Source: Mycoplasma sp. CAG:877 | Lineage (GTDB): Bacteria > Bacillota_I > Bacilli_A > RF39 > UBA660 | Direction of reading: 5' to 3' | Length of the DNA stretch: 64,000 nucleotides | Assembly: GCA_000433455.1 (NCBI GenBank) | Contig: HF992499.1 | Span: 72,475-136,474, forward strand | Part shown: positions 1 to 64,000 of the stretch, piece by piece | Layout: each line of letters starts with the position of its first letter | How positions within the stretch are numbered: the first letter of the stretch is position 1 | The notes under the pieces: generated by a model | The model's database searches: none | The model's input: the letters and a program-made list of their open reading frames with translations, nothing else | Told to the model about the DNA's origin: nothing | Program-made: the position numbers and the translations under genes

Positions 1-2
1 AA

Positions 3-527
3 GCTAAATTAGAAGATATAGCAACAAAATGCTATAACAACCAAATTACTGATACTCAAGCCCTAGAATTGATTAAAGAAGTAGCAAATACTCAACATCA
101 AAACTTAATTGACATATATACAGAGTATCAACCAATATTAGAACAATATGCTTCAACTCATCCATTTGATTTACATGGTGTACAAGAGAGTATGCAATTT
201 GTACTTGATCACCCGGATGCTGTAATAAAGATGAATGAGGGTATGGTTGAATCTATCCAAGTCGGTGAAGAATTAGCTGGTTTATCAGCTGAACACATCG
301 CAGCAATTAACTCACTACCAAGTGATTTAGCAACAACACTATTTGGAGTAGCAACTTCAACTGCCGCTTTAACATATCAAGCAGCTTCTACTATGAATAA
401 CAATGTAAAATCAGGAAAGTATGGTAATGAAACAACAGATATGATTCAAGATTATATTGATAGTAAAGCAAAAGCTAATGAAGCAGCACCAGAAGAAAAA
501 TCAAGTGGAAGTGGAAAGAGTAGATAA
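3..527 (+). CDS. hypothetical protein, C-terminal part (ORF runs off the 5' window edge)
   Basis: The frame is open from nt 3 (AKLEDIATKCYNNQ...). The tracked start at 69 is a TTG inside a continuing ORF. No family motif recognised. A hairpin plus T-run follows. Confidence 0.5.
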   Translation, partial: AKLEDIATKCYNNQITDTQALELIKEVANTQHQNLIDIYTEYQPILEQYASTHPFDLHGVQESMQFVLDHPDAVIKMNEGMVESIQVGEELAGLSAEHIAAINSLPSDLATTLFGVATSTAALTYQAASTMNNNVKSGKYGNETTDMIQDYIDSKAKANEAAPEEKSSGSGKSR

Positions 528-537
528 AGTTAAAACA

Positions 538-568
538 AAAGACTGTCAAAAACAGTCTTTGTTTTTTT
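538..568 (+). terminator. rho-independent terminator
   Basis: aaagactgt-caaaa-acagtcttt stem-loop followed by gttttttt. Confidence 0.75.
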
Positions 569-629
569 CTAGCAAATATTGCTTGTTAATAAATGTATAA
601 CATGATATCATTAAAATAGAGGTGAGAAA

Positions 630-1097
630 ATGAAAAAGGTAAAATATTTAGTAGCATTATTATTAGGAGTACTTATAGTAACAGGTTGTCAAGGCAAAGA
701 TCAAACAAAGACAATGGTTTGTTCAAGGACAATTAATCAAGAGCAAGCTTCAATGGATTTAAGTTATACAGTAACTTATACAGGTGACTATGTAGAAAAA
801 GTGGAAAGTATTGAAAAAGTAACTTCAACAGATACAAGTGCTTTAAATTCTTATAAAGAAGAAATAGAAGCAACATACAAACCATATGCCAACATAAAAT
901 ACTATGATACCGAAGTAACAGTTGATGGAAATACTTTAACTAGCAAAGTAACAATTGATTATTCAAAGATCGATTACAAAGAATTTACTAATATTGATTC
1001 AGCAAATTCCCAAATATTTACTTCTGATGGAAAAGTAAAACTTGAAACTATGGAATCATTATATGAACAAATCGGAGCAACTTGTACAAAAAAGTAG
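630..1097 (+). CDS. putative lipoprotein (DUF1307/YehR-like size and layout)
   Basis: Signal peptide ending in the lipobox LIVTG-C (MKKVKYLVALLLGVLIVTGCQG). The family assignment is from memory of similar ~150-aa lipoproteins only. Confidence 0.7.
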   Translation: MKKVKYLVALLLGVLIVTGCQGKDQTKTMVCSRTINQEQASMDLSYTVTYTGDYVEKVESIEKVTSTDTSALNSYKEEIEATYKPYANIKYYDTEVTVDGNTLTSKVTIDYSKIDYKEFTNIDSANSQIFTSDGKVKLETMESLYEQIGATCTKK

Positions 1098-1102
1098 ACT
1101 CT

Positions 1103-1130
1103 AAAGCAACAAAAAAGTTGCTTTTTCTTT
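1103..1130 (+). terminator. rho-independent terminator
   Basis: aaagcaac-aaaaaa-gttgcttt followed by a T-rich tail. Confidence 0.65.
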
Positions 1131-1185
1131 GATTGACAAAGATAAAAAAACACGATAGAATAAATACATGTTTAGGAGGAAAAAC

Positions 1186-2394
1186 ATGACAAACGAAAAA
1201 TATTTAGTAATTAATGGTGGTAGTTCATCATTAAAATTCGCACTATACTCAATGCCAGAAGAAAAAGAATTAATAAATGGATATATTGAGAAAATTGGTG
1301 CCCCAGATTGTTTCTGGACTTTAAAAATAAATGGAGAAAAAATTAAGCATGAAGCTCCTTTAAAAAACCATTTAGAAGCTGTTGAAACTATGATGAAAGA
1401 ATTAATTGACAACAAGATAATTGAAAGTATAGCAGAAATAAAAGGAGTAGGTCATCGTATTGGACATGGTGGAGAATATTATCCATCTTCAGTATTAATT
1501 GATGATGAAGTAATTAAGCATATTGAAGAACTAACAAAGTTAGTACCATTACATCATCCTGGTCAATTAGCAGGTATTAGAGCAATGGAGCAAGAATTAT
1601 CAAATGTACCACAAGTTGCTGTGTTTGATACATCATTCCATCAAACTTTACCAAAAGAAAATTATATTTATGCTGTACCATATGAATGGTATGAAAAATA
1701 TGGAGTTAGAAGATATGGTTTCCACGGAAGTAGTCATCAATATATAACTCAAGAAATGCAAAAGAGACTTGGTAAAAAAGATGTTAATCTAATTATTTGC
1801 CATATTGGTTCTGGAGCATCAGTAGCAGCTATAAAAGATGGTAAGAGTGTAAATACTTCATTAGGTATGTCAGCAATTGAAGGTTTAATAATGGGTACAC
1901 GTTGTGGTTCAATAGATGTATCAATTCCAGAATATGTTGCTAAAGAATCAGGAAGAAGCATTGATGATATAATGCAAGATTTAAGCAAGAAATCAGGTTT
2001 ACTTGGAATCTGTGGTAAAAACGATTTCCGTGATGTTGAAGAGTTAGCTGATCAAGGTGATGAAAAAGCTAAATTAGCTTTAGAAATGGTTGAAAATTCA
2101 GTTGTTAAGTATATTGCTCAATACTATTTTGAATTAAATGCAGATGTAGATGCAGTTATTTTCACAGCTGGTGCTGGAGAAAATGATATTGACTTAAGAG
2201 CAGGAATAATGAGAAAAATTGAAAAACCAATGAACATTACTTTCGATGCCGAAGCTAATAACAATATCGCTAAATTCAGATCTGAAAGAGAAGGAATCAT
2301 TACTAAAGAAGATTCAAGTATTCCAGTATATGTAATTCCAACAGATGAAGAGTTAATGATTATAAGAGATACATACGAAACAGTATCAAAGTAA
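1186..2394 (+). CDS. ackA: acetate kinase
   Basis: N-terminus KYLVINGGSSSLKFALY and full-length collinearity with acetate/propionate kinases. AGGAGG at 1174-1179 favours the ATG at 1186 over the tracked 1168. Confidence 0.95.
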   Translation: MTNEKYLVINGGSSSLKFALYSMPEEKELINGYIEKIGAPDCFWTLKINGEKIKHEAPLKNHLEAVETMMKELIDNKIIESIAEIKGVGHRIGHGGEYYPSSVLIDDEVIKHIEELTKLVPLHHPGQLAGIRAMEQELSNVPQVAVFDTSFHQTLPKENYIYAVPYEWYEKYGVRRYGFHGSSHQYITQEMQKRLGKKDVNLIICHIGSGASVAAIKDGKSVNTSLGMSAIEGLIMGTRCGSIDVSIPEYVAKESGRSIDDIMQDLSKKSGLLGICGKNDFRDVEELADQGDEKAKLALEMVENSVVKYIAQYYFELNADVDAVIFTAGAGENDIDLRAGIMRKIEKPMNITFDAEANNNIAKFRSEREGIITKEDSSIPVYVIPTDEELMIIRDTYETVSK

Positions 2395-2505
2395 AATAAA
2401 ATTTAAAATATACTAATTGAAAGTACGCCAAAAGCGTACTTTTAAATCTACTAAAATTAAATATAATGCTATACTAATATAGAAAGAATTAAGTTTGGTG
2501 ATCAT

Positions 2506-3375
2506 ATGAAACATATCTTTATAGTAAATCCAATTTCCGGAAAAGGTAAAACTTTAAAAGCAGTAGATAGAATAAAAAAAGTCTGTGAAGAAGAAAATTT
2601 AGATTATGAAATATATTTTACAGAATACCCTAAAGATGCTACCAAGATAGCAAGAAAATACCGTTTTACTAAAAATATAATTTATAGTGTTGGTGGAGAT
2701 GGAACTTTAAACGAAGTACTAAATGGTATAGTAGGAACAAAAAACTTACTAGGCGTAATTCCAGCTGGCTCTGGAAATGATTTTTATAAAACACTATCCA
2801 AAATAGATGAAGAGTACCCAGTAATTGATATTGGTAAAGTAAATGACCGCTATTTTATAAATATTATAAGTATTGGAATAGATGCCGAAGTTGCAAACAA
2901 TGTATCTTTAATGAAAAAAAGAAAAGTACCAACTAATCAAATATATAATGCTAGTCTAATATATACATTTTTTAAATATAAATATAAAGATATAGAATTA
3001 TCAATTGATGAAAAAGAACAGAAAAAAGGAAAATGTACCATCTTAACAATTTGTAATGGACAAGTTTATGGAGGAGGCTATAAAATTGCTCCTAGTGCTA
3101 AACTAACTGATGGCTATTTTGACGTCTACTATGTAGAAAAAGTAAATAAGCCTCAACTCCCATCATTAATAAATATGTTAAAGCAAGGAATACATGAAAA
3201 ACATAATAAAGTTCATAAAAGCCAAGCTACTAAAATCAAATTTAAATGTGATAAAGAACTAGTTTGTAATATTGATGGAGAAATTATGACAGCCAAAAAA
3301 TTTAATGTTAAAATAATACCCAATGCCATCACCATTTATAACAACAAAGAACTTATTAAAAAGTTCACAAGATAA
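2506..3375 (+). CDS. diacylglycerol kinase-family lipid kinase (DagK/YegS-like)
   Basis: MKHIFIVNPISGKGK..., the GGDGTLNEVLNG motif and ~290 aa length are typical of the DAGK catalytic domain family. Confidence 0.9.
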   Translation: MKHIFIVNPISGKGKTLKAVDRIKKVCEEENLDYEIYFTEYPKDATKIARKYRFTKNIIYSVGGDGTLNEVLNGIVGTKNLLGVIPAGSGNDFYKTLSKIDEEYPVIDIGKVNDRYFINIISIGIDAEVANNVSLMKKRKVPTNQIYNASLIYTFFKYKYKDIELSIDEKEQKKGKCTILTICNGQVYGGGYKIAPSAKLTDGYFDVYYVEKVNKPQLPSLINMLKQGIHEKHNKVHKSQATKIKFKCDKELVCNIDGEIMTAKKFNVKIIPNAITIYNNKELIKKFTR

Positions 3376-3393
3376 AGATTAATTTAATAGAAA

Positions 3394-3427
3394 AAACAGT
3401 CGAAATAAAACGACTGTTTCTTTTTTT
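3394..3427 (+). terminator. rho-independent terminator
   Basis: aaacagtcg-aaataaaa-cgactgttt followed by ctttttttt. Confidence 0.8.
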
Positions 3428-3576
3428 AATTTCATAAATTCCAAACATAATATTATTAGAAAAGTTATTTTGACTGATATTTTTTTCTAGAAAGTAAAAA
3501 TTGCTACTATTTTTAACTTGAAAAGCAAAAATTTGATTGACAAAAACATCATAACAGGTTAGTATAGTGAGCTAAC

Positions 3577-3596
3577 TCTAAGAACTAATTCTTAGA
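3577..3596. promoter_or_regulatory. perfect 8-bp inverted repeat (tctaagaa-ctaa-ttcttaga) in the 5' leader of the adhesin gene
   Basis: Read directly from the sequence, 25 nt upstream of the GGGAGG RBS of the 3621 ORF. Function unknown (operator or 5' stem-loop). Confidence 0.35.
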
Positions 3597-3620
3597 AAAA
3601 ACAAGTGGGAGGAAATATAA

Positions 3621-6600
3621 ATGGTTAAAAACTCTAAATTGAAAAAACTGTTTACATGGCTTTTTGTAATAGCTGGAATATTTGGCCTAACAATAGTTGG
3701 AAATGCCCAAGATGAAGCAGGGAAAATTATTGTATCCAAAACAGCAACAAAAATCTATGATGAAACAAGTGATGACAACTTAGAAAAAGGTAGATATGCT
3801 AAAGTAAATCTATCAGTAAACGCTAATCCATACAATACATCAGTAGTAACCAATGGCAAACTTGACATTGTGTTAATATTTGATAGTTCAAATAGTATGG
3901 CAACAAAATCTGGTCGTTTTAGTACAACTACTAGAATGCAAGATGCTAAACAAGCAGCCAAAGACTTTGCTAATACTTTAATGGATAACAAAGGAACTGT
4001 AAAAATTGGTATAGTTGAATTTGGAACTCAAGTAATGGACGTTCAAGAAATGACAGATAGTAAAACTACCGTTACTAGATTCATTAACAACAAGTTAAAC
4101 ATACCAAGAGATAATCAAGATGGTGGTACTAATTTACAAGCTGCTATTGCCAGAGCAAAAACAGTACTAAATAATGGAAAAAGAGAAGATGCTAAACAAA
4201 TAGTTATCATTCTAACAGATGGAGTTCCAACTTTCTTTAACTATAATGGGACTAGATATGGAACAGGTCAAGACGATAGTGAAGTTAATTACAACTGCAG
4301 ATTGCAAATAATAGATTATATTTGCGATAGCCAAAGCCCATCAGATGCGGCTAAAACTGAATTAGATAACTTAAAAACAACTCATAAAACATCTGATGTA
4401 TATACAATTGTTTTTGGTAATGAGAAAGAAGCAACAGAAAAATTAGCAAAAATAAATCCAGAAAATAAAGATCCATTATACAAAAACTACAATGCCTTAA
4501 CTGGTGATGATTTAAAGAAAATGTTTGAAGATATCTCAGAACAATTAATGAACATAATTGGAAAAAATAGTGTTGTAACAGACATAATTCCAAAAGAGTT
4601 TAAATTAACAACTGACTCAAAACAATCTTTAATAGAACAAGGTGTAGAAGTTGTAGAAAATAATGATGGAACAACTACCTTAATTTGGAATATTGGTAAT
4701 GTTGAAGCCAATAATATAAAAGAATTAACATATGAAGTAAAAGCTGAAGATGATTATCATGGTAGTATTTATACTAACCAAAGTGCAACTCTAAAAACAA
4801 CAGTTGCTGAAGATAATCCTTATTATGATAAAATATCTCAAGAAATAACTTTTGAAAAACCAACAGTTGAAATACCAGCAATAACAAAAGATGATCATTA
4901 TAGTGAAAATCCAAGTTACATAGGTTATGCCTCATCAACAATTACTGGTACAAGTATTCTAAATAATGATTTAAATAAAGAGATAAAAACCGATAAAACA
5001 AAAGCAAATGACACAGTAGTAGTAAAAGATGAAATCATTATAAATGAAACATCAACAGTTGTTAAAGTAGTAGGTGAAACTAATAAATATCAAATTACTA
5101 AAGATGGAGTTTTACAAGGTAGATTAACAGTTAATGAAGATGGAACATTTACATTTAATGCTACAAATGAAGCATCAGGTGAAGTAGAATTTACTTATCA
5201 TATAAAAAGTACAATTAATACTCATCATGAAACAGAGTTTGTTTATAGTAACGATGCAAAAGTAACATTACTAATAAACTCTCGTCAAAAAACATCTATC
5301 TCTGGTGTAAAAGTTTGGCATGATGCCAATAATAATGATGGCCTTCGTCCAACTACTATAACAGTAAAATTACTAGCAAATAATCAAGAAATATCTTCAC
5401 AAGAAGTTAGTGCTTCTACTAATTGGGCCTATGAATTTACCGATTTATATGTCTATGAAGAAGGACATGAAAATGAAGAGAATTATTTAATAGACTATAC
5501 TGTTAAAGAATTAAACGTTCCAGGTTACACAACAGAAATAACTGGAACAACAATCACTAATACTCATGAAATTGATACATCAGTAGAAGTATCAGTAAGA
5601 AAAGTATGGGATGATGCTGCTAATCAAGACGGTCTACGTAAAGAAATTACAGTAGCCTTACTTGCCAATGGTAAAGAAGTAGACACTATTACTTTATCAG
5701 ACACAAATAACTGGACATATACATTTAACAATTTACAAAAATATGAAGATGGTAAAGAAATAAAATATACAATCGAAGAAAAAACAACATTAGATGGTTA
5801 TACAGTAGAAATAACTGGTTCAGTAAAAGAAGGTTATACAATTACAAATACACATACTCCAGTAACTATTGATATAACTGGTGAAAAAGTATGGTTAGAT
5901 AATAATAACAATGATAATACAAGACCAGAAAGTATAACTTTAAAATTACTTGCTAATGGTAAAGTTATTAAAACTACTACAGTAACTAGTAAAACAACAA
6001 CAAATAATTGGACTTATGAATTTAAAGATTTACCAAAATTTGAAAATGGAAAAGAAATTATTTATACAGTTGAAGAAGTACCAGTTGAAAATTATGAAAC
6101 TTCTTATGATGAAGAAAATCCATTTATAATTATTAATACTCATGAAAATGAGCAATTAGAATTATCTGGTGAAAAGACATGGAAAGATGCTAATAACCAA
6201 GATGGAATTCGTCCTAATTCAATTAAAGTTACTTTAATTGGAAAAGTAGGAGACAAAACAATATATACTTCAGAAAAAATAGAAGTAACTGCAACTACTA
6301 ACTGGAAATATAATTTTGGAAAAGTAAATAAATATTATGAAGGTCAAGAAATTACTTATACTGTAATTGAAGACAATGTTGAAGGATACAATGTTGAGTA
6401 CAATGGTCTTGATATTACTAATACTCACACACCAGAAACACTAGATATTGCCGGAACAAAAGTATGGAATGACTCAGATAATCAAGACGGAATAAGACCA
6501 GAAGAAATCACTGTAATTTTAAACAAAACTGTAGCAGGAGTAACAACAAAAGTAACAGAGACTGTAGTTAAAGAAGGTGCAAGTGGTAACTGGAATTTCA

Positions 6601-7415
6601 AATTTGAAAACTTACCAAAATATGAAAATGGCGAAGAAATTATTTATACAGTAGAAGAAGTAGATGTAAATGGTTATACAAGTGAAATAAAAGACTTTAC
6701 TATAACTAATACACATACTCCAGAAACAGTAACATTTAATATTCAAAAAGAATGGTACGATGAAGAAAATAATGATGGAATTCGTCCAGAATCAATCACA
6801 GTAAGAATTAAAGCTAATGGTGAAGAAATCCTAACAGCAATTCTTTCTGAAAAAACTAATTGGCAAGCAACATTTAAAGACTTACCAAAATATACAAATG
6901 GTCAAGAAATAATTTATGAAATAGTAGAGGATGCTGTAGATGGATATACTCCTACAGTAACTGATCCTATTAAAGAAACTGATAACAATATAACAATCGT
7001 TATTAGAAACACTCATGAATTAGAAACAACAGAAATTTTAATTGAAAAAGTATGGGACGATCTAGGAAATGAAAATTCTCGCCCAGACTCAATTACAGTA
7101 AATATCTATGCAAATGGAAAATTATTTGAAATTGTTGAAATAACAAAAGAAAATAATTGGACATATACCTTAGATAGATTACAAAAATACTTAAATGGAG
7201 AAGAAATAATTTATACTGTTGAAGAAGTAGAATTGGCAGATTATGTAACAAGTTATGATGGTTATACAATTATTAACTCTTATAAATCTAAAGGAGAGAT
7301 AATTCCACCATATACCGGAACATCTACAAACACTAACAACTTATATCGTGAGATGTTAGTACTAATTCTAGGAGCATTAAGTATAACTTATGTTTTCAAG
7401 AAAAAAGAAAACTAA
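3621..7415 (+). CDS. cell-wall-anchored adhesin: signal peptide, vWA domain, 7 CnaB-type repeats, PPYTG sorting signal
   Basis: N-terminal signal peptide. MIDAS-like DIVLIFDSSNSM ... ILTDGVPT (vWA). Seven ~95-100-aa repeats (K)VW.D..N.DG(I/L)RP...TNTH (CnaB/B-type). C-terminus is IPPYTG, then a hydrophobic stretch, then KKKEN. Confidence 0.9.
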   Translation: MVKNSKLKKLFTWLFVIAGIFGLTIVGNAQDEAGKIIVSKTATKIYDETSDDNLEKGRYAKVNLSVNANPYNTSVVTNGKLDIVLIFDSSNSMATKSGRFSTTTRMQDAKQAAKDFANTLMDNKGTVKIGIVEFGTQVMDVQEMTDSKTTVTRFINNKLNIPRDNQDGGTNLQAAIARAKTVLNNGKREDAKQIVIILTDGVPTFFNYNGTRYGTGQDDSEVNYNCRLQIIDYICDSQSPSDAAKTELDNLKTTHKTSDVYTIVFGNEKEATEKLAKINPENKDPLYKNYNALTGDDLKKMFEDISEQLMNIIGKNSVVTDIIPKEFKLTTDSKQSLIEQGVEVVENNDGTTTLIWNIGNVEANNIKELTYEVKAEDDYHGSIYTNQSATLKTTVAEDNPYYDKISQEITFEKPTVEIPAITKDDHYSENPSYIGYASSTITGTSILNNDLNKEIKTDKTKANDTVVVKDEIIINETSTVVKVVGETNKYQITKDGVLQGRLTVNEDGTFTFNATNEASGEVEFTYHIKSTINTHHETEFVYSNDAKVTLLINSRQKTSISGVKVWHDANNNDGLRPTTITVKLLANNQEISSQEVSASTNWAYEFTDLYVYEEGHENEENYLIDYTVKELNVPGYTTEITGTTITNTHEIDTSVEVSVRKVWDDAANQDGLRKEITVALLANGKEVDTITLSDTNNWTYTFNNLQKYEDGKEIKYTIEEKTTLDGYTVEITGSVKEGYTITNTHTPVTIDITGEKVWLDNNNNDNTRPESITLKLLANGKVIKTTTVTSKTTTNNWTYEFKDLPKFENGKEIIYTVEEVPVENYETSYDEENPFIIINTHENEQLELSGEKTWKDANNQDGIRPNSIKVTLIGKVGDKTIYTSEKIEVTATTNWKYNFGKVNKYYEGQEITYTVIEDNVEGYNVEYNGLDITNTHTPETLDIAGTKVWNDSDNQDGIRPEEITVILNKTVAGVTTKVTETVVKEGASGNWNFKFENLPKYENGEEIIYTVEEVDVNGYTSEIKDFTITNTHTPETVTFNIQKEWYDEENNDGIRPESITVRIKANGEEILTAILSEKTNWQATFKDLPKYTNGQEIIYEIVEDAVDGYTPTVTDPIKETDNNITIVIRNTHELETTEILIEKVWDDLGNENSRPDSITVNIYANGKLFEIVEITKENNWTYTLDRLQKYLNGEEIIYTVEEVELADYVTSYDGYTIINSYKSKGEIIPPYTGTSTNTNNLYREMLVLILGALSITYVFKKKEN
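5290..7285 (+). repeat. seven tandem in-frame ~285-300-nt CnaB-domain coding repeats
   Basis: Repeat starts near 5301, 5596, 5881, 6168, 6451, 6741 and 7041, each encoding ..KVW.D..NQDGIRP.. The copies are diverged. Confidence 0.85.
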
Positions 7416-7422
7416 AAATACT

Positions 7423-7455
7423 AAGAACACTTTCATCTGGAGGTGTTCTTTTATT
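7423..7455 (+). terminator. rho-independent terminator
   Basis: aagaacac-(12 nt)-gtgttctt followed by ttatt. Confidence 0.6.
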
Positions 7456-7520
7456 ATTAGAAAAATATAAAAAAACTTGCGTCTAAAAATGACAAGTTAT
7501 GTGATAAAGTTAAAATGCAA

Positions 7521-7549
7521 TTGACTAAAAAAAAACATCTGATATACTT
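7521..7549 (+). promoter_or_regulatory. putative sigma-A promoter (ttgact-16 nt-tatact)
   Basis: Hexamers read from the sequence, ~50 nt upstream of the 7601 ORF. Confidence 0.4.
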
Positions 7550-7600
7550 AAGTTAAGAATAGAAAGCTATTCGAGATAATGTAAAGGAGAAAAAAATAAA

Positions 7601-8896
7601 ATGAAAAAGAATTTATTACTTATTATTGCAGCATGTGCATTTTTTATTCCTTCAGTAGTATTTGCTAAAGCACCTGAGTATGTTGCAGCAGAAAAATCAC
7701 TTTATGCAAATGGTACTCCAATTACTATTGAAGAAAGAACCGATGGAACGGCTGGAGCACTAATTAAATGGGAAGGTGGCGAAGCCCTTGTAGCTGAAAA
7801 TACTTCAGTTTTTGGTGGCTCTCACAATTCAGATGAGGCTATTGAAAGTGCTTCAATTACAATGAATGGTGGAACAGTAAAGAATGTTATTGGTGGTGGA
7901 CTACACAAGAGTATCGTAAAAAAAGCAACCATAATAATGAACAATGGTACAATTACTGGTAGCCTTATGGGTGGAGGCGCACATCATCTAAAAAGAGCTA
8001 CTGATGGTGATTTTATTGATTCTAATGTTGAAAATGCAAAGGATAGAACAAAAGCCATAACAATAGTAGATGAAACTGAAATAACTATAAATGGTGGAAC
8101 TGTTAAGTATGCAGTATGGGGTGGAGGAGAAAGCTACTCATATACTGGTAAATCAACAGTAACTATTAATAATGTTAAGACTAATTATGCTATAGCAGGT
8201 GGATCTAATGGTTACACTGGTGATGTAACTTTTACAATTAATGGAGGAGAAATTTCTACAGTTCAAGGTGTTAACCGTGGTGAAATGAATACTATAACAA
8301 CAACAATCAATGGGGGAAAAATTAATGCTGTATATGCAGCAGGTGATTCTAGTGATACAGGTGTTGATGGTATAGTTAATGAAAAAGTTAGTTTAAAGGT
8401 TTTTGATGGAGAAATTACTACAATTAGTGCTGGTACATCTGGAGGACCAAACTCATTAGCAACAGCCCTAGTAGAAGCAGAAATCAATGCGAAATTCGAA
8501 GATAAAATTGGTCAAGACTTTAGTGAAGATACTACAGAAGTAACTGTAAACCTAATGTTAATTGCTGGAAATGAAAGAGAAACAATCCAAATTCCAAAAG
8601 GAACAACTTTCACAAAAGAAGAATTACAAGGTTTAATTGATGAAATTAATCAAGAATTAGCAGCAGATAAATTACAATTAGTAGGTTTCTATTTAGATGA
8701 AGAGTTAACTCAAGAATTTGATTTTTCAACTCCAATTGATGCTGATACTGAACTATTCATGAAACTTGCAGAATTAAGAGAAGAAACTGGAGAAAAGAAT
8801 CCAGAAACTTCTGATATTAATTTATTCTTAATCATCTCTTTAGCAGCTCTAGGTACATTAGGTACTGCAGTTGTATTAAAGAATAGACTTTCATAA
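7601..8896 (+). CDS. surface protein with beta-helix-like (I/M)NGG...GGG repeats, a Listeria-Bacteroides (Flg_new)-type repeat and a C-terminal anchor
   Basis: Signal peptide. About 7 repeats such as MNGGTVKNVIGGG / INGGTVKYAVWGGG / INGGKINAVYAAG. LVGFYLDEELTQEFDFSTPIDADTELFMKL resembles the Flg_new repeat. C-terminus is NPETS, then a hydrophobic helix, then KNRLS. Confidence 0.75.
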   Translation: MKKNLLLIIAACAFFIPSVVFAKAPEYVAAEKSLYANGTPITIEERTDGTAGALIKWEGGEALVAENTSVFGGSHNSDEAIESASITMNGGTVKNVIGGGLHKSIVKKATIIMNNGTITGSLMGGGAHHLKRATDGDFIDSNVENAKDRTKAITIVDETEITINGGTVKYAVWGGGESYSYTGKSTVTINNVKTNYAIAGGSNGYTGDVTFTINGGEISTVQGVNRGEMNTITTTINGGKINAVYAAGDSSDTGVDGIVNEKVSLKVFDGEITTISAGTSGGPNSLATALVEAEINAKFEDKIGQDFSEDTTEVTVNLMLIAGNERETIQIPKGTTFTKEELQGLIDEINQELAADKLQLVGFYLDEELTQEFDFSTPIDADTELFMKLAELREETGEKNPETSDINLFLIISLAALGTLGTAVVLKNRLS

Positions 8897-8907
8897 TAAA
8901 AATAATT

Positions 8908-8939
8908 AAGAGGTGCTTCCTAAAGTACTTCTTTTTTTT
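8908..8939 (+). terminator. rho-independent terminator
   Basis: aagaggtgc-(8 nt)-gtacttctt (two G-U pairs) followed by tttttt. Confidence 0.6.
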
Positions 8940-8972
8940 GTTTAAAAAGCATAAATATCTATAGGTGAAATT

Positions 8973-10877
8973 ATGTTTTTTAAAAAGATTGATGAACGTA
9001 TAAAAATAACTTTTTTAGTAATGTTAATTCTCTTTATATTTATAATTTTAAGAGTCTTCTACATCCAAGTATTTGACTATAAAAAATTAAATGAGTATGC
9101 TTCAGACCTATGGAGTAGGGACTTACCAATTGAGGCAAATCGAGGACTCATTCTTGATCGCAATGGAGTAGTCCTAGCCGACAATCTCACTACAACATCT
9201 CTTGTCTTAATACCAAATCAAATTAAAGAAAAAGAAAAGGCAACCGAAGAACTTGCTAAAATATTAAATGTTTCTTATGATGAAATGCAAAAACACGTCT
9301 ATAAAAAAACTTCTATTGAAAGAGTCCACCCAGAAGGTAGAAGACTTTCCTATGATATAGCCGAAAAAATATCCAATCTAAAACTAGACGGAGTTTATCT
9401 AGTTAAAGAAGCAAAAAGATATTACCCTTATGGTAATTTACTATCACATTCATTAGGGTATGTTGGAATAGATAATCAAGGTTTATCAGGTTTAGAATTA
9501 GAGTATGATAAATATCTAACTGGCAAGTCAGGTGCTATTAAATACTTTTCTGATGCTAAAGGTAACAAATTAAATGTTTCGGATGTTTATGTTGAACCCC
9601 AAGATGGTATGAATCTTTATTTAACAATTGATATAAATATTCAAAAGTCTATTGAAAGAGAACTAGATAATATTGTCGATATGTTTTCTCCTGATATGGC
9701 TCTAGCCGTTGTCATGAACCCTAAGACTGGCGAAATCCTAGGTATGGGATCAAGACCAGATTATAATCCCAATACTTATCAAAAGTACTCTCAAGACGTT
9801 CTAAGTAGAAACCTCCCAGTTTGGTCCTCCTATGAACCAGGATCAACTTTCAAAATTATCACTATGGCAACTTCCGTAGAAGAAAAGATTATTGATATCG
9901 AAAATGATCATTTCTATGACTCAGGTAGTGTAAATGTAGATGGTTCAGTCTTAAAATGTTGGAAAGCCGGAGGCCATGGTGATCAAACCTTCCTTCAAGT
10001 ACTCCAAAATTCTTGTAACCCAGGTTTCGTAAAACTGGGTCAAATGCTGGGTAAAGAAAGACTATTTTCCTATATTAAAAAATTTGGCTTTGGAGAAAAA
10101 ACAGGAGTTGATTTAAATGGTGAAGGTCAAGGTATCTTATTTCCTTTAGAAAAAGTAGGTAATGTTGAATTATCAACTACTGCCTTTGGTCAAGGAGTAA
10201 GTGTCACACCTATTCAACAAGTAACCGCCGTATCTGCTGTCGTTAATGGTGGTTATCTCTATAAACCATATATCGTAAAAAGTATTGCTGAAAAAGAAAC
10301 AAATACCATTATCCAAGAAACTTCAAAAACACTAGTTAGAAAAGTAATATCTAGTGAAACTTCTACTATTATGCGTCACGCTCTAGAAAGTGTTGTTGCT
10401 AAAGGAGGAGGAAAAGCCGCCTATATTGAAGGCTATCGTATTGGTGGTAAAACCGGTACCGCCCAAAAAGTAAAAGATGGTAGATACATGGTCGGAAACT
10501 ATATAATGTCTTTTATGTCTATTGTCCCTTCAAATGATCCAGAAGCAGTCTTCTATCTAGCAATTGACAATCCTAAAAATACAGCACTCTTATCAAGTTA
10601 TACAACAACCCCAATCGCCAGAAGAGTTCTACTAGATATAATTGATGCTCTAGATATAAAACCACAAGAAGAGGGTATGGAAAAAGATTTGGAATGGACC
10701 GATAAAATAATGTATCAAGTACCAAATGTCATTGGAAAAAGTGTCAAAGAAGCAAAAAAACTATTATCAAACTTTACAATAGAATATAGCGGTACTGGAG
10801 AAACAGTAATTTCCCAGTCACCTGCTGCCAATACAAAACTAGAAGATAGAGGTACAGTAAGACTTTTATTAGAATAA
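8973..10877 (+). CDS. class B penicillin-binding protein (SpoVD/PBP2B/FtsI-like) with one C-terminal PASTA domain
   Basis: N-terminal TM segment. Transpeptidase motifs STFK, SCN and KTGT. C-terminal PASTA-like VPNVIGKSVKEAKKLL...GTVRLLLE. The single PASTA domain and ~635 aa resemble SpoVD. Confidence 0.9.
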   Translation: MFFKKIDERIKITFLVMLILFIFIILRVFYIQVFDYKKLNEYASDLWSRDLPIEANRGLILDRNGVVLADNLTTTSLVLIPNQIKEKEKATEELAKILNVSYDEMQKHVYKKTSIERVHPEGRRLSYDIAEKISNLKLDGVYLVKEAKRYYPYGNLLSHSLGYVGIDNQGLSGLELEYDKYLTGKSGAIKYFSDAKGNKLNVSDVYVEPQDGMNLYLTIDINIQKSIERELDNIVDMFSPDMALAVVMNPKTGEILGMGSRPDYNPNTYQKYSQDVLSRNLPVWSSYEPGSTFKIITMATSVEEKIIDIENDHFYDSGSVNVDGSVLKCWKAGGHGDQTFLQVLQNSCNPGFVKLGQMLGKERLFSYIKKFGFGEKTGVDLNGEGQGILFPLEKVGNVELSTTAFGQGVSVTPIQQVTAVSAVVNGGYLYKPYIVKSIAEKETNTIIQETSKTLVRKVISSETSTIMRHALESVVAKGGGKAAYIEGYRIGGKTGTAQKVKDGRYMVGNYIMSFMSIVPSNDPEAVFYLAIDNPKNTALLSSYTTTPIARRVLLDIIDALDIKPQEEGMEKDLEWTDKIMYQVPNVIGKSVKEAKKLLSNFTIEYSGTGETVISQSPAANTKLEDRGTVRLLLE

Positions 10878-10918
10878 AACTCTGTGTTATAATACTTGTA
10901 GTTAAAGAGGGTGATACT

Positions 10919-11536
10919 ATGACAGAAATCAAAATAGTAAATAATGATGAAGAATTAAATCAAGTATTTAACTTTTTATCAAAAACAATTTATGATGATA
11001 CTATTCTTCACAAAGAAAAGTATTATCCCATGTCAGAACGACTAGAAGAGATCAAAAGCCAATTAAAAATCGATAAAGACTTTTTAATGTATATTGAAGA
11101 AAACAACCATATAGTAGCGGCTATTACTGGTAAAAACATGGATTTAACAAAGAAAAAAATAACTCTTGGTATTCTAGCTGTATCACCATCAAAAAGAAGA
11201 CTTGGCTATGCAACTAAACTTATAAGGGAGTTTGAAAAAATATCTCTAAAAAAAGGTATAACTCACATAGACTTAGGTTCTAGATATAGAGCCAGTTCTT
11301 TATATGAACATCTAAATTATAAGTATTCTCTAATGGTTCAAATATTTGACTTTGTTAAATTAGAAGATATTAGAAAGGCTAATAAATATAATTTAAAAGA
11401 GATAAGTTCAAATCAAGATTCAGCTTATGGTTATATACTTTATAAAGTACCAAGTATATCTAAAAAATATATTACCTGTTTTGAAAAACAAGTACCTACC
11501 GCTATAGCTCAATATATATTTGAAAAAGATCTATAG
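10919..11536 (+). CDS. GNAT-family N-acetyltransferase (putative)
   Basis: ILAVSPSKRRLGYATKLIREFE matches GNAT motif A (R-x-x-G-x-A). Confidence 0.6.
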   Translation: MTEIKIVNNDEELNQVFNFLSKTIYDDTILHKEKYYPMSERLEEIKSQLKIDKDFLMYIEENNHIVAAITGKNMDLTKKKITLGILAVSPSKRRLGYATKLIREFEKISLKKGITHIDLGSRYRASSLYEHLNYKYSLMVQIFDFVKLEDIRKANKYNLKEISSNQDSAYGYILYKVPSISKKYITCFEKQVPTAIAQYIFEKDL

Positions 11537-11555
11537 AAAGGAAAAATAAAATAAT

Positions 11556-12593
11556 ATGCCACATTATAATGCATATACTAGTTTTAAAACTAAAAAAAGT
11601 ATAAAGAAAAAAGAATTAATAAAAGAAAAACAAAATAAACAAATAAATTTACCCAATGATTTTATTATTGAAGAAAGTAAAAACTATGGAATTGTCCTAG
11701 AAGTAAAATATGAAACCGCCTATGTCTTATATAATGATGAAATCATAAAAACAACTTTAAAAAAAGGAATAAACTTAGTCTGTAACAAAATTATTTTTCC
11801 AGGTGACAAAGTAATCCTAGAAAAAGCTAAAACGTCTTATACTATAACTAATCTGTTAAAAAGAACTTCTATTCTAAGTAGAGTAAAAAAAGATAGTACC
11901 AGACTAAATAATCTTGGAACAACAAAAAATATTGCCTCTAACATTGACTTAGCTGTAATAGTTGCATCTGCTAAAGATCCAGCTCTTCATCCTAAGTTTA
12001 TTGACAGATATCTTTTATTATTAGAAAATAGTAATATACCTACAATTATTTGTCTAAATAAATCTGATTTAAAAACTGAAGAAACAACAAAAATATTAGA
12101 TATTTATCGTAATCTAGGTATAAAAGTAATTGAAACTTCTACTTATACTAATCAAGGTATAACAAATCTAAAAGAAGAACTAAGAGGAAAACAAGCTATC
12201 TTCGTTGGAAACTCTGGAGTAGGTAAATCATCTCTAACAAATGCACTTATGGATACAGAAACTATAAAAACATCTGCCATTAGTTCTAAAAGTAAAAGAG
12301 GCCGTCACACGACAACATCATCAAAATACTATATCTGGGATGAAGATTCTAGTATCATTGATACACCTGGTATTAGAAGCCTAGATGTCTCAAAACTAAA
12401 GTCCTTAGAAGTCCAAAACTATTTTAAAGAGTTTTCAAATATTAAAGAAAAATGCAAATATAAAAATTGTCTTCATTACCAAGAACCAACCGCAGCTTGT
12501 ACCATTAAGCAAGCAGTTGAAAATAATACTATAAATAAAAATAGATATCAAAGTTATTTAAGGATCTTAAAAGATACCTTGAATGATAAATAG
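11556..12593 (+). CDS. rsgA: ribosome small-subunit biogenesis GTPase RsgA (YjeQ)
   Basis: Circularly permuted GTPase: NKSDL ... GNSGVGKSSLTNAL ... DTPGIRS, and a C-terminal zinc knuckle CKYKNCLHYQEPTAAC. Confidence 0.9.
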   Translation: MPHYNAYTSFKTKKSIKKKELIKEKQNKQINLPNDFIIEESKNYGIVLEVKYETAYVLYNDEIIKTTLKKGINLVCNKIIFPGDKVILEKAKTSYTITNLLKRTSILSRVKKDSTRLNNLGTTKNIASNIDLAVIVASAKDPALHPKFIDRYLLLLENSNIPTIICLNKSDLKTEETTKILDIYRNLGIKVIETSTYTNQGITNLKEELRGKQAIFVGNSGVGKSSLTNALMDTETIKTSAISSKSKRGRHTTTSSKYYIWDEDSSIIDTPGIRSLDVSKLKSLEVQNYFKEFSNIKEKCKYKNCLHYQEPTAACTIKQAVENNTINKNRYQSYLRILKDTLNDK

Positions 12594-12606
12594 AGGAGTG
12601 GATAAA

Positions 12607-13011
12607 ATGAAAAGAATGAATTTAATAGTAGTCTTCAGTCAAGACAAAACAAAATTACTAATGTGTGAAAGAACTAAAGAACCATACAAAGGACAGTTAA
12701 ACTTAGTAGGTGGAAAGATTGAAAAGGATGATGACAATCTAAATGAAGCTTATCGCGAACTACAAGAGGAAACTGGTATTACTAAAGATGATATTGATTT
12801 AGTATACTTTATGACTTGTAACTATCATACCCTAAATAAAGGTCTAGAAATTTACTATGGAGTTTTAAATAAAGATGTCGAATTAGTAGAAGAAGTAAAT
12901 AAACTAGTTTGGGTAAATGAAGATGACAACTTCTTTGATTTTAATAAATATGCCGGAGAAGGAAACCTAGGTCATATAATTGCTGAAATAAAACTAGAAC
13001 TATCAAAGTAA
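12607..13011 (+). CDS. NUDIX hydrolase
   Basis: Nudix box GGKIEKDDDNLNEAYRELQEETGI. A GGAG RBS favours the ATG at 12607 over the tracked 12583. Confidence 0.85.
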   Translation: MKRMNLIVVFSQDKTKLLMCERTKEPYKGQLNLVGGKIEKDDDNLNEAYRELQEETGITKDDIDLVYFMTCNYHTLNKGLEIYYGVLNKDVELVEEVNKLVWVNEDDNFFDFNKYAGEGNLGHIIAEIKLELSK

Positions 13012-13060
13012 TTGCAAAAGTCTAAATAATATGTTAAATTATTACTGGAGGAGTGATAAA

Positions 13061-13120
13061 ATGTACAATTTTGCTAATCATGTAATCATGTATACATTAG
13101 ATATCACACCTAACGTCTAA
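13061..13120 (+). CDS. 19-codon leader peptide ORF (MYNFANHVIMYTLDITPNV) upstream of the ABC-F gene
   Basis: GGAGG at 13047-13051 lies 9 nt before the ATG. The 3' end of the ORF is complementary to the downstream attenuator arm. Not in the ORF track because it is under 60 aa. Confidence 0.55.
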   Translation: MYNFANHVIMYTLDITPNV

Positions 13121-13133
13121 ATAAAAAAATAAT

Positions 13134-13213
13134 AGATGTAGGTGTGAAGTTTTCGTCGTGCCTACATCTGTACATGAAAGGACTATACAGATGTATAGTT
13201 CTTTTATTTTTTT
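13134..13213 (+). promoter_or_regulatory. transcription attenuator: mutually exclusive antiterminator and terminator hairpins
   Basis: agatgtagg (13134-42) pairs with cctacatct (13161-69). tacatctgta (13163-72) pairs with tacagatgta (13186-95), followed by tagttcttttattttttt. The two helices share 13163-69. cacacct (13105-11, inside the leader ORF) can pair with aggtgtg (13140-46). Confidence 0.6.
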
Positions 13214-13258
13214 GATTATGGTGCGATTTATAAATACTATAATTAAGGATGTGATTAT

Positions 13259-14860
13259 ATGATAGAAATAGGAATAAATAAAATAACAAAAGACTTTGGT
13301 TTTGGACCAGTCTTAAACGATATAAGTTTTGAAGTAAAAACAAATGAACGTATTGCTTTAATAGGTGATAATGGTTCAGGTAAAACAACTCTTTTAAATA
13401 TAATTTCAGGAATTGAAAAAGAAACATCTGGAACCATCTCTATAAGAAAAAATGCTAAAGTAGGGTACTTACCTCAATTAATTAAAGAAAAAGATGAAAA
13501 CATAACTGTAAAAGATGTTTTATATGACGGTATAAAAGATTTAATTGCTCTACGTGATAAATTAGAAGAGTACGAAGAAAAAATTACTAAATCCGATGAA
13601 TCTACCATCGAAAAATTAATAATTAGATATTCAAATCTTCAGACTGACTTTATCAATATGTCAGGTTATGAAATAGATGCTAAAGTAGAAAAAGTAATTA
13701 AGGGTTTTAAAATAAATAAAGAGCTTCTTCCTCGTAATTTTAATAGCCTATCTGGTGGAGAAAAAACAATCATTACTTTTGCCTCTATTATTATTTCAGA
13801 ACCAGATATTCTACTTTTAGACGAACCAACTAATCACTTGGATATTGATACTTTAGAATGGTTAGAGGAATACTTAAGAAACTATAAAGGAACAATTCTG
13901 ATGATTTCTCACGATAGATACTTTCTCGATGAAGTAGCAACTAAAACTATTCTTTTAGAAAATGCTAAGATAAATATTTTTCATGGTAATTATACAAAAT
14001 TTATTCAAGAAAATGATGCTCGTATCGAAAAAGAATTTAAAGATTACAAAGATCAGCAAAAACAAATAAAAGCCATGGAAGCCTCAATCAAACGCCTAGA
14101 GGAGTATGGTAATCTTGCTAAAAACGAAATGTTTTTTAAACGTGCTGAAAGTATTAGAAAACGTCTAAATAAATTAGAAAGACTAGATAAACCAGTTGAA
14201 AAAGAAAAACTGCCTCTAACATTCTCGTCTAGTCGCTCAGGAAAAGAAGTCTTAAACTTATCTAAGATTAATATTTCATATCCAGACAAAACAATACTAA
14301 AAGATGCCACCTTAAGAATACTTTATCAAGACAAAGTCTGCTTACTAGGACCTAATGGTTCAGGTAAATCTACTCTTGTAAAGTATATCTTACAAAATTC
14401 TACTCATGGTACTAATGTTAAAATTGGTTATATCCCTCAAGAAATAACTTTTGAAAATGACAACAGTACAATAATAGAGGAAGCCAAACACTATTTTATA
14501 GGAGAAGAACATCGTTTAAGAGCTGCTCTAAGTAAATTTTACTTTTTCAAAGATAATGTCTATAAAAGAATAAAAGATTTATCAGGTGGTGAAAAAGTAC
14601 GTTTAAAATTATTTTGTCTAATACAATCTAACATTAATTTTCTAATACTAGATGAACCAACTAACCATATAGATATAGAAACAAAAGAAATATTAGAAAG
14701 TGCTCTAACTGAGTATCAAGGAACTTTATTATTTATATCTCACGATCGTTATTTTATTAATAACCTAGCTTCAAAAATAATATATATAGAAAATAATAAA
14801 TTAAAAGAAATACCTGGTAATTATGAAGACTACAAAAGATATAAAAGAAAGGAAAATTAA
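13259..14860 (+). CDS. ABC-F family ATPase (two NBDs, no TMD), possibly a ribosome-protection/translation factor
   Basis: Two Walker A motifs (GDNGSGKTT, GPNGSGKST), two LSGGE signatures, two LLLDEPTNHLD-type Walker B motifs and a ~68-aa charged inter-domain linker. Confidence 0.9.
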   Translation: MIEIGINKITKDFGFGPVLNDISFEVKTNERIALIGDNGSGKTTLLNIISGIEKETSGTISIRKNAKVGYLPQLIKEKDENITVKDVLYDGIKDLIALRDKLEEYEEKITKSDESTIEKLIIRYSNLQTDFINMSGYEIDAKVEKVIKGFKINKELLPRNFNSLSGGEKTIITFASIIISEPDILLLDEPTNHLDIDTLEWLEEYLRNYKGTILMISHDRYFLDEVATKTILLENAKINIFHGNYTKFIQENDARIEKEFKDYKDQQKQIKAMEASIKRLEEYGNLAKNEMFFKRAESIRKRLNKLERLDKPVEKEKLPLTFSSSRSGKEVLNLSKINISYPDKTILKDATLRILYQDKVCLLGPNGSGKSTLVKYILQNSTHGTNVKIGYIPQEITFENDNSTIIEEAKHYFIGEEHRLRAALSKFYFFKDNVYKRIKDLSGGEKVRLKLFCLIQSNINFLILDEPTNHIDIETKEILESALTEYQGTLLFISHDRYFINNLASKIIYIENNKLKEIPGNYEDYKRYKRKEN

Positions 14861-14861
14861 T

Positions 14862-15374
14862 ATGAAAGAAATAATTTATAATACTGATAATTTAAAAGAA
14901 AGTGAAATGACAAGAACTGTTACTAGAGCTAAAGTAATCTTAGTAAATTCAAAAGATGAAATCTTACTAGCTAATGGTTCAAATACTTATTTTTTAATAG
15001 GTGGACATGTTGAAGATAATGAATCTCTAGAAGACTGTCTAATAAGAGAAGTAAAAGAAGAAACAGGAATCAACCTACCAAGAGAAGAAAGAATACCTGT
15101 ACTTAATATTAAATATTTATGTAAAGATTATCCAACATCTGGAGAAAACACTTTATACATTGCTACATATTTTTATACTAAGTGTGATTTAAAACCAGAC
15201 TTAAGTTCCATAAATTTAACTGAAGATGAAAAAAAGGGTGGCTTCCATCTAGAATATATTCCTAAAAAAGATATCATCAAAACTCTAGAAGATTGCCTAC
15301 CAGTATGTACTAATGAAAAGATTGTTATTGACACTCTAGAAGCTATTAAAGAATACTTAAAAATGACTGCATAG
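14862..15374 (+). CDS. NUDIX hydrolase
   Basis: Nudix box GGHVEDNESLEDCLIREVKEETGI. The ATG at 14862 lies just after the ABC-F stop and follows AAGGAA. Confidence 0.8.
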   Translation: MKEIIYNTDNLKESEMTRTVTRAKVILVNSKDEILLANGSNTYFLIGGHVEDNESLEDCLIREVKEETGINLPREERIPVLNIKYLCKDYPTSGENTLYIATYFYTKCDLKPDLSSINLTEDEKKGGFHLEYIPKKDIIKTLEDCLPVCTNEKIVIDTLEAIKEYLKMTA

Positions 15375-15423
15375 CTTGTAAAATATAAAAGACTTAAGTA
15401 TAATTTATACAAGGAATGATTAT

Positions 15424-15624
15424 ATGAAAACAAAAATAATACTTCAATTACTATCTATTATTTCTATGGTAATAGGCTTATTCTTCTTTTATACTTATCA
15501 AAGGTTAGAAAAGAAAGAACAATTATCAAACCAAAAAAGGATATATCAAAAGAAAGAAACAATCTGCTTTTACTTAGGCATAATACTTGAAGTAATTGGT
15601 CTAACATTACTAATGTTTATTTAA
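15424..15624 (+). CDS. small two-TM membrane protein, hypothetical
   Basis: Two hydrophobic helices flank a basic loop. RBS present, terminator hairpin downstream. No family recognised. Confidence 0.45.
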   Translation: MKTKIILQLLSIISMVIGLFFFYTYQRLEKKEQLSNQKRIYQKKETICFYLGIILEVIGLTLLMFI

Positions 15625-15717
15625 AGAGTATTTGTAAAGATACTCTTTTCTCATGAATTTAAAAAACTAATTATATTAACTTTAAAAAAAATATGATAAA
15701 CTAATTATGGTGATACT

Positions 15718-17238
15718 ATGGATGAGACAATAGGACAAAAAGGTGGTCACAATGATCAAAAAAGAAGCCTGATTATTACTAAAAAACAATTAGCAAAATT
15801 AAAAGCTTATCAAGAAGAACAAGAACTAAAAGAATTAGAGGATAAAGTAAAACGCCAGCAACTAGTAACCTTTATAAAAATAGCTCCGATAATAATAACT
15901 GGTACCGTTTTAAAAACTTTATCTGGAACAGAACAAAAAGAAGCAACAAGTCCTCTAATACTACCAACTTCATCAGAAGAAAACTATAAAAAACAATCAT
16001 TTCTTACTCAGGGTAAAGATGGCAATATAATAGAAGTAGAAATAAAGACTAGTGAACATACTAAAGAAAGAGTAAATATAAATTCTACTAACTTAGAAAA
16101 TCTACTTACTAATCACAAGCCTAAGAAAAGAAAAACAACACCTGTAGAAGTCATAGAAATAGATCAAACAAAAATTCCTATTAAAGAAACTACCAAAGAA
16201 GATACTTTTGATCTTGATAAGTTAAAAAATAAAGAAATAGTAAGTCAATATGAAGAAAAACTAAAAGAAGCAAGAAGTAGTCTAAAAGATTTAATATATG
16301 AATATAACATTATAGAGAAAGCTTATCAAAATACCAAGAACACAAAAGAACTAGAAGAACTTCTAGATAGATTAAATTCACTTATCAAAAAGATTAATGA
16401 ATTAAAAGATAAATTATCTCTAGATACTTCTGACAAATATGACTTTAACTATATCAAAGAACTAGCAAGTCTCTATATTGATTCTTTTAATAATAAAGAA
16501 ATAGTTAATGAAATAAAAGATTCAAAACTATATATTTCTATTTCAGATAAAGTATCTGAATTAAAAAAAGAAGAAGAACTATTAACTCTACGCTTAGAAG
16601 AAAAAAAGAATAATCTTCAAATTGGAGAGAGTGAAATCGATGATTTTAAAGATAGATATGATAATTATAAAGACTTTAATGATAAGTTAGAAAAATTTAG
16701 AAAAGCTCAAGATATAATTGCTAGACAAACTCTAGAAAATGTCAGAAACTGTGTAACAATTCAAGAAAGAGTAGCCGTAACTACCAGAGTTTTAAATAGA
16801 CAAGCAAGAAATCTAAGAAGAACACTAAGAAGAAGAGTTCTAATGCCCGGTCCAAGAGGAGCTAGAAGAATGACTGCTATAACAGGTGCTTATCTTAGGA
16901 CAATGCAAAACATATTAAGACCACAGCAAGTAGTAGAACATTATCAAAATGTAGAAATAACTGATTATTCTAAAGACATTGAATATAGTATTAATGAAAT
17001 AGATAAGAACCTAGCTTCTTTAAAAACAACATCCATAGAATTAAAAGATACTATTAAAATGATTGAAACTGATTATAAAGATTTTCTAGATACTAAAGAA
17101 GTAAAAGAACTATTAGCTAACCTAGAAGAAGTATATGATTCACTAAAGGAAAAGGAAGAAGATTTAATCAGAATAAAAGAAGAACAAGAGAAAAACTTAT
17201 CTCTTCAAAAGGCTGCTTATGTAAAAAGAAGAGAATAA
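15718..17238 (+). CDS. K/E-rich coiled-coil protein with an internal Arg-rich segment, hypothetical
   Basis: Long heptad-like K/E/L sequence. One hydrophobic segment (LVTFIKIAPIIITGTVL). Segment RVLNRQARNLRRTLRRRVLMPGPRGARRM. Confidence 0.6.
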   Translation: MDETIGQKGGHNDQKRSLIITKKQLAKLKAYQEEQELKELEDKVKRQQLVTFIKIAPIIITGTVLKTLSGTEQKEATSPLILPTSSEENYKKQSFLTQGKDGNIIEVEIKTSEHTKERVNINSTNLENLLTNHKPKKRKTTPVEVIEIDQTKIPIKETTKEDTFDLDKLKNKEIVSQYEEKLKEARSSLKDLIYEYNIIEKAYQNTKNTKELEELLDRLNSLIKKINELKDKLSLDTSDKYDFNYIKELASLYIDSFNNKEIVNEIKDSKLYISISDKVSELKKEEELLTLRLEEKKNNLQIGESEIDDFKDRYDNYKDFNDKLEKFRKAQDIIARQTLENVRNCVTIQERVAVTTRVLNRQARNLRRTLRRRVLMPGPRGARRMTAITGAYLRTMQNILRPQQVVEHYQNVEITDYSKDIEYSINEIDKNLASLKTTSIELKDTIKMIETDYKDFLDTKEVKELLANLEEVYDSLKEKEEDLIRIKEEQEKNLSLQKAAYVKRRE

Positions 17239-17333
17239 ATAATTAACTGTAAAATTTTGTATAAAATTGTCTATTTATTCATAATGACAAGTTGATTATG
17301 ATATAATATTGCAAGAGAAATGGAGTGACAAAG

Positions 17334-18314
17334 ATGTTACTATTAACAAAAGCTATAGTTGCTATCATGATGGGCTTTTTAATGTCTGCTGGACTAGGTC
17401 TAATTTTAGTACCATGTCTAAAAAAACTTAGAGTCGGTCAAAAAATAAGTATATTTGTAGGAGAAACACATCGAAAAAAAGAAGGTACTCCTACTATGGG
17501 AGGTCTAATATTTATACTCCCAACTATAATTGCGACAATTGCCCTAGTATTGATGGGAAAAGTACCTTACACATCTAATTTAGGAATCGTCTTACTAGTA
17601 TTTTTAGGATATGCTTGTATCGGTTTCCTAGATGATTTTTTATCGATTAGAAAAGGTAATAATGAAGGTCTAACTACTTATCAAAAACTATTTATGCAAG
17701 TCTTAATCGCAATAGGCTTTTTCTATATTTATATGCGTTCTGGTGGACAAACTTCCTGGGTAGTAGGAACACTCCATATTGATATAGAAATGGGCTGGTT
17801 ATATGGCTTATTTATATTATTTGTCTTAGTAGGAGCATCAAATGCTGTAAATATAACAGATGGTCTAGATGGTCTAGCTGGTGGCTTATCAGCAATAGCT
17901 TTTATAGCCTTCAGTTTAATATCATTAATGGTAGGCTTTGAAGATATAGGAATGTTTAGTTTAATACTTGTTGGTAGTATTGTTGGTTTCTTAATATACA
18001 ATACTTATCCTGCTAAAATATTTATGGGAGATACAGGTTCCCTTGCCCTAGGTGGAGTAATGGGTGCAATCGCAATCCTAACTCATAGAGAATTAACTCT
18101 TTTAGTAGTTGCGAGTGTCTTTGTAATAGAAACATTATCTGTAATTATTCAAACAATTTCTTATCAATTATTTCATAAGAAAATATTCTTAATGACACCT
18201 CTTCATCATCATTTTGAAAAACTAGGATGGAAAGAAACTGATATCGTAAAATTGTTCTGGGTATGTGGCTTAATATTATCAATGGCTGGAATTATATTCG
18301 GAGTATGGCTATAA
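17334..18314 (+). CDS. mraY: phospho-N-acetylmuramoyl-pentapeptide transferase
   Basis: Polytopic membrane protein with NAVNITDGLDGLA, MGDTGSLALGG and PLHHHFE motifs. GGAG at 17322-25 favours the ATG at 17334 (the tracked GTG at 17325 is possible). Confidence 0.93.
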   Translation: MLLLTKAIVAIMMGFLMSAGLGLILVPCLKKLRVGQKISIFVGETHRKKEGTPTMGGLIFILPTIIATIALVLMGKVPYTSNLGIVLLVFLGYACIGFLDDFLSIRKGNNEGLTTYQKLFMQVLIAIGFFYIYMRSGGQTSWVVGTLHIDIEMGWLYGLFILFVLVGASNAVNITDGLDGLAGGLSAIAFIAFSLISLMVGFEDIGMFSLILVGSIVGFLIYNTYPAKIFMGDTGSLALGGVMGAIAILTHRELTLLVVASVFVIETLSVIIQTISYQLFHKKIFLMTPLHHHFEKLGWKETDIVKLFWVCGLILSMAGIIFGVWL

Positions 18315-18337
18315 AGTCCAAATAGGACTTTTTTTTA
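18313..18337 (+). terminator. rho-independent terminator
   Basis: aaagtcc-aaata-ggacttt followed by tttttt. Confidence 0.6.
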
Positions 18338-18370
18338 TGCAAAAAACATATACTTTACAAGGTGATAAGT

Positions 18371-19387
18371 ATGCAAAAGAAAATAGATAAAATTCTCTTC
18401 TTCACCAGTATTATTTTATCTTTATTTGGTATTGTAATGATTTATTCTGCCTCTAGTATTTGGGCTGAGTATAAATTTAATGATGCTTTTCATTATTTAA
18501 AGTATCAAACAATATTTTTTATAGTTGGTATAATTATCATGTTAATTATTTCTAAAATAGATTATAAAAATTACTATGAAAAAGCTAATCTTATTTTATC
18601 TATTTGTCTTATTCTATTAGTACTAGTTATAATACCTGGTATTGGTAGTATTAGAAATGGTTCTAGATCCTGGTTTGGAATAGGCCCATTTGGTATTCAA
18701 CCTAGTGAAGCAGCTAAACTTGGTTTAATTATTTTTACAAGTAAATACTTATCTAAAAGCAATAAGTTTTTAAAAAGCTATAAACAAGGAGTTTTTCCTA
18801 TTCTTGGTATAACTCTTCTTATCTTTTTTCTTATAATGCTTCAACCAGATCTTGGTACTGGTGTGATTTTAGTTATGTCAATTATCTCTTTATTATTTAT
18901 TGCTGGTGTAAATATGAAGTTCTTTCTAGGTATTGGAATCCTTGGCATAATTGGTATTACTATTTTAATAATAATTGCCCCATATCGTATGGATAGAATA
19001 ACGTCTTTTATAAATCCTTGGAATGATGCCTTAGGTACTGGCTTTCAAATAATTCAAAGTCTCTATGCCATTGGTCCAGGAGGACTACTTGGTACTGGCT
19101 TTCTAAACTCCGTTCAAAAACATTTCTATCTTCCAGAACCTCAAACTGATTTTATTTTTTCTATCATAGCTGAAGAGTTCGGAGTAGCAGGAGCTTTTAT
19201 TGTAACAGGTTTATTTTCTCTAATTCTTTTGCGAGGTATAAAAATAGCCTTAAATTCTAAAGATCTATTTTCTAAATACTTATCATTTGGCATGATCTTT
19301 CAAATTATCTTTCAAACTCTCATGAACCTAATGGTTGTAATTGGCATGATCCCAGTAACAGGGGTTGTACTTCGTGGTACCATATAA
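18371..19387 (+). CDS. SEDS-family peptidoglycan polymerase (FtsW/RodA/SpoVE), 5' portion; truncated by an insertion after codon ...PVTGV (19365)
   Basis: 10-TM SEDS layout with RSWF..G.QPSE..K, QPDLGT and PE.QTDFIF motifs. Family collinearity ends at MIPVTGV, then 6 unrelated codons (VLRGTI) and a stop. The conserved LPF.SYGGSS tail is absent here and is found at 23636-23729. Confidence 0.9.
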   Translation: MQKKIDKILFFTSIILSLFGIVMIYSASSIWAEYKFNDAFHYLKYQTIFFIVGIIIMLIISKIDYKNYYEKANLILSICLILLVLVIIPGIGSIRNGSRSWFGIGPFGIQPSEAAKLGLIIFTSKYLSKSNKFLKSYKQGVFPILGITLLIFFLIMLQPDLGTGVILVMSIISLLFIAGVNMKFFLGIGILGIIGITILIIIAPYRMDRITSFINPWNDALGTGFQIIQSLYAIGPGGLLGTGFLNSVQKHFYLPEPQTDFIFSIIAEEFGVAGAFIVTGLFSLILLRGIKIALNSKDLFSKYLSFGMIFQIIFQTLMNLMVVIGMIPVTGVVLRGTI

Positions 19388-19646
19388 CTACAGACACTTT
19401 TTAGCCCTTATAATAAGAGAAAAAAATGAATTTGCTAATTTTTTATTATTTAGAAAAAAATTAAAAATATATGAAAAAAGAAAAAAATTCAAAAGAATTG
19501 CAACTTTTTTTGAGGGTTGTCTGCTCATTACAACATTCAAAATAGAATTTTAGAGTTCTATGCTATTTAGATGTAAAAAATATGTAATTATTATAATTTA
19601 TAAAACGTGAATATTCATTTAATTAAATATTAAGATTTAATAATTG

Positions 19647-19655
19647 TGATATAAT
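19647..19655 (+). promoter_or_regulatory. extended -10 promoter element (TGaTATAAT) for the YibE/F pair
   Basis: tgatataat read directly, ~20 nt upstream of the 19675 start. Confidence 0.4.
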
Positions 19656-19674
19656 ATTTTTTGGATGTGATAAA

Positions 19675-20736
19675 ATGTTTAATACAAAGAGAATAATTTT
19701 TATTGTGATATTTATAGTATCTATAATTTCTTTGATTTTTGTTTATAATGATGATTTCTTATATTCTAAGCAAATTATTAAAATAACAAAAATTGATACA
19801 ATTAGCAAAGAAGCATCTCAAAATTCATTAGGGTTAGAAGAAAAATACTATACGAGAAAGATAACTGGAATAATAACCAATGGTAAGCAAAAAGGAAAGA
19901 AAAAAAGTGTATTATATGATGAATCTTATTCATCTGTTGTTACAGACAAGTATAAAGTTAATGACAAAATAATATTAGATTCGAGTGGTATTGAATTAAA
20001 AAGAGATTTCTATCTAACTTTAATGATTGTTGTTTTTTTAAATTTACTTTATATAGTTGGTTCTTATAAAGGACTTTTATCTGTATTAAGTGTTATTTTG
20101 AATTTAGTGATTTTTTATATTGGTTTATTCTTATATTTTAAAGGTATTAATTTATTATTTTTATGTGTAATAGAAATGATTATTTTTTCTATTATTTCTT
20201 TGATATTAGCCAGTGGTTTTAACAAGAAAACATTATCGGCAATCATTTCTGTAATTATATCAACATTAGTAATGCTCATAATAATTGTGATTATTGTAAA
20301 TTTCACAGGATATAAGGGGATAAACTTTAATGAATTATCATTTCTAACTGTTCCTATTGAAGATATTATATTGCCAGAACTATTAATCGGATCTACAGGT
20401 GCAATCATGGATGTGGCTATTACAATTTCATCTTCTATATCGGAACTTATTCAAAAAGACAATAATATATCTGTTAAAAATCTGAAAAAATCTGCTAGAG
20501 AAATAGGAAAAGATATAATGAGTACGATGAGTAATGTTTTATTTTTTACTTATTTATGTTCAGGACTTCCAATTTTTGTGTTAGCGTTACGCAATGGATT
20601 TTCAATGTATAATTATATTTCAACTAATTTTACATTAGAATTAACTAGATTCTTAATTGGTAGTATTGGTATTGTTTTAACTATTCCAGTATCAGCACAT
20701 ACATCAATTAAATTGATGAAAAGAGGTGCAAAATGA
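19675..20736 (+). CDS. YibE/F-family membrane protein (long form)
   Basis: N-terminal TM, an ~100-aa extracytoplasmic segment and 6-7 TM helices. The EIGKDIMSTMSNVLFFTYL block recalls the YibE/F signature. Paired with a shorter paralog, as is usual for this family (from memory). Confidence 0.65.
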   Translation: MFNTKRIIFIVIFIVSIISLIFVYNDDFLYSKQIIKITKIDTISKEASQNSLGLEEKYYTRKITGIITNGKQKGKKKSVLYDESYSSVVTDKYKVNDKIILDSSGIELKRDFYLTLMIVVFLNLLYIVGSYKGLLSVLSVILNLVIFYIGLFLYFKGINLLFLCVIEMIIFSIISLILASGFNKKTLSAIISVIISTLVMLIIIVIIVNFTGYKGINFNELSFLTVPIEDIILPELLIGSTGAIMDVAITISSSISELIQKDNNISVKNLKKSAREIGKDIMSTMSNVLFFTYLCSGLPIFVLALRNGFSMYNYISTNFTLELTRFLIGSIGIVLTIPVSAHTSIKLMKRGAK

Positions 20737-21491
20737 ATATAATATTAATTATTTTATTATTTTTATTAATGATTTATATCGATATAAAGAGAGGAATAAA
20801 ATTATTTTTATCCATATTATTTAATTTTATTATTTTAATGATTATTTTTTACTTAATTGCTGTTGGATTAAACCCTATAATTTGTTCTTTAATAGGCTGT
20901 TTTATAATAAGTTATATAATACTATATTATGTAAACGAAAGAAACGTAAAAACAGAATCTAGTTTAAAATCAGTTATTATCGTTCTAATTATATTATCTT
21001 TTCTCATATTTTTTGTAACGAAAATATCAAGAATTGCTGGTTTTGGATATGAATCGTATGAAGAGATAAATATGTTTTCTTATGATGTAAAAATAGATTT
21101 TACTAACATTGCAATTTCTATGATATTAATTAGTTTAATTGGAGCAACGGTTGATTCTTCCATAGCAATTTCATCTGCCTTATATGAAGTGTATGATAAT
21201 AATAAAAATTTATCAAAAAAAGATTTATTTTTATCAGGAATGAATATAGGGAAAGATATATTATGTACGACAAATAACACCTTAATGTTTGCTTTTTTAG
21301 GTGAATTTATGACATTATTGATTTGGTTTTATAAAGGAAATTATTCGTTTTTAGAAATTGTAAATGCAAAGACTTTTGTTTCAGAAATGATTAAAATATT
21401 ATTTAGTGCAGTAGGCTGTATTATAGTTATACCTATAACTGCATATATTACAACGGAAACACTAAAAAAAGATGGCAAAACTAATTTCTAA
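20733..21491 (+). CDS. YibE/F-family membrane protein (short form)
   Basis: ATGA overlap with the upstream gene. Polytopic. NIGKDILCTTNNTLMFAFLGE is paralogous to the motif in the upstream protein. Confidence 0.65.
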   Translation: MNIILIILLFLLMIYIDIKRGIKLFLSILFNFIILMIIFYLIAVGLNPIICSLIGCFIISYIILYYVNERNVKTESSLKSVIIVLIILSFLIFFVTKISRIAGFGYESYEEINMFSYDVKIDFTNIAISMILISLIGATVDSSIAISSALYEVYDNNKNLSKKDLFLSGMNIGKDILCTTNNTLMFAFLGEFMTLLIWFYKGNYSFLEIVNAKTFVSEMIKILFSAVGCIIVIPITAYITTETLKKDGKTNF

Positions 21492-21663
21492 AAACATAGT
21501 TTTAGGATCATTTATGGGAATATTTCTAGGATTCTTTTTACCAGCGTGTGATTGTGCTGTTGGCTCTGTCTCTAAAATGAATATCTAGAAAAAAGCATCT
21601 CTTAACGTAGAAATTTCTTTTATCCTTGCTTCTCCAATAATAAATCTTGCTGTTTATTTTTAA
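21472..21663 (+). pseudogene. remnant of a predicted permease (ArsP_1/DUF318-like) with an in-frame stop
   Basis: MAKLISKNIVLGSFMGIFLGFFLPACDCAVGSVSKMNI*KKASLNVEISFILASPIINLAVYF* resembles the FL.P.C.C...P ... AFL.A.P..NP core of that permease family. Only ~60 codons remain. Confidence 0.45.
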
Positions 21664-21734
21664 ATAAAATGTCTAATTTTGTTTTTAATTCATTAAATAA
21701 ATAAGATTGACATAATTTTATACTAGGTGATGAT

Positions 21735-21890
21735 ATGGAGAAAATTTATAATAATAAAAAAGTTAAATTTTCATTTTTTTTTGATAAAAATGGTAAATCT
21801 TTAAAAGATATTTTAGAAAAATGTTATCGTGAAGAAATTAGAAATGAACAAATACTTACTGGAGGTGCTAATAGTGATTTTCCAAAATAG
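21735..21890 (+). CDS. 51-codon ORF upstream of the recombinase, hypothetical
   Basis: AGGTGA RBS 5 nt upstream of the ATG. MEKIYNNKKVKFSFFFDKNGKSLKDILEKCYREEIRNEQILTGGANSDFPK. No family recognised. Confidence 0.3.
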   Translation: MEKIYNNKKVKFSFFFDKNGKSLKDILEKCYREEIRNEQILTGGANSDFPK

Positions 21891-21950
21891 AAAAAAGATT
21901 CTATTATTACAGAAAAGAGACTTAAAATTTATTAAAGGGTGGCAAATTAG

Positions 21951-23564
21951 GTGTTAATTGATAATAAAATTTATAATTGTGCTGAATATTTAAGACTATC
22001 TAAAGATGATTTAGGTAAAAATGATGAATCATCATCTATTCAAAGTCAAAGATTGATAATTGAAGGTTTTGCTAAACATAATAATTTAAAAATAGTTGAA
22101 GAATATGTCGACGATGGTTATTCTGGTGGTAATTTTGATAGACCTGCATTTATTAGAATGATTGAAGACATCGAATCTGGAAAAATAAATTGTGTTATAA
22201 CAAAAGATTTATCTAGGCTTGGACGAGAAATGTATAAAACTGGAAATTATATTGAAGAATATTTTTTAGAACATGACGTTAGATATATTGCTATCAATGA
22301 TTCTTATGACTCTAATATTGGAGATTCTATGCTTGGTATAAGATTAGGTGTCAATGATTTGTATCTAAGAGATATATCAAAAAAGGTACGTTCATCATTT
22401 AGGGTAAAACAAGAGCGTGGTGAGTATATAGGAAGTTTTCCATGTTATGGTTATATTAAGAACCCAGAAGATAAACATAAATTAATTGTTGATCCTGTGG
22501 CGTCTAAAGTTATTAAATTGATATATCAACTATGTTTGGAAGGATTTGGAATTACTAGAATATGCCAAAAACTAACAAATGAAAAAATACCTATTCCTAT
22601 TGTTTATAAAAAAGAACCAAGAGGACTACTAGTAACTGAAAACGATGGATTTGGTATTTGGAAAAATTCAACGGTTAGAAATATATTAAAGAGTCAAATG
22701 TATATTGGAAACATGGTTCAACATACACATGAAAAGATTAGTTATAATCAAAAAAAATGTAAGCATTTAAAGGAAAATGATTTTATAATAGTTGAACATA
22801 CACATGAACCTATTATTAGTATAGAAGATTTTAATAAAGTACAAGAAATTTTGAAACAAAAAAGCCATACTCCAGTAGATAGAAACTTTGACAGATTTTT
22901 ATTATCAGGGATAATGTTTTGTGGCAAATGTGGGCATACTTTAGGTGTTGGAGTAAAAAAAACAAAATCAGTTCCATCACAATATACACATTGTAATCAT
23001 TATACAAGAAAAGGTGTGAAAAGTGGATGTACTCCTAATAGACTTAATTATTACTTATTAGAAAAAGATATAATTAATTTTTTAAACGAAGTTGGCGAAG
23101 AATTTATCAAGTATTATGATATTAGGAATTTGGTTGAAGACTCTGTATATGTTTATAATCGTGATATAGATGATATGAAAAAAGAGTTAAGTCAATTGGA
23201 AAAAGATATAAATAAAAAAATAAATATTATTTCTAATTTGTATAATGATAAAATTGATGGAGTTATTTCTGTTGATGTATACAAAAGTTTAGCAGATAAC
23301 CATGAGAGAGAATTAAAAAAACTAAAGAAAAAACAAGAAGGATTAGAAAATAAATTAAAGATATTTTCTATTAAATCAAAAGAAAAAGAATTTACTAAAT
23401 GTCGTGAATCAGTAGAAAATTTTATGAAATTAAAAGTACCTTCTAGGAGTACAATAAAAAATTTGATTAGTAAAATTGTTATATATGATGAAGGCAATGA
23501 AAAAGAGGTTAAGGTGTTTTTTAGATTTAAAGAACTTACCAATATATCAAGTAAGTTAGTTTAA
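21951..23564 (+). CDS. large serine recombinase (resolvase/invertase N-domain, recombinase and zinc-ribbon domains, coiled coil)
   Basis: N-terminal AEYLRLSKDD (catalytic Ser context), VDDGYSGGNFDRPAF, KDLSRLGRE, zinc ribbon CGKCGH...C..Y, a long coiled coil and a DUF4368-like tail KIVIYDEGNEKEVKVFFRF. GTG start with an AAGGGTGG RBS. Confidence 0.92.
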   Translation: MLIDNKIYNCAEYLRLSKDDLGKNDESSSIQSQRLIIEGFAKHNNLKIVEEYVDDGYSGGNFDRPAFIRMIEDIESGKINCVITKDLSRLGREMYKTGNYIEEYFLEHDVRYIAINDSYDSNIGDSMLGIRLGVNDLYLRDISKKVRSSFRVKQERGEYIGSFPCYGYIKNPEDKHKLIVDPVASKVIKLIYQLCLEGFGITRICQKLTNEKIPIPIVYKKEPRGLLVTENDGFGIWKNSTVRNILKSQMYIGNMVQHTHEKISYNQKKCKHLKENDFIIVEHTHEPIISIEDFNKVQEILKQKSHTPVDRNFDRFLLSGIMFCGKCGHTLGVGVKKTKSVPSQYTHCNHYTRKGVKSGCTPNRLNYYLLEKDIINFLNEVGEEFIKYYDIRNLVEDSVYVYNRDIDDMKKELSQLEKDINKKINIISNLYNDKIDGVISVDVYKSLADNHERELKKLKKKQEGLENKLKIFSIKSKEKEFTKCRESVENFMKLKVPSRSTIKNLISKIVIYDEGNEKEVKVFFRFKELTNISSKLV

Positions 23565-23630
23565 TATTTAAAAAGTTATCACAATAGTATGGGCAACCTT
23601 TTATTTTTTTATAACTTTAAAATGGCAAAG

Positions 23631-23729
23631 GGTGTAACACTACCTTTCTTATCTTATGGAGGTAGTAGTCTTCTAATAACTTGTGCTTCTATTGGTATAC
23701 TTCTAAATATTAGTAAATATCAAATGTAG
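23631..23729 (+). pseudogene. 3' fragment of the split SEDS gene (..[32 protein letters not shown])
   Basis: Encodes the near-invariant SEDS C-terminal motif LPF.SYGGSS plus the last TM helix. Same strand as the 5' part. No RBS of its own. Confidence 0.85.
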
Positions 23730-23813
23730 TTTTATTATTTATGTAAAAATTATTCTTGAAGGTTCCAAAATCATAATATATACTAACATTATGAAGTAAA
23801 AAGGAGAGTGCAC

Positions 23814-24035
23814 ATGTCAGAACAAAATTATGAATTTCATAAAAATAATGAAAAAGACACAATCTACTGGGTTAATAAAACAGATAGTATAGGAGAACAT
23901 TTATTTACGTTTGATAAGAAAAAAATCTATAATTTATTTAAAGACTATCCACATGAGCTAACTAAAGAAGAAAAAGAAATATTTGACAAAGAAAACCCTT
24001 ATTGGAAAAATTTTTTTGAAGATAGAAATAAATAA
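23814..24035 (+). CDS. small hypothetical protein (73 aa)
   Basis: AAGGAG RBS 7 nt before the ATG at 23814. Terminator downstream. No motif recognised. Confidence 0.55.
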   Translation: MSEQNYEFHKNNEKDTIYWVNKTDSIGEHLFTFDKKKIYNLFKDYPHELTKEEKEIFDKENPYWKNFFEDRNK

Positions 24036-24036
24036 A

Positions 24037-24070
24037 ATACAGTAATCAAAAATAACTGTATTTTTCTTTT
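24037..24070 (+). terminator. rho-independent terminator
   Basis: atacagt-(11 nt)-actgtat followed by ttttctttt. Confidence 0.6.
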
Positions 24071-24153
24071 CTACTGATAGTTATTTATCTAAATTTATGA
24101 TATGATAATTATAAAGATTAAATAAGTATAAAGAAATTGGAAGTGTGTTAGTT

Positions 24154-27100
24154 ATGGCAGAAATTATGACTATAGAAGAGTTTAGAGAATTAAAAAGAAA
24201 CCAACAAGAAATCATAGAAAAATTAGACTCTAATGAAAATAAAACTGAAGACGATGAAGATGAACTTCTAACCACTTATCTTGCCAACCAAGACTATCTT
24301 ATAAGTCATGATTTAAGTCTTATTCCAAAAGGAGAGTGGAAAGGCTTTTCCTTTGCCTCTTCTAAATACCATCGAGTAGACTTATCAAAAACCAGAGCTA
24401 ATATTGATTTTTCAATTCTTGATTATAGAGAATATATAAATTATAAAAGCTGTACTATAAGTAATCTTGATCAAATAAATCGTATTATAGACTCTAATAA
24501 TTTTGATCGAGAAGTCATCTCTCAATATAAAGAGTTTTTTCTTTCCGATAACTTTGACGAAAATACAAAGCAAAAAATTTATGAGCGTTCACTAACTATC
24601 GAGGATTTATTTTCTTTTTCTGAAGAACAAATCAATGAAATAGGGGATAAAAAAGTTCTAAACTGTTTCAACACCAAGACAAGATATATGATTAGAGAAC
24701 TAGGTCTAGAAAAAACTCTTCAATTATACTATGTATCAAAAGAGGATTATCAAGAAGTATATGATATTATAAATGGATATTATTATGCCTATAAGCCATA
24801 TTATGAAGAAAATTCACACCTTACAGAAGAACTAAAAAATACTCCAGTTCAAGGCATAAAGACAAAAATTTACTCAATTATACGTGAACTTATAATAGAA
24901 ATGCCACAAATTAAAATAGAACTTTCTAAACTTACTCCAGGTTTTATTGAAAGCAATAAAGATATACTATTATTAGATACAGAAGTACCTACTGAACTAA
25001 GAGAAAAATATTATGCCAAGAGTCTAACTTTAGATGATCTTCTAAATAGCCTGAACCTTTTCAAAAATGTACCTATCGCAAGCTTCATAGATACCCAAGA
25101 AGAAGACAACAACGCTCTAAAAAACATTGTTCAAATCCTAGGACCTGGTGTATTTAAAATACTTGTTGAGTCCTATCCAAAACAATTAAACTATATTATA
25201 AAAGGTAAATTAGGTAATTCATTTTATACTTTAATAAAAGAAACTATGTTTTCAGTAATAAATAAAACCACTGATACTAATGAAGGGCTAAAAGAGTACT
25301 TAACGACATTCTTTAGAATACATAATACCATTAGAAATAAAGAACAATTATTATTATATGAACCAGGGTTATTTGAATTAGATTCATCCCAGAAAACAGT
25401 TATAAAACAACTATCTTTAAAAAATATGCAAAGATTTGAAAGAGAAACAGGCTTTTTTTCACACTACACCTCAGGAGTTACTAATGCTTTACCTATGTTA
25501 CATACTTTTTCGATTTATCTACCAAACAGAGATTATATGAATTTCTCTGACAAAGAAAAGAAAGAGTTAACATATGAAGAATTTCAAGATAAATTAGCTG
25601 AATTAATTGGGCATATTATAAGGACAAGACCTTATGGTATTAAAGTTGACTTTGACTGGATGGAAGGAGAATTTAGAGAAAAGCATCCAGAAATATTCAT
25701 GGATAAAAATGCCCCAGACCAGTTAAAAAAAGCTTTTTATGAATACAAAATTACTCCTCAGTTGATAAAAGACAATCCAGACTATATTCCATATTTACTT
25801 GATAAAAACTTAGCTAATACTATAAATACAGTTATAAGTTTAGAAACAACTAAAGATCAAGAAGAAACATATTTTAATCGTTATGATCTTCTAAACTTCA
25901 TAGAAGAATATTCTAAAAGATATGGAAATGAAAAAACACTACATCTTATAGAAAAATATGGCGATTTAATAGCAAATACAAAATTAACATGTAGTAATAA
26001 AGACCTTTCTGATGAAAAAGCCTTAGAAAAAGTTGTTAGAGCAGGTATTTATGAAAAAATATCTCATAAAAGTGTTAATTATATATCCTTATTAAAAGAT
26101 AAAGATTTTGTCTTAGAATACCCAGAAATATTTATCGATTTTACTACTTTAGACGGAATAAGTACTGCTGAAAAAGAAAGACTAGAAAAAGCTTTTTATA
26201 AAAAAGAACTAACCTATGAAGATATAAAGAAACATCCATCTTTAAAAGATGCCCTTAAAAATAAAGATTTACATTTTATCTTTTCTTCTTACTCTCCATC
26301 TAATTTTAGTTATTATTCTTCTAATTATTCAGATGGCGACTTAGAATTATTAAATGTATTTGGCCCTGATAAATTTTTAGAATTATGTTCTAGATATGGT
26401 AGATATATGAACAATATTAGTAAAGAGCTTCATAAACAAATAACCGTTATTAACGGAAAGTATATGAAATTTTCAGCAAGAGAAGAAGGAACTGATGGTA
26501 CACTAGATTTTGAAGATATCGCAAGAAGAATAGAAGAAATTATTGCTAGAGAATGTAAAAATGGTAATATTTTATATTCACCAGAAGATGCACCAACATT
26601 TTTAAAAGAAAAATACAGTGAATTATTTTTAAATGATGATGCACCAGAAACCTTAAAGTCTTACTTTTATGCTTCAAAAGGAAGTTCTGGTTTAACATTT
26701 AATGTTTTAAGTCAACATAAAGAATGGATACCTTATTTAAAAGACAAGTCTCTTTTAACACCATTTCTAAGAGCGACAAATTATAAAAATGAAATGACTG
26801 AATACTTTAATTTATTTGGAAATGAATTAGCAATTAAATTTGGTACCACTAAATCAGAAACAGTAGAAGAAATGATAAAATCAGGCCAAGTTATTATGAT
26901 GAAAGCTTGGTATGAAAATACTGGTTGTAAATTTATTCCAAGTTTCGTTGTAATGCAAAACTTTCCTATAGAAGAAGCAGATAAATTTTTAACATCAGCT
27001 TCTAACTGGAGTAACTTAATGCGTATCAAACGTTATGCTAAAACGCCAGAGGCAAGTGCCGCTATGTTAAAACTTGCTTACTCATTTGGTTCTTTTGATC

Positions 27101-29001
27101 ATGATCAAAGAGGCTACAAAAAGGTTTACGAACTACTAACTGGGATACCATCAAGTATTTCCAAAGAGCACGGTTATGTAGTTGAAAAAATAGATTATCG
27201 TATAAAAAAATATCAAGATATCTTAATAGATAAACTAAAATCAAATAATCAAGACCCTAGTCAATTACCAAAAGAAGAATTTTATCAAAAACTAATTTCT
27301 GAAATTAAATCTGATAACTGTCAATATACAACTAGTATATTTGATAATCAAACTCTACTAAGACTTATAAGTTGTCTAGAAAGAGAAAATGTTGCACTAG
27401 ATTTTTCGAAAGATATAATTAATCAAATATATCATAAAAATCAAGATGAATCATACTCACTAATAATCAATCCTCAAAATTATCCTAAAACAACTGAAGT
27501 AATTAGAGAAATACTAGAAAACTTTGGAGAGTTACCAATATTAACGCCTCACAAAGCTCATCGATTATTTGGTGGTTTCGAATTAAAATATGATCGTGAC
27601 TTTAGAGAATTCTTTCTTGAAAATATGACTGAAATTATGGAAAATCCTGATTATGCCACACTTCTTAGTGGTATTCAAAAACAATTTTCTGATATCAAAA
27701 GAATAAACTCTAATAGACACTTAACATTACCATTAGCTGTTGGCTACATTCAAACTAATCAGTATTCATCAGTTTTACCGGGAAACGAAAAATTAGCTGA
27801 GATATCATCTATTGCCGGATACTCTCAAGGTGACTTTGAAATTCTTCAACAAATATATAACTATGGTAGACAAAGAACTTTTAGTAGTATTCCTCGTATA
27901 GAAAATACAACTGCCAAATATAGCTATGAAATGTTAAGACTAGATGATCCTCTTGCTCTAGCAATCGGAACTCTAACTGATTGTTGTCAAGAATTAAGAA
28001 ATGCAGCTGAAACCTGCATGGAACATAGTATGGTTGATAAAAATGGTCGTGTCTTTGTAGTTAGAAATGAAGAAGGGGAAATAGTCGCTCAAAGTTGGGT
28101 TTGGCGAAATAATAACGTTCTTTGTTTTGACAATATAGAAATACCTGAAAAAGCCCTAGAAAAGTCAAGAAAAGAAAGCCGAAAAAGAGAATTTACTGAT
28201 GAGATATATGAAGTTTATAAACAAGCTGCTCGTGAATTAATTGAAAAAGATCAAGAAGTTTATAAAAATCTTCTAGAAACAGGAAAAATAACTTTAGAAG
28301 AATATGAGTCCTTAAGACTGGGAAAAGTAACTGTAGGTTTAGGCTATAACGATATTGCTGAATCTATAAAAAGAAATTCAGAATTTGATAGTAGTCTACT
28401 TACTAGACCATTACCATTTCAAGCTCCTGTAAAGTTACGAAGTGGCTTATATACAAGTGATTCTAATACTCAATACATTTTAGAAGAAACTGAAGGAAGA
28501 AATGAAGAAGAAAAAGAAACTTTACCAGTACATAATGATTTATACACATTATATGATGATTCTAACTTTACAGAAAAGTCCTTAATAACTCTAGAAAAAC
28601 TAGAAATGATTACTAAAGATGATCCTCTATATTTAGATACTGCTATGTCAAGTGAGATAGACTCTAACCATCTAGTAACTGGCTTAGCTAGAAACTACAA
28701 TTTAAATCCCGAAACAACAAAAGTAGTAATGAATCCAAACTTTGCCATTATATATGACACAACATCATCACAAGTTAGAATAGGGGATTTACTATTTAAT
28801 ACCAAAATAAAAACTCCTGATAAAGAAATAGATATTTCTGACATAGTAAAAATTCAAATAAGATTAGCTCTCGATCAAATTTCTTATGACAAGGAAATAG
28901 TTCTTTCTAACCTAAATCAAAACCAACAACAAATGCTAGAAAAAGCTAAATCCTTAACAGACGAAATAGACAAAGAAAGAGGTGTATCTCATGCAAGATA
29001 A
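24154..29001 (+). CDS. very large (about 1615 aa) hypothetical cytoplasmic protein with a 5x repeated motif and a Cys/His-containing C-terminal block
   Basis: Uninterrupted 4.85-kb ORF with no signal peptide or TM segment. The repeated motif (E/D)(I/L)F(L/M)D..aP..LK..(F/Y)Y....LT..D(L/I) occurs near 24532, 24961, 25681, 26116 and 26611. Block LTDCCQELRNAAETCMEHSMVDKNGRVFVV...AQSWVWRN..LCFDNIE lies at ~27925-28140. Confidence 0.8.
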   Translation: MAEIMTIEEFRELKRNQQEIIEKLDSNENKTEDDEDELLTTYLANQDYLISHDLSLIPKGEWKGFSFASSKYHRVDLSKTRANIDFSILDYREYINYKSCTISNLDQINRIIDSNNFDREVISQYKEFFLSDNFDENTKQKIYERSLTIEDLFSFSEEQINEIGDKKVLNCFNTKTRYMIRELGLEKTLQLYYVSKEDYQEVYDIINGYYYAYKPYYEENSHLTEELKNTPVQGIKTKIYSIIRELIIEMPQIKIELSKLTPGFIESNKDILLLDTEVPTELREKYYAKSLTLDDLLNSLNLFKNVPIASFIDTQEEDNNALKNIVQILGPGVFKILVESYPKQLNYIIKGKLGNSFYTLIKETMFSVINKTTDTNEGLKEYLTTFFRIHNTIRNKEQLLLYEPGLFELDSSQKTVIKQLSLKNMQRFERETGFFSHYTSGVTNALPMLHTFSIYLPNRDYMNFSDKEKKELTYEEFQDKLAELIGHIIRTRPYGIKVDFDWMEGEFREKHPEIFMDKNAPDQLKKAFYEYKITPQLIKDNPDYIPYLLDKNLANTINTVISLETTKDQEETYFNRYDLLNFIEEYSKRYGNEKTLHLIEKYGDLIANTKLTCSNKDLSDEKALEKVVRAGIYEKISHKSVNYISLLKDKDFVLEYPEIFIDFTTLDGISTAEKERLEKAFYKKELTYEDIKKHPSLKDALKNKDLHFIFSSYSPSNFSYYSSNYSDGDLELLNVFGPDKFLELCSRYGRYMNNISKELHKQITVINGKYMKFSAREEGTDGTLDFEDIARRIEEIIARECKNGNILYSPEDAPTFLKEKYSELFLNDDAPETLKSYFYASKGSSGLTFNVLSQHKEWIPYLKDKSLLTPFLRATNYKNEMTEYFNLFGNELAIKFGTTKSETVEEMIKSGQVIMMKAWYENTGCKFIPSFVVMQNFPIEEADKFLTSASNWSNLMRIKRYAKTPEASAAMLKLAYSFGSFDHDQRGYKKVYELLTGIPSSISKEHGYVVEKIDYRIKKYQDILIDKLKSNNQDPSQLPKEEFYQKLISEIKSDNCQYTTSIFDNQTLLRLISCLERENVALDFSKDIINQIYHKNQDESYSLIINPQNYPKTTEVIREILENFGELPILTPHKAHRLFGGFELKYDRDFREFFLENMTEIMENPDYATLLSGIQKQFSDIKRINSNRHLTLPLAVGYIQTNQYSSVLPGNEKLAEISSIAGYSQGDFEILQQIYNYGRQRTFSSIPRIENTTAKYSYEMLRLDDPLALAIGTLTDCCQELRNAAETCMEHSMVDKNGRVFVVRNEEGEIVAQSWVWRNNNVLCFDNIEIPEKALEKSRKESRKREFTDEIYEVYKQAARELIEKDQEVYKNLLETGKITLEEYESLRLGKVTVGLGYNDIAESIKRNSEFDSSLLTRPLPFQAPVKLRSGLYTSDSNTQYILEETEGRNEEEKETLPVHNDLYTLYDDSNFTEKSLITLEKLEMITKDDPLYLDTAMSSEIDSNHLVTGLARNYNLNPETTKVVMNPNFAIIYDTTSSQVRIGDLLFNTKIKTPDKEIDISDIVKIQIRLALDQISYDKEIVLSNLNQNQQQMLEKAKSLTDEIDKERGVSHAR

Positions 29002-30010
29002 TATTAATACCATTCTAAATAATGCATTAGTAGTAACAAATGATAATCTAGTTCAAAATATAGATTTAATAATTAAAAAGATTAAAGAGTCCCTAAAAGT
29101 AAATGAAGATTTACTAATATCAGCTAATAAAATAGATCAAAAAAATAATAATGGATTTATAATGGACACTAAAGTTATTGATAATATCTTTTCAAATATC
29201 GAAAAAGAAACATCTAAATATGGTACTGTTACTATTTCAAGAAAAGATACTGAAAAAGGTATAATCTATGGTAAAGAACTATTAGATATTGGAAATGTAA
29301 TTGTTATAAATGATGGTAACCCATACGTTATTATTGAAATGTCCTTAAGAAATATCCTAGCCAGTAATAAAACTATCTTTGTAAACTCTGGCTACATGTA
29401 TGGAACTAATCAATTAATAATAAAACTAATGCAAGCAGTCTTAGAACAATTTAATATTTCTAAATACATGCTAAGTTTATTTATAACCGAAAATTATGAA
29501 GAGGTTTTATCTCACTATGCTAACATAGACTTAGTAGTCTGCATTGGTAACAATCATCTTCAAAGACTAATATTGGAAAAAAGTAAAAGTAAAACTATAA
29601 CATCTGGCTATGAAAACTTTGATTTATATATAGAAGATACTAATAATCTAGATTTTCTAAACACAATTATAAATACCGGTGTAAATATTAATTTATATAT
29701 AAATAAAATTACTAATCTAGATTATCAAGATGCTATCCTAGTAGATGATCTTGATGAAGCTATAGCTCAAATAAATTACAATGGTAATACTTATAGTACT
29801 TCTATTTTTACATCGTCATCTACTAACGCTTCTAGATTTATAAAAGAAATAAAATCTAGTATTGTTACAGTAAATACTTCTCCAACTATTGAAAGAATAA
29901 TCGATATAAAACAAAGTGACTTATTTATTGAAAAAACAATTATTTATCCCTTGAATTTTACTTTAACTAATACAAGTGAAAAAGTAAATATACCAGATGA
30001 AAACATATAA
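28991..30010 (+). CDS. gamma-glutamyl-phosphate reductase (ProA)/ALDH-like protein, apparently lacking the catalytic Cys segment
   Basis: Collinear with ProA blocks: GNVIVINDGNPYVIIEMSLRNILASNKTIFVNSG (cf. GVIGIIYESRPNVT..LCLKSGNAVILRGG), IDLVVCIGNNHL (cf. IDLIIPRGG..L), and VDDLDEAIAQINYNGNTYSTSIFTSSSTNASRF...VTVNTSP (cf. V.SLDEAI.HIN.YGS.HTDAI.T......F...VDSA.V..NAST). The NAK...C-N-A-x-E-T-L region is missing. The start overlaps the giant ORF stop by 11 nt. Confidence 0.6.
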   Translation: MQDNINTILNNALVVTNDNLVQNIDLIIKKIKESLKVNEDLLISANKIDQKNNNGFIMDTKVIDNIFSNIEKETSKYGTVTISRKDTEKGIIYGKELLDIGNVIVINDGNPYVIIEMSLRNILASNKTIFVNSGYMYGTNQLIIKLMQAVLEQFNISKYMLSLFITENYEEVLSHYANIDLVVCIGNNHLQRLILEKSKSKTITSGYENFDLYIEDTNNLDFLNTIINTGVNINLYINKITNLDYQDAILVDDLDEAIAQINYNGNTYSTSIFTSSSTNASRFIKEIKSSIVTVNTSPTIERIIDIKQSDLFIEKTIIYPLNFTLTNTSEKVNIPDENI

Positions 30011-30038
30011 AAAAGACTTAAATCCAAGTCTTTTTTTT
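30011..30038. terminator. bidirectional rho-independent terminator
   Basis: aaaagactt-aaatcc-aagtctttt flanked by A-run and T-run, between convergent genes. Confidence 0.75.
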
Positions 30039-30896
30039 CTACATCTTTATAAGTATAACACCAATTAATATTATAATAGCAGCCACAATCTTTTGTATAA
30101 ACTTACTTTTATCATGATTAAATACAAACTCTACTAAAGCATTAAGTATTGCTGTAAGAGCAAATAAAGGAGCAACTATTGTAACACTACCTAATTGATA
30201 AGCTCTAATCGAAGCATTTAACATTAATGCCCAACAAAAAGCTGCTAAAATAAATTTTTTCTTATTATATAAATTAAATTCTTCCTTAACTTCTCTAATC
30301 GAATGTTTTCCAAAAATAAATATCAAAATAGCAGGAATAGTAACAGTTATATATGTATAAAAAGCTAAGTTAAAGTGATCAGACAAATCAACATTAATGA
30401 GCATTGCAACAGCAAACAAAAAGTTTGCAAAAAACGTCATTACAAAATATTTATTAATAACAAACTTTCCTTTATTATAAGTAAGTATTAAATTCGCAAC
30501 AATTATTAAGATAGTGCCAACTATTTTATTTATAATTAATTCTTCTTTTAAAAAAACAAAGCCAAAAATAATCATAAATACTGTTGATAACTGTTTCATC
30601 ATACTAAAAGTAGAAGGATCAAGACCATATCTTGCCTCAATATTAAGTCTATCTGTAACAGCATAAATTAATACAACGACCAGTAACGTAAGAATAATAC
30701 TACTATTAATTTGAAACTTCATCTCAAAAAAAGGTATCATTAATAATGAAAAAAAACCTGTAAAAATCTCTAATAGTATTGTTAAAGATCCTGCATTTTT
30801 CATATTTCTATTTGCTAATTTAAACTCTTGAGAAAATAAAACACTAGCTATCAAATACAAGACAACATAAAACTCCCAACTCGTAAATATTTCCAT
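30039..30896 (-). CDS. EamA/DMT-family transporter (10 TM)
   Basis: Ten hydrophobic helices in two 5-TM halves. A GGTGA RBS favours the internal Met (MEIFTSWEF..., 30896) over the tracked 30962. Confidence 0.65.
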   Translation of the reverse strand: MEIFTSWEFYVVLYLIASVLFSQEFKLANRNMKNAGSLTILLEIFTGFFSLLMIPFFEMKFQINSSIILTLLVVVLIYAVTDRLNIEARYGLDPSTFSMMKQLSTVFMIIFGFVFLKEELIINKIVGTILIIVANLILTYNKGKFVINKYFVMTFFANFLFAVAMLINVDLSDHFNLAFYTYITVTIPAILIFIFGKHSIREVKEEFNLYNKKKFILAAFCWALMLNASIRAYQLGSVTIVAPLFALTAILNALVEFVFNHDKSKFIQKIVAAIIILIGVILIKM

Positions 30897-31050
30897 ATAA
30901 TCACCATAAAAATTATAACTTAATACTATAAAATAATCTATATAAAACATCATCCTATACATAATTTGTCAAAAAAGTATGAATTTAAACCACTAATTTA
31001 TATTTTGTTATATAGAAAAATTTATGTATAATAAAAAACAAGGTGGTATT

Positions 31051-31429
31051 ATGTCAAAATACTTAGATTTAAAAGTTTCATATCGAAAAGAACAACTTCT
31101 AGAAGCAGCAAACTACATAAAAGAAGGTAAACTTGTCTTATTTCCAACAGAAACAGTATATGGAATAGGTGCTAATGGTCTAGATGAAAAAGCTGTTAAA
31201 AGTATCTTTACTGCTAAAGGTAGAAAACAAGATAATCCCTTAATATTACATGTATCTAGTATCACTATGGTAGAAGAAATTTCTAAAAATATCTTTACCC
31301 TTTTACGAAAAAGTAGACGCCTATAACGTTAACTTAGTAATTATTGAAGGTGTAGAACCTACTGGTCTAGGTCTAGCTATCATGAATAGATTAATAAGAT
31401 CTTGTTCTCATAATTATCAAGAATTATAA
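31051..31429 (+). pseudogene. Sua5/YrdC/TsaC (threonylcarbamoyl-AMP synthase) gene remnants with an internal deletion
   Basis: 31051-31326 encodes the YrdC-domain N-terminus (EGKLVLFPTETVYGIGANGLDEKAVKSIFTAKGRKQDNPLILHV) and then stops. 31331-31429, in another frame, encodes a Sua5 C-terminal tail (NLVIIEGVEPTGLGLAIMNRLIRSCSHNYQEL*). About 200 codons of a normal ~340-aa gene are absent. Confidence 0.7.
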
Positions 31430-31498
31430 AATTAATAGTCTTTTTCTAAATAAAATGTTACAATCTAAATGAGAATAAAATCTACAAAGGAGATAAAT

Positions 31499-32251
31499 AT
31501 GTTAGAAGTAAAAAATGTTACTAAAAAATTTACAAAGAAAAATAAAAACAACCAAGTAGAAGAATTTAAAGCAGATGATAATATATCATTTACTGCTAAA
31601 GAAGGGGAAGTGGTAGGTATAATTGGTCCTAATGGTGCTGGTAAAACTACACTTCTTAGAATGATTGCTGGTATTATGGAACCAACATCTGGTGAAGTTT
31701 TAATTGATAATAAAACTCATCAAGAAAATATGATTGGTATTAAGAAAAAAATAGCTTTTTTATCCGGAAATACAAAACTATATAAAGATATTTCTCCCTA
31801 TGAACTTCTAGAAATGGCTGGAAACTACTATGAAGTAGATGAAAAAACTTTAGAAAAAAGAATCAAAGACATCGTAAAAAAGTTTAATATGTCTTCCTTT
31901 CTTAATCAAAAAATCTCAACTCTTTCAACAGGACAATATCAAAGAACAAGTATTGCTAGATGTCTAGTTCACAATCCAGACTATTACATCTTAGATGAAG
32001 CAACTTCTGGTCTAGACGTCATTTCTTCAAAATCAATTCTAGACTTCATAAAAGAAGTAAAAAAAGAAAATAAATGTATAATATATTCAACTCATTATAT
32101 GGAAGAAGCTGAAAATATTTGTGATAAAATAGTAATGATAAATAAAGGTAAAGTAATAGCTCAAGGTACACCAACTGAAATTTGTAAAAACACTAAAACA
32201 ACTAATTTAAGAGATAGTTTCTTTGCTTTGATAGGAGATAATTATGAATAA
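31499..32251 (+). CDS. ABC transporter ATP-binding protein (NatA-like, ABC-2 type)
   Basis: Walker A GPNGAGKTT, signature LSTGQ, Walker B ILDEATSGLD. AGGAG RBS before the ATG at 31499. Confidence 0.9.
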   Translation: MLEVKNVTKKFTKKNKNNQVEEFKADDNISFTAKEGEVVGIIGPNGAGKTTLLRMIAGIMEPTSGEVLIDNKTHQENMIGIKKKIAFLSGNTKLYKDISPYELLEMAGNYYEVDEKTLEKRIKDIVKKFNMSSFLNQKISTLSTGQYQRTSIARCLVHNPDYYILDEATSGLDVISSKSILDFIKEVKKENKCIIYSTHYMEEAENICDKIVMINKGKVIAQGTPTEICKNTKTTNLRDSFFALIGDNYE

Positions 32252-33395
32252 GAAAATGGTAAAAATAACAATAAAAAAAGAATTAAGATCAATCTTTCGA
32301 GATAAAAAAACAATAGCTTTAATATTTGTTTTTCCCTTACTAATAGCATTCTTTATTTTCTTATTATCATCAACTTATGAAACTAGTATTAATGACAAAG
32401 AAATCTATGATATTGCTATTAACTATGAATTAACTGATATTGAAAAGAAAATTATAAAAGAAAACCAACTAAAAACAAAGTATTATGATTCACTAGATAA
32501 GATGGAAAAAGACTTTAAAAATTCTAAAGTATCAGCTTATGTTTATTATGACAAAGAAAAAAATACTTATACAATTTATTCAGACGAAGGAATGAAGGGT
32601 ATGTCTGCCTCATCATTTATAACATCTTATCTTGATACTTATAATACTTATTTAGGAAATAAGTACCTTCTTGAAAATAATATTAATCCTGAAGATGTAT
32701 ATAATAATTTCACTATAAAAACAGAATTAGTTGAAGGAGAAAATTACATCTTACAAACTGTTTTATCTCTAGCTTTTACTTATGTAATTATCGCAATTGC
32801 TATGGCCTCATCTTCACTAGCAACCTCTGCAACAGCAGTAGAAAAAGAACAAGGTACTCTAGAAACACTTCTAACATTCCCAGTAACTAGTAAAGAACTA
32901 ATAACAGGTAAGTATCTAGCAACAGTAATTATGAGTTTATTTGCATCCCTTTTTGGTTACTTAATAACTCTAATTAGCTTAGTAATTGCTAAAGGAAAAT
33001 ATAAAGTTTATGAAGATATAAATCTCTTTATAAATCCAGAAAACATTATAATAGGTATTTTAATCTGTCTAGCAGCTTCTCTTTTAATATCAGGATTAGC
33101 AATACTCCTAACTGCTAATTCAAAAAGTTATAAAGAAGCTCAAATGGCTAGTCAAGTATTAACTATGATTACCATTGTTCCAATGTTTATTTCTATGTTA
33201 AATATTTCAATAATATCTAAATTGTATTATGTAATTCCAATACTTTCTCATGTTCAAATATTAATGGATATTTTTACAACTAAAATTAATTATAGTAATA
33301 TCTTCTTATGTTTATTATCATCAATAATAATTTCTATCATAATCATAGACATAATAATTAAAAAGTTCAAATCAGAAAAAGTTTTATTTGGTTAA
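32244..33395 (+). CDS. ABC-2 family permease (NatB-like)
   Basis: Overlaps the ATPase gene by 8 nt. N-terminal TM, a large extracytoplasmic loop and 5 C-terminal TM helices. Confidence 0.8.
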   Translation: MNKKMVKITIKKELRSIFRDKKTIALIFVFPLLIAFFIFLLSSTYETSINDKEIYDIAINYELTDIEKKIIKENQLKTKYYDSLDKMEKDFKNSKVSAYVYYDKEKNTYTIYSDEGMKGMSASSFITSYLDTYNTYLGNKYLLENNINPEDVYNNFTIKTELVEGENYILQTVLSLAFTYVIIAIAMASSSLATSATAVEKEQGTLETLLTFPVTSKELITGKYLATVIMSLFASLFGYLITLISLVIAKGKYKVYEDINLFINPENIIIGILICLAASLLISGLAILLTANSKSYKEAQMASQVLTMITIVPMFISMLNISIISKLYYVIPILSHVQILMDIFTTKINYSNIFLCLLSSIIISIIIIDIIIKKFKSEKVLFG

Positions 33396-33490
33396 AATAA
33401 AGAAAGGTTCACCTTTCTTTTAATATGTATTAATGCTATAATAAAGAAGAAAATTTCTAACTTAAAAAGCAAATAAAAAGGAGTGTTTTT

Positions 33491-34723
33491 ATGCAAAAAA
33501 TAGTAATAATCGGTGCTGGTGCCTCTGGTCTTATGACTGCTATTTGTTCTAAAACTAAATATAATGAAGTCCTTTTACTTGAACGTAATAGTGAAGTAGG
33601 TAAAAAGATTCTAGCAACTGGAAATGGTCGTTGTAATTATTGGAATGCTGATCAATCACTAACTAATTATCATAGTACAAATAAAGAACTACTTTCTAGA
33701 ATTATTACTGAAAGTAACTGTCAAGAAGTTCAAAATATTTTTACCAAGTTAGGTATCATTCCTAAAATAAAATCAGGATATTACTATCCATCTTCTAATC
33801 AAGCAACAAGTATTAGAAATGCTCTTTTAACTGAATGTCTAGAAAAAGGTGTAATTATAAAGACCAACTGTCACGTAACAAATGTAAAAAAAGAAAAAGA
33901 TGTGTTCTTAATTGATACAGAAACAGAAACTATTAAATCAGACGTCTTAGTTATCGCAACAGGTGCTAAAGCATCTCATAAAACAGGTAGTGATGGTAAT
34001 GGTTACTTACTTGCTAAAAAGTTTAATCATACTATAATTAATCCTCTACCTGCCTTAGTCCAATTAAAAACAACAGGAGACTTTTTAAAAAATTGGGCTG
34101 GAGTTAGAACTGATGTTAAAGTGTTTTCTAGAGAAGATAATAATATTATCGGAGTAGAAGAAGGAGAAATTCAATTAACTGACTACGGCGTATCAGGTAT
34201 TTGCATTTTTAACTTATCAAGTCATATTGCTAGAGGACTATCTCAAAATAAAAAAGAAGAACTAATAATTAACTTTCTTCCTTTCATTGAAGACTCTGCA
34301 AAAGAATGGCTAGAAGCAAGAGAAGCATACATTACTAAGACAACTATTTCCAAACAATTAGAAACAATACTAAACTATAAATTAGTTCAAGTAATTTTAA
34401 AACTAAGTAAAATTAATCCAAACACTTATTATGAAGATTTAACCTCTTTAGAAAAAACTACTCTTGTAAAAAATCTAACTAATTTTACCATTACAGTTAC
34501 TGGAACCAATTCTTTTGATAATGCTCAAGTAACATCCGGCGGTATTCCTCTAACCGAAGTAAATATAGAAACTATGGAGTCAAAACTAACTAAGAATTTG
34601 TATTTTTCTGGAGAAATACTAGATGTAGATGGTAAATGTGGTGGCTATAATCTTGGCTTTGCTTGGTTAACTGGACTAATTATTGGAAGAAGTATAGGTG
34701 ATAAAAATGTTAAGAATTCATAA
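33491..34723 (+). CDS. HI0933/BaiN-like NAD(P)/FAD-dependent flavoprotein
   Basis: IVIIGAGASGLM dinucleotide fold, TGNGRCN motif and C-terminal FSGEILDVDGKCGGYNL. Confidence 0.85.
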   Translation: MQKIVIIGAGASGLMTAICSKTKYNEVLLLERNSEVGKKILATGNGRCNYWNADQSLTNYHSTNKELLSRIITESNCQEVQNIFTKLGIIPKIKSGYYYPSSNQATSIRNALLTECLEKGVIIKTNCHVTNVKKEKDVFLIDTETETIKSDVLVIATGAKASHKTGSDGNGYLLAKKFNHTIINPLPALVQLKTTGDFLKNWAGVRTDVKVFSREDNNIIGVEEGEIQLTDYGVSGICIFNLSSHIARGLSQNKKEELIINFLPFIEDSAKEWLEAREAYITKTTISKQLETILNYKLVQVILKLSKINPNTYYEDLTSLEKTTLVKNLTNFTITVTGTNSFDNAQVTSGGIPLTEVNIETMESKLTKNLYFSGEILDVDGKCGGYNLGFAWLTGLIIGRSIGDKNVKNS

Positions 34724-36284
34724 TATTAAAATAAAAGTAGAAGAAGATTCAACTTCTAAATTATTAGAAAAGATCGCTAAAACTCTTAATCTATCAAAAG
34801 ACTCTATCGAAAAACTTACTATTCATAAAAAAAGTATTGATGCTAGAAATAAAAGTGAAATATTTTATATCTATGAAGTAGATATTAAAGTACAAAACGA
34901 AGAAAAACTTCTAAAAAAATATGCTTCTTCTAATATTTATAAAACTCCAGTAGAAGAGTATTCTTTTCCTAAAGAAAAAGCAAATATTGAAAGCCCTATA
35001 ATTGTAGGAAGTGGTCCAGCTGGTTTATTTGCTGCATACATTCTAGCAGAACATGGCTATAAACCAATTATAATTGAACAAGGTGAAAAAGCAGAAGACC
35101 GTCTTAAATCAATTGAACATTTCTTTGAAACGGGCAAACTAAATCCTAATTCAAATGTTCAGTTTGGAGAAGGTGGAGCTGGTACGTTTTCCGATGGTAA
35201 ACTAAATACTTTAGTAAAGGATAAAGAATTTAGAGGTAAAAAAGTCTTTGAAATATTTGTAGAAAATGGTGCCCCAACTGAAATAATGTATTTAAAAAAT
35301 CCTCATATTGGAACAGATCTTTTAAGAACAATAATTATTAACATGCGTAATAAAATGTTATCCTTAGGAGCAACAATCTACTATAATACTAAACTAACTA
35401 ATCTAATTATAAAAGATAATACTCTAGAAGGAATAGAGGTAAATAACTCTGAAATAATTCCTTGTAAAAATCTCCTTCTAGCAATCGGTCATAGTGCTAG
35501 AGATACTTTCCATATGTTAAATAAAAATAATGTTTCTATGACTTCTAAAGCCTTCGCAATAGGACTTAGAATAGAACATCCTCAAGACATGATTAATATT
35601 AGTCAGTATGGAGAAAAGTATGCCAAACTACTTCCTCCTGCCAGTTATAAACTAACTTATCAAACAAAAGACAATAGGGGAGTCTATTCATTCTGTATGT
35701 GTCCAGGAGGATACGTTGTAAATGCCTCTAGTGAAGAAGGACATCTTGCTATAAACGGTATGAGTAACCATGCCCGTGATAGTAAAAATGCTAATAGTGC
35801 CTTAGTTGTAACTATTACAAAAGATGATTTTGGAGATAATCCACTGTCCGGAATAGAGTTTCAAAGAGCGTTAGAAGAAAAAGCCTATAACCTAGAAAAT
35901 GGTAAAATACCAACTCAACTCTTAAAAGATTTCTATGCTAATAAAAAATCAACAACTCTAGAAGAAGTTGAAGTAATTACTAAAGGTTCATATGCTCTAA
36001 GTAATTTAAATGATATCTTACCACCATATGTATCTTCATCTATAAAAGAAGCTATTCCTAATTTTGCTACTAAAATAAAAGGCTATGATCGTGATGATGC
36101 AATTCTTTTAGGAATTGAAAGCAGAACCTCATCTCCAGTTCGTATCATAAGAGATGAGAATGGTATGAGTAACATAAAAGGTCTATATCCAGTAGGAGAA
36201 GGAGCCGGTTACGCTGGAGGTATTACAACAGCAGCCATGGATGGTTTAAAAATAGCCGAGCACTTAATTAACAATAATTACTAA
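34707..36284 (+). CDS. FAD-dependent oxidoreductase (COG2509-type)
   Basis: IVGSGPAGLFAAYILAEHGYKPIIIEQG, FGEGGAGTFSDGKL and GEGAGYAGGI motifs. AGGTGA RBS before the ATG at 34707; overlaps the upstream gene. Confidence 0.85.
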   Translation: MLRIHNIKIKVEEDSTSKLLEKIAKTLNLSKDSIEKLTIHKKSIDARNKSEIFYIYEVDIKVQNEEKLLKKYASSNIYKTPVEEYSFPKEKANIESPIIVGSGPAGLFAAYILAEHGYKPIIIEQGEKAEDRLKSIEHFFETGKLNPNSNVQFGEGGAGTFSDGKLNTLVKDKEFRGKKVFEIFVENGAPTEIMYLKNPHIGTDLLRTIIINMRNKMLSLGATIYYNTKLTNLIIKDNTLEGIEVNNSEIIPCKNLLLAIGHSARDTFHMLNKNNVSMTSKAFAIGLRIEHPQDMINISQYGEKYAKLLPPASYKLTYQTKDNRGVYSFCMCPGGYVVNASSEEGHLAINGMSNHARDSKNANSALVVTITKDDFGDNPLSGIEFQRALEEKAYNLENGKIPTQLLKDFYANKKSTTLEEVEVITKGSYALSNLNDILPPYVSSSIKEAIPNFATKIKGYDRDDAILLGIESRTSSPVRIIRDENGMSNIKGLYPVGEGAGYAGGITTAAMDGLKIAEHLINNNY

Positions 36285-36366
36285 TCTGTCCTTTAAAAAA
36301 TACTTAAAATATGTTATTATAATGTCAATTGATTAATGTAGCTAATCAATTAGAAAGAGAGATAAA

Positions 36367-37038
36367 ATGGAATATTATTTATTAACAATACTTGCTTTTT
36401 TAATAACTATTACTGCTCAAATATTTGTAAATGGTAGTTATAGTAAAACAAGAAAAATTAAAAATAAACATAACTTAACTGGTGAAGAAGTTGCAAGAAC
36501 TATTCTTGATAAAAATGGTCTAAGAAATGTCCAAATAGAGGAAGTTCATTCTACTTTAGGCGATCACTATGATCCAACAACAAAAACAGTTCGCTTATCA
36601 AGTGACATCTATCATAATACTTCAATAGCATCAGCTTCTGTTGCAGCTCATGAATGTGGTCATGCTATTCAAGATAAAGATGATTATACTTTTCTAAGAA
36701 TAAGACATGCTCTTATTCCTATTGTAAACTTCTCATCATATGCAGGTTATATTGCTATTGTAATTGGTTGTATCTTTTCAAGTATTAATTTAATCTGGGT
36801 TGGTATTTTAATGGAAATTATTATCTTACTTTTCCAATTAGTAACACTACCAGTAGAATTTAATGCTTCATCTAGAGCTCTAAAACAATTAGAAGAATTA
36901 AACTTATTAGAAAAAAGTGAAATAAAATATTCACGTAAAATGTTAGGTGCAGCAGCTATGACTTATGTCGCATCAGTAGCTGCAGCCGTTCTAGAAATAT
37001 TAAGATTGCTACTTATATTTAATAAAAATAATGATTAG
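36367..37038 (+). CDS. YugP-family zinc metallopeptidase (Zn_peptidase_2)
   Basis: HYDP..K.V.LS ... VAAHECGHAIQD (HExxH) followed by 3 TM helices. Confidence 0.85.
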   Translation: MEYYLLTILAFLITITAQIFVNGSYSKTRKIKNKHNLTGEEVARTILDKNGLRNVQIEEVHSTLGDHYDPTTKTVRLSSDIYHNTSIASASVAAHECGHAIQDKDDYTFLRIRHALIPIVNFSSYAGYIAIVIGCIFSSINLIWVGILMEIIILLFQLVTLPVEFNASSRALKQLEELNLLEKSEIKYSRKMLGAAAMTYVASVAAAVLEILRLLLIFNKNND

Positions 37039-37065
37039 TATTTCATACCTTGAAATACTTTTCTT
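37038..37065 (+). terminator. rho-independent terminator (copy 1 of a duplicated hairpin)
   Basis: agtatttca-tacct-tgaaatact followed by tttctt. Confidence 0.65.
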
Positions 37066-37162
37066 ATGTAAAAATTTAAAGTGAACCAACAGTCGCTTGG
37101 AAAAAAATAAACCTTATGCTATCCTATATTTAAATAATAAAAAAATAGAAAGGTAGTAGTAT

Positions 37163-38215
37163 ATGAATCAAGAAAAAATAGGTAAATTAATCGCCGAATT
37201 ACGTAAAGAAAAGAATCTAACTCAAGAAGAATTAGGAAGAAAATTAGGAGTAACAAAAAACGCTGTAAGTAAATGGGAAAGAGGACTTTCCCTAATGGAT
37301 ATGTCTCTTTTAAAACCATTAAGTGTAGTCTTAGATATCTCTATCGTTGAACTATTAAATGGAGAAAAAATATCCAAAGAAAAACTAAATGAAAAAACAG
37401 AAGAAGTAGTAGAAAATACCATTGATTATAGCCGAAAAGAAATAAAGAAAAATAAATATATAAACATAGCTTTAACAACCCTAATAATCATCATAGTATT
37501 AACATTAAGCCTCTTCACTTATAAATTAATTCTACTAGAAAGATATACATTTAAAGAACCAGAAAATGCCAAAGAAGTAGTCGAAGGACTAAAAATAAAA
37601 AATGAACTAAAAATATATAAAAGAACTATTCCAGAAAATGAATATTTACAAATAGATGATATAAAATTAAGAAATGATTTTAAAGACTATGAAAAAGAAG
37701 AACAACCTAATCTAAATGTTGTTAACTATACATTGAAAGAAAATGATAAAACAAAAAGTCACTTTTCATTTTCTAAATCATCTCAAAATATTGATTTATT
37801 TGTAAGTAATGATATTAATTTTTATATTCCAAAAGATTATAATGTTACATGTCCTGAAAGCAGTTTTACCTATGCTGATAGAAAATATTTTCTCCTTAAA
37901 AATGATATAAATGATGATGTTGACTATATTAACTATGTCCGTGAAAATTACTTTATAAAAAATAATATTTTAATGGATAGACGTACTCTTATGGAAAACT
38001 TTGCCTTTAACTTATTTACCGCAACAATTATTCCAAATGTAGAAAGTATAACTCTAATTACAGGTGATTATCGTGGCTATATTTATAATATAAAAGGAGT
38101 AAGAGAAGTACATATTATAAGAAATGATCAAAGCTATATGTTCTTATTCTATGGAGAAAACCTAACAACAGATGATTATATAACTGATTTATTAAGTACA
38201 TTAGAAATAAAATAA
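37163..38215 (+). CDS. XRE-family HTH regulator fused to a TM segment and an extracytoplasmic domain
   Basis: IGKLIAELRKEKNLTQEELGRKLGVTKNAVSKWERG (HTH_3). One TM helix (INIALTTLIIIIVLTLSLFTYKLILL). C-terminal domain of about 230 aa. Confidence 0.8.
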   Translation: MNQEKIGKLIAELRKEKNLTQEELGRKLGVTKNAVSKWERGLSLMDMSLLKPLSVVLDISIVELLNGEKISKEKLNEKTEEVVENTIDYSRKEIKKNKYINIALTTLIIIIVLTLSLFTYKLILLERYTFKEPENAKEVVEGLKIKNELKIYKRTIPENEYLQIDDIKLRNDFKDYEKEEQPNLNVVNYTLKENDKTKSHFSFSKSSQNIDLFVSNDINFYIPKDYNVTCPESSFTYADRKYFLLKNDINDDVDYINYVRENYFIKNNILMDRRTLMENFAFNLFTATIIPNVESITLITGDYRGYIYNIKGVREVHIIRNDQSYMFLFYGENLTTDDYITDLLSTLEIK

Positions 38216-38221
38216 TTATTA

Positions 38222-38256
38222 AGTATTTCATATTTCTTGAAATACTTTTTCTTTTT
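38222..38256 (+). terminator. rho-independent terminator (copy 2 of a duplicated hairpin)
   Basis: agtatttca-tatttct-tgaaatact followed by ttttctttttc. Confidence 0.65.
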
Positions 38257-38407
38257 CTACTAAAATATGATACAATATAGACGCAAGAAAATTATAATGA
38301 ATATTTATAAATATAATACATGTAAACTATAAAAAAATGTAAAGATAAAATAAAAGAATTATTGACTAAACATTTTATAAATATTATCATTATAAAAGAG
38401 GTGGAAC

Positions 38408-38983
38408 ATGTACTACAATAGAAAAAAATACATTTTAAAAAATGTTATTATAATTACCTTTATCCTTTTAGTTGCTATCGTCGCAACTCATAATATCTAC
38501 TATAAGTTCACAAAAGAAAGAGATATTGACTATAGTTCAGAGTCTCTTGATATAGTATTTCATGATGTTGATGGAGCAGAAATTGATATAACCAAACCAA
38601 CACTTGTAAATGATGCGATTGGTCTATCTTCTAAGGCTTATACACTAACTATTAAAAATAACTTAACAGAACCAGTTGACTATCAGTTAAAACTAGTTGA
38701 CAATGCTGACAAGATTATTTCTGATGACTGTGCTACTCTTCAAATACCTAAAGAGTTAATAAGAGTAGCTGTTAAAGAAGATTCTTCAAAGAATAATATT
38801 TATACTTTAGGAGAACTTACAAATGGTATTCTAGATTTAGGCGAGATAGCTGCTCTAGCTGAAAAGAATTATTCAATTAGAATTTGGGTAACTAATGCAA
38901 CTGATTTAAATGTTTCAAAAAGTCTTCACTACCATGGAACGATCCAAGTAGTAGAAAAAGGAACGGACTTAGCCGTTAGATAG
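38408..38983 (+). CDS. signal-anchored hypothetical protein
   Basis: N-terminal TM helix (VIIITFILLVAIVATH) and a beta-rich ectodomain. Good RBS (AGAGGTGG). No family recognised. Confidence 0.55.
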   Translation: MYYNRKKYILKNVIIITFILLVAIVATHNIYYKFTKERDIDYSSESLDIVFHDVDGAEIDITKPTLVNDAIGLSSKAYTLTIKNNLTEPVDYQLKLVDNADKIISDDCATLQIPKELIRVAVKEDSSKNNIYTLGELTNGILDLGEIAALAEKNYSIRIWVTNATDLNVSKSLHYHGTIQVVEKGTDLAVR

Positions 38984-38992
38984 GAGTCTTAT

Positions 38993-39478
38993 ATGGAGAT
39001 AGATTTAAGTTTATTACATAGTAAAACAAAAGAAGAAATAGATATTACTAATACTTATACAATTCCTAAAGAGTATTATGAATCAACAATCGTTGAAAAA
39101 GCAGAAAATATTAAAGTAACTGGTAAAGTTTATATGGCTGCATCAACAGATGCTGCTGATGAAGAAGAAGACTACATTAAAGCCAAAATAGAAGGGGATA
39201 TAATCTTAACAGACTCTATCTCTCTAGAACCAATTTCTTATCCAATTTCTATCGATTTTGATGATATTTTGGAGCAAAATTGCAAAAAAGATGAAAATAC
39301 ACTTGATATATTTCAGTTTTTATGGGAAAATATTGTACTGGAGATCCCCTTACAATTTACTAAGGTTAAAGATCTCAGTAAGTTTCATGGGGATGGATGG
39401 AAATTAGTTAGTGAAGATGAACTAACAACAAGAAATAATCCATTTTCTGATTTATTAAAAGATTTCGAAGAGGAGTGA
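38993..39478 (+). CDS. yceD: YceD/DUF177 family protein
   Basis: Acidic ~160-aa protein immediately upstream of rpmF (conserved synteny). Contains the W..I.LEIPL block. Confidence 0.75.
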   Translation: MEIDLSLLHSKTKEEIDITNTYTIPKEYYESTIVEKAENIKVTGKVYMAASTDAADEEEDYIKAKIEGDIILTDSISLEPISYPISIDFDDILEQNCKKDENTLDIFQFLWENIVLEIPLQFTKVKDLSKFHGDGWKLVSEDELTTRNNPFSDLLKDFEEE

Positions 39479-39482
39479 TAAT

Positions 39483-39692
39483 ATGATGAAGTTAGACATT
39501 CAAATGTTTGCTGTTCCATTCCGTAAAGTTTCAAAGACAAGAAAGAGAATGAGAAGAAGTCACAATGCAATGGAAATACCAGGCGTTAGTAAATGTCCAA
39601 GTTGTGGTGAAATGATTAAACCACACAGAGTATGTCCAAAATGTGGAAACTATAAAGGCAACAAAGTAGTAGAAGTAAAAGAAGCTGAGTAA
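39483..39692 (+). CDS. rpmF: 50S ribosomal protein L32 with a 9-10-residue N-terminal extension
   Basis: AVPFRKVSKTRKRMRRSH ... CPSCGEMIKPHRVCPKCG is canonical L32. It is preceded by MMKLDIQMF. AGGAG at 39471-75 supports the upstream start. Confidence 0.92.
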   Translation: MMKLDIQMFAVPFRKVSKTRKRMRRSHNAMEIPGVSKCPSCGEMIKPHRVCPKCGNYKGNKVVEVKEAE

Positions 39693-39751
39693 TCAGTTTT
39701 TTTTATTTTATTTTTTTCTGAAAAAACGATATAATAAACATGGTGATAAAA

Positions 39752-42082
39752 ATGCAAAATACAACACAATCAACAACTTTAATAATTTGTCCTAATGAAA
39801 CAAAAATGAAACTATTAAAAGATTCATCTTCTAAGAATGAATTACTAAATATAAAATTCATGACCAAAGAAGAATATAAAAATATCTATTATTTTTCTTA
39901 TGATGAAAAAACATTAGCCTATCTAATGAAAAAATATAACTACAATATCGATGTCTGTAAAGTCTACTTAAATAACCTATACGTAATAGATGAGGCTAAG
40001 ACTTATAAAAGTCCTAAACTAAACTTCTTAAAAGACCTAAAAAAAGAATTACTCCAAGAAAATCTTTTAATTATCAATAAAACTTACAAAGATTATCTAA
40101 AAGATAAACATATTATTGTAAAGAATGAGTATAACCTAGATAAATACGAAGAGGAAATGCTAAATCTAAAACAAACAACTTATCAAAGTATAAAACTAGA
40201 AACTCCCGTAGTAGAATGTACAACTATCGAAGAAGAAGTAAACTATGTCTGCCTAAAAATACTAGACCTTCTAAAACAAAATGTTCCTCTAAATAAGATT
40301 TATCTAACTAATGTCCAACAAGAATATTTCTACATCTTAAAAAAAGTCTTTTCTTACTACCATATCCCAATAAACATCAATTTTAAGTATTCAATCTATT
40401 CAACTAAAGTAGTAAAAGACTTTTTAGAAACCGGTGAACTAGACTTAGAAAATACAAAGAAACTCCCTCTAAATAAAAAGATAATTAATATCTTATCATC
40501 CCTAACTAGTCTAGATGAAGCCTCTAAAGAATATAAAACTATTCTCCTAGACAAACTTCAAAATACTTATCAAAGTCCAACTATTCTAAAAGATGCTGTT
40601 TCTATAAAAGATTTGTATAAAGAAAATTTTACTGATGATGAACATGTCTTTGTCCTAGGTTTCAACCAAGACGTCTTACCTAAAATGGAAAAAGATATAT
40701 CTTATATCAGTGATAAAGAAAAAGATGAAGTACCATTATATAAAACTTCTTATTTAAATAAACGTAATAAAGAAACTCTAACTTACATCTTATCTACTAT
40801 TAAAAACTTATACTTATCTTATAAAATATCAACACCATTTAGTAGTTATTATAAATCAAGTCTAATTACTGATTTATCTCTTCCAATCATCAAACCAGAC
40901 TTAGACAATTACGACTCTTCAAATATCTATAATAGTCTTCGTCTTGCTACTAAACTAGATTTATATCACTTATATGGAGAAAAAGATGAAGTCCTATCAA
41001 AACTCTACACTCACTATCAAATACCTTATAAGACTTACTCCAACGACTTTACTGGTCTAAATAAAGATGAATATCTAACTAACTTACCATATCCATTAAA
41101 ATTATCTTATACTAGTCTTAATGCCTATAGTGAATGTAAGTTTAAATACTACATTAGACATGTCTTAAAACTAGAACCATATACCGATACTTTCCAAACT
41201 TATGTTGGAACTATGTATCATTACATCTTATCAATCTATAAGAAAACAAACTTTAACTTTGAAGAAGAATATCAAAAATACTTAGAAAAAAGAGATCTTT
41301 CTCTAAAAGAAAAGCTCTTACTAATTCGTATTAAAAAAGATCTTCTAAAACTAATAGATGTCCTAAATAAACAAGACTTAATAACCGGCTATAACGATGC
41401 TTACTATGAAAAGAAAATAGATATCGACTTAAAGAAAAAAGTTTCTGTAATCTTTACTGGAACCATTGATAAAATAATGTATTATCAAAATATTGAAGAC
41501 ACATACTTCTCAATAATTGATTATAAAACCGGAACAATCGATACTCATATCGAACCTATGAAATATGGTCTTCATATGCAACTACCTGTCTATCTTTACT
41601 TAATTCATTATTCTAAAGCCATTAAAAGTCCGATCTTTACCGGAATCTATTATCAAAATATTCTTTTCAATTATCCAACTTGGGATAAAGACATTACTAA
41701 AGTTAAAGATGACCAATACATGTTAAATGGCTACTCAACTGAAGATATTTCTATTCTTAGTCGCTTTGATTCAACTTATGAAAAAAGTACTTACATAAAA
41801 AGTCTATCTTACTCTGATGAGAAAGGTTTTAGTTATAACACTTCTAAAAAGATTCTAACTAACGATACCTTATACAACTTACTAAACTACACTAAAAACT
41901 ATATATCAACATCAACTGACAGTATCTTAGATGCCGACTTTAAAATAAATCCTAAAGTCTATTCTGGTATTAATGAATCATGTAAGTTTTGTTCTTTCAA
42001 TGACTTATGTTACATGAAGGAAAAAGACTTAGTATATTTAGAAAAACAAACTGACTTATCATTCTTAGGAGGTGATGAATAA
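39752..42082 (+). CDS. addB: helicase-nuclease complex subunit AddB/RexB (short form)
   Basis: C-terminal RecB-type nuclease (IDYKTG) with Fe-S cysteines (..ECKFKYY.. and CKFCSFNDLC). Precedes and overlaps addA by 1 nt. The start at 39740 is also possible. Confidence 0.85.
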   Translation: MQNTTQSTTLIICPNETKMKLLKDSSSKNELLNIKFMTKEEYKNIYYFSYDEKTLAYLMKKYNYNIDVCKVYLNNLYVIDEAKTYKSPKLNFLKDLKKELLQENLLIINKTYKDYLKDKHIIVKNEYNLDKYEEEMLNLKQTTYQSIKLETPVVECTTIEEEVNYVCLKILDLLKQNVPLNKIYLTNVQQEYFYILKKVFSYYHIPININFKYSIYSTKVVKDFLETGELDLENTKKLPLNKKIINILSSLTSLDEASKEYKTILLDKLQNTYQSPTILKDAVSIKDLYKENFTDDEHVFVLGFNQDVLPKMEKDISYISDKEKDEVPLYKTSYLNKRNKETLTYILSTIKNLYLSYKISTPFSSYYKSSLITDLSLPIIKPDLDNYDSSNIYNSLRLATKLDLYHLYGEKDEVLSKLYTHYQIPYKTYSNDFTGLNKDEYLTNLPYPLKLSYTSLNAYSECKFKYYIRHVLKLEPYTDTFQTYVGTMYHYILSIYKKTNFNFEEEYQKYLEKRDLSLKEKLLLIRIKKDLLKLIDVLNKQDLITGYNDAYYEKKIDIDLKKKVSVIFTGTIDKIMYYQNIEDTYFSIIDYKTGTIDTHIEPMKYGLHMQLPVYLYLIHYSKAIKSPIFTGIYYQNILFNYPTWDKDITKVKDDQYMLNGYSTEDISILSRFDSTYEKSTYIKSLSYSDEKGFSYNTSKKILTNDTLYNLLNYTKNYISTSTDSILDADFKINPKVYSGINESCKFCSFNDLCYMKEKDLVYLEKQTDLSFLGGDE

Positions 42083-45000
42083 TGGCTTGGACTCCTGAAC
42101 AATTACAAGCAATAAATGAAGAAGGAAAAAATATTATTGTCTCTGCTGGAGCCGGTTCTGGAAAGACCGCTGTCCTAACTGAGCGAACTATTCGTAAACT
42201 AAAAACTGGTGTTCATATCAATGAATTACTAGTCCTAACATTTACTAATGCAGCAGCTGCTGAAATGAAAGATCGTATTAGAAGAGCCATTAATAAAACA
42301 CCGGGCCTAGAAGAAGAGGCCAATCTAATAGATGGTGCCTACATCACAACCTTTGACTCTTTCTCCTTATCAGTTGTTAAAAAGTACCATACTAAGTTAA
42401 ATGTTAGTAATAACATTAAAATTACTGATGATGTTATCATCAATATTGAAAAAAATAAAATTCTAGACGAGATTTTTGAAGAAAACTATTTATCTCCTAA
42501 AGAGAAATTTACTAATCTAATCAAAGACTTCTGTCTAAAAGATGATAAAGAATTAAAAGACTATATTCTAAATTCTTATAAAAAAATAGAATTAAAGTAT
42601 GACCGTAGCGAATATCTTTCTACTTATCTAGAAAACTATTATTCTAAGGAAAACATTCAAAAACTTATCTCAGAATATATCTCTGTAATTTCTTCTTATC
42701 AAAAAGATATTACTAACTTAATAACGGACTTAAATTCATACTTTGATGGAACTTACGTAACTAAAGTAAGTGATGTCCTAGAAAAGTTCTTATCGGCTAA
42801 AACTTATGCTGAATTAAAAAATAGTCTTTTAGATGTAAAATTACCTGCTGTCCCAAGAAATTCTGATGAAGAAGGTAAGAATATAAAAACAACCATTTCT
42901 TCACTTATATCAGATGTTAAAGACCTATTAATCTATGAATCAGAAGAAGAAATGCAAGAAGAAATCCTATCAACTAAAGAAAATGCATCTGTCATAATCT
43001 CTATTCTAAAAGAACTAGATAAACGTATCGAAAACTATAAAAGAGAAAACGAAATCTATAACTTTACCGATATTGCTCATCTAGCCATTAAAGTAGTTAA
43101 AGAAAATCCGGATATTAGAGAAGAATTATCCGCTTCTTTTAATGAAATCTTAGTCGATGAGTACCAAGACACTTCTGATACTCAAGAATTATTTATCTCT
43201 CTAATCTCCCATAATAATGTCTACATGGTAGGGGATATTAAACAATCAATCTATCGTTTCAGAAATGCTAATCCTTATATCTTTAAAGATAAATATGATA
43301 CTTATCGTGATACTGATAAAGGTATTAAAATCGATCTAAATAAAAACTTCCGTTCCAGAAAAGAAGTCTTATCAAATATCAATCTTTTATTTGATTTATT
43401 CATGGATGATGAAATAGGAGGTGCTGCTTATCAAGAATCACATCGTATGGTCTTTGGTAACAATCTCTATATCGAAAAAGGATCAACTGATCAAAACTAT
43501 GACTTAGATGTTTTAACTTATGAACTAGAAAAGAATAGTCCTATTACTAAAGATGAACGTGAAATATTTATCATCGGTCAAGATATCAAAGAAAAAATTG
43601 CTTCAAACTATCAAATCTTTGACAAAGACACATCAATTCTTAGAACCATAAACTATTCAGATATTGTCATCTTACTAGATAAAAGTAAAAACTTTGACCT
43701 TTACAAGAAAATCTTTGAATACTTACACATTCCACTATCTATAGAAAAAGACTCTTCTCTTCGTAAAGATCAAGACATCTTAGTCATAAAAAGTCTTTTA
43801 AAGTTCTTAAAGTGTCTAAAAACTTCCTCTTTCGATCAAGAATTTAAATATAGTTTTATCTCTCTTGCTAGAAGTTTCTTATTTAACTTACCAGATGATG
43901 AAATTTATCACTACTATGTTACAAATACATACAAAGACAGCATTATTTATCAAACTTGTCTAGAACTAGTAAAAAGTATTGATACTATGTCCGCTGCTGA
44001 ATACTTAGACTATATCTTAACAGAACTTCACTATGAAGAAAAACTTCTAACTATCGGTAGTATCTTATCATACCGTACTAGACTAGAATATATTTATAAT
44101 CTAATAAATGACTATTCCTCATCAGGTAACACTATCTATGACTTTATTGAATACTTGGATGAGATATACACCAATGATTATGACTTAAAATTCAAAGTAA
44201 ATGAATCAAGTACCAATAGTTGTAAAATCATGACTATTCATAAATCTAAAGGTCTAGAATTCCCAATCTGTTACTTTGCTGGTTTTACTAGTAACTTTAA
44301 TATTAGTGAACTAAAAGAAAAGATAATTTTCGATAATAAATACGGTCTAGTCCTACCTAAAGTAGATGAATACTATAAAGAAACAATTATAAAAACTCTT
44401 CTTAAACGAAATACTAAAAAAGAAGAAATATCTGAACGTATTAGACTTTTATATGTTGCCTTAACTAGAGCTAAAGAAAAGATGATTATCGTTATTCCAA
44501 CTCAGGAAGAGACAAAAGAAGTTACCTCTATTGTTCCAGTCTATGAACGTAGTAAATATAATAGTTTCTTATCAATTTTAAAAAGTATATATTCCGTTCT
44601 TTTACCATACGTAATTCTAAAAGAACCAAACTGTACTAAAGACTATTTAAAAACAACTAAGTCTCAAGCTGAAAAAGAACTTATCCTTCCCCAAGATAAT
44701 TTAAAAGTAGACGAAATATCTATTGAAACATCTAAAGTAGAAGAAAGTCATTTTTCTAAAGAAACCCTTCATATCTTCACTAAAGAAGAAAATGAACTAC
44801 TAGAGTTTGGTACTAAAGTCCATGAACTTCTAGAAACTCTAGACTTTACTAAGCCATTTTCTCTAGAATCAAAACACCTAGAACAAAAAATATCAGCTTT
44901 TATAAATTCATCCCTTATCCAAGAAAACCTTAATTATCCAATGTATAAAGAGTATGAATTTATTTATGAAGAAGATAATACTTTAGCTCATGGTATAATC

Positions 45001-45189
45001 GATTTATTAATAGAAACACCAACTAGAATGCTTATTATCGACTACAAATTAAAAAATATTGATGATTCTAACTATGACAAACAACTAAATGGTTATCGTA
45101 AAGTAATTAAAGAAAAAACTAAAAAGGAAGTATCTTGTTACTTATATTCGATTCTAGAAGAAAGATTTAGAGAAGTAGAGGAAAAATAA
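42082..45189 (+). CDS. addA: helicase-nuclease complex subunit AddA/RexA
   Basis: UvrD/Rep motifs (AGAGSGKTAVLTER, VDEYQDTS, TIHKSKGLEF, LLYVALTRAK) plus a C-terminal nuclease (GIIDLL..., IIDYKL). Confidence 0.93.
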   Translation: MAWTPEQLQAINEEGKNIIVSAGAGSGKTAVLTERTIRKLKTGVHINELLVLTFTNAAAAEMKDRIRRAINKTPGLEEEANLIDGAYITTFDSFSLSVVKKYHTKLNVSNNIKITDDVIINIEKNKILDEIFEENYLSPKEKFTNLIKDFCLKDDKELKDYILNSYKKIELKYDRSEYLSTYLENYYSKENIQKLISEYISVISSYQKDITNLITDLNSYFDGTYVTKVSDVLEKFLSAKTYAELKNSLLDVKLPAVPRNSDEEGKNIKTTISSLISDVKDLLIYESEEEMQEEILSTKENASVIISILKELDKRIENYKRENEIYNFTDIAHLAIKVVKENPDIREELSASFNEILVDEYQDTSDTQELFISLISHNNVYMVGDIKQSIYRFRNANPYIFKDKYDTYRDTDKGIKIDLNKNFRSRKEVLSNINLLFDLFMDDEIGGAAYQESHRMVFGNNLYIEKGSTDQNYDLDVLTYELEKNSPITKDEREIFIIGQDIKEKIASNYQIFDKDTSILRTINYSDIVILLDKSKNFDLYKKIFEYLHIPLSIEKDSSLRKDQDILVIKSLLKFLKCLKTSSFDQEFKYSFISLARSFLFNLPDDEIYHYYVTNTYKDSIIYQTCLELVKSIDTMSAAEYLDYILTELHYEEKLLTIGSILSYRTRLEYIYNLINDYSSSGNTIYDFIEYLDEIYTNDYDLKFKVNESSTNSCKIMTIHKSKGLEFPICYFAGFTSNFNISELKEKIIFDNKYGLVLPKVDEYYKETIIKTLLKRNTKKEEISERIRLLYVALTRAKEKMIIVIPTQEETKEVTSIVPVYERSKYNSFLSILKSIYSVLLPYVILKEPNCTKDYLKTTKSQAEKELILPQDNLKVDEISIETSKVEESHFSKETLHIFTKEENELLEFGTKVHELLETLDFTKPFSLESKHLEQKISAFINSSLIQENLNYPMYKEYEFIYEEDNTLAHGIIDLLIETPTRMLIIDYKLKNIDDSNYDKQLNGYRKVIKEKTKKEVSCYLYSILEERFREVEEK

Positions 45190-45210
45190 AAAGTATAAAA
45201 AACACAAATT

Positions 45211-45235
45211 AGAGAAGTAAATCTTCTCTTTTTTA
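45211..45235 (+). terminator. rho-independent terminator
   Basis: agagaag-taaat-cttctct followed by tttttt. Confidence 0.75.
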
Positions 45236-45266
45236 CTTTTCGTTTAACGTAAAATGCTTGTTATCA

Positions 45267-45295
45267 TTGACTTTTTGTCCATTTTATGATAAAAT
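45267..45295 (+). promoter_or_regulatory. putative sigma-A promoter (ttgact-17 nt-taaaat, with TG at -15/-14)
   Basis: Hexamers and spacing read directly, ~28 nt upstream of the dinG-like start. Confidence 0.5.
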
Positions 45296-45322
45296 ATGCG
45301 TACTAATTGAGGGGGAATGGTT

Positions 45323-47335
45323 ATGGGAGAAATAAAGAAAGATACTGACGAAAATGTTTATACTCTAACTGATAATTTTTTTGAGAGTCTTCATGGTAGT
45401 AAAACCTTAGAATATCGTGAAGGTCAACATACAATTGCCTTAGATATTATGGAAACTATAGAAGATCACTCTATTATTTTAGTGGAAGCTGGAACTGGTA
45501 TTGGTAAATCATTTGGTTATTTAGTGCCACTAATTTATTCAAGTACTCATGGCGAGAATTTTAAAGGTTTCATAATTTCTACATCTTCTCTTGCTCTACA
45601 AGAACAATTAAAGAAAGACATTAGTATTTTATCTGAAATGTTAGGAGAAAAAATACCTGTTCAAGTAGTAAAAGGTCAAAGTAATTATCTTTGTGAAAAA
45701 CGTTTTGAATATTTTGAAACAAGAAAAGAAAATGAAAAGATGGCCGAAATTATAAGAGAAAGATTAAGACATGGAAAAATAGAAAAGCAAGATTTTGATG
45801 ATATAAAAGGTCTAACTTGGAAAAAAATAAGTGTCGATGTAAAAAACTGTGAAAACTGTTACCATTCAGGTAGCTGTGGTTATGCCTTAAAAAGAAAAAG
45901 CTGGGCCGAAGGTAAAGCAATTATTTGTAATCACGACTATTTAATATCTGAGTATTTAAAAAGAGATGAAGATAGAAGACGTTTATCTTCTCCATCTATT
46001 ATAGTTTTTGATGAGGCTCATACACTACCAGAAAAATTTAATCTTGCCTACGAAAAAACAATAAGTAAAGCCAGTATTGAATCTGCAATATGGAAAGTCT
46101 ATGAACAGTTAGGAATGGATGACTGTGATGATAAATTAGCTATAGGTGCTTTAAATGATTTATTCCATAAAATTAGAGTAAATGCTAAAAAAGTATATAA
46201 TGCCAACGCTAGTAAAGAAGTTGAAAAATTTGATACTGAAACAACAGGATTTAACTGTACAAAATCAATAGTAGAGTCCATTGATAAAGTTCTAAAAGAA
46301 TTAACAATCCTTCATAAATATCAACAAAAGATGGCTTCCCGCGATGGTAGAATGAGATATAATAGTGCTACAGAAACAATAGAAACTACTATAGAATTAT
46401 TAACAGACTTATTAAAAATTCCAGCTAATCGTCGTAATGTATATTGGACAAACTTCGTACATGGTACTAATGAACGTATTGAAATTAAATATCTTCCTAA
46501 GAATCTATCAACTATAATTGGTAAACAGCTAGGTAGAGAAAAATGTGGTATAGCTCTTACTTCAGCAAGTCTTACAACAAAGAAAAATGATTATGGTTAC
46601 TTTAAAAAAGACTTAGGTCTAGACAACATAACTGGTAAACCGGTAATTGCTCAATTTTCGCAAAAATCCCCATATAATTATGACGCTAATGCACTTCTTT
46701 ATATGGCTACCGATGTAATCTCACCAAAAAGTACTGATCGTGAATTATATCTAGACTCTTTAGCTAAGAAAATAGAAGAGTTGATGGATGTAACCGAAGG
46801 ACGAAGCTTAGTTTTATTTACTGCAAAGAAAGATATGCAAGACGTTTATTCACGTCTAAAGAAAAAAGATAAACCATATAAAATATTAGTTCAAGAAGAA
46901 GGAAAAGATGTTAGTCGTCTAAAAGAAGAGTTTTCCAACGATGAAACATCATCTCTTCTAGCAACAGGTGTCTTCTGGGAAGGAATAGATGTAAAAGGTT
47001 CATCTCTTGAAAATGTAATTATCGCTAAACTACCATTTCCAACTGTAGATCCTATAATTCAAAATAAAGCTTCCATCTATAGTGATGGCTTTAGAGAAGT
47101 ATATTTACCAGAAATGTTATTAAAATTAAAACAAGGAACTGGTAGACTAATAAGAAGTGAAACTGACAAAGGTATAGTTGCTATCCTAGATTCAAGAGCT
47201 AAAGACTATGTAGAAGAAATTACATCTTCATTACCATATAGTAATGTTACTGCTGAAATGGATGAAGTAAAAAGATTTGCTAGTACTAATTTAACTAAAG
47301 AAAAAACTTCTGTACAAGTAAAAGTTAAACAATAG
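45323..47335 (+). CDS. dinG: DinG/Rad3(XPD)-family ATP-dependent helicase with an Fe-S cluster
   Basis: EAGTGIGKSFGYLVP (Walker A), VFDEAHTL (DEAH), Cys cluster C..RF...C.NC....C, and C-terminal LLATGVFWEGIDV ... LKQGTGRLIRS. No N-terminal exonuclease domain (YpvA-like length). Confidence 0.88.
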   Translation: MGEIKKDTDENVYTLTDNFFESLHGSKTLEYREGQHTIALDIMETIEDHSIILVEAGTGIGKSFGYLVPLIYSSTHGENFKGFIISTSSLALQEQLKKDISILSEMLGEKIPVQVVKGQSNYLCEKRFEYFETRKENEKMAEIIRERLRHGKIEKQDFDDIKGLTWKKISVDVKNCENCYHSGSCGYALKRKSWAEGKAIICNHDYLISEYLKRDEDRRRLSSPSIIVFDEAHTLPEKFNLAYEKTISKASIESAIWKVYEQLGMDDCDDKLAIGALNDLFHKIRVNAKKVYNANASKEVEKFDTETTGFNCTKSIVESIDKVLKELTILHKYQQKMASRDGRMRYNSATETIETTIELLTDLLKIPANRRNVYWTNFVHGTNERIEIKYLPKNLSTIIGKQLGREKCGIALTSASLTTKKNDYGYFKKDLGLDNITGKPVIAQFSQKSPYNYDANALLYMATDVISPKSTDRELYLDSLAKKIEELMDVTEGRSLVLFTAKKDMQDVYSRLKKKDKPYKILVQEEGKDVSRLKEEFSNDETSSLLATGVFWEGIDVKGSSLENVIIAKLPFPTVDPIIQNKASIYSDGFREVYLPEMLLKLKQGTGRLIRSETDKGIVAILDSRAKDYVEEITSSLPYSNVTAEMDEVKRFASTNLTKEKTSVQVKVKQ

Positions 47336-47349
47336 AAAGAAGGTAAAGT

Positions 47350-48327
47350 ATGGAAATAATAAAAGAAATACCCGAAGATATAACTACTGAAGAGTTAACA
47401 GAATTAATAGATGATAATATTAGAACAACAAGAAGAATGGCTAGTGAAACTAAAAAAGCTCAAGCTGAAAAGATGCTTGAATCAATAACTATAACTTTAA
47501 AAGAACCATTTGAAATAGAAATGACAGAAGTACCACTAGATGATGATATTCATTTTGACGATGACGAATTTGAAGAAGCAATTAAGCACTTCTTTGGCAA
47601 AATAGATTTTCTTGACGATATTACTCTTGATAGTATCAAAGAAAAGTTACCTGACCCTCTAGACTATGACTACCAACCAATTCTTCTACGCCTAGCAGCA
47701 GAACTATTAAAACAAAATTCTGAAATCTGTCAAATAATCTCAGAAGAATCATTACAGCCAGAAGAAGTAACAGTTCTAGAAAAAGATTTAGAAAAGAACA
47801 AACAAAAAATGGCAATTCTTAGAACCTTATTATCTGAAAAAGAAGAAGAAAAGGAAGAAGAAACTGAACAAGTTCAAAATAAATTTATCTTTGTTCCCAA
47901 TATATCTGGAAGTCCTTGTGTATTAAATGAAATAAAACACATTGACCCTGCTTATTATGAGAAATTTATTAGTCTATTTGACTCTATTAAAACCGGAAAG
48001 TTTAAAAACTTTGCTAGATTTACAGCTTATGACATCTTTGAAGTAAAAGATTTTAAAGTTCGTGTTTTATTTGCTAGACTTACTCCAGATACCTATGCCT
48101 TAATTTCAGCTTTTACTAAGAAAGTTACGACAAGTAAAGGTTATACTGAATTAGTAAACTTAAGAGCAGCTAATTACTTTAATTCAGTAGACTCACTAAA
48201 AACTAATCTTGATAACGAAGAATTTATGAAAATACAATCTGACTATGAACAGGAACTATATAATATTTTAGGTGTGGCAAAAGATAAGCTAAAAGTTATG
48301 ACGAAAAAAGGTGATAAAAATGACTAG
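47350..48327 (+). CDS. hypothetical protein: acidic N-terminal half plus a RelE/HigB/Gp49-like C-terminal domain
   Basis: The C-terminal ~100 aa (FIFVPN...FEVKDFKVRVLFARLTPDTYALISAFTKKVTTSKGY..LRAANYF) follows the Gp49/HigB pattern (..E.r....RvlF......i...F.KK...t). This is a by-eye similarity. Confidence 0.55.
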   Translation: MEIIKEIPEDITTEELTELIDDNIRTTRRMASETKKAQAEKMLESITITLKEPFEIEMTEVPLDDDIHFDDDEFEEAIKHFFGKIDFLDDITLDSIKEKLPDPLDYDYQPILLRLAAELLKQNSEICQIISEESLQPEEVTVLEKDLEKNKQKMAILRTLLSEKEEEKEEETEQVQNKFIFVPNISGSPCVLNEIKHIDPAYYEKFISLFDSIKTGKFKNFARFTAYDIFEVKDFKVRVLFARLTPDTYALISAFTKKVTTSKGYTELVNLRAANYFNSVDSLKTNLDNEEFMKIQSDYEQELYNILGVAKDKLKVMTKKGDKND

Positions 48328-50104
48328 GGAAGAGATACTACGTGAAGTTAATAGAAAACTACATATTTTGGAAACAACAATCGAGCAACCAGATGAAAAA
48401 TTACTTTTCTTACGAGAATACTTAGCAAACAATTCATTTAACCGTCTTGAGCATCTTATTAATGTTAATCAAGCCGATACAATAAAAGCCTATCTAGCCG
48501 CTACAACTTCACTTGATCTTGAAGAAATAAGTCCAATGATTTCTGACTTTATTATTCTTTTTAAAACTGAAGAAATAGAAGACGCTGATTTAATGGAATT
48601 ATTAGGTGCTATAACAGATCAATTAATTGAAGATATGCAAGAATCTATAAAAAATAAAAATCAAGGAAATATTCTTAAAGCCCTAAAAAATAGATTAACT
48701 CCAGACTTTATCGCTGCAAGTAGTTTAGCTTTATCAAATATATCTCTAGAACATAAAAAAGAAGTTATAGCTTTAACAAAATTTATGAAAAAATATATGC
48801 AATCAACTCTAACTGATGAAGAAATAGTGGCACTAAATTTAAAAGAGATATCTAATGAAAAAATAGATAATTTAGCAGATGCTTTTTCACTAGTTATAGT
48901 TGTAAAAACAGTACGTGATGGTTATTTTTATGCCAGAAGAACAATTCAAGAAGTACTTGAAGATGAATCAATGCGTGGAATAAAAAGTGAAACTCAACTA
49001 AAAAAGATATTAGATAGAGATTTATCAAAAACAATAGATTATGCCGCAATAAGAGAAACATTTAGTAAAATGGTCAATTATTACAATACGAAAGCTAAAG
49101 CAATAGAAAGTAGGGCTAGGATAAGAAATAAAGCCATTCAAACTTATAGTGAATTTTTAACATATTTTACAAGTGCTGGCTTAGATGAGGCAATAACTGA
49201 TTATAGAAGAACAGTTTCTAAAATTCCAGATGAAAATTTTAAACGAGAGATTTTAAAATATATTTATAAGTATAATCTTGATTATCAAATGCCAATAGAA
49301 GAGTTATATAATGAAACTTTAGAATTAGATTTAGATTCATATTATCCTATACTAGGAGCTTATTCAATTCCAAGAACTGAAGAAACTGTTGCCAGATTAA
49401 GAACCAAATATACTCCAGCTGAAGTAAAAAATCTTCTTGGTCAACTAGGAGAAGTTGGTATCGAAGATGAAAATGTCTTATATCAAGTTCTATTAGTAAG
49501 TAATAAAGAAGCTATAGATACTTTATGTTGTCTTGCTAAAAAAGAAGTAATTTCACCTGAAGTATTAAAAAATTATCCAGCTATATTTAACTCAGATGAC
49601 ATTTGGTATAAAAATGCTCTTACTAATATAAATACAGTTATAACTGCTGGACTAAATCCTAGATATATGAGTTCTTCAAAAATAGCTTTATTTGCTCCAC
49701 CTGAAGTAGTTAAAGAAAATATTCATAGTCTAAAAGAAAAAGAATTATTATCTAGAATTGGTAAAGATACCAATATTGATTTTATAGGTTCACTAGCAAC
49801 CAATCAAGTTCTTACACTAGCAACATCCGCTGGTTATAAAAAAGATATTGAAGAAGACATTGATCTATTAAACTTCGAAGTAGTAAAGTGGCAAAGAGTT
49901 TATATAATGAAAGAGATTGATATGCCAGTGGCATCAAGTGAGTTAAGATCCTTCTTAGAAACAAAGTCTTTCTTTATTCCAGATTATAAACTAGAAGAGT
50001 ATATTTTTGATAGTCAAGGAAATGAAAAACCAGTTCAATTTACCAAGAAAATAACCACTAGTACTGAAAAAGTAGAGGCTACAACTATTGACACAGCTAA
50101 GTAA
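48320..50104 (+). CDS. hypothetical all-helical protein (about 594 aa)
   Basis: The ATG at 48320 overlaps the upstream stop by 8 nt, with an AAGGTGA RBS. The C-terminal half contains ~30-aa helical repeats (L..LG...I....VL..) faintly reminiscent of mTERF-type repeats. Confidence 0.6.
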   Translation: MTREEILREVNRKLHILETTIEQPDEKLLFLREYLANNSFNRLEHLINVNQADTIKAYLAATTSLDLEEISPMISDFIILFKTEEIEDADLMELLGAITDQLIEDMQESIKNKNQGNILKALKNRLTPDFIAASSLALSNISLEHKKEVIALTKFMKKYMQSTLTDEEIVALNLKEISNEKIDNLADAFSLVIVVKTVRDGYFYARRTIQEVLEDESMRGIKSETQLKKILDRDLSKTIDYAAIRETFSKMVNYYNTKAKAIESRARIRNKAIQTYSEFLTYFTSAGLDEAITDYRRTVSKIPDENFKREILKYIYKYNLDYQMPIEELYNETLELDLDSYYPILGAYSIPRTEETVARLRTKYTPAEVKNLLGQLGEVGIEDENVLYQVLLVSNKEAIDTLCCLAKKEVISPEVLKNYPAIFNSDDIWYKNALTNINTVITAGLNPRYMSSSKIALFAPPEVVKENIHSLKEKELLSRIGKDTNIDFIGSLATNQVLTLATSAGYKKDIEEDIDLLNFEVVKWQRVYIMKEIDMPVASSELRSFLETKSFFIPDYKLEEYIFDSQGNEKPVQFTKKITTSTEKVEATTIDTAK

Positions 50105-50219
50105 GCATGTTATAATCTAACTGTTTGACGCCTCATGCTCAAACCGCATTGAAAAGGTTTTAAACAATTTATTGTACCTTGAGAGCGAGTCTTAAGTTAT
50201 TAATAAAGGAGGTATATTA
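50105..50219 (+). promoter_or_regulatory. rplU promoter (extended -10 TGtTATAAT at 50108-16) and candidate L21-operon leader
   Basis: Extended -10 read directly. The ~95-nt leader contains small helices (aaacc..ggttt; gctcaa..ttgag). Ribosomal-protein leaders are known upstream of rplU in Firmicutes, but the fold is not verified here. Confidence 0.4.
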
Positions 50220-50522
50220 ATGAACGCTGTAATTAAAGTTGGTGGAAAGCAACATTACGTACAAGAAAATTCAGAAATTTACGTAGAAAAGCTAGACGCT
50301 GAAGTTGGTGACACAGTAAAGTTTGATCAAGTATTAATGCTTGATAGTAAAATAGGTAGTCCTTATCTTACTAATGTTACTGTTGAAGGTGAAGTAATCA
50401 AAAACGGTAAACAAAAGAAAATTAGAGTTTTCAAGTATAAGAGTAAAGACAGATCTAACCGTAAGACTCAAGGACATAGACAACCTTATACTAAAGTAAG
50501 AATTACTAAAATTAATGGATAA
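50220..50522 (+). CDS. rplU: 50S ribosomal protein L21
   Basis: [14 protein letters not shown]... and ...GHRQPYTKV are canonical L21. Strong RBS. Confidence 0.95.
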
Positions 50523-50524
50523 TC

Positions 50525-50827
50525 ATGATTAAAGTAAGAGTTACTAAAGAAAATGATTTAGTTCTAGGAGTTAAGTTACTAGGACATGCTATGTATGCAA
50601 ATAGAGGCAAAGATATTGTCTGTAGTGCAGCAAGTAGTATTGTAACAACAACTATAAATGGAATTTTATCATTAAATGAGGAAGGTCTAAGTTACGAAGT
50701 TACGAAGGATGGTTTAACAATCAGTAATATTTCATCTGATTTAACTATCCAAAAACTAATTAACAACATGATCAGTCTTTTAAAAGAGTTGGAAGAAAGT
50801 TATCCAGCTAACGTAGAAGTAAAATAA
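50525..50827 (+). CDS. prp: ribosomal-processing cysteine protease Prp (YsxB)
   Basis: Lies between rplU and rpmA. GHA.......D.VCSAASS catalytic His/Cys context. Confidence 0.9.
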
Positions 50828-50838
50828 GGAGGAGAATT

Positions 50839-51129
50839 ATGAGATTTTTAAAATTAGATATTCAATTATTTGCTCATCATAAAGGGCAAGGATCAACATC
50901 TAATGGTCGTGATTCTGCAGGACGTAGATTAGGAGCTAAAGCTGCTGACGGTGAATTCATCACAGCTGGTAGTATTATATATCGTCAACGTGGAACTAAG
51001 ATATTCCCAGGAACTAATGTTCGTCGTGGAAGCGATGATACTTTATTCTCTACAATTGATGGAATCGTTAAGTTTGAACGTTTAGGAAGAGATAAGAAAC
51101 AAGCTTCAGTATATCCTAAAGAAGCATAA
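50839..51129 (+). CDS. rpmA: 50S ribosomal protein L27 with a Prp-cleavable N-terminal propeptide
   Basis: [11 protein letters not shown]|[15 protein letters not shown]...; the mature part is canonical L27. Confidence 0.95.
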
Positions 51130-51131
51130 TG

Positions 51132-51154
51132 AAGAGCCAGATGGCTCTTTTTTT
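51132..51154 (+). terminator. rho-independent terminator
   Basis: aagagcc-agat-ggctctt followed by ttttt. Confidence 0.75.
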
Positions 51155-51222
51155 AATATAATTGTAGAATTTTATATCAATATTTGCTATACTATAACTG
51201 CTTAAAAAGGGAGGCAATAATT

Positions 51223-52497
51223 ATGTTTGTAGATGAAGTCGAAATAAGAGTAGAAGCTGGTAATGGTGGAGATGGCTGTACCGCTTTTCGTCGTGAAAAA
51301 TTTGTTGAAATGGGAGGACCATTTGGAGGTAATGGAGGTCATGGTGCTGATATAATCTTTAAAGTTGATCAAGGACTACATACTTTACTAGACCTACGTT
51401 ATCAAAAAATATTAAAAGGTAAAAAAGGTGAAAATGGTCGTGGTAAAAACCAAAATGGTAAAGGTGCAGAACCATTAATAGTAAAAGTACCTCAAGGAAC
51501 AGTAGTAACAGATTTAGAAACTGGCTTAATTATTGCTGATCTATCAAAAAAGGACCAAGAAGAAATAATTGCTAAAGGTGGTCGTGGAGGTAGAGGAAAT
51601 ACTGCTTTTAAAACTCAAACCAATACAGCTCCTGACTATTCTGAAAATGGTGAAGAAGGAGAAAGAAAAAATTTAAAAGTAGAAGTAAAATTACTTGCTG
51701 ATGTTGGACTAGTAGGACTACCTAGTGTAGGCAAAAGTACAATTATTTCTGTAATATCAAAATCAAAACCTAAAATAGCAGCTTATCACTTTACTACTTT
51801 ATCTCCAAACCTAGGAGTAACCAAAGCGACAGATGGACGTAGTTTTGTTGTAGCTGACTTACCAGGTTTAATAGAAGGAGCATCCAAAGGAGAAGGACTA
51901 GGAGATAAATTTCTACGTCATATTGAGCGTACTAAAGTAATAGCTCATGTTATTGATATGTCAGGTAGTGAGATGCGTGATCCTTATGAAGATTACCTAT
52001 TAATAAATAAAGAACTAGAGGAGTTCAACCCAAAATTATTATCAAAGCCTCAAATAATTATCGCTAATAAAATGGACTTACCAAATGCTAAAGAAAACTT
52101 AGAAGAGTTCAAGAAAAAAGTAAAAGATGAAATATTTGAAATAAGTGCCGCAACTAATTCTGGTCTTCAAAAGGTAGTAGATAGACTAGCTGATTTACTA
52201 GACTCTATTCCAAATAATCCATTATATGAAGATAATCAAATAGAAAGTCATATCTTATACAAGTTTAAAAAAGAAGAACCATATACTATAACAAGAGATT
52301 CAGATGGTACTTGGGTAATATCTGGTAAAGAAATAGAACGTATCTTTAAGATGACTAAGTTTAATAGTGAAGAAGCAATTTATCGCTTTGCCAAAAAACT
52401 ACGTCGTCTAGGAATAGATGCTAAACTAGAAAGCCTAGGAGCAGAAGTAGGCGATCAAGTACGTATTCTAGATTTCTACTTTGATTATAAAGATTAA
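51223..52497 (+). CDS. obg: GTPase Obg/CgtA
   Basis: MFVDEVEIRVEAGNGGDGC (Obg fold), GLPSVGKST, DLPGLIEGA, NKMD and a C-terminal OCT domain. GGGAGG RBS before the ATG at 51223. Confidence 0.95.
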   Translation: MFVDEVEIRVEAGNGGDGCTAFRREKFVEMGGPFGGNGGHGADIIFKVDQGLHTLLDLRYQKILKGKKGENGRGKNQNGKGAEPLIVKVPQGTVVTDLETGLIIADLSKKDQEEIIAKGGRGGRGNTAFKTQTNTAPDYSENGEEGERKNLKVEVKLLADVGLVGLPSVGKSTIISVISKSKPKIAAYHFTTLSPNLGVTKATDGRSFVVADLPGLIEGASKGEGLGDKFLRHIERTKVIAHVIDMSGSEMRDPYEDYLLINKELEEFNPKLLSKPQIIIANKMDLPNAKENLEEFKKKVKDEIFEISAATNSGLQKVVDRLADLLDSIPNNPLYEDNQIESHILYKFKKEEPYTITRDSDGTWVISGKEIERIFKMTKFNSEEAIYRFAKKLRRLGIDAKLESLGAEVGDQVRILDFYFDYKD

Positions 52498-52512
52498 TAA
52501 GTGGAGGATAAT

Positions 52513-53190
52513 ATGTTGACGATAAGTACTTTTAATATTCAAAATAAAGAAAGTAAAACTAAAGCAATAGATATATTAAAATATATAGAAGAAAATAAAA
52601 TAGATATAATTAACTTACAAGAACTATATCCAAGTTGTGAAAAAGAACTTCGTAAAAGTCTAAAAGACTACAAAATAACTGGAAAGTATCGTTACTTATA
52701 TTTTCCTAAAATAAATGAGTCAAATCCAATCATAACAAATAAAGATATTATCTATACAAAAACTTATCGTCTTCCTCATCTTCCATCGCTATTAAATAGA
52801 ATTATTACAAAAACCGTAATAAGTATTGATAACAAACAAATAACCATCTTAAATACTCATCTAGATTACAAATATCAACTAGCTAAGAAAAGACAATTAC
52901 AAGTAATTTTAAAACTATTAAAAAAAGAGACTAATCCTGTTATCTTAACAGGTGATTTTAATCTAAAAAACAATAAAGAACTATTCAATAATTTTGTAAA
53001 AGACTTAGAACAGTTAAATATTCATCATGTAGAAATAGAAGAAAAAACACTAAAAACCTCTAAATATAAAAGGGCAATTGATCACATATTTTTATCAAAT
53101 GATTTTAAACTAATAGATAAAAAAGTAATTAAAACCATAGAAACTAGTGATCATTATCCTATACTTATAAAAGTAATATTGAATAAATAG
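52513..53190 (+). CDS. endonuclease/exonuclease/phosphatase (EEP) family protein
   Basis: TFNIQN ... NLQE ... LNTHLD ... GDFN ... DHIF ... SDHYP motif series. Confidence 0.8.
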   Translation: MLTISTFNIQNKESKTKAIDILKYIEENKIDIINLQELYPSCEKELRKSLKDYKITGKYRYLYFPKINESNPIITNKDIIYTKTYRLPHLPSLLNRIITKTVISIDNKQITILNTHLDYKYQLAKKRQLQVILKLLKKETNPVILTGDFNLKNNKELFNNFVKDLEQLNIHHVEIEEKTLKTSKYKRAIDHIFLSNDFKLIDKKVIKTIETSDHYPILIKVILNK

Positions 53191-53213
53191 TTACACCGAA
53201 AGGAAAATGACAA

Positions 53214-53915
53214 GTGCTAAAGAAAGACATAACAAAACAAAAACTAAAAGCAATGCTTGAAAATTATCTTCATGAGCATCAAGAGTACTATACAGATGCT
53301 GAAAAAAAATATATCATGGAGAATTTTTCATCTGGACTTTTTACAGACTTTTCTGATGCACTATTACGTCAAATATATAGTGAACTATCTTTAATAGATG
53401 ATGAACATAATATCTATTTAGGTTTTACTAACTTAATAGAAAGAGAATTCGGTCTAGATAAACATATTTTAGAAGTAGGTGGTGGAAAAATTCCTTGTCT
53501 TGGTAAAAACATAGTTCTAAGACAAAAAAGTGGAACCATTACCGTTTATGATCCAGATCTAATAACTACAACATCACCTTATAAAAACTTAAACCTAAAG
53601 AAAAAAAACTTTACTACGCAATTAATAATTCCAAAACCAGATCTAATAATTGGTTTTACTCCAACAACCGCAACAGATCAAATTTTAGAATATGCTTTCG
53701 CAACCAATACTGATTTTATGATAGCTTTATCGGATATATTTGATGAGGTTGACTTTTATCAAGAAGAAGACGACATCTGGACTCATTGGCAAAAGGAAAA
53801 AATCTATGAAGCAAGGAAATTGGTTGCTAAAAACAATATGGGTAAATTAATGATTGAAACACTAGAAAAGTATGACAACCCATATCCAATTATATATAAC
53901 AAGCGCAAACGTTGA
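53214..53915 (+). CDS. hypothetical protein with a Rossmann-like ILEVGGGKIP motif
   Basis: GTG start after AAAGGA. The only recognisable element is a G-rich loop followed by ..VYDPD, suggesting a methyltransferase-like or nucleotide-binding fold. Confidence 0.45.
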   Translation: MLKKDITKQKLKAMLENYLHEHQEYYTDAEKKYIMENFSSGLFTDFSDALLRQIYSELSLIDDEHNIYLGFTNLIEREFGLDKHILEVGGGKIPCLGKNIVLRQKSGTITVYDPDLITTTSPYKNLNLKKKNFTTQLIIPKPDLIIGFTPTTATDQILEYAFATNTDFMIALSDIFDEVDFYQEEDDIWTHWQKEKIYEARKLVAKNNMGKLMIETLEKYDNPYPIIYNKRKR

Positions 53916-54011
53916 CTATTATTGACATTTGTAAAGTAAAAAGTAATTGCTTAGGTCGCATTTTATGATATAATCAAGTTAGATTAAAATTGCGAAAGTG
54001 AGAATGTAAAT

Positions 54012-54869
54012 ATGTACGACGAGAATTATTTAATTCAAAATGGTGTAGACGTAACAAAAAGTCTAGAACTATTTGGTGATATCAATACTTATAATGAAAT
54101 TGTTGGAGAATTTTTAGTAAGTGCTAAAGAAAAGCAAGCTAAACTTCAACAATATAAAGATGAAAAGGATATGGCTAATTATACAATTTATATCCATTCC
54201 TTAAAAAGTGATGCTAAATACTTTGGTTTCACAAAACTAGCAACAATGGCTGAAGAACAAGAACAAAAAAGTAGAGAAGGAGATGTCTTCTTCATATATG
54301 AAAATTTCCAACCTCTAATTGATGAAATACAAAGAATGATGTTGGTTGTTAAAAAGTACTTATATCCTGAAACAGAAACTCAAGTGCCTCAAGTACCACA
54401 ACCAGCAGCTCAACAAGTTGTAGTACCAACTCCACAAGCAGTAGCATCTTCACCAGAAGAAGATTTACCAGAGCCATATACTCAAAAAACAATTTTAGTA
54501 GCTGATGACTCTAATATTATTCGTAATTTCGTAAAGAGAATCTTTAGTGAAAAATATAATGTAGGCGTAGCTCAAGATGGAGCAGAAGCCTTAAAAATAA
54601 TTAAATCTAATCAAAACAACGAAGAAATAGTTGCTGTTTTATTAGATTTAAACATGCCAAGAGTAGACGGATTTGCTGTTCTAGACTTTATGAATGATAA
54701 TCAATTATTTGGTAAAATGCCAGTATCAATCATTTCTGGAGACTCTTCAAAAGATACAATTGCTAAAGCTTTTGGTTATCAAATTGTTGATATGCTAGCT
54801 AAACCATTTACTGAAATGGATATCAAACACGTCGTAGAAAAAACAATTTACTTTAAAAATATCGATTAA
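54012..54869 (+). CDS. fused HPt phosphotransfer domain - response-regulator receiver protein
   Basis: HPt: IHSLKSDAKYFGF. P/Q/V-rich linker. REC: ILVADDSNIIRNF, LLDLNMPRVDG, ISGD, KPF. No output domain. Confidence 0.8.
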   Translation: MYDENYLIQNGVDVTKSLELFGDINTYNEIVGEFLVSAKEKQAKLQQYKDEKDMANYTIYIHSLKSDAKYFGFTKLATMAEEQEQKSREGDVFFIYENFQPLIDEIQRMMLVVKKYLYPETETQVPQVPQPAAQQVVVPTPQAVASSPEEDLPEPYTQKTILVADDSNIIRNFVKRIFSEKYNVGVAQDGAEALKIIKSNQNNEEIVAVLLDLNMPRVDGFAVLDFMNDNQLFGKMPVSIISGDSSKDTIAKAFGYQIVDMLAKPFTEMDIKHVVEKTIYFKNID

Positions 54870-54870
54870 A

Positions 54871-54900
54871 AAAGAGTAATTATAAATTACTCTTTTTCTT
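54871..54900. terminator. bidirectional terminator hairpin
   Basis: aaagagtaat-tataa-attactcttt between convergent genes. Confidence 0.7.
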
Positions 54901-55213
54901 TTACTGTAAATTCATCTCCGACTTTAAAATTATCACTAACACCAACAGGAGTTAAATATATATATAAAACTTTTCTTCTAGGAAGAAGTATCTTGTCAGC
55001 TTTAAAATTCTTATATATATAAATAATTTTATTATCTTTATCAGTCTCTATAATATCAACGTTTTGACAAAACCAATAAGTAGTTAAACCTTTTCTCCTC
55101 ATCATATAAATATCTTCAATTGGTTCTAAATAAAATTTCAAACTCTTAAGTTTTAACCAGAAAGTATTTAAATAAATAACATCATATTTTTTCTTTTCAA
55201 TCTTAATATACAT
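54887..55213 (-). CDS. DUF192-like small protein
   Basis: ~108 aa. The pattern ...GL....W..N..DII..D.D.KI..I.......P......Y.LE/T..G......VGD is reminiscent of COG1430/DUF192. Weak. Confidence 0.45.
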   Translation of the reverse strand: MYIKIEKKKYDVIYLNTFWLKLKSLKFYLEPIEDIYMMRRKGLTTYWFCQNVDIIETDKDNKIIYIYKNFKADKILLPRRKVLYIYLTPVGVSDNFKVGDEFTVKEKE

Positions 55214-55335
55214 AAAATCACCTGTTCCTACTAAAATTATAACATAATACGTAAAAGTTATTAAATAATAATATAAAATCTTTTCCTATTATTAAAAATG
55301 TGATATTATAAAAAAGGAAATGAGGAGGTATAAGT

Positions 55336-56058
55336 ATGAGTGGACATTCAAAATGGGCAACAATTCATCGTAAAAAAGGATTATTAGATGCTGCTAGAGG
55401 AAAAGTTTTTCAAAAACTAGCTAAAGAAATCATGGTAGCAGCAAAGTCAGGTAGTCCTGATCCGAACCAAAACTCATCATTAAGATTGGCTGTTGATAAA
55501 GCTAAAGCTCAAAACATGCCAAAAGAAAATATTCAAAAAGCAATTGAAAAGGCAACTGGTGGAACAGATGGAGCAAACTACGAAAGTGTTCGTTATGAAG
55601 GATATGGACATGGTGGTGTAGCCTTCATGGTAGACTGCTTAACAGATAATCGTAATAGAACTGCATCTCAAGTACGTAGTACTTTCACAAAAGCTGGTGG
55701 AAATCTTGGAACAGATGGTTCTGTAAGTTATATGTTTGAACGTCGTGGTTCAATTGTAATACCAGCAGATTATGATGAGGATACAATGATGATGACAGCA
55801 TTAGACGCCGGAGCTCTAGACTTTGAAAAAATAGAAAATACCTATGTTATTACTACTGATACAGCTAATTTTACTCCTGTAAAAGAAGCTTTAGAAAATG
55901 CAGATGTTAAGGAATTCTTAGAATGTGAATTAACATACATTCCAAATATGGAAGTAGAATTAGATGAAGAAGGACAAGAAAAAGTCATGAAATTAGTAGA
56001 TACACTAGAGGACTTAGATGATGTTCAAGATGTTTATTACAATCTAAAAGGAGAATAA
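55336..56058 (+). CDS. yebC: YebC/PmpR-family DNA-binding regulator
   Basis: MSGHSKWATIHRKKG..., YEGYGHGGVA.. are canonical. Confidence 0.93.
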   Translation: MSGHSKWATIHRKKGLLDAARGKVFQKLAKEIMVAAKSGSPDPNQNSSLRLAVDKAKAQNMPKENIQKAIEKATGGTDGANYESVRYEGYGHGGVAFMVDCLTDNRNRTASQVRSTFTKAGGNLGTDGSVSYMFERRGSIVIPADYDEDTMMMTALDAGALDFEKIENTYVITTDTANFTPVKEALENADVKEFLECELTYIPNMEVELDEEGQEKVMKLVDTLEDLDDVQDVYYNLKGE

Positions 56059-56167
56059 TAAATAAAGAAATAATAAGAAAGGGCACACCTTAAGTGAACT
56101 TGTATTAGTTCATAATTGCTCTTTTTTCTTTTCTAAAAATGTTATATAATAAGTAAGGAGTGATTTT

Positions 56168-56731
56168 ATGTATGACTATATAATAGGAACAGTTACAAGT
56201 TTAAAAAATAATGCTATCGTTTTAGATAATAATGGTATAGGATATTTAATTTATGTTTCTAATCCTTATGCCTTTGAAGAACAAAAAGAATATAAAGTTT
56301 ATGTCTATCAACAAATAAAAGAAGATGAAAATAGTTTGTTCGGTTTTAAAAATCAAGCTGAAAAAGAACTATTCTTAAAACTAATTAGTGTTAAAGGACT
56401 AGGTTGTAAAATGGCTATGCCAATCTTAGCAGTTGGTAATGTAGAAGGTATAATGGATGCTATTGAAAGAGAAAATATCCTATACTTAAAGAAGTTCCCA
56501 AAAATCGGTGAAAAACTAGCTAGACAAATGATTCTAGATTTAAAAGGCAAATTAGCTTTTATTGGTGTAGGTATATCAGATGATGAATTAACAACTAGTG
56601 AAGAATTAAAAGAAGTATTACTAGGTTTAGGATACAAAGACAAAGAAATAAAAGGCATTCTTACTAAAGTAAATAAAGATTTACCAATTGAAGAACAAGT
56701 AAAAGAGGCTTTAAGATTACTCTTAAGATAA
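56168..56731 (+). CDS. ruvA: Holliday junction DNA helicase RuvA
   Basis: MYDYIIGTV...LFGF....E...F..LISV.G.G.K.A and its position before ruvB. Confidence 0.92.
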
Positions 56732-56741
56732 GGAGAATTCT

Positions 56742-57743
56742 ATGAAAACTGAAAATGTTATAAAAAACTATTCGCTAGAAGATGATCAAGTAATTGATAA
56801 TACAATTAGACCTGAAACAATAAGTGAATATATTGGTCAAAGTGAAGTAAAAGAAAATATTAAAATATTCGTTGAAGCTGCTAAAATTCGTAACGAAGCT
56901 CTAGATCATGTTTTACTATATGGTCCTCCAGGACTAGGTAAAACAACCCTAGCTTTTATAATTGCTCATGAACTAGGTACTCATATAAAAACAGCATCTG
57001 GTCCAAGTATTGAAAAAACTGGTGACTTAGCCGCAATTCTTTCTTCACTAGAACCAGGAGACGTTTTATTTATTGATGAAATTCATCGTATGCCAAGATA
57101 CATAGAAGAAGTCCTATATCCAGCTATGGAAGACTTCTCACTAGATATTATCGTAGGAAGTGAAGGAAATACCAGAAACATCAAAATAGATTTGCCACCA
57201 TTTACTCTTGTAGGAGCAACAACTAGAGCTGGAGACCTATCAGCACCTCTAAGAGATCGTTTTGGTATAATCTCAAAACTTCAATTTTATACAACTGAAG
57301 AACTATGTGAAATAGTAAAAAGAACTTCTCGTGTTCTAAATATGGAAATAGAAGAGGATGCTGCTTATGAATTAGCAAGACGTAGTAGAGGAACCCCAAG
57401 AATTGCTAATAGATTATTTAAAAGAGTAAGAGACTTTGCCCTTGTTAAAGGAAATGGTAAAATTGATCTTGATATTACCAAAGAAGCTCTAACTAGACTT
57501 CATATCGATGAGTTAGGCTTAGATAAAACAGACCACGATTTACTTCTAGCAATCATTAATAAATTTAATGGTGGCCCAGTAGGAATAGAGGCCCTAAGTA
57601 GTTCAATTGGTGAAGAAGTAACAACGATAGAAGACGTTTATGAACCATACTTATTACAAACTGGTCTACTAAAAAGAACAACAAGAGGTAGAATGGTAAC
57701 AGATAAAGCCTATGAAGCCTTAGGAATAGAAAAGAAAAACTAA
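56742..57743 (+). CDS. ruvB: Holliday junction DNA helicase RuvB
   Basis: [31 protein letters not shown] and GTPRIANRL. Confidence 0.96.
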
Positions 57744-57755
57744 CAGGAGGATACT

Positions 57756-58781
57756 ATGAAAGTAGAAGATTTTGATTATTATTTACCTGAAAAATTAATA
57801 GCTCAAACCCCATTAGAAAAAAGAGATACTTCTAGACTAATGGTTTTAGATAAAACAACAGGAAAAATAGAACATAAACATTTTTATAATATTGTAGATT
57901 ACTTAGAAGAAGGAGATACCTTAGTCTTAAATGATACTAAAGTTCTACCAGCTAGATTAATCGGAGAAAAAGAAGAAACTAAAGCTGTAATAGAAATACT
58001 ATTATTAAAAAACATTTCTGGTGATGACTGGGAATGTTTAGTAAAACCAGCTAGACGTATAAAAGTAGGAACAATAGTAACATTTGGATCAGGTGAACTA
58101 AAGGCAAAATGTATAAAAGAAGAACCAGAAGGAATTAGACATTTTACTTTAATTTATGATGGTATCTTAATGGAAATATTAGAACATCTAGGTACTATGC
58201 CACTACCACCATATATTCATGAAAAACTAAAAGATCAATCAAGATATCAAACAGTATATGCTAAAGAAATAGGTAGTGCCGCTGCTCCAACTGCTGGTCT
58301 TCATTTTACAAAAGAACTATTAGAACAATTAACGAAAAAAGGTGTAAATATTGCCTACATTACTCTTCATGTTGGACTAGGTACTTTTAGACCAGTAAGT
58401 GTTGACAAAGTAGAAGAGCATGAAATGCATTCTGAATACTATCAAATGACTAAAGAAACAGCAGAACTTTTAAAAAAGACAAAAGAAAACAATAAAAGAA
58501 TTATTGCTGTTGGTACAACAAGTACTAGAACCCTAGAAACAATCATGACAAAATATAATGAATTTACAGAATGTTCTGGTTGGACTAATATCTTTATTTA
58601 TCCAGGTTACAAATTTAAGGCAATCGATGCTCTAATTACTAACTTTCATCTACCTAAATCAACCTTAGTAATGTTAGTATCAGCTTTAGCCGGTAGAGAA
58701 AATATTTTAAATGCTTATAAGACAGCAGTTCAAGAAGAATACCGCTTTTTCTCCTTTGGCGATGCCATGCTAATTAAATAA
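57756..58781 (+). CDS. queA: S-adenosylmethionine:tRNA ribosyltransferase-isomerase
   Basis: FDYYLPE.LIAQ.P...[20 protein letters not shown] and [12 protein letters not shown]. Confidence 0.95.
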
Positions 58782-58848
58782 ACCTTGTAAAAAAACCAAA
58801 AAAATGGTATAATATGGGCACTTAGCGGAAGAAAGAGGAGGAAATGTA

Positions 58849-59361
58849 ATGAAGTTAATTCCAGAACAAGTAGAAGGCATCAAAAAACAAATAGCAGAAA
58901 AAATAAACGTAGTAAGTGATGTTGATTATTTAGAAGAATCAAGAGAAGATTTTAGAAAGAACATAATTGAGTGTGGCGTAAGAGATGAAGTTTCTGAAAG
59001 ACATATGTTTAAAGCTCATGCTGATATTGCTAGATTAAGAGTTGCCCTAGAGGATGCTGAAATAGTAGATGAACCAACTGGTTGTGTTATTGAAATTGGT
59101 AGTAACTTTACAGTTGAATTTTCAACTGGAGCAAAAAGAACTTTTACCTTAGTAGAAACAACAGAAGGACTAGAAAAAACATCTGATTATACAACTAAAG
59201 CTAGTCCATTTGGTCAAGCTGTTATTGGAAAAACTGAAGGAGATGTATTCTCATATACAATTTCAACATCACCATTTAATAAACGTCAAATTACTGGTTG
59301 TGTTGAAAAAATTAATACAAAAGAAAACACTAATAGCAAACAAAAAACTATTACAAAATAA
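58849..59361 (+). CDS. GreA/GreB-family protein (C-terminal domain recognisable)
   Basis: ASPFGQAVIGKTEGDVFSYT resembles the GreA C-terminal S.P.G.AL.GK..GD motif. The N-terminal half is predicted helical. Confidence 0.55.
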   Translation: MKLIPEQVEGIKKQIAEKINVVSDVDYLEESREDFRKNIIECGVRDEVSERHMFKAHADIARLRVALEDAEIVDEPTGCVIEIGSNFTVEFSTGAKRTFTLVETTEGLEKTSDYTTKASPFGQAVIGKTEGDVFSYTISTSPFNKRQITGCVEKINTKENTNSKQKTITK

Positions 59362-60558
<1,197 letters not shown>

Positions 60559-60564
60559 AAAGCA

Positions 60565-60595
60565 AAAACTACAAGAAATAATCTTGTAGTTTTTA
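60565..60595. terminator. bidirectional terminator hairpin
   Basis: aaaactacaag-aaataat-cttgtagtttt between convergent genes. Confidence 0.75.
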
Positions 60596-60907
60596 TATGT
60601 AAAAGATTGGCCTATTAGAATTATTCTGCATAGTACTTATACTATTACTTTCTTCTCTAACAGTACTCGTCTCATTAACAGTTACCGGTTTGTTTATTTC
60701 ATCTGCTATTTTAAATATAGTTTTTGCATTTTGAAACATTGGTTTAACTTGATAAACAATAGGTATGGCCTGATTAATAACACCAAGTGTTTTTTGTGTA
60801 CCGTCTAAAAATGAAGTAAAACTAAAGCCTTTAGCAAGATTACTAAATCTACTAAATAAGCCAACTTTAGGATAAGGATAGTTGTACATAGTCCACCTCT
60901 TCATCAA
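60593..60907 (-). CDS. YqfQ-like protein
   Basis: FSFTSFLDGTQKTLGVINQAIPIVYQVKPMFQNAKTIFKI resembles the YqfQ block (NF..ML.N.QK.LG..Q...P.V.QYGP...N.P....I). From memory; the start is uncertain. Confidence 0.5.
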   Translation of the reverse strand: MMKRWTMYNYPYPKVGLFSRFSNLAKGFSFTSFLDGTQKTLGVINQAIPIVYQVKPMFQNAKTIFKIADEINKPVTVNETSTVREESNSISTMQNNSNRPIFYI

Positions 60908-61023
60908 TAATATATGTCAAAAGAAATAAAAAGTTAAATAATTTATTTTCAAAAATAAAATACTATGCTACAATAATCTATAGAATAAGATAGAGTAAAA
61001 AGAAAGGTAACTGGTGATATTAA

Positions 61024-62718
61024 ATGGGTTTATTTGGAAACAATAAGAAAAATGTGACAAATACTGCTACCGTACAACAAACTGCACCACAAGCACAACA
61101 ACAGGTGGCAAATACTGCTGCTCCTATTGCACAACAACAAGCTACACCAACTATAGCACAACCAGTTGCAACTCCTCAACCAGTATATCAACAACCACAA
61201 ACACAACAGGCTGTCTATCAACAAGTACCAGGACAAGTAGTTCAACAAACACCAGTCCAACAAGTAGCACAAACTACTGGGATACCGGTTACAAGTCCAA
61301 CACAAGTATCAGTTGGTGCCAATCAAACACAAATACCTGTTGCCCAAAATACAATAACAAATCAACCAATTAGTGCCTCACTTCAAACTCCTGAACAACA
61401 AGCTTCAGCACCGGCTCAACCTCAACAACATGCAGCAGCTAAAACAGTTCAAACGAGTAGTGTAAGTAAAAAGAAAGTTTCAAGTGACGAAGATGTAAAA
61501 AGAAAAAATAAATTAAATGGTTATAGTTACGTTGTTATAAATACCATGAATAAAAAAGAAAAAGGTTACTTCGATGCTGAAACAGAAGATGATGTAAGAG
61601 CCTTTCTAGAAGGACAAGATTACCAAGTCCTAGAAATAAAGCCAAAATCAGCAATGGATATTGATATTTCAGGTCCACCAAAACTAAATCCTGAAGACTT
61701 ATCATTTACCTTGACTCAGTTATCAACATATATAAAATCAGGAATCCCTCTAGTTGACTCTATGCGTATCTTAGCTAAACAAGGTAAAAAAGCAGCCCAT
61801 AAAAAGATTTATGGTCAAGTAGTTTATGAATTATTAAAAGGTGAAAGTTTTTCTGTAGCTCTAGCTCGTCAAGGAAAAGTCTTCCCACCATTATTAATAA
61901 ACATGGTAAAAACAGCTGAAATGACTGGTGACTTACCATCTATACTAGATGATATGGCAGAGTATTATACAACAATGAACCAAACTAGAAAACAAATGAA
62001 AAGTGCCATGACATACCCAATCGTAGTTTTAACGATAGCCTTAGGCGTATTAGTATTCATGTTAGTTTACTTAGTTCCACAATTTGCTTCCATGTTTGAA
62101 TCTCAAGATGCCAAACTTCCAGCAATTACTTTAATAGTTTTAGGTGTCAGTAACTTTATTCAAACTAACTGGATGTTTCTAATAGGTGGAGTAGTAGCAA
62201 TAATACTTGTCTTTAGATATTTATTTAAACATGTTCAGTCCTTTAAAAAAGCTGTTCAAACATTCTTAATGCATATACCAGTAGTTAGTAAAATAATTAT
62301 TTATAATGAAATTGCTAACTTTACTAAAACATTTGCTTCATTAATAAATCATGGTGTCTTCATAACAGATAGTATGGAAATTCTACAAAAGATAACTGAT
62401 AATGAAGTATTTAAAGGTATCATTAATAAAACTTTGGAAAACCTATCCAAAGGTGAACCAGTATCAGCAGCTTTCCGTGGTGAATGGGCAATCCCAGTAG
62501 TTGCTTATGAAATGATTGTTACTGGTGAAAATACTGGTCAATTAGGTCTAATGATGGAAAAAGTATCAGCACACTTCCAATCAATGCATAAATCAATTAT
62601 CGATCAAATGAAGAGTTTGATGGAACCATTAATGATTGTATTCTTAGCAGGAATTGTTGGTGTCATACTACTTTCAATTGTTACACCAATGTTTAGTATT
62701 TACTCACAAATCGAATAA
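61024..62718 (+). CDS. type II secretion/type IV pilus platform protein (GspF/PilC/ComGB family) with a ~150-aa Q/P/T/V-rich N-terminal extension
   Basis: Two GspF repeats (..LS.L...GIPL..S........K..) and 3 TM helices in the C-terminal ~400 aa. The N-terminus is low complexity (QQTAPQAQQQVANTAAPIAQQQATP...). Confidence 0.88.
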   Translation: MGLFGNNKKNVTNTATVQQTAPQAQQQVANTAAPIAQQQATPTIAQPVATPQPVYQQPQTQQAVYQQVPGQVVQQTPVQQVAQTTGIPVTSPTQVSVGANQTQIPVAQNTITNQPISASLQTPEQQASAPAQPQQHAAAKTVQTSSVSKKKVSSDEDVKRKNKLNGYSYVVINTMNKKEKGYFDAETEDDVRAFLEGQDYQVLEIKPKSAMDIDISGPPKLNPEDLSFTLTQLSTYIKSGIPLVDSMRILAKQGKKAAHKKIYGQVVYELLKGESFSVALARQGKVFPPLLINMVKTAEMTGDLPSILDDMAEYYTTMNQTRKQMKSAMTYPIVVLTIALGVLVFMLVYLVPQFASMFESQDAKLPAITLIVLGVSNFIQTNWMFLIGGVVAIILVFRYLFKHVQSFKKAVQTFLMHIPVVSKIIIYNEIANFTKTFASLINHGVFITDSMEILQKITDNEVFKGIINKTLENLSKGEPVSAAFRGEWAIPVVAYEMIVTGENTGQLGLMMEKVSAHFQSMHKSIIDQMKSLMEPLMIVFLAGIVGVILLSIVTPMFSIYSQIE

Positions 62719-62737
62719 TAATAAGGAGGATAATTAT

Positions 62738-63502
62738 ATGGAAATACTATACTTAATTATCTTTTTTATTTTAGGAAGCTTCATTGGCACTATCTCAACA
62801 ATTCTAGGACTTCGTCTTCCTAAACAAGAAAAAATATTTGGTAATAAACCACACTGTGATAATTGCAGTCACGAACTAAAAAAAACAGAAACTATTCCCT
62901 TAATATCTTACATTACTCACCGTGGTAGATGTAGATATTGTCATACTAAAATAGACATTTTATATCCATACATGGAATTCTTCTCAGGACTATTATTTTC
63001 TGTTTGTTACTACAGCTTTGGTTTTAGTTATGAAATGTTAATAGGTCTAGGAATAATTACAATGTTAATGATTATTGTCGTAAGTGATCTTACATATCTA
63101 ATAATTCCAGATGAAGTATTAATCTTTTTTAGTATTTATTTCATAATAATTGAATTTCTAAAATCAGGTCTAAAAGGAGCTATAACTCATATCGGTACAG
63201 GTTTATTATTATTTGCTATAATGTATTCTGTAATGTTAATTGGTAACAAAGTCTTAAAAAAAGAAAGCCTTGGTGGTGGAGATATAAAAATGATGTTCTT
63301 ATTTGGTTTAGTTCTAGATCCACTTCTTGGAACTTTAACTATCTTTTTAGGAAGTCTTTTTGCACTACCAATGTCCCTATATTTAATGAAGAAAAATAAT
63401 GAAAAGGTAATTCCTTTTGGACCTTTTCTTCTCTTAGCCTTTGCATTTATTTACTTCACCAAACTAACAACTCCAACAATTATGTCTTGGCTAGGTTTTT
63501 AA
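62738..63502 (+). CDS. prepilin peptidase (A24 family, PilD/ComC-like)
   Basis: Zinc-ribbon C.NC....C..C, catalytic Asp contexts (VSDL..IIPD and GGGDIKM), polytopic. AGGAGG RBS before the ATG at 62738. Confidence 0.9.
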   Translation: MEILYLIIFFILGSFIGTISTILGLRLPKQEKIFGNKPHCDNCSHELKKTETIPLISYITHRGRCRYCHTKIDILYPYMEFFSGLLFSVCYYSFGFSYEMLIGLGIITMLMIIVVSDLTYLIIPDEVLIFFSIYFIIIEFLKSGLKGAITHIGTGLLLFAIMYSVMLIGNKVLKKESLGGGDIKMMFLFGLVLDPLLGTLTIFLGSLFALPMSLYLMKKNNEKVIPFGPFLLLAFAFIYFTKLTTPTIMSWLGF

Positions 63503-63530
63503 GAAAGTTTAACTTTCTTTTTTTTTCCTA
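63503..63530 (+). terminator. rho-independent terminator
   Basis: aagaaagt-ttaa-ctttctt followed by tttttttt. Confidence 0.65.
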
Positions 63531-63559
63531 TTAGTGTACTATATATATGGGTGATAACT

Positions 63560-64000
63560 ATGCGAAATATAACAATTTTACCAGCTGATACTTATACAGT
63601 AGTAAATAAAACTGTTCTTAACGAAAGCGATCGTAAACTAATTAGCATGTTATACCAACCAATTATAGGTCATACTGCAGTTTCTCTATATTTAACTTTA
63701 ATAGATGACCTAGATAAATTAGAAGTAATGAGCGACGATCTAACTCATCATCATTTAATGAGTACTATGCAGTTAAAACTAGAAGACATTGTCATTGCCC
63801 GTGAAAAATTAGAAGCAACTGGTCTTTTAAAAAGTTACTTTAAAAAGGGTAGTATTAATCAGTATGTCTATTTAATTTATTCTCCAATGTCTGCTCATGA
63901 GTTTTTTACTCATCCAATCCTAAATATTGTTCTTTATAATAACTTAGGTAAAAAAGAATATGAAAGACTTCTAAATTATTATAAAATCCCTCGAGTTAAC
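63560..64000 (+). CDS. replication initiation/membrane attachment protein DnaB (DnaB/DnaD family), N-terminal part; runs off the window
   Basis: Y.V.....L...D...L..LYQPIIG..A.SLYLTL resembles the Bacillus DnaB N-terminus. The frame is open to nt 64000. Confidence 0.6.
   Translation, partial: MRNITILPADTYTVVNKTVLNESDRKLISMLYQPIIGHTAVSLYLTLIDDLDKLEVMSDDLTHHHLMSTMQLKLEDIVIAREKLEATGLLKSYFKKGSINQYVYLIYSPMSAHEFFTHPILNIVLYNNLGKKEYERLLNYYKIPRVN

Follow-up and report, generated by a model that had tools for sequence, protein, structure and literature searches.

The locus described here raises the question of what a short open reading frame followed by a series of competing hairpins does in front of the gene of an ABC-F ATPase, and to which signal it may respond. 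It lies in a window of 64,000 nucleotides (the whole stretch of DNA that was analysed, from contig HF992499.1), which is AT-rich and belongs to a 1.41 Mb assembly in 29 contigs from uncultured gut Bacilli; all positions given below are those of the window. The upstream Nudix gene ends at 13011 and is followed by the leader ORF and then by the ABC-F gene. A preliminary description had reported a 19-codon leader ORF at 13061-13120 with a GGAGG ribosome-binding site, an ABC-F of 533 residues and three overlapping pairings, namely (a) 13105-11 with 13140-46, (b) 13134-42 with 13161-69 and (c) 13163-72 with 13186-95. The ORF coordinates proved exact, the protein length agrees with the translation of the ORF, and the three pairings are exact complements, over 10 bp in the case of (c). 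The same description proposed that stalling of a ribosome at the leader end would block (a), allow (b) and prevent (c), considered as the terminator, and thereby give read-through. Its general idea, a conserved ribosome-sensing leader-peptide transcription attenuator 5' of the ABC-F gene, is borne out by conservation, covariation and folding; its logic was inverted because (c) is the antiterminator and not the terminator, and folding of transcript prefixes has a ribosome at the leader end favour termination. We propose, with a probability of about 0.65, that a ribosome-sensing transcription attenuator controls this accessory ABC-F gene, arrest of the ribosome at a conserved peptide core leading to read-through and complete translation of the leader leading to termination.

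The assignment of the terminator is the starting point of the argument. In both the terminator scan and the minimum-energy fold, the hairpin is not (c) but a 15-bp stem (13174-13188/13193-13207) closed by an AGAU loop and directly followed by a U-tract at 13208-13215 (UUUUUUGA); this hairpin is the sole terminator-like site in the scan. An intrinsic terminator is thus present between the uORF and the ABC-F gene, and the homologues have one too, with a median stem of 12 bp, a median energy of -12.5 kcal/mol and a median of 7 U in the next 9 nt. Because (c) covers the loop of this terminator and 3 nt of each of its arms, the two structures are mutually exclusive; by geometric reasoning, a pseudoknot combining them would have to join stems of 10 and 12 bp through loops of 1, 0 and 0 nt. 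In the window, (c) ends at least 6 nt ahead of the U-run, and in the homologues 6-17 nt separate the GATG core of (c) from the U-run, which immediately follows the second hairpin. This position of the U-run, together with the overlap with the terminator, makes (c) the antiterminator. The whole region 13040-13262 folds at -66.4 kcal/mol, versus -40.1 ± 4.0 kcal/mol for shuffled sequences (z = -6.6), and 0 of 200 shuffles fold as well. The features are collected in Table 1.

Table 1. Features of the leader region and of the downstream genes, in window coordinates.
Feature	Position	Strand	Remarks
Putative sigma-A promoter	13012..13040	+	putative, by reading of the sequence
Leader Shine-Dalgarno GGAGG (13047-13051) and spacer, segment 0	13047..13058	+	in the minimum-energy fold
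Leader ORF, 19 codons, MYNFANHVIMYTLDITPNV and stop	13061..13120	+	homologous uORFs known
Peptide core V8-I9-M10-Y11, proposed ribosome arrest site	13082..13093	+	conserved among leader ORFs
Segment 1, 3' end of the leader ORF	13104..13119	+	pairs with segment 2, as extended pairing (a)
Segment 2	13132..13147	+	pairs with segment 1 or segment 3
U-rich linker AGUUUUCGUC between segments 2 and 3	13148..13157	+	near-invariant alignment columns
Segment 3 (GUGCCUACAUCUGUA)	13156..13172	+	pairs with segment 2 (b) or segment 4' (c)
Intrinsic terminator	13174..13215	+	terminator scan, minimum-energy fold
Segment 4'	13186..13195	+	antiterminator with 13163-72, exact 10-bp complement
Extra hairpin, partly over the ABC-F Shine-Dalgarno	13210..13248 (13210-23 with 13235-48)	+	only in the window's closest relatives
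ABC-F ATPase, 533 aa	13259..14860	+	two complete nucleotide-binding domains, arm insertion, medium-length linker
Nudix hydrolase gene, overlapping the ABC-F 3' end	14823..15374	+	accompanies the ABC-F in same-genus genome G068

Homologous leaders were obtained by protein-based locus retrieval, by searching 401 genomes of the family for a DNA pattern and from one metagenome scan, and the collected set comprises 87 leader-bearing loci with 55 distinct leader sequences and 43 distinct peptides. The leader pattern occurs in 12 of the 401 family genomes, once per genome, and the reversed control pattern had no match in the same search; in every match with a readable downstream gene, the same ABC-F stands directly downstream of the leader. 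Many ABC-F orthologues, 50-56% identical, are without such a leader. A translatable uORF with its Shine-Dalgarno site (9 nt from the GGAGG to the ATG at 13061 in the window) and the hairpins are kept in the 55 distinct leaders, so that both elements of the preliminary description are conserved. The homologous ORFs are 11 to 24 codons long and have only a core in common, [V/T]-I-[M/G]-[Y/F], which is kept across leaders along with all hairpins, these with compensatory base changes. Among 46 distinct ORFs, the position preceding the core isoleucine is Val in 28 (GTA 22, GTC 3, GTT 3), Thr in 14, Asn in 3 and Lys in 1; the isoleucine itself is present in 45 of 46 (ATC 41, ATT 4), and is followed by Met in 41 or Gly in 5, then by Tyr in 38 or Phe in 8. 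We found no published arrest motif matching this IMY core. Synonymous codon variation is present within the conserved core; the nucleotides ATCATGTAT are themselves conserved, which leaves some room for an RNA-level role of the 'peptide' core.

The position of this core tells where the sensing site may be. Its Ile is codon 9 in 42 of the 55 leaders, and in all 53 leaders in which the distance could be measured, the core of segment 1 (TCAYRCC) follows 18-21 nt after the first base of the Ile codon. The leader stop codon, for its part, is found anywhere from 29 nt after the segment 1 core to 4 nt before it, a spread of 33 nt. Since the spacing of the Ile is fixed and the stop codon variable, it is the peptide core, and not the leader terminus, that sets the register of the RNA switch. 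The site at which the preliminary description had placed the stall is consequently abandoned as the sensing site, and the mid-leader V8-I9-M10-Y11 becomes the candidate.

Folding and covariation analysis of the homologous leaders shows that the hairpins are conserved with compensatory changes. Run unguided on a MAFFT alignment of 42 sequences, RNAalifold returns exactly helices 1:2 and 3:4'; 96.3% of the cells of these two helices are paired, versus 17-51% when the partner column is slid, and their covariation score is reached by 0 of 500 shuffles. Compensatory pairs of helix 1:2 include columns 69:123 (CG 22, UA 19), and further ones are found at columns 74:118 (GC 22, AU 9) and 149:173 (CG 18, UA 14, UG 7); helix 3:4' is kept with CG/UA and GC/AU swaps. 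In helix 2:3, an 8-bp core is paired in 42 of 42 sequences and one pair, 118:144, is compensatory. Columns 74, 118, 144 and 182 form a chain, in which a single variable position recurs in turn in segments 1, 2, 3 and 4', as a relay of alternating helices predicts. The energies of cognate and non-cognate duplexes, compared for 48 non-redundant leaders, point the same way: -12.0 versus -10.0 kcal/mol for helix 0:1, -22.0 versus -15.4 for 1:2, -13.9 versus -13.1 for 2:3, -13.5 versus -10.9 for 3:4' and -12.8 versus -4.4 for the terminator arms, each with a permutation p < 0.0005, a value that overstates independence because the sequences are related; for most non-adjacent control segment pairs, no difference between cognate and non-cognate energies is seen. 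Helix 0:1, in which segment 0 can pair with segment 1 (13049-51 with 13109-11 and 13053-58 with 13102-07), was judged by this energy test rather than by column counts because its pairing register varies among subgroups.

From these elements, with their conservation, covariation, spacing and energetics, we infer an arrest, a trigger and an order of events in which four mutually exclusive helices would act as a relay: 1:2 (a), 2:3 (b), the antiterminator 3:4' (c) and the terminator 4:5. In the OFF state, a ribosome reaching the end of the leader would cover or melt segment 1, and would do so at the stop codon for all three stop-codon placements found among homologues; segment 2 would then pair with segment 3, segment 4' would stay unpaired with segment 3, and the terminator would form and end transcription ahead of the ABC-F gene. 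We conjecture that pairing of segment 0 with segment 1 could latch this state after the ribosome has departed. In the ON state, the ribosome would arrest with the core Ile or Met codon in the P site. Counted from the first nucleotide in the P site, a toeprint is 16 nt away (PMC13410324), and the leading edge, at about +16 nt, would stand just short of segment 1; helix 1:2 would therefore persist and segment 3 remain free to capture 4' upon its emergence, so that the terminator could not nucleate and the polymerase would read through into the ABC-F gene.

Folding with ribosome footprints is consistent with both branches. With the RNA starting at 13102, which models a ribosome holding codon 9 or 10 in its P site, helix 1:2 forms and, for the transcript that ends at 13197, the fold of lowest energy combines 1:2 with 3:4'; with the RNA starting at 13132, as for a ribosome at the stop codon, 2:3 forms and then the terminator. 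The covariation of 3:4' and these foldings thus show, computationally, an antiterminator that excludes the terminator and depends on the position of the ribosome. In the absence of a ribosome, the lowest-energy structure changes with the end of the transcript, from 0:1 (13130) to 1:2 (13150), 0:1 with 2:3 (13175), 1:2 with 3:4' (13197) and, at full length, 0:1 with 2:3 and the terminator. For the RNA 13102-13215, the ON structure has an energy of -28.9 kcal/mol, versus -34.8 for 1:2 with the terminator and -31.6 for 2:3 with the terminator; since the antiterminator state is less stable than the terminator by about 6 kcal/mol, the ON state would need kinetic trapping. An antiterminator that forms first and persists is usual for attenuators. 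Helix 1:2 should also form without a ribosome, and a basal OFF state consequently needs either tight coupling of transcription and translation or the putative polymerase pause. The U-rich linker is possibly such a pause site for RNA polymerase and might, as a conjecture, let the ribosome catch up with the polymerase; the NusG pause motif TTNTTT is not consistently present, and the conserved linker has just 4-5 U.

Three other explanations of the leader can be weighed against these results. The scheme of the preliminary description has in its favour that the three pairings exist and compete in the order it gave, and that a U-rich stretch (UAGUUCUUUU) starts 1 nt past (c). We nevertheless consider it very improbable: the canonical terminator is the hairpin after (c), the U-run of homologues is displaced from the (c) core accordingly, the stop codon shifts by 33 nt relative to the hairpins while the mid-leader core stays fixed, and preventing (c) would free the true terminator. 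The same RNA switch could instead report on translation capacity in general: whatever delays the pioneer ribosome, be it many drug classes, starvation or low ribosome availability, would keep 1:2 and switch the gene on, with no specific role for the peptide sequence. By folding, the mere absence of a ribosome from segment 1 suffices for 1:2 with 3:4', and the topAI uORF is known to sense many drug classes (PMC12121999); this explanation is nonetheless improbable, as it explains neither why the amino acids [V/T]-I-[M/G]-[Y/F] are so strongly conserved nor why the spacing to segment 1 is fixed at 18-21 nt. Small ORFs and weak hairpins are plentiful in AT-rich DNA, but the idea that the leader is a spurious ORF with chance hairpins in an AT-rich intergenic region can practically be dismissed in view of the z-score of -6.6 and of elements conserved with covariation across genera and in metagenomes.

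Walker A, signature, Walker B and H-loop motifs are found in both halves of the controlled protein, together with an inter-domain linker and without a membrane domain, as in ABC-F proteins in general, and the sequence is collinear with the EttA and YbiT structures. An arm insertion is present (128 residues from Walker A1 to the signature), as in PoxtA/OptrA (ARE8/ARE7) and the EttA type, to which the window ABC-F is 32-35% identical over 95-96% of its length while standing outside their tree groups and far below their curated HMM cut-offs. From H-loop 1 to Walker A2 there are 147 residues, against 151 in PoxtA and 167-176 in Vga, Msr and Lsa, which are armless. None of the NCBIfam cut-offs was reached for the named ARE families (score/cut-off: Vga 344/725, Sal 308/725, CplR 294/780, producer type 288/800, OptrA 285/1450, Msr 276/680, Lsa 235/750), nor for the housekeeping families (EttA 362/599, Uup 341/900, YbiT 345/762, YheS 270/917), and, among solved structures, the best-scoring relatives lie at similar distances (YbiT 266, EttA 260, VmlR 246, PoxtA 243 bits). 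The protein does pass the model NF000355, 'ribosomal protection-like ABC-F', with 447.8 bits for a cut-off of 380; we rejected this match as evidence for resistance since YdiF-like and YfmM-like Bacillus proteins pass as well and the cut-off is exceeded in 6 of 14 control genomes. The sole other ABC-F of the genome is YbiT-like. A maximum-likelihood tree joins the window ABC-F, in a distinct clade (98% SH-aLRT), to orthologues of the same family that have no leader, to a group drawn from Clostridia assemblies and to a Bacillus sp. N5-665 protein of 626 residues. This clade is apart from the YbiT, Uup/EttA, YdiF-like/OptrA, YfmM-like/PoxtA and Vga/Msr/Lsa groups, and the window protein is separate from VgaA, MsrA, MsrE, LsaE, OptrA and PoxtA; phylogeny thus places it outside both the named ARE groups and the housekeeping ones.

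The distribution of the clade is patchy. Within the order, 26 of 201 genomes and 19 of 98 genera carry it; in the genus itself it occurs in 3 of 5 further genomes that were sampled and, in the class, in 34 of 399 genomes at E ≤ 1e-125; at the same threshold, the YdiF-like paralogue was found in 76 of 300 genomes, and comparison of the two tables gives 13 genomes with both at different loci. RsgA retrieved nothing as a synteny anchor in genomes of the same genus, and the penicillin-binding-protein (PBP) gene served as the anchor. In two of these genomes (G013 and G061), the coiled-coil gene located ahead of mraY comes immediately after the PBP gene and the site is empty; in a third (G068), leader, ABC-F and Nudix are inserted between the PBP and coiled-coil genes; in the window, the same site is occupied by a block of GNAT, RsgA-like, Nudix, leader, ABC-F, Nudix and small-membrane-protein genes. 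Murina et al. 2019 took variable presence within a genus as a criterion for predicting new AREs (PMC6723617), and the window ABC-F shows such variable presence, which is an indicator and not a proof. Sister groups within the clade carry uORFs of their own. The Clostridia group presents a conserved 24-codon uORF, e.g., MDNKQILNSRLKIRAYGCKTIATR and stop, with a [R/K]-x-K-x-R motif, +x+ being a macrolide arrest motif (PMC10314930), and an anti-Shine-Dalgarno hairpin masks the ribosome-binding site of its ABC-F; in the Bacillus homologue, a uORF of 44 codons is accompanied by a terminator. Three different uORFs in one ABC-F clade would fit what is seen for resistance ABC-Fs, and a self-regulating rescue factor would fit as well.

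The two possible triggers can now be compared. A drug acting on the ribosome, possibly by binding in the exit tunnel, seems to us the most likely trigger; the main alternative is a failure of the ABC-F's own rescue activity. In that alternative, the RNA switch is the same and works without a drug, the IMY core being intrinsically hard to translate and its stalling resolved by this very ABC-F, so that scarcity of the protein would lead to stalling and read-through and sufficiency to termination. Several observations agree with such a homeostatic sensor: the architecture is EttA/PoxtA-like and not of the long-linker ARE1-3 type, just one other ABC-F is encoded in the genome, MsrD exerts negative feedback on its own leader (PMC10314930), and non-ARE ABC-Fs are reported to relieve sequence-specific stalls (PMC11381351, PMC11162784). 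We regard it as unlikely, though deserving attention, since the gene is accessory (26 of 201 genomes of the order, with an empty site in two genomes of the same genus), sister clades carry unrelated leaders, one of them with the macrolide-type +x+ motif, and many orthologues have no leader at all. The patchy, accessory gene, the sister clades with their own uORFs and the one +x+ motif make the drug-related reading compatible with the data, and a role of this ABC-F in antibiotic resistance is, as judged from sequence, plausible but unproven.

Attenuators of this general kind are known in front of resistance genes, since vmlR, vgaA, lmo0919, cplR and msrD are ARE ABC-F genes under uORF-dependent attenuation. 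The msrD gene of Streptococcus, with its leader MsrDL (MYLIFM), shares with the window a uORF with a short hydrophobic arrest peptide (putative here), a Rho-independent terminator 5' of the ABC-F gene and read-through upon stalling (proposed here), but MsrDL has 6 codons and stalls at the stop codon (PMC10314930), whereas the present leaders have 11-24 codons and a mid-leader site. The stalled ribosome directly obstructs the msrD terminator; here the conserved site lies about 19 nt 5' of the first helix and the signal would be relayed through two helices, 1:2 and then 3:4', and the two peptide cores are unrelated in sequence. The leaders of cplR, vmlR, vgaL/lmo0919 and lsaA (MRI, MIN, MK[L/Q] and MAGN, respectively; bioRxiv 10.1101/2022.12.05.519065; PMC9226507) have in common with the window a chromosomal Firmicutes ABC-F gene behind a uORF, the antiterminator/terminator alternative and a U-tract near the Shine-Dalgarno of the gene. 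Their uORFs of 3-4 codons respond to drugs whose effect is to stall the ribosome at initiation or directly after it, unlike the long leader found here with its conserved internal motif, and the window ABC-F is not of the ARE1, ARE2 or ARE3 type. The ermC leader ErmCL has, like the leader of the window, 19 codons and a chain of alternative hairpins, and presumably the same hydrophobic Val-Ile at codons 8-9. ErmCL arrests with Ile9 in the P site (PMC5499644). Control of ermC is translational, the stalled ribosome melting segment 1 and unmasking the Shine-Dalgarno, whereas control here would be transcriptional with segment 1 left paired by the stalled ribosome; the likeness of the two is one of layout, with no sequence homology shown. 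In the trp leader of E. coli, the position of the pioneer ribosome on the leader ORF selects between alternative hairpins and the terminator. Ribosome position would likewise select the hairpins in the window, where 1:2 and the U-rich stretch could provide a synchronising pause like that of the trp leader, but one additional inverting helix would make a ribosome held before segment 1 cause read-through; moreover, the leader has no run of regulatory codons and the gene encodes a translation factor in place of a biosynthetic operon.

Compared with the uORF-controlled ABC-F attenuators already known, what is new here is the conserved peptide core and the extra inverting helix. A wider reading, which we hold only tentatively and at rather less than even odds, is that [V/T]-I-M-[Y/F] represents a new class of drug-dependent arrest peptide and that this ABC-F clade is an unrecognised subfamily of target-protection resistance proteins, patchy in uncultured gut Firmicutes and some Bacilli, which would have recruited at least three unrelated leaders (the IMY leader, the 24-codon K-x-R leader with its masked Shine-Dalgarno, and the 44-codon Bacillus uORF with its terminator). 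If the attenuator model proposed above is right, it would provide a new conserved arrest-peptide motif of defined geometry, at which the ribosome halts just before a hairpin rather than melting it, a natural multi-step RNA relay in which one variable base pair is passed along four segments, and a candidate resistance or ribosome-rescue factor in abundant uncultured bacteria of the human gut. Since leader peptides are adapted to the drugs that they detect, those of the IMY and K-x-R types would offer a direct handle on the inducers of the clade; and if the ABC-F were a self-regulating housekeeping rescue factor, its leader would reveal a natural substrate sequence.

Some minor elements of the region complete the description. 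A scan of 12000-15500 with Rfam covariance models at a permissive threshold found nothing in the leader, and elsewhere only matches attributable to chance (E > 1). Leader codons 6-11 can also pair over a long distance with the start region of the ABC-F gene (13078-91/13249-62); this pairing was set aside, as reading of the sequences showed that it is not kept in homologues of the L006 type. The extra hairpin at 13210-13248 sits in an insertion of about 30 nt that most homologues lack. The putative promoter consists of TTGCAA (13012-17), a 17-nt spacer and an extended -10 element TGnTAAATT (13032-40), it matches 8 of 12 positions where the promoter scan requires 9, and a transcript start is predicted near 13047; the same TTGCAA...TG.TAATAT layout is shown by the homologues L006-L008.

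The leader and the ABC-F gene belong to a block of about 4.8 kb that, besides them, carries genes for a GNAT protein, an RsgA-like GTPase, two Nudix proteins, one on either side of the leader and ABC-F pair, and a 66-aa membrane protein. The corresponding spot is empty in two genomes of the same genus and in one is occupied by the leader, the ABC-F gene and a Nudix gene only; it is a variable site within the cell-division and cell-wall gene cluster. The RsgA-like ribosome-biogenesis GTPase, for which no match was found at E ≤ 1e-40 among five same-genus genomes, may be an accessory ribosome-associated gene travelling near ABC-F. The 3' end of the ABC-F gene overlaps the downstream Nudix gene by 38 nt (window 14823-14860), and in the same-genus genome G068 the Nudix gene likewise lies 3' of ABC-F (locus L228, 2018-2530). 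The two genes may form an operon.

Features of the ABC-F locus and of homologous loci
Feature	Location	Remark
Block of ~4.8 kb	window 10900-15700	flanked by the genes for PBP and for the coiled-coil protein encoded upstream of mraY
RsgA-like ribosome-biogenesis GTPase	window 11556-12593	part of the inserted block
Hairpin formed by the ~30-nt insertion	window 13210-13248	AAGG of the ABC-F Shine-Dalgarno partly masked
44-codon uORF (MKRSLAARAKFLDYIYFCRAIF...) and strong terminator (AAAACCAUGGG...CCCAUGGUUUUUU)	L207 (Bacillus sp. N5-665) 340-600	5' of the ABC-F homologue
MYKYVGNVIMF-type leader and ABC-F	L225 (viral-classified contig) about 8180-10000	reverse-complemented locus

Within the leader RNA, a single variable position is common to the four segments which pair alternatively as 1:2, 2:3 and 3:4'. 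In the alignment of homologous leaders (A1), it occupies columns 74, 118, 144 and 182 (segments 1, 2, 3 and 4'), where it reads G/A, C/U, G/A and U/C, respectively, and it changes in step along the whole chain of alternative helices. Between the terminator and the Shine-Dalgarno of ABC-F, an insertion of about 30 nt (about 13216-13244) is confined to the window and the loci most closely related to it, L003-L005; it forms a hairpin and includes a perfect TATAAT at 13238-43, with a poor -35 element (TTGATT) 20 nt upstream. The leader also seems to have affected annotation: many database entries for ABC-F (P0008-P0052; L088 and similar loci) have 561 aa versus 538 aa, the extra residues (MQYIHITFFDGRNIM...) coming from an in-frame start within the terminator region, and these longer entries look like a gene-calling artefact due to the leader.

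The IMG/VR contig IMGVR_UViG_3300045988_183079, classed as viral, carries a leader of the MYKYVGNVIMF type with its ABC-F, and one ORF of P-type ATPase size is among the neighbours; this contig may be mis-binned, or the locus may be an island. ABC-F orthologues from Clostridia assemblies (L013-L019 and L021; 47-52% identical) are preceded, about 200 nt upstream of their start, by a conserved 24-codon uORF (e.g., MNKKQDLESRLKKRTYAYKLLQVR*) unrelated to the window leader and containing a double +x+ motif, [R/K]-x-K-x-R. At these loci, where no U-tract terminator is visible, UAUAUCUC pairs with the Shine-Dalgarno site GGAGAUAUA as a hairpin, and the arrangement looks like translational attenuation of the erm type. 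Within the plasmid collection, the closest ABC-F homologue is that of Bacillus sp. N5-665 (NZ_CP093325.1), a protein of 626 aa with a C-terminal extension and an identity of 42% by tblastn and 44% by genome search. Inside its uORF, the stretch UUUUGUCGUGC is similar to the near-invariant U-rich linker (13148-13157) plus segment 3 of the window leader.

What the first reader, a model, noticed from the sequence alone, without database searches (positions are those of the whole stretch)
18371..23729. SEDS (SpoVE/FtsW-family) gene split by a serine-recombinase element: candidate skin-like, excision-reconstituted gene
The SEDS ORF follows the family up to ...GMIPVTGV (19365), then reads 6 unrelated codons and a stop. 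The missing, near-invariant tail [30 protein letters not shown] lies on the same strand at 23636-23729, 4.27 kb downstream. Joining the halves at a GT present at both junctions (19364-65 and 23634-35, both at codon positions 1-2) gives ...[16 protein letters not shown]... in frame, 365 codons long, which is the normal SEDS length and motif spacing. A large serine recombinase gene (21951-23564) sits just inside the right junction. Established precedent: elements that split genes in endospore formers (skin in sigK, SPbeta in spsM, elements in spoVFB, spoVR, gerE) are excised by large serine recombinases in the terminally differentiated mother cell. SpoVE is a mother-cell cortex-synthesis SEDS protein, and a SpoVD-like single-PASTA class B PBP (8973) and mraY lie upstream. 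My inference is that this locus is a developmentally or conditionally reconstituted spoVE-type gene. From memory, I do not know of a SEDS gene reported as such a target.
Basis: partly seen in the sequence, partly recalled or inferred. Interest (0 to 1): 0.85.

Follow-up and report, generated by a model that had tools for sequence, protein, structure and literature searches.

The report
Mobile element splitting a SpoVE-like gene
A 4.3-kb mobile DNA element carrying its own large serine recombinase has cut a SpoVE-like cell-wall polymerase gene in two in an uncultured gut bacterium. It belongs to a previously undescribed family of elements that always insert at this same codon, but whether its removal is timed to spore formation is not shown.

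Summary
The SEDS gene (18371-19363) is cut after ...PVTG, its last 31 codons lie at 23633-23729, and joining them gives a full-length 362-aa SEDS protein. Uninterrupted alleles (96-98% identical) exist in the same species, Mycoplasma sp. CAG:877 (GTDB order RF39).

The insert is a 4,270-bp element. It carries two YibE/F membrane proteins, a conserved 51-aa ORF and a large serine recombinase (LSR). The joined protein is the same either way.

This is one member of a family:
- Every LSR relative at 51% identity or more with readable downstream DNA is followed by a SEDS tail. None of about 155 more distant LSRs is.
- Six of 80 related species carry a break at the same codon, five by an insertion and one by a contig end.
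- Cargo ranges from this mini-element to conjugative elements, and tandem ICE + mini-element arrays occur.
- Nearly identical elements sit in hosts whose SEDS proteins are only 64-67% identical.

So this is an active mobile-element family with a new attB. Precise excision would restore the gene, but sporulation-timed, skin-like excision is untested and host sporulation is disputed. Some relatives carry a replacement tail and do not disrupt the gene.

The parts
8973..10877 (+). Class B PBP with one PASTA domain, SpoVD-type (context, candidate partner of the split SEDS)
   Evidence: NCBIfam TIGR02214 spoVD 726.5 bits, cut-off 688. Pfam PBP_dimer, Transpeptidase, PASTA.
17325..18314 (+). mraY (context). 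It is followed by the only terminator-like hairpin in the region, at 18313-18331.
   Evidence: TIGR00445 308.6 bits. Terminator scan.
18371..19363 (+). 5' part of the SpoVE-like SEDS gene (codons 1-331, ...GMIPVTG). The truncated ORF reads on into the element to the stop at 19385-19387.
   Evidence: The same break point occurs in other hosts.
19361..19362 (+). Probable crossover dinucleotide GG in attL (first two bases of the Gly codon)
   Evidence: The BLAST blocks against empty site L002 overlap by this GG. Family-wide attL alignment. attL/attR/tandem junction comparison.
19363..23632 (+). Integrated element, 4,270 bp (one GG copy counted). GC 24.0% against 27.8% in the flanks.
   Evidence: The same element is seen in 12 contigs with an identical recombinase and on a second SEDS allele in 11 contigs.
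19363..19674 (+). Left end of the element (P' arm GGTTGTACTTCGTGGTACC... and non-coding leader)
   Evidence: Conserved in L085, L086, L251, L272 and, in related form, L057.
19675..20736 (+). Cargo: YibE/F-like membrane protein 1 (353 aa)
   Evidence: PF07907 199.8 bits. 94-99% identical copies in other hosts.
20733..21491 (+). Cargo: YibE/F-like membrane protein 2 (252 aa)
   Evidence: PF07907 218.7 bits.
21472..21588 (+). Possible relic of a permease gene. Longer element variants carry 2 kb of extra cargo here (a 210-aa protein and a DUF3841 protein).
   Evidence: The neighbouring 63-aa ORF called in L084 has an ArsP_1 hit; its equivalence to this window ORF was inferred from position and not tested by alignment. 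The 6.4-kb variants are L086, L251 and L262.
21735..21890 (+). Conserved 51-aa ORF directly upstream of the recombinase. Candidate recombination directionality factor (inference only).
   Evidence: A homologue is present upstream of the LSR in all ten family members examined (51-98% LSR identity), with motif VKFxFxFxxxGKxLKDILExCY. No Pfam, PHROG or PDB match.
21951..23564 (+). Large serine recombinase (537 aa, GTG start)
   Evidence: Resolvase, Recombinase and Zn_ribbon_recom domains. PHROG 95 integrase, 350.8 bits. Closest solved structures are the TnpX catalytic domain and SPbeta SprA. Ser17 in the N-terminal LSK motif (presumed catalytic serine) is invariant in the 30-sequence alignment.
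23565..23630 (+). Right end of the element (P arm ...TTTATAACTTTAAAATGGCAAAG)
   Evidence: Conserved across family members.
23631..23632 (+). Probable crossover dinucleotide GG in attR
23633..23729 (+). 3' fragment of the SEDS gene (third base of the Gly codon, then [31 protein letters not shown] and the stop)
   Evidence: Identical to the tail of intact alleles P0001 and P0016..

Best explanation
The insert is an active, site-specific integrative element. It is a small, non-conjugative member of a family defined by one clade of large serine recombinases. The attachment site (attB) of that clade is the highly conserved stretch encoding ...IPVTG|VTLPF... near the 3' end of the SpoVE-type SEDS gene of RF39-group gut Bacilli.

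**Shown**
- Integration at a GG core split the gene 31 codons before its stop. The split removes the [10 protein letters not shown] motif and the hydrophobic segment that follows it.
- The element supplies only six unrelated codons and a stop.
- Recombination of attL with attR at the GG core would rejoin the gene exactly.
- The family moves between species.
- The mini-element can sit in tandem behind a conjugative relative at the same site.

**Inferred**
- The truncated gene is off.
- The conserved 51-aa ORF upstream of the recombinase is a plausible directionality factor.
- The tandem arrangement offers a route for co-transfer of the mini-element.
- The host tolerates the insertion because this SEDS is the SpoVE-like partner of the SpoVD-type PBP, not its vegetative division enzyme.
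- Excision serves the element's own transfer first.

Coupling of excision to sporulation, as in skin, SPbeta or gin, is possible but not demonstrated. I put it at about 0.3.
For: **The split and its repair**
- Split and in-frame rejoining.
- Empty sites with the same flanks in the same species.
- The rejoined version of the second occupied allele (P0247) is exactly the commonest intact allele, P0427, found in 55 contigs.

**A dedicated recombinase clade**
- Every relative at 51-98% identity with readable downstream DNA has a SEDS tail 70-100 bp after its stop (L084-L090, L092, L093, L250-L257, L270-L280).
- None of about 155 relatives at 43% identity or less has one, including all IMG/VR viral hits.

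**The same codon in other species**
- The gene is broken at this codon in 6 of 80 species representatives, by at least four kinds of left end.

**Mobility**
- Element proteins are 93-99% identical in hosts whose SEDS proteins are 64-67% identical.
- Conjugative versions carry a relaxase and a coupling protein.
- Tandem ICE + mini-element arrays have a P(ICE)-GG-P'(mini) junction.
- The occupied allele occurs on two SEDS backgrounds and in about 12% of the listed contigs of the species.

**SpoVE-like identity**
- The SpoVE model scores best for every targeted SEDS tested: 431-445 bits for the four target proteins and 451 for an unoccupied relative, against 400-414 for FtsW.
- A SpoVD-equivalog PBP lies upstream, and a separate PBP2X-like PBP follows rsmH-ftsL.

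**No decay**
- Both gene halves are free of stops and frameshifts in all occupied loci seen.
Against: - No read-level or contig-level evidence of the excised state was obtained for this element. Two attP pattern scans of IMG/VR found nothing.
- The one right-end-to-left-end junction found (L091) may be a tandem array and not a circle.
- No relaxase or oriT was recognised in the window's element, so mobilisation is inferred.
- The number of SEDS paralogues in the genome is unknown, so dispensability during growth is inferred from the prevalence of occupied alleles.
- The SEDS scores below the SpoVE cut-off (430.6 vs 448.8).
- No other sporulation gene was recognised in the 64-kb window or in 20 kb of extensions.
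Confidence: 0.7

Rival explanations
1. Skin-like developmental switch. The element stays in the germ-line (forespore) genome. It is excised only in the terminally differentiated mother cell, where the recombinase and its small partner are switched on by sporulation sigma factors. This rebuilds spoVE in time for cortex synthesis.
For: - The architecture matches skin elements. The recombinase sits at the element edge, immediately upstream of and co-oriented with the 3' gene fragment, and cargo varies (skin description).
- A small conserved ORF next to the recombinase recalls GirX/GirC of gin.
- The target is SpoVE-like with a SpoVD equivalog nearby.
- From my own knowledge, B. subtilis spoVE belongs to the mother-cell sigma-E regulon. 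The paper listed (PMC517825) mentions spoVE but was not opened.
- One carrier host has spo0A 4.3 kb from the split gene.
- RF39 is predicted to be able to sporulate (PMC10868615).
- Both gene halves are intact in all carriers.
- A terminator-like hairpin separates mraY from the SEDS gene, so the gene may be regulated on its own.
Against: - No expression or excision data exist.
- The promoter scan was uninformative: 39 sigma-70-like hits against 50 expected.
- In the conjugative relatives the small ORF overlaps the end of the coupling-protein gene, which suggests co-regulation with transfer.
- The family is horizontally mobile and piles up in tandem.
- Patched relatives that restore the gene constitutively suggest that excision-based repair is not the general solution.
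- SpoMAG gives RF39 MAGs 0% sporulation probability (PMC12536801).
- Insertion 31 codons from the 3' end is more typical of genomic-island hot spots than of known sporulation intervening elements (own knowledge).
Confidence: 0.3
2. Plain knock-out of a gene that is dispensable or on its way out. In a reduced, thin-walled RF39 lineage the SpoVE-like SEDS is no longer needed. The insertion is simply tolerated, and excision, if it happens, has no role for the host.
For: - RF39-group lineages show stepwise loss of sporulation and peptidoglycan genes (PMC10868615).
- Occupied alleles are common, at about 12% of listed contigs.
- No other sporulation genes were found in 84 kb.
Against: - The gene is strongly conserved across 80 species, at 68-96% amino-acid identity with a near-invariant attB region.
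- No occupied allele shows a stop or frameshift in either half.
- The shorter forms in the protein cluster are start-codon calls, not decay.
- Patched elements that preserve the reading frame point to selection for an intact gene.
Confidence: 0.2
3. The gene still works while split. Either the truncated protein is active without its last helix, or the 46-aa tail ORF (23589-23729), which starts inside the element's right end, is translated and complements it.
For: An in-frame ORF with an ATG runs from the element's right end into the tail in several members. Gene callers called a 47-aa product in L085.
Against: - No Shine-Dalgarno sequence precedes either ATG (direct reading of the sequence returned).
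- In other family members the methionine is replaced (KRTKG, KRVKG).
- The missing segment holds the [10 protein letters not shown] motif. That motif is invariant in the seven close homologues retrieved, and its coding sequence is near-invariant across 74 uninterrupted loci.
Confidence: 0.05
4. Assembly artefact or chimeric contig.
For: The source is a 2013 metagenomic species assembly.
Against: - The identical arrangement was assembled independently in at least 12 contigs carrying the same recombinase sequence (7 distinct places shown), and in 11 more on another SEDS allele, by different assemblers.
- The same junctions occur in other species.
Confidence: 0.01

Closest known systems
gin element in gerE of Bacillus cereus ATCC 10987 (GirC recombinase + GirX RDF; PMC5595907)
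   Same: A small, non-phage element that interrupts a coding sequence. It carries a large serine recombinase (about 58-62 kDa) and a very small partner protein of about 6 kDa. Excision rebuilds the gene exactly.
   Different: - gin excision was shown to be sporulation-specific, and GirX was shown to be the RDF. Neither is shown here.
- The target, host lineage and recombinase clade differ.
- This family includes conjugative members and tandem arrays.
skin elements in sigK (SpoIVCA; B. subtilis, C. difficile and others; preprint 10.1101/2022.02.25.481979, PMC5025042)
   Same: [quoted passage not shown] Elements in different hosts share little besides the recombinase. The site is conserved across species.
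   Different: - skin elements are largely vertically kept, defective prophage-like elements in proven spore formers.
- This family is demonstrably moving between hosts.
- It cuts 31 codons from the 3' end.
- Some members carry a replacement tail.
SPbeta prophage in spsM (SprA/SprB; PMC4191935, PMC5499854)
   Same: An active mobile element that is also gene-disrupting. It has an LSR plus a small RDF. SprA is the closest full-length solved structure (73 bits).
   Different: SPbeta is a 134-kb phage (size from my own knowledge). No close viral relatives of this recombinase clade were found in IMG/VR, where the best hit is 38% identical or less.
Site-specific LSR clusters that share one conserved target gene (Durrant et al. 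2022, PMC10083194)
   Same: Many divergent LSRs converge on one conserved site inside a coding sequence.
   Different: The targets highlighted there are a Mg-chelatase/ComM-like gene and a prolyl isomerase. No FtsW/SEDS target appears in the text or in the supplements held.
ICE/CIME accretion at a shared attachment site (streptococcal ICESt-type elements; own knowledge, not checked here)
   Same: A conjugative element and a small non-conjugative element with the same site specificity lie in tandem. This offers a route for co-mobilisation.
   Different: Those systems use tyrosine integrases at the 3' ends of genes without disrupting them. Here each partner has its own serine recombinase, and the unpatched members disrupt the gene.
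TnpX/TndX transposon recombinases (Tn4451, Tn5397)
   Same: The closest solved catalytic domain is TnpX (2MHC, 89.6 bits). The GenBank record names the gene tnpX.
   Different: - TnpX/TndX-like enzymes are multi-target and usually carry DUF4368 (PMC10083194).
- This protein has no DUF4368 hit.
- Its clade shows strict single-site use.

Membership tests
Large serine recombinase / serine integrase | N-terminal resolvase catalytic domain with a conserved serine, then a recombinase domain and a zinc-ribbon domain | tested here: met
   PF00239 75.7 bits, PF07508 74 bits, PF13408 39.2 bits. R15, L16 and S17 are invariant in a 30-sequence alignment. PHROG 95 integrase, 350.8 bits.
Large serine recombinase / serine integrase | Recombination at a short non-palindromic core with no target-site duplication beyond the 2-bp core | tested here: met
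   The flanks overlap by GG only. attL, attR and the tandem junction are all consistent with a GG core.
SEDS family (FtsW/RodA/SpoVE) | Full-length match to FTSW_RODA_SPOVE, including the C-terminal LPFxSYGGSS motif | tested here: met
   Only after joining: 378.2 bits, profile 3-354 of 356. The truncated ORF lacks the motif.
SpoVE equivalog (TIGR02615) | Score at or above the curated cut-off of 448.8 bits | tested here: not met
   430.6 bits for the joined protein. SpoVE is the best-scoring model but falls 18 bits short. FtsW (TIGR02614) scores 400.1 and passes its cut-off of 337.5. Other targeted SEDS score 431-445, and one unoccupied relative (P0095) passes at 451.3.
SpoVE (functional definition) | Mother-cell expression and a requirement for spore cortex synthesis, with vegetative division served by a separate FtsW | not testable with these tools
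   Indirect evidence only. There is a SpoVD-equivalog PBP plus a separate PBP2X-like PBP after ftsL. The number of SEDS paralogues in the genome could not be determined.
Sporulation-specific gene-intervening elements (skin / SPbeta / gin class) | The element interrupts a coding sequence, and precise excision rebuilds an intact ORF | tested here: met
   In silico. The rejoined P0247 allele equals the natural intact allele P0427.
Sporulation-specific gene-intervening elements (skin / SPbeta / gin class) | The host is an endospore former | tested here: inconclusive
   The host is in RF39, family UBA660, genus CAG-877. RF39 is predicted capable of sporulation in PMC10868615 but given 0% probability in PMC12536801. 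spo0A lies next to the split gene in another carrier (L085). None was found in the 84 kb read from this genome.
Sporulation-specific gene-intervening elements (skin / SPbeta / gin class) | Excision occurs during sporulation, in the mother cell, driven by sporulation-controlled recombinase or RDF expression | not testable with these tools
   There is no expression or read data. The promoter scan was uninformative.
Recombination directionality factor (for the 51-aa ORF) | A small protein that binds the integrase and switches it to attL x attR recombination | not testable with these tools
   Only position and co-conservation with the recombinase are available. There is no family or structure match.
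Integrative conjugative element (ICE) | Carries its own relaxase, coupling protein and mating-pore genes | tested here: not met
   The window's element has only YibE/F x2, the 51-aa ORF and the LSR. Relatives L088, L091 and L271 do carry relaxase/T4CP modules.
Integrative mobilisable / cis-mobilisable element | A non-conjugative element that shares att specificity with an ICE and is found in tandem with it, or carries an oriT | tested here: inconclusive
   Tandem ICE + mini-element arrays occur in L271, L274 and L275, and near-identical copies sit in distant hosts. oriT was not searched for, and transfer was not shown.
TnpX/TndX-like multi-target transposase LSRs | DUF4368 domain and many different insertion sites | tested here: not met
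   No DUF4368 hit. A single conserved target is used across the clade.

The most novel reading that the evidence does not exclude
The element works as a programmed or phase-variable DNA switch on a peptidoglycan polymerase. In RF39 gut Bacilli the SpoVE-type SEDS gene is kept off by the insert during growth. It is rebuilt by recombinase plus the 51-aa factor only in the mother cell, or in a subpopulation. That would make this the first cell-wall synthase gene known to be controlled by site-specific DNA excision. It would also be direct genetic evidence that these uncultured, supposedly non-sporulating relatives of the mycoplasmas make spores.
Probability: 0.3. Interest if true: 0.75.

Novelty: new member of a known kind. 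Interest (0 to 1): 0.52.

Why it matters
- **A new integration target.** It defines a new, well-delimited clade of large serine recombinases. Their natural attB is a roughly 40-bp stretch that is almost invariant across many gut Bacilli. That is useful for predicting integration sites, and possibly as an orthogonal integrase/att pair.
- **A new kind of interrupted gene.** It adds a SEDS peptidoglycan polymerase to the short list of genes known to be split by excisable elements in Bacillota.
- **A test for sporulation.** If excision proves to be tied to sporulation, it gives a simple junction-PCR or read-based marker for sporulation in an abundant uncultured human-gut lineage whose ability to sporulate is disputed.
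- **A compact example of element evolution.** One site shows disruptive insertions, insertions patched with a replacement tail, tandem ICE plus satellite arrays, and decayed scars.

Tried and rejected
1. **attP junction search.** I scanned IMG/VR with two degenerate patterns, one for the window type and one for the L091 type. Both returned nothing.
2. **L091 as an excised circle.** L091 joins an element's right end to a left end. I first took it for a circle, but downgraded it after the tandem arrays in L271, L274 and L275 showed the same kind of junction inside chromosomes.
3. **Linking spo0A to the CAG:877 genome.** I searched with the L085 Spo0A. All 120 listed hits were close relatives of that other host, and none lay on CAG:877-sized contigs.
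4. **Sporulation genes near the window.** I looked through the window and 20 kb of extensions. None was found beyond the SpoVD-type PBP.
5. **Promoter and terminator scan of the element.** It gave fewer sigma-70-like hits than shuffled sequence and no usable signal. I did not trust hand-matching of sigma-E/K consensus in 24% GC DNA.
6. **Short SEDS forms as signs of decay.** The 340-aa form is a start-codon call: the N-terminus is intact in frame. The 306- and 282-aa forms start at an internal Met and are probably the same, but their DNA was not examined.
7. **Family and structure matches for the 51-aa ORF.** Pfam, PHROGs and PDB sequence searches found nothing. Structure prediction was not attempted, because only the single window sequence would have been accepted.
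8. **A second 'attB-like' hit in L063** at position 1722 is a chance match.

Full report
**1.

- The ORF that starts at ATG 18371 (an in-frame GTG lies at 18362) follows the SEDS family to ...GMIPVTG. It then reads VVLRGTI and stops at 19385-19387.
- The missing tail, (V)[30 protein letters not shown], lies on the same strand at 23636-23729.
- Joining the two parts is in frame and gives a 362-aa protein. It matches Pfam FTSW_RODA_SPOVE from end to end (378 bits, profile 3-354 of 356).
- The recombinase gene at 21951-23564 has the three domains of a large serine recombinase.
- The upstream PBP (8973-10877) passes the NCBIfam SpoVD equivalog cut-off (726.5 vs 688). mraY is at 17325-18314.
- This is not chance or an assembly error. 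Intact 362-aa alleles at 96-98% identity exist.
- Empty-site loci from the same species have the same neighbours: mraY upstream, and DUF7675, a 1,615-aa protein and EamA downstream.
- The occupied arrangement was assembled independently in at least 23 contigs from many samples.

**2. Source organism**

- Exact protein look-ups identify the window as part of a 398,243-bp scaffold of 'Mycoplasma sp. CAG:877'. In that record the truncated gene is already named 'stage V sporulation protein E' and the recombinase 'tnpX'.
- GTDB places genus CAG-877 in Bacilli, order RF39, family UBA660 (supplement of PMC10868615).

**3. Exact junction**

- BLAST of the window against empty-site locus L002 ends at 19362 and resumes at 23631. 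The two blocks overlap by the dinucleotide GG.
- In all occupied loci of the family, identity to SEDS stops right after AC[N]GG.
- Three sequences settle the point:
  - attL in L272 reads ...GTTACG-GG-GGTTGTAC.
  - attR in L088 reads ...ACTAAG-GG-AGTAACAC.
  - The junction between an ICE and a mini-element in L271 reads ...ACTAAG-GG-GGTTGTAC.
- These fit a GG core. The comparison of L091 with L250 does not fit a GT core without an indel.
The element is 4,270 bp and the rejoined protein is the same under either choice.

**4. Anatomy of the element**

- A non-coding left end.
- Two YibE/F-like membrane proteins (19675-20736 and 20733-21491).
- A short ORF (21472-21588) that may be a relic of a permease gene.
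- A 51-aa ORF (21735-21890).
- The recombinase.
- A 66-bp right arm.

GC content is 24.0%, against 27.8% in the flanks. Variants of 6.4 kb with a 210-aa protein and a DUF3841 protein at the relic position occur with the identical recombinase (L251, L086, L262).

**5. It is one member of a family with a dedicated target**

- The recombinase has a continuous series of relatives from 98% down to about 50% identity.
- In every relative at 51% identity or more for which downstream DNA could be read, a SEDS tail follows 70-100 bp after the stop codon. These are L084-L090, L092, L093, L250-L257 and L270-L280.
- None of about 155 recombinases at 43% identity or less has such a tail, including all 80 IMG/VR hits.
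- Among 80 GTDB species representatives that carry the orthologous SEDS gene, six break at the same codon. L022, L044, L052, L057 and L075 have insertions, and the L066 contig ends exactly there.
- At least four different kinds of left end occur at that codon.
- The attB region is almost invariant at non-wobble positions across the other 74 loci.

**6. The family is mobile**

- Mini-elements whose proteins are 93-99% identical sit in hosts whose SEDS proteins are only 64-67% identical, in different genomic contexts.
- Other members are conjugative or mobilisable elements. They carry a relaxase, a TraG-like coupling protein, a methyltransferase and other cargo (L088, L091).
- One member carries defence-like cargo: a NUDIX protein, a guanylate-kinase/methyltransferase fusion and a Schlafen-type helicase (L093).
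- In L271, L274 and L275 a conjugative element is followed directly by the YibE/F mini-element at the same site. L272 and L273, from the same host species, have the mini-element alone. This tandem arrangement is a plausible route for moving the mini-element. That step is inferred.
- Within the CAG-877 species the insertion occurs on at least two SEDS allelic backgrounds and in roughly 12% of the listed contigs.
- The rejoined form of one occupied allele is exactly the commonest intact allele, found in 55 contigs. Insertion into that allele, or loss from it, is therefore recent.

**7. What the target is**

- For four targeted SEDS proteins tested, the SpoVE model is the best hit (431-445 bits against 400-406 for FtsW), just under its 448.8 cut-off. 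The unoccupied relative P0095 passes at 451.
- Ten kilobases upstream of the window the genome has rsmH, ftsL and a 717-aa PBP2X-like division PBP. The SpoVD-type PBP, mraY and the SEDS gene follow further on. This is the order seen in the B. subtilis dcw cluster, where the SEDS after mraY is spoVE and ftsW lies elsewhere (own knowledge).
- A terminator-like hairpin separates mraY from the SEDS gene.
- By inference, the split gene is the SpoVD partner and not the vegetative division enzyme. That would explain why carriers are viable.
- I could not count SEDS paralogues in the genome.

**8. Does the host sporulate?**

- SpoMAG gives RF39 MAGs 0% probability. It does the same for Erysipelotrichales (PMC12536801), an order that Field et al. 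describe as containing experimentally confirmed spore formers.
- One carrier host has spo0A 4.3 kb from the split gene (L085).
- I found no further sporulation gene in the 84 kb read from the CAG:877 genome.
- My attempt to tie a spo0A gene to this genome failed.

**9. Evidence that bears on a skin-like role**

*In favour*
- The recombinase lies at the element edge, directly upstream of and co-oriented with the 3' fragment, and cargo varies between hosts. This is how skin elements are described.
- A small ORF is conserved next to the recombinase in all ten family members examined, as with GirX/GirC in gin.
- Both gene halves are free of stops and frameshifts in every carrier.

*Against*
- In the conjugative members the small ORF overlaps the end of the coupling-protein gene.
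- The elements move and stack.
- Several genomes have an intact SEDS gene followed by an element or a remnant and then an orphan second tail. These are L270 (a complete 1.49-Mb genome), L006, L007, L020, L021 and L023. Some relatives therefore bring a replacement tail and do not disrupt the gene. That pattern is typical of ordinary 3'-end integration hot spots. It also suggests that losing the gene is costly.
- No junction of the excised state was found for this element. The one right-to-left junction (L091) may be a tandem array.

**10. Conclusion**

- The best-supported reading is an active integrative element of a new SEDS-specific serine-recombinase family. It has reversibly disrupted a SpoVE-like gene.
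- Precise excision would restore the gene, and in that respect the element works like skin, SPbeta or gin.
- Membership in the class of sporulation-specific intervening elements is not established. Its defining feature, developmentally timed excision in a spore former, could not be tested.
- I found no published SEDS/spoVE target in six literature searches or in the LSR target survey of Durrant et al..
- I rate it a new member of a known kind, of moderate interest. Interest would be higher if sporulation-coupled excision is shown.

Noticed in passing
L270 (OW818670.1, 1.49-Mb contig) 6996-11740; also L006 ~7009-7101, L007 13617-13706 and 15214-15300, L020 ~12258, L021 11481-11558, L023 ~12076: An intact SEDS gene is followed by an element or a short remnant and then an orphan second copy of the SEDS tail. 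Some elements of the family apparently carry a replacement tail, so their insertion is not disruptive. They leave tail 'scars' behind, and the L023 copy is already degenerate.
   Followed up: partly
L271 2704-8614, L274, L275 (compare L272, L273): A conjugative element (T4CP, 81-aa ORF, 538-aa LSR) sits in tandem with the YibE/F mini-element at the same SEDS site. The hybrid junction is P(ICE)-GG-P'(mini). This looks like accretion that could mobilise the small element.
   Followed up: partly
L091 11640-11905 versus L250 2690-2760 and L052 4628-4859: Two copies of the same element are 99.6% identical but end differently. L250 ends in a SEDS tail (attR). L091 ends in the left end of another element type, as either an attP-like circle or a tandem junction. 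The first 5.5 kb of the L091 contig could not be fetched, so this was not resolved.
   Followed up: partly
L030 1-4875 (Candidatus Faecimonas gallistercoris): The same ICE backbone (98.6% nucleotide identity over 3.1 kb to L091, up to the end of the coupling-protein gene) is joined to an unrelated LSR (22% identity). It sits about 5 kb upstream of an intact SEDS gene. This looks like an exchange of the integrase module that changes the target.
   Followed up: no
L001 7181-7775, L002 1621-2215, L003, L005; absent from window 23730-23807: A RelB/ParE toxin-antitoxin cassette lies directly after the SEDS stop codon in empty-site relatives of the same species, but not in the window. A related relB-like stretch starts the third element type (L022), and in L020 it lies between the intact SEDS gene and an orphan tail. 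It may be a remnant of another element that used the same site.
   Followed up: partly
window 24145-29001: A 1,618-aa protein with no Pfam hit is conserved at about 1,615 aa in relatives. It is followed by a 342-aa protein with weak similarity to glutamate-5-semialdehyde dehydrogenase.
   Followed up: no
window 3621-7415: A 1,264-aa surface protein with a VWA domain and seven Cna_B repeats (adhesin-like) lies inside what remains of the dcw region.
   Followed up: no
L258 1-2627 (10 kb upstream of the window) and window 8973-19387: The dcw cluster is scattered. rsmH, ftsL and a PBP2X-like PBP are separated by about 16 kb of unrelated genes from the SpoVD-type PBP. A further 6 kb separates that PBP from mraY and the SEDS gene. 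No mur or ftsA/ftsZ genes follow.
   Followed up: no
L093 4400-9656: A 7.4-kb family member (LSR 51% identical) carries a NUDIX protein, a guanylate-kinase/methyltransferase fusion and a Schlafen-type helicase. This cargo looks like an anti-phage defence set.
   Followed up: no
window 18313-18331: The only terminator-like hairpin in 18200-24200 sits between mraY and the SEDS gene. It is followed about 10 nt later by a conserved CATATA(C/A)TT motif just upstream of the ribosome-binding site. The SEDS gene may therefore have its own promoter.
   Followed up: no
cluster of window 19675-20733: The first YibE/F protein falls in a 90%-identity cluster of 851 members. The recombinase cluster has 93 members. 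The cargo genes may therefore be much more widespread than this element.
   Followed up: no
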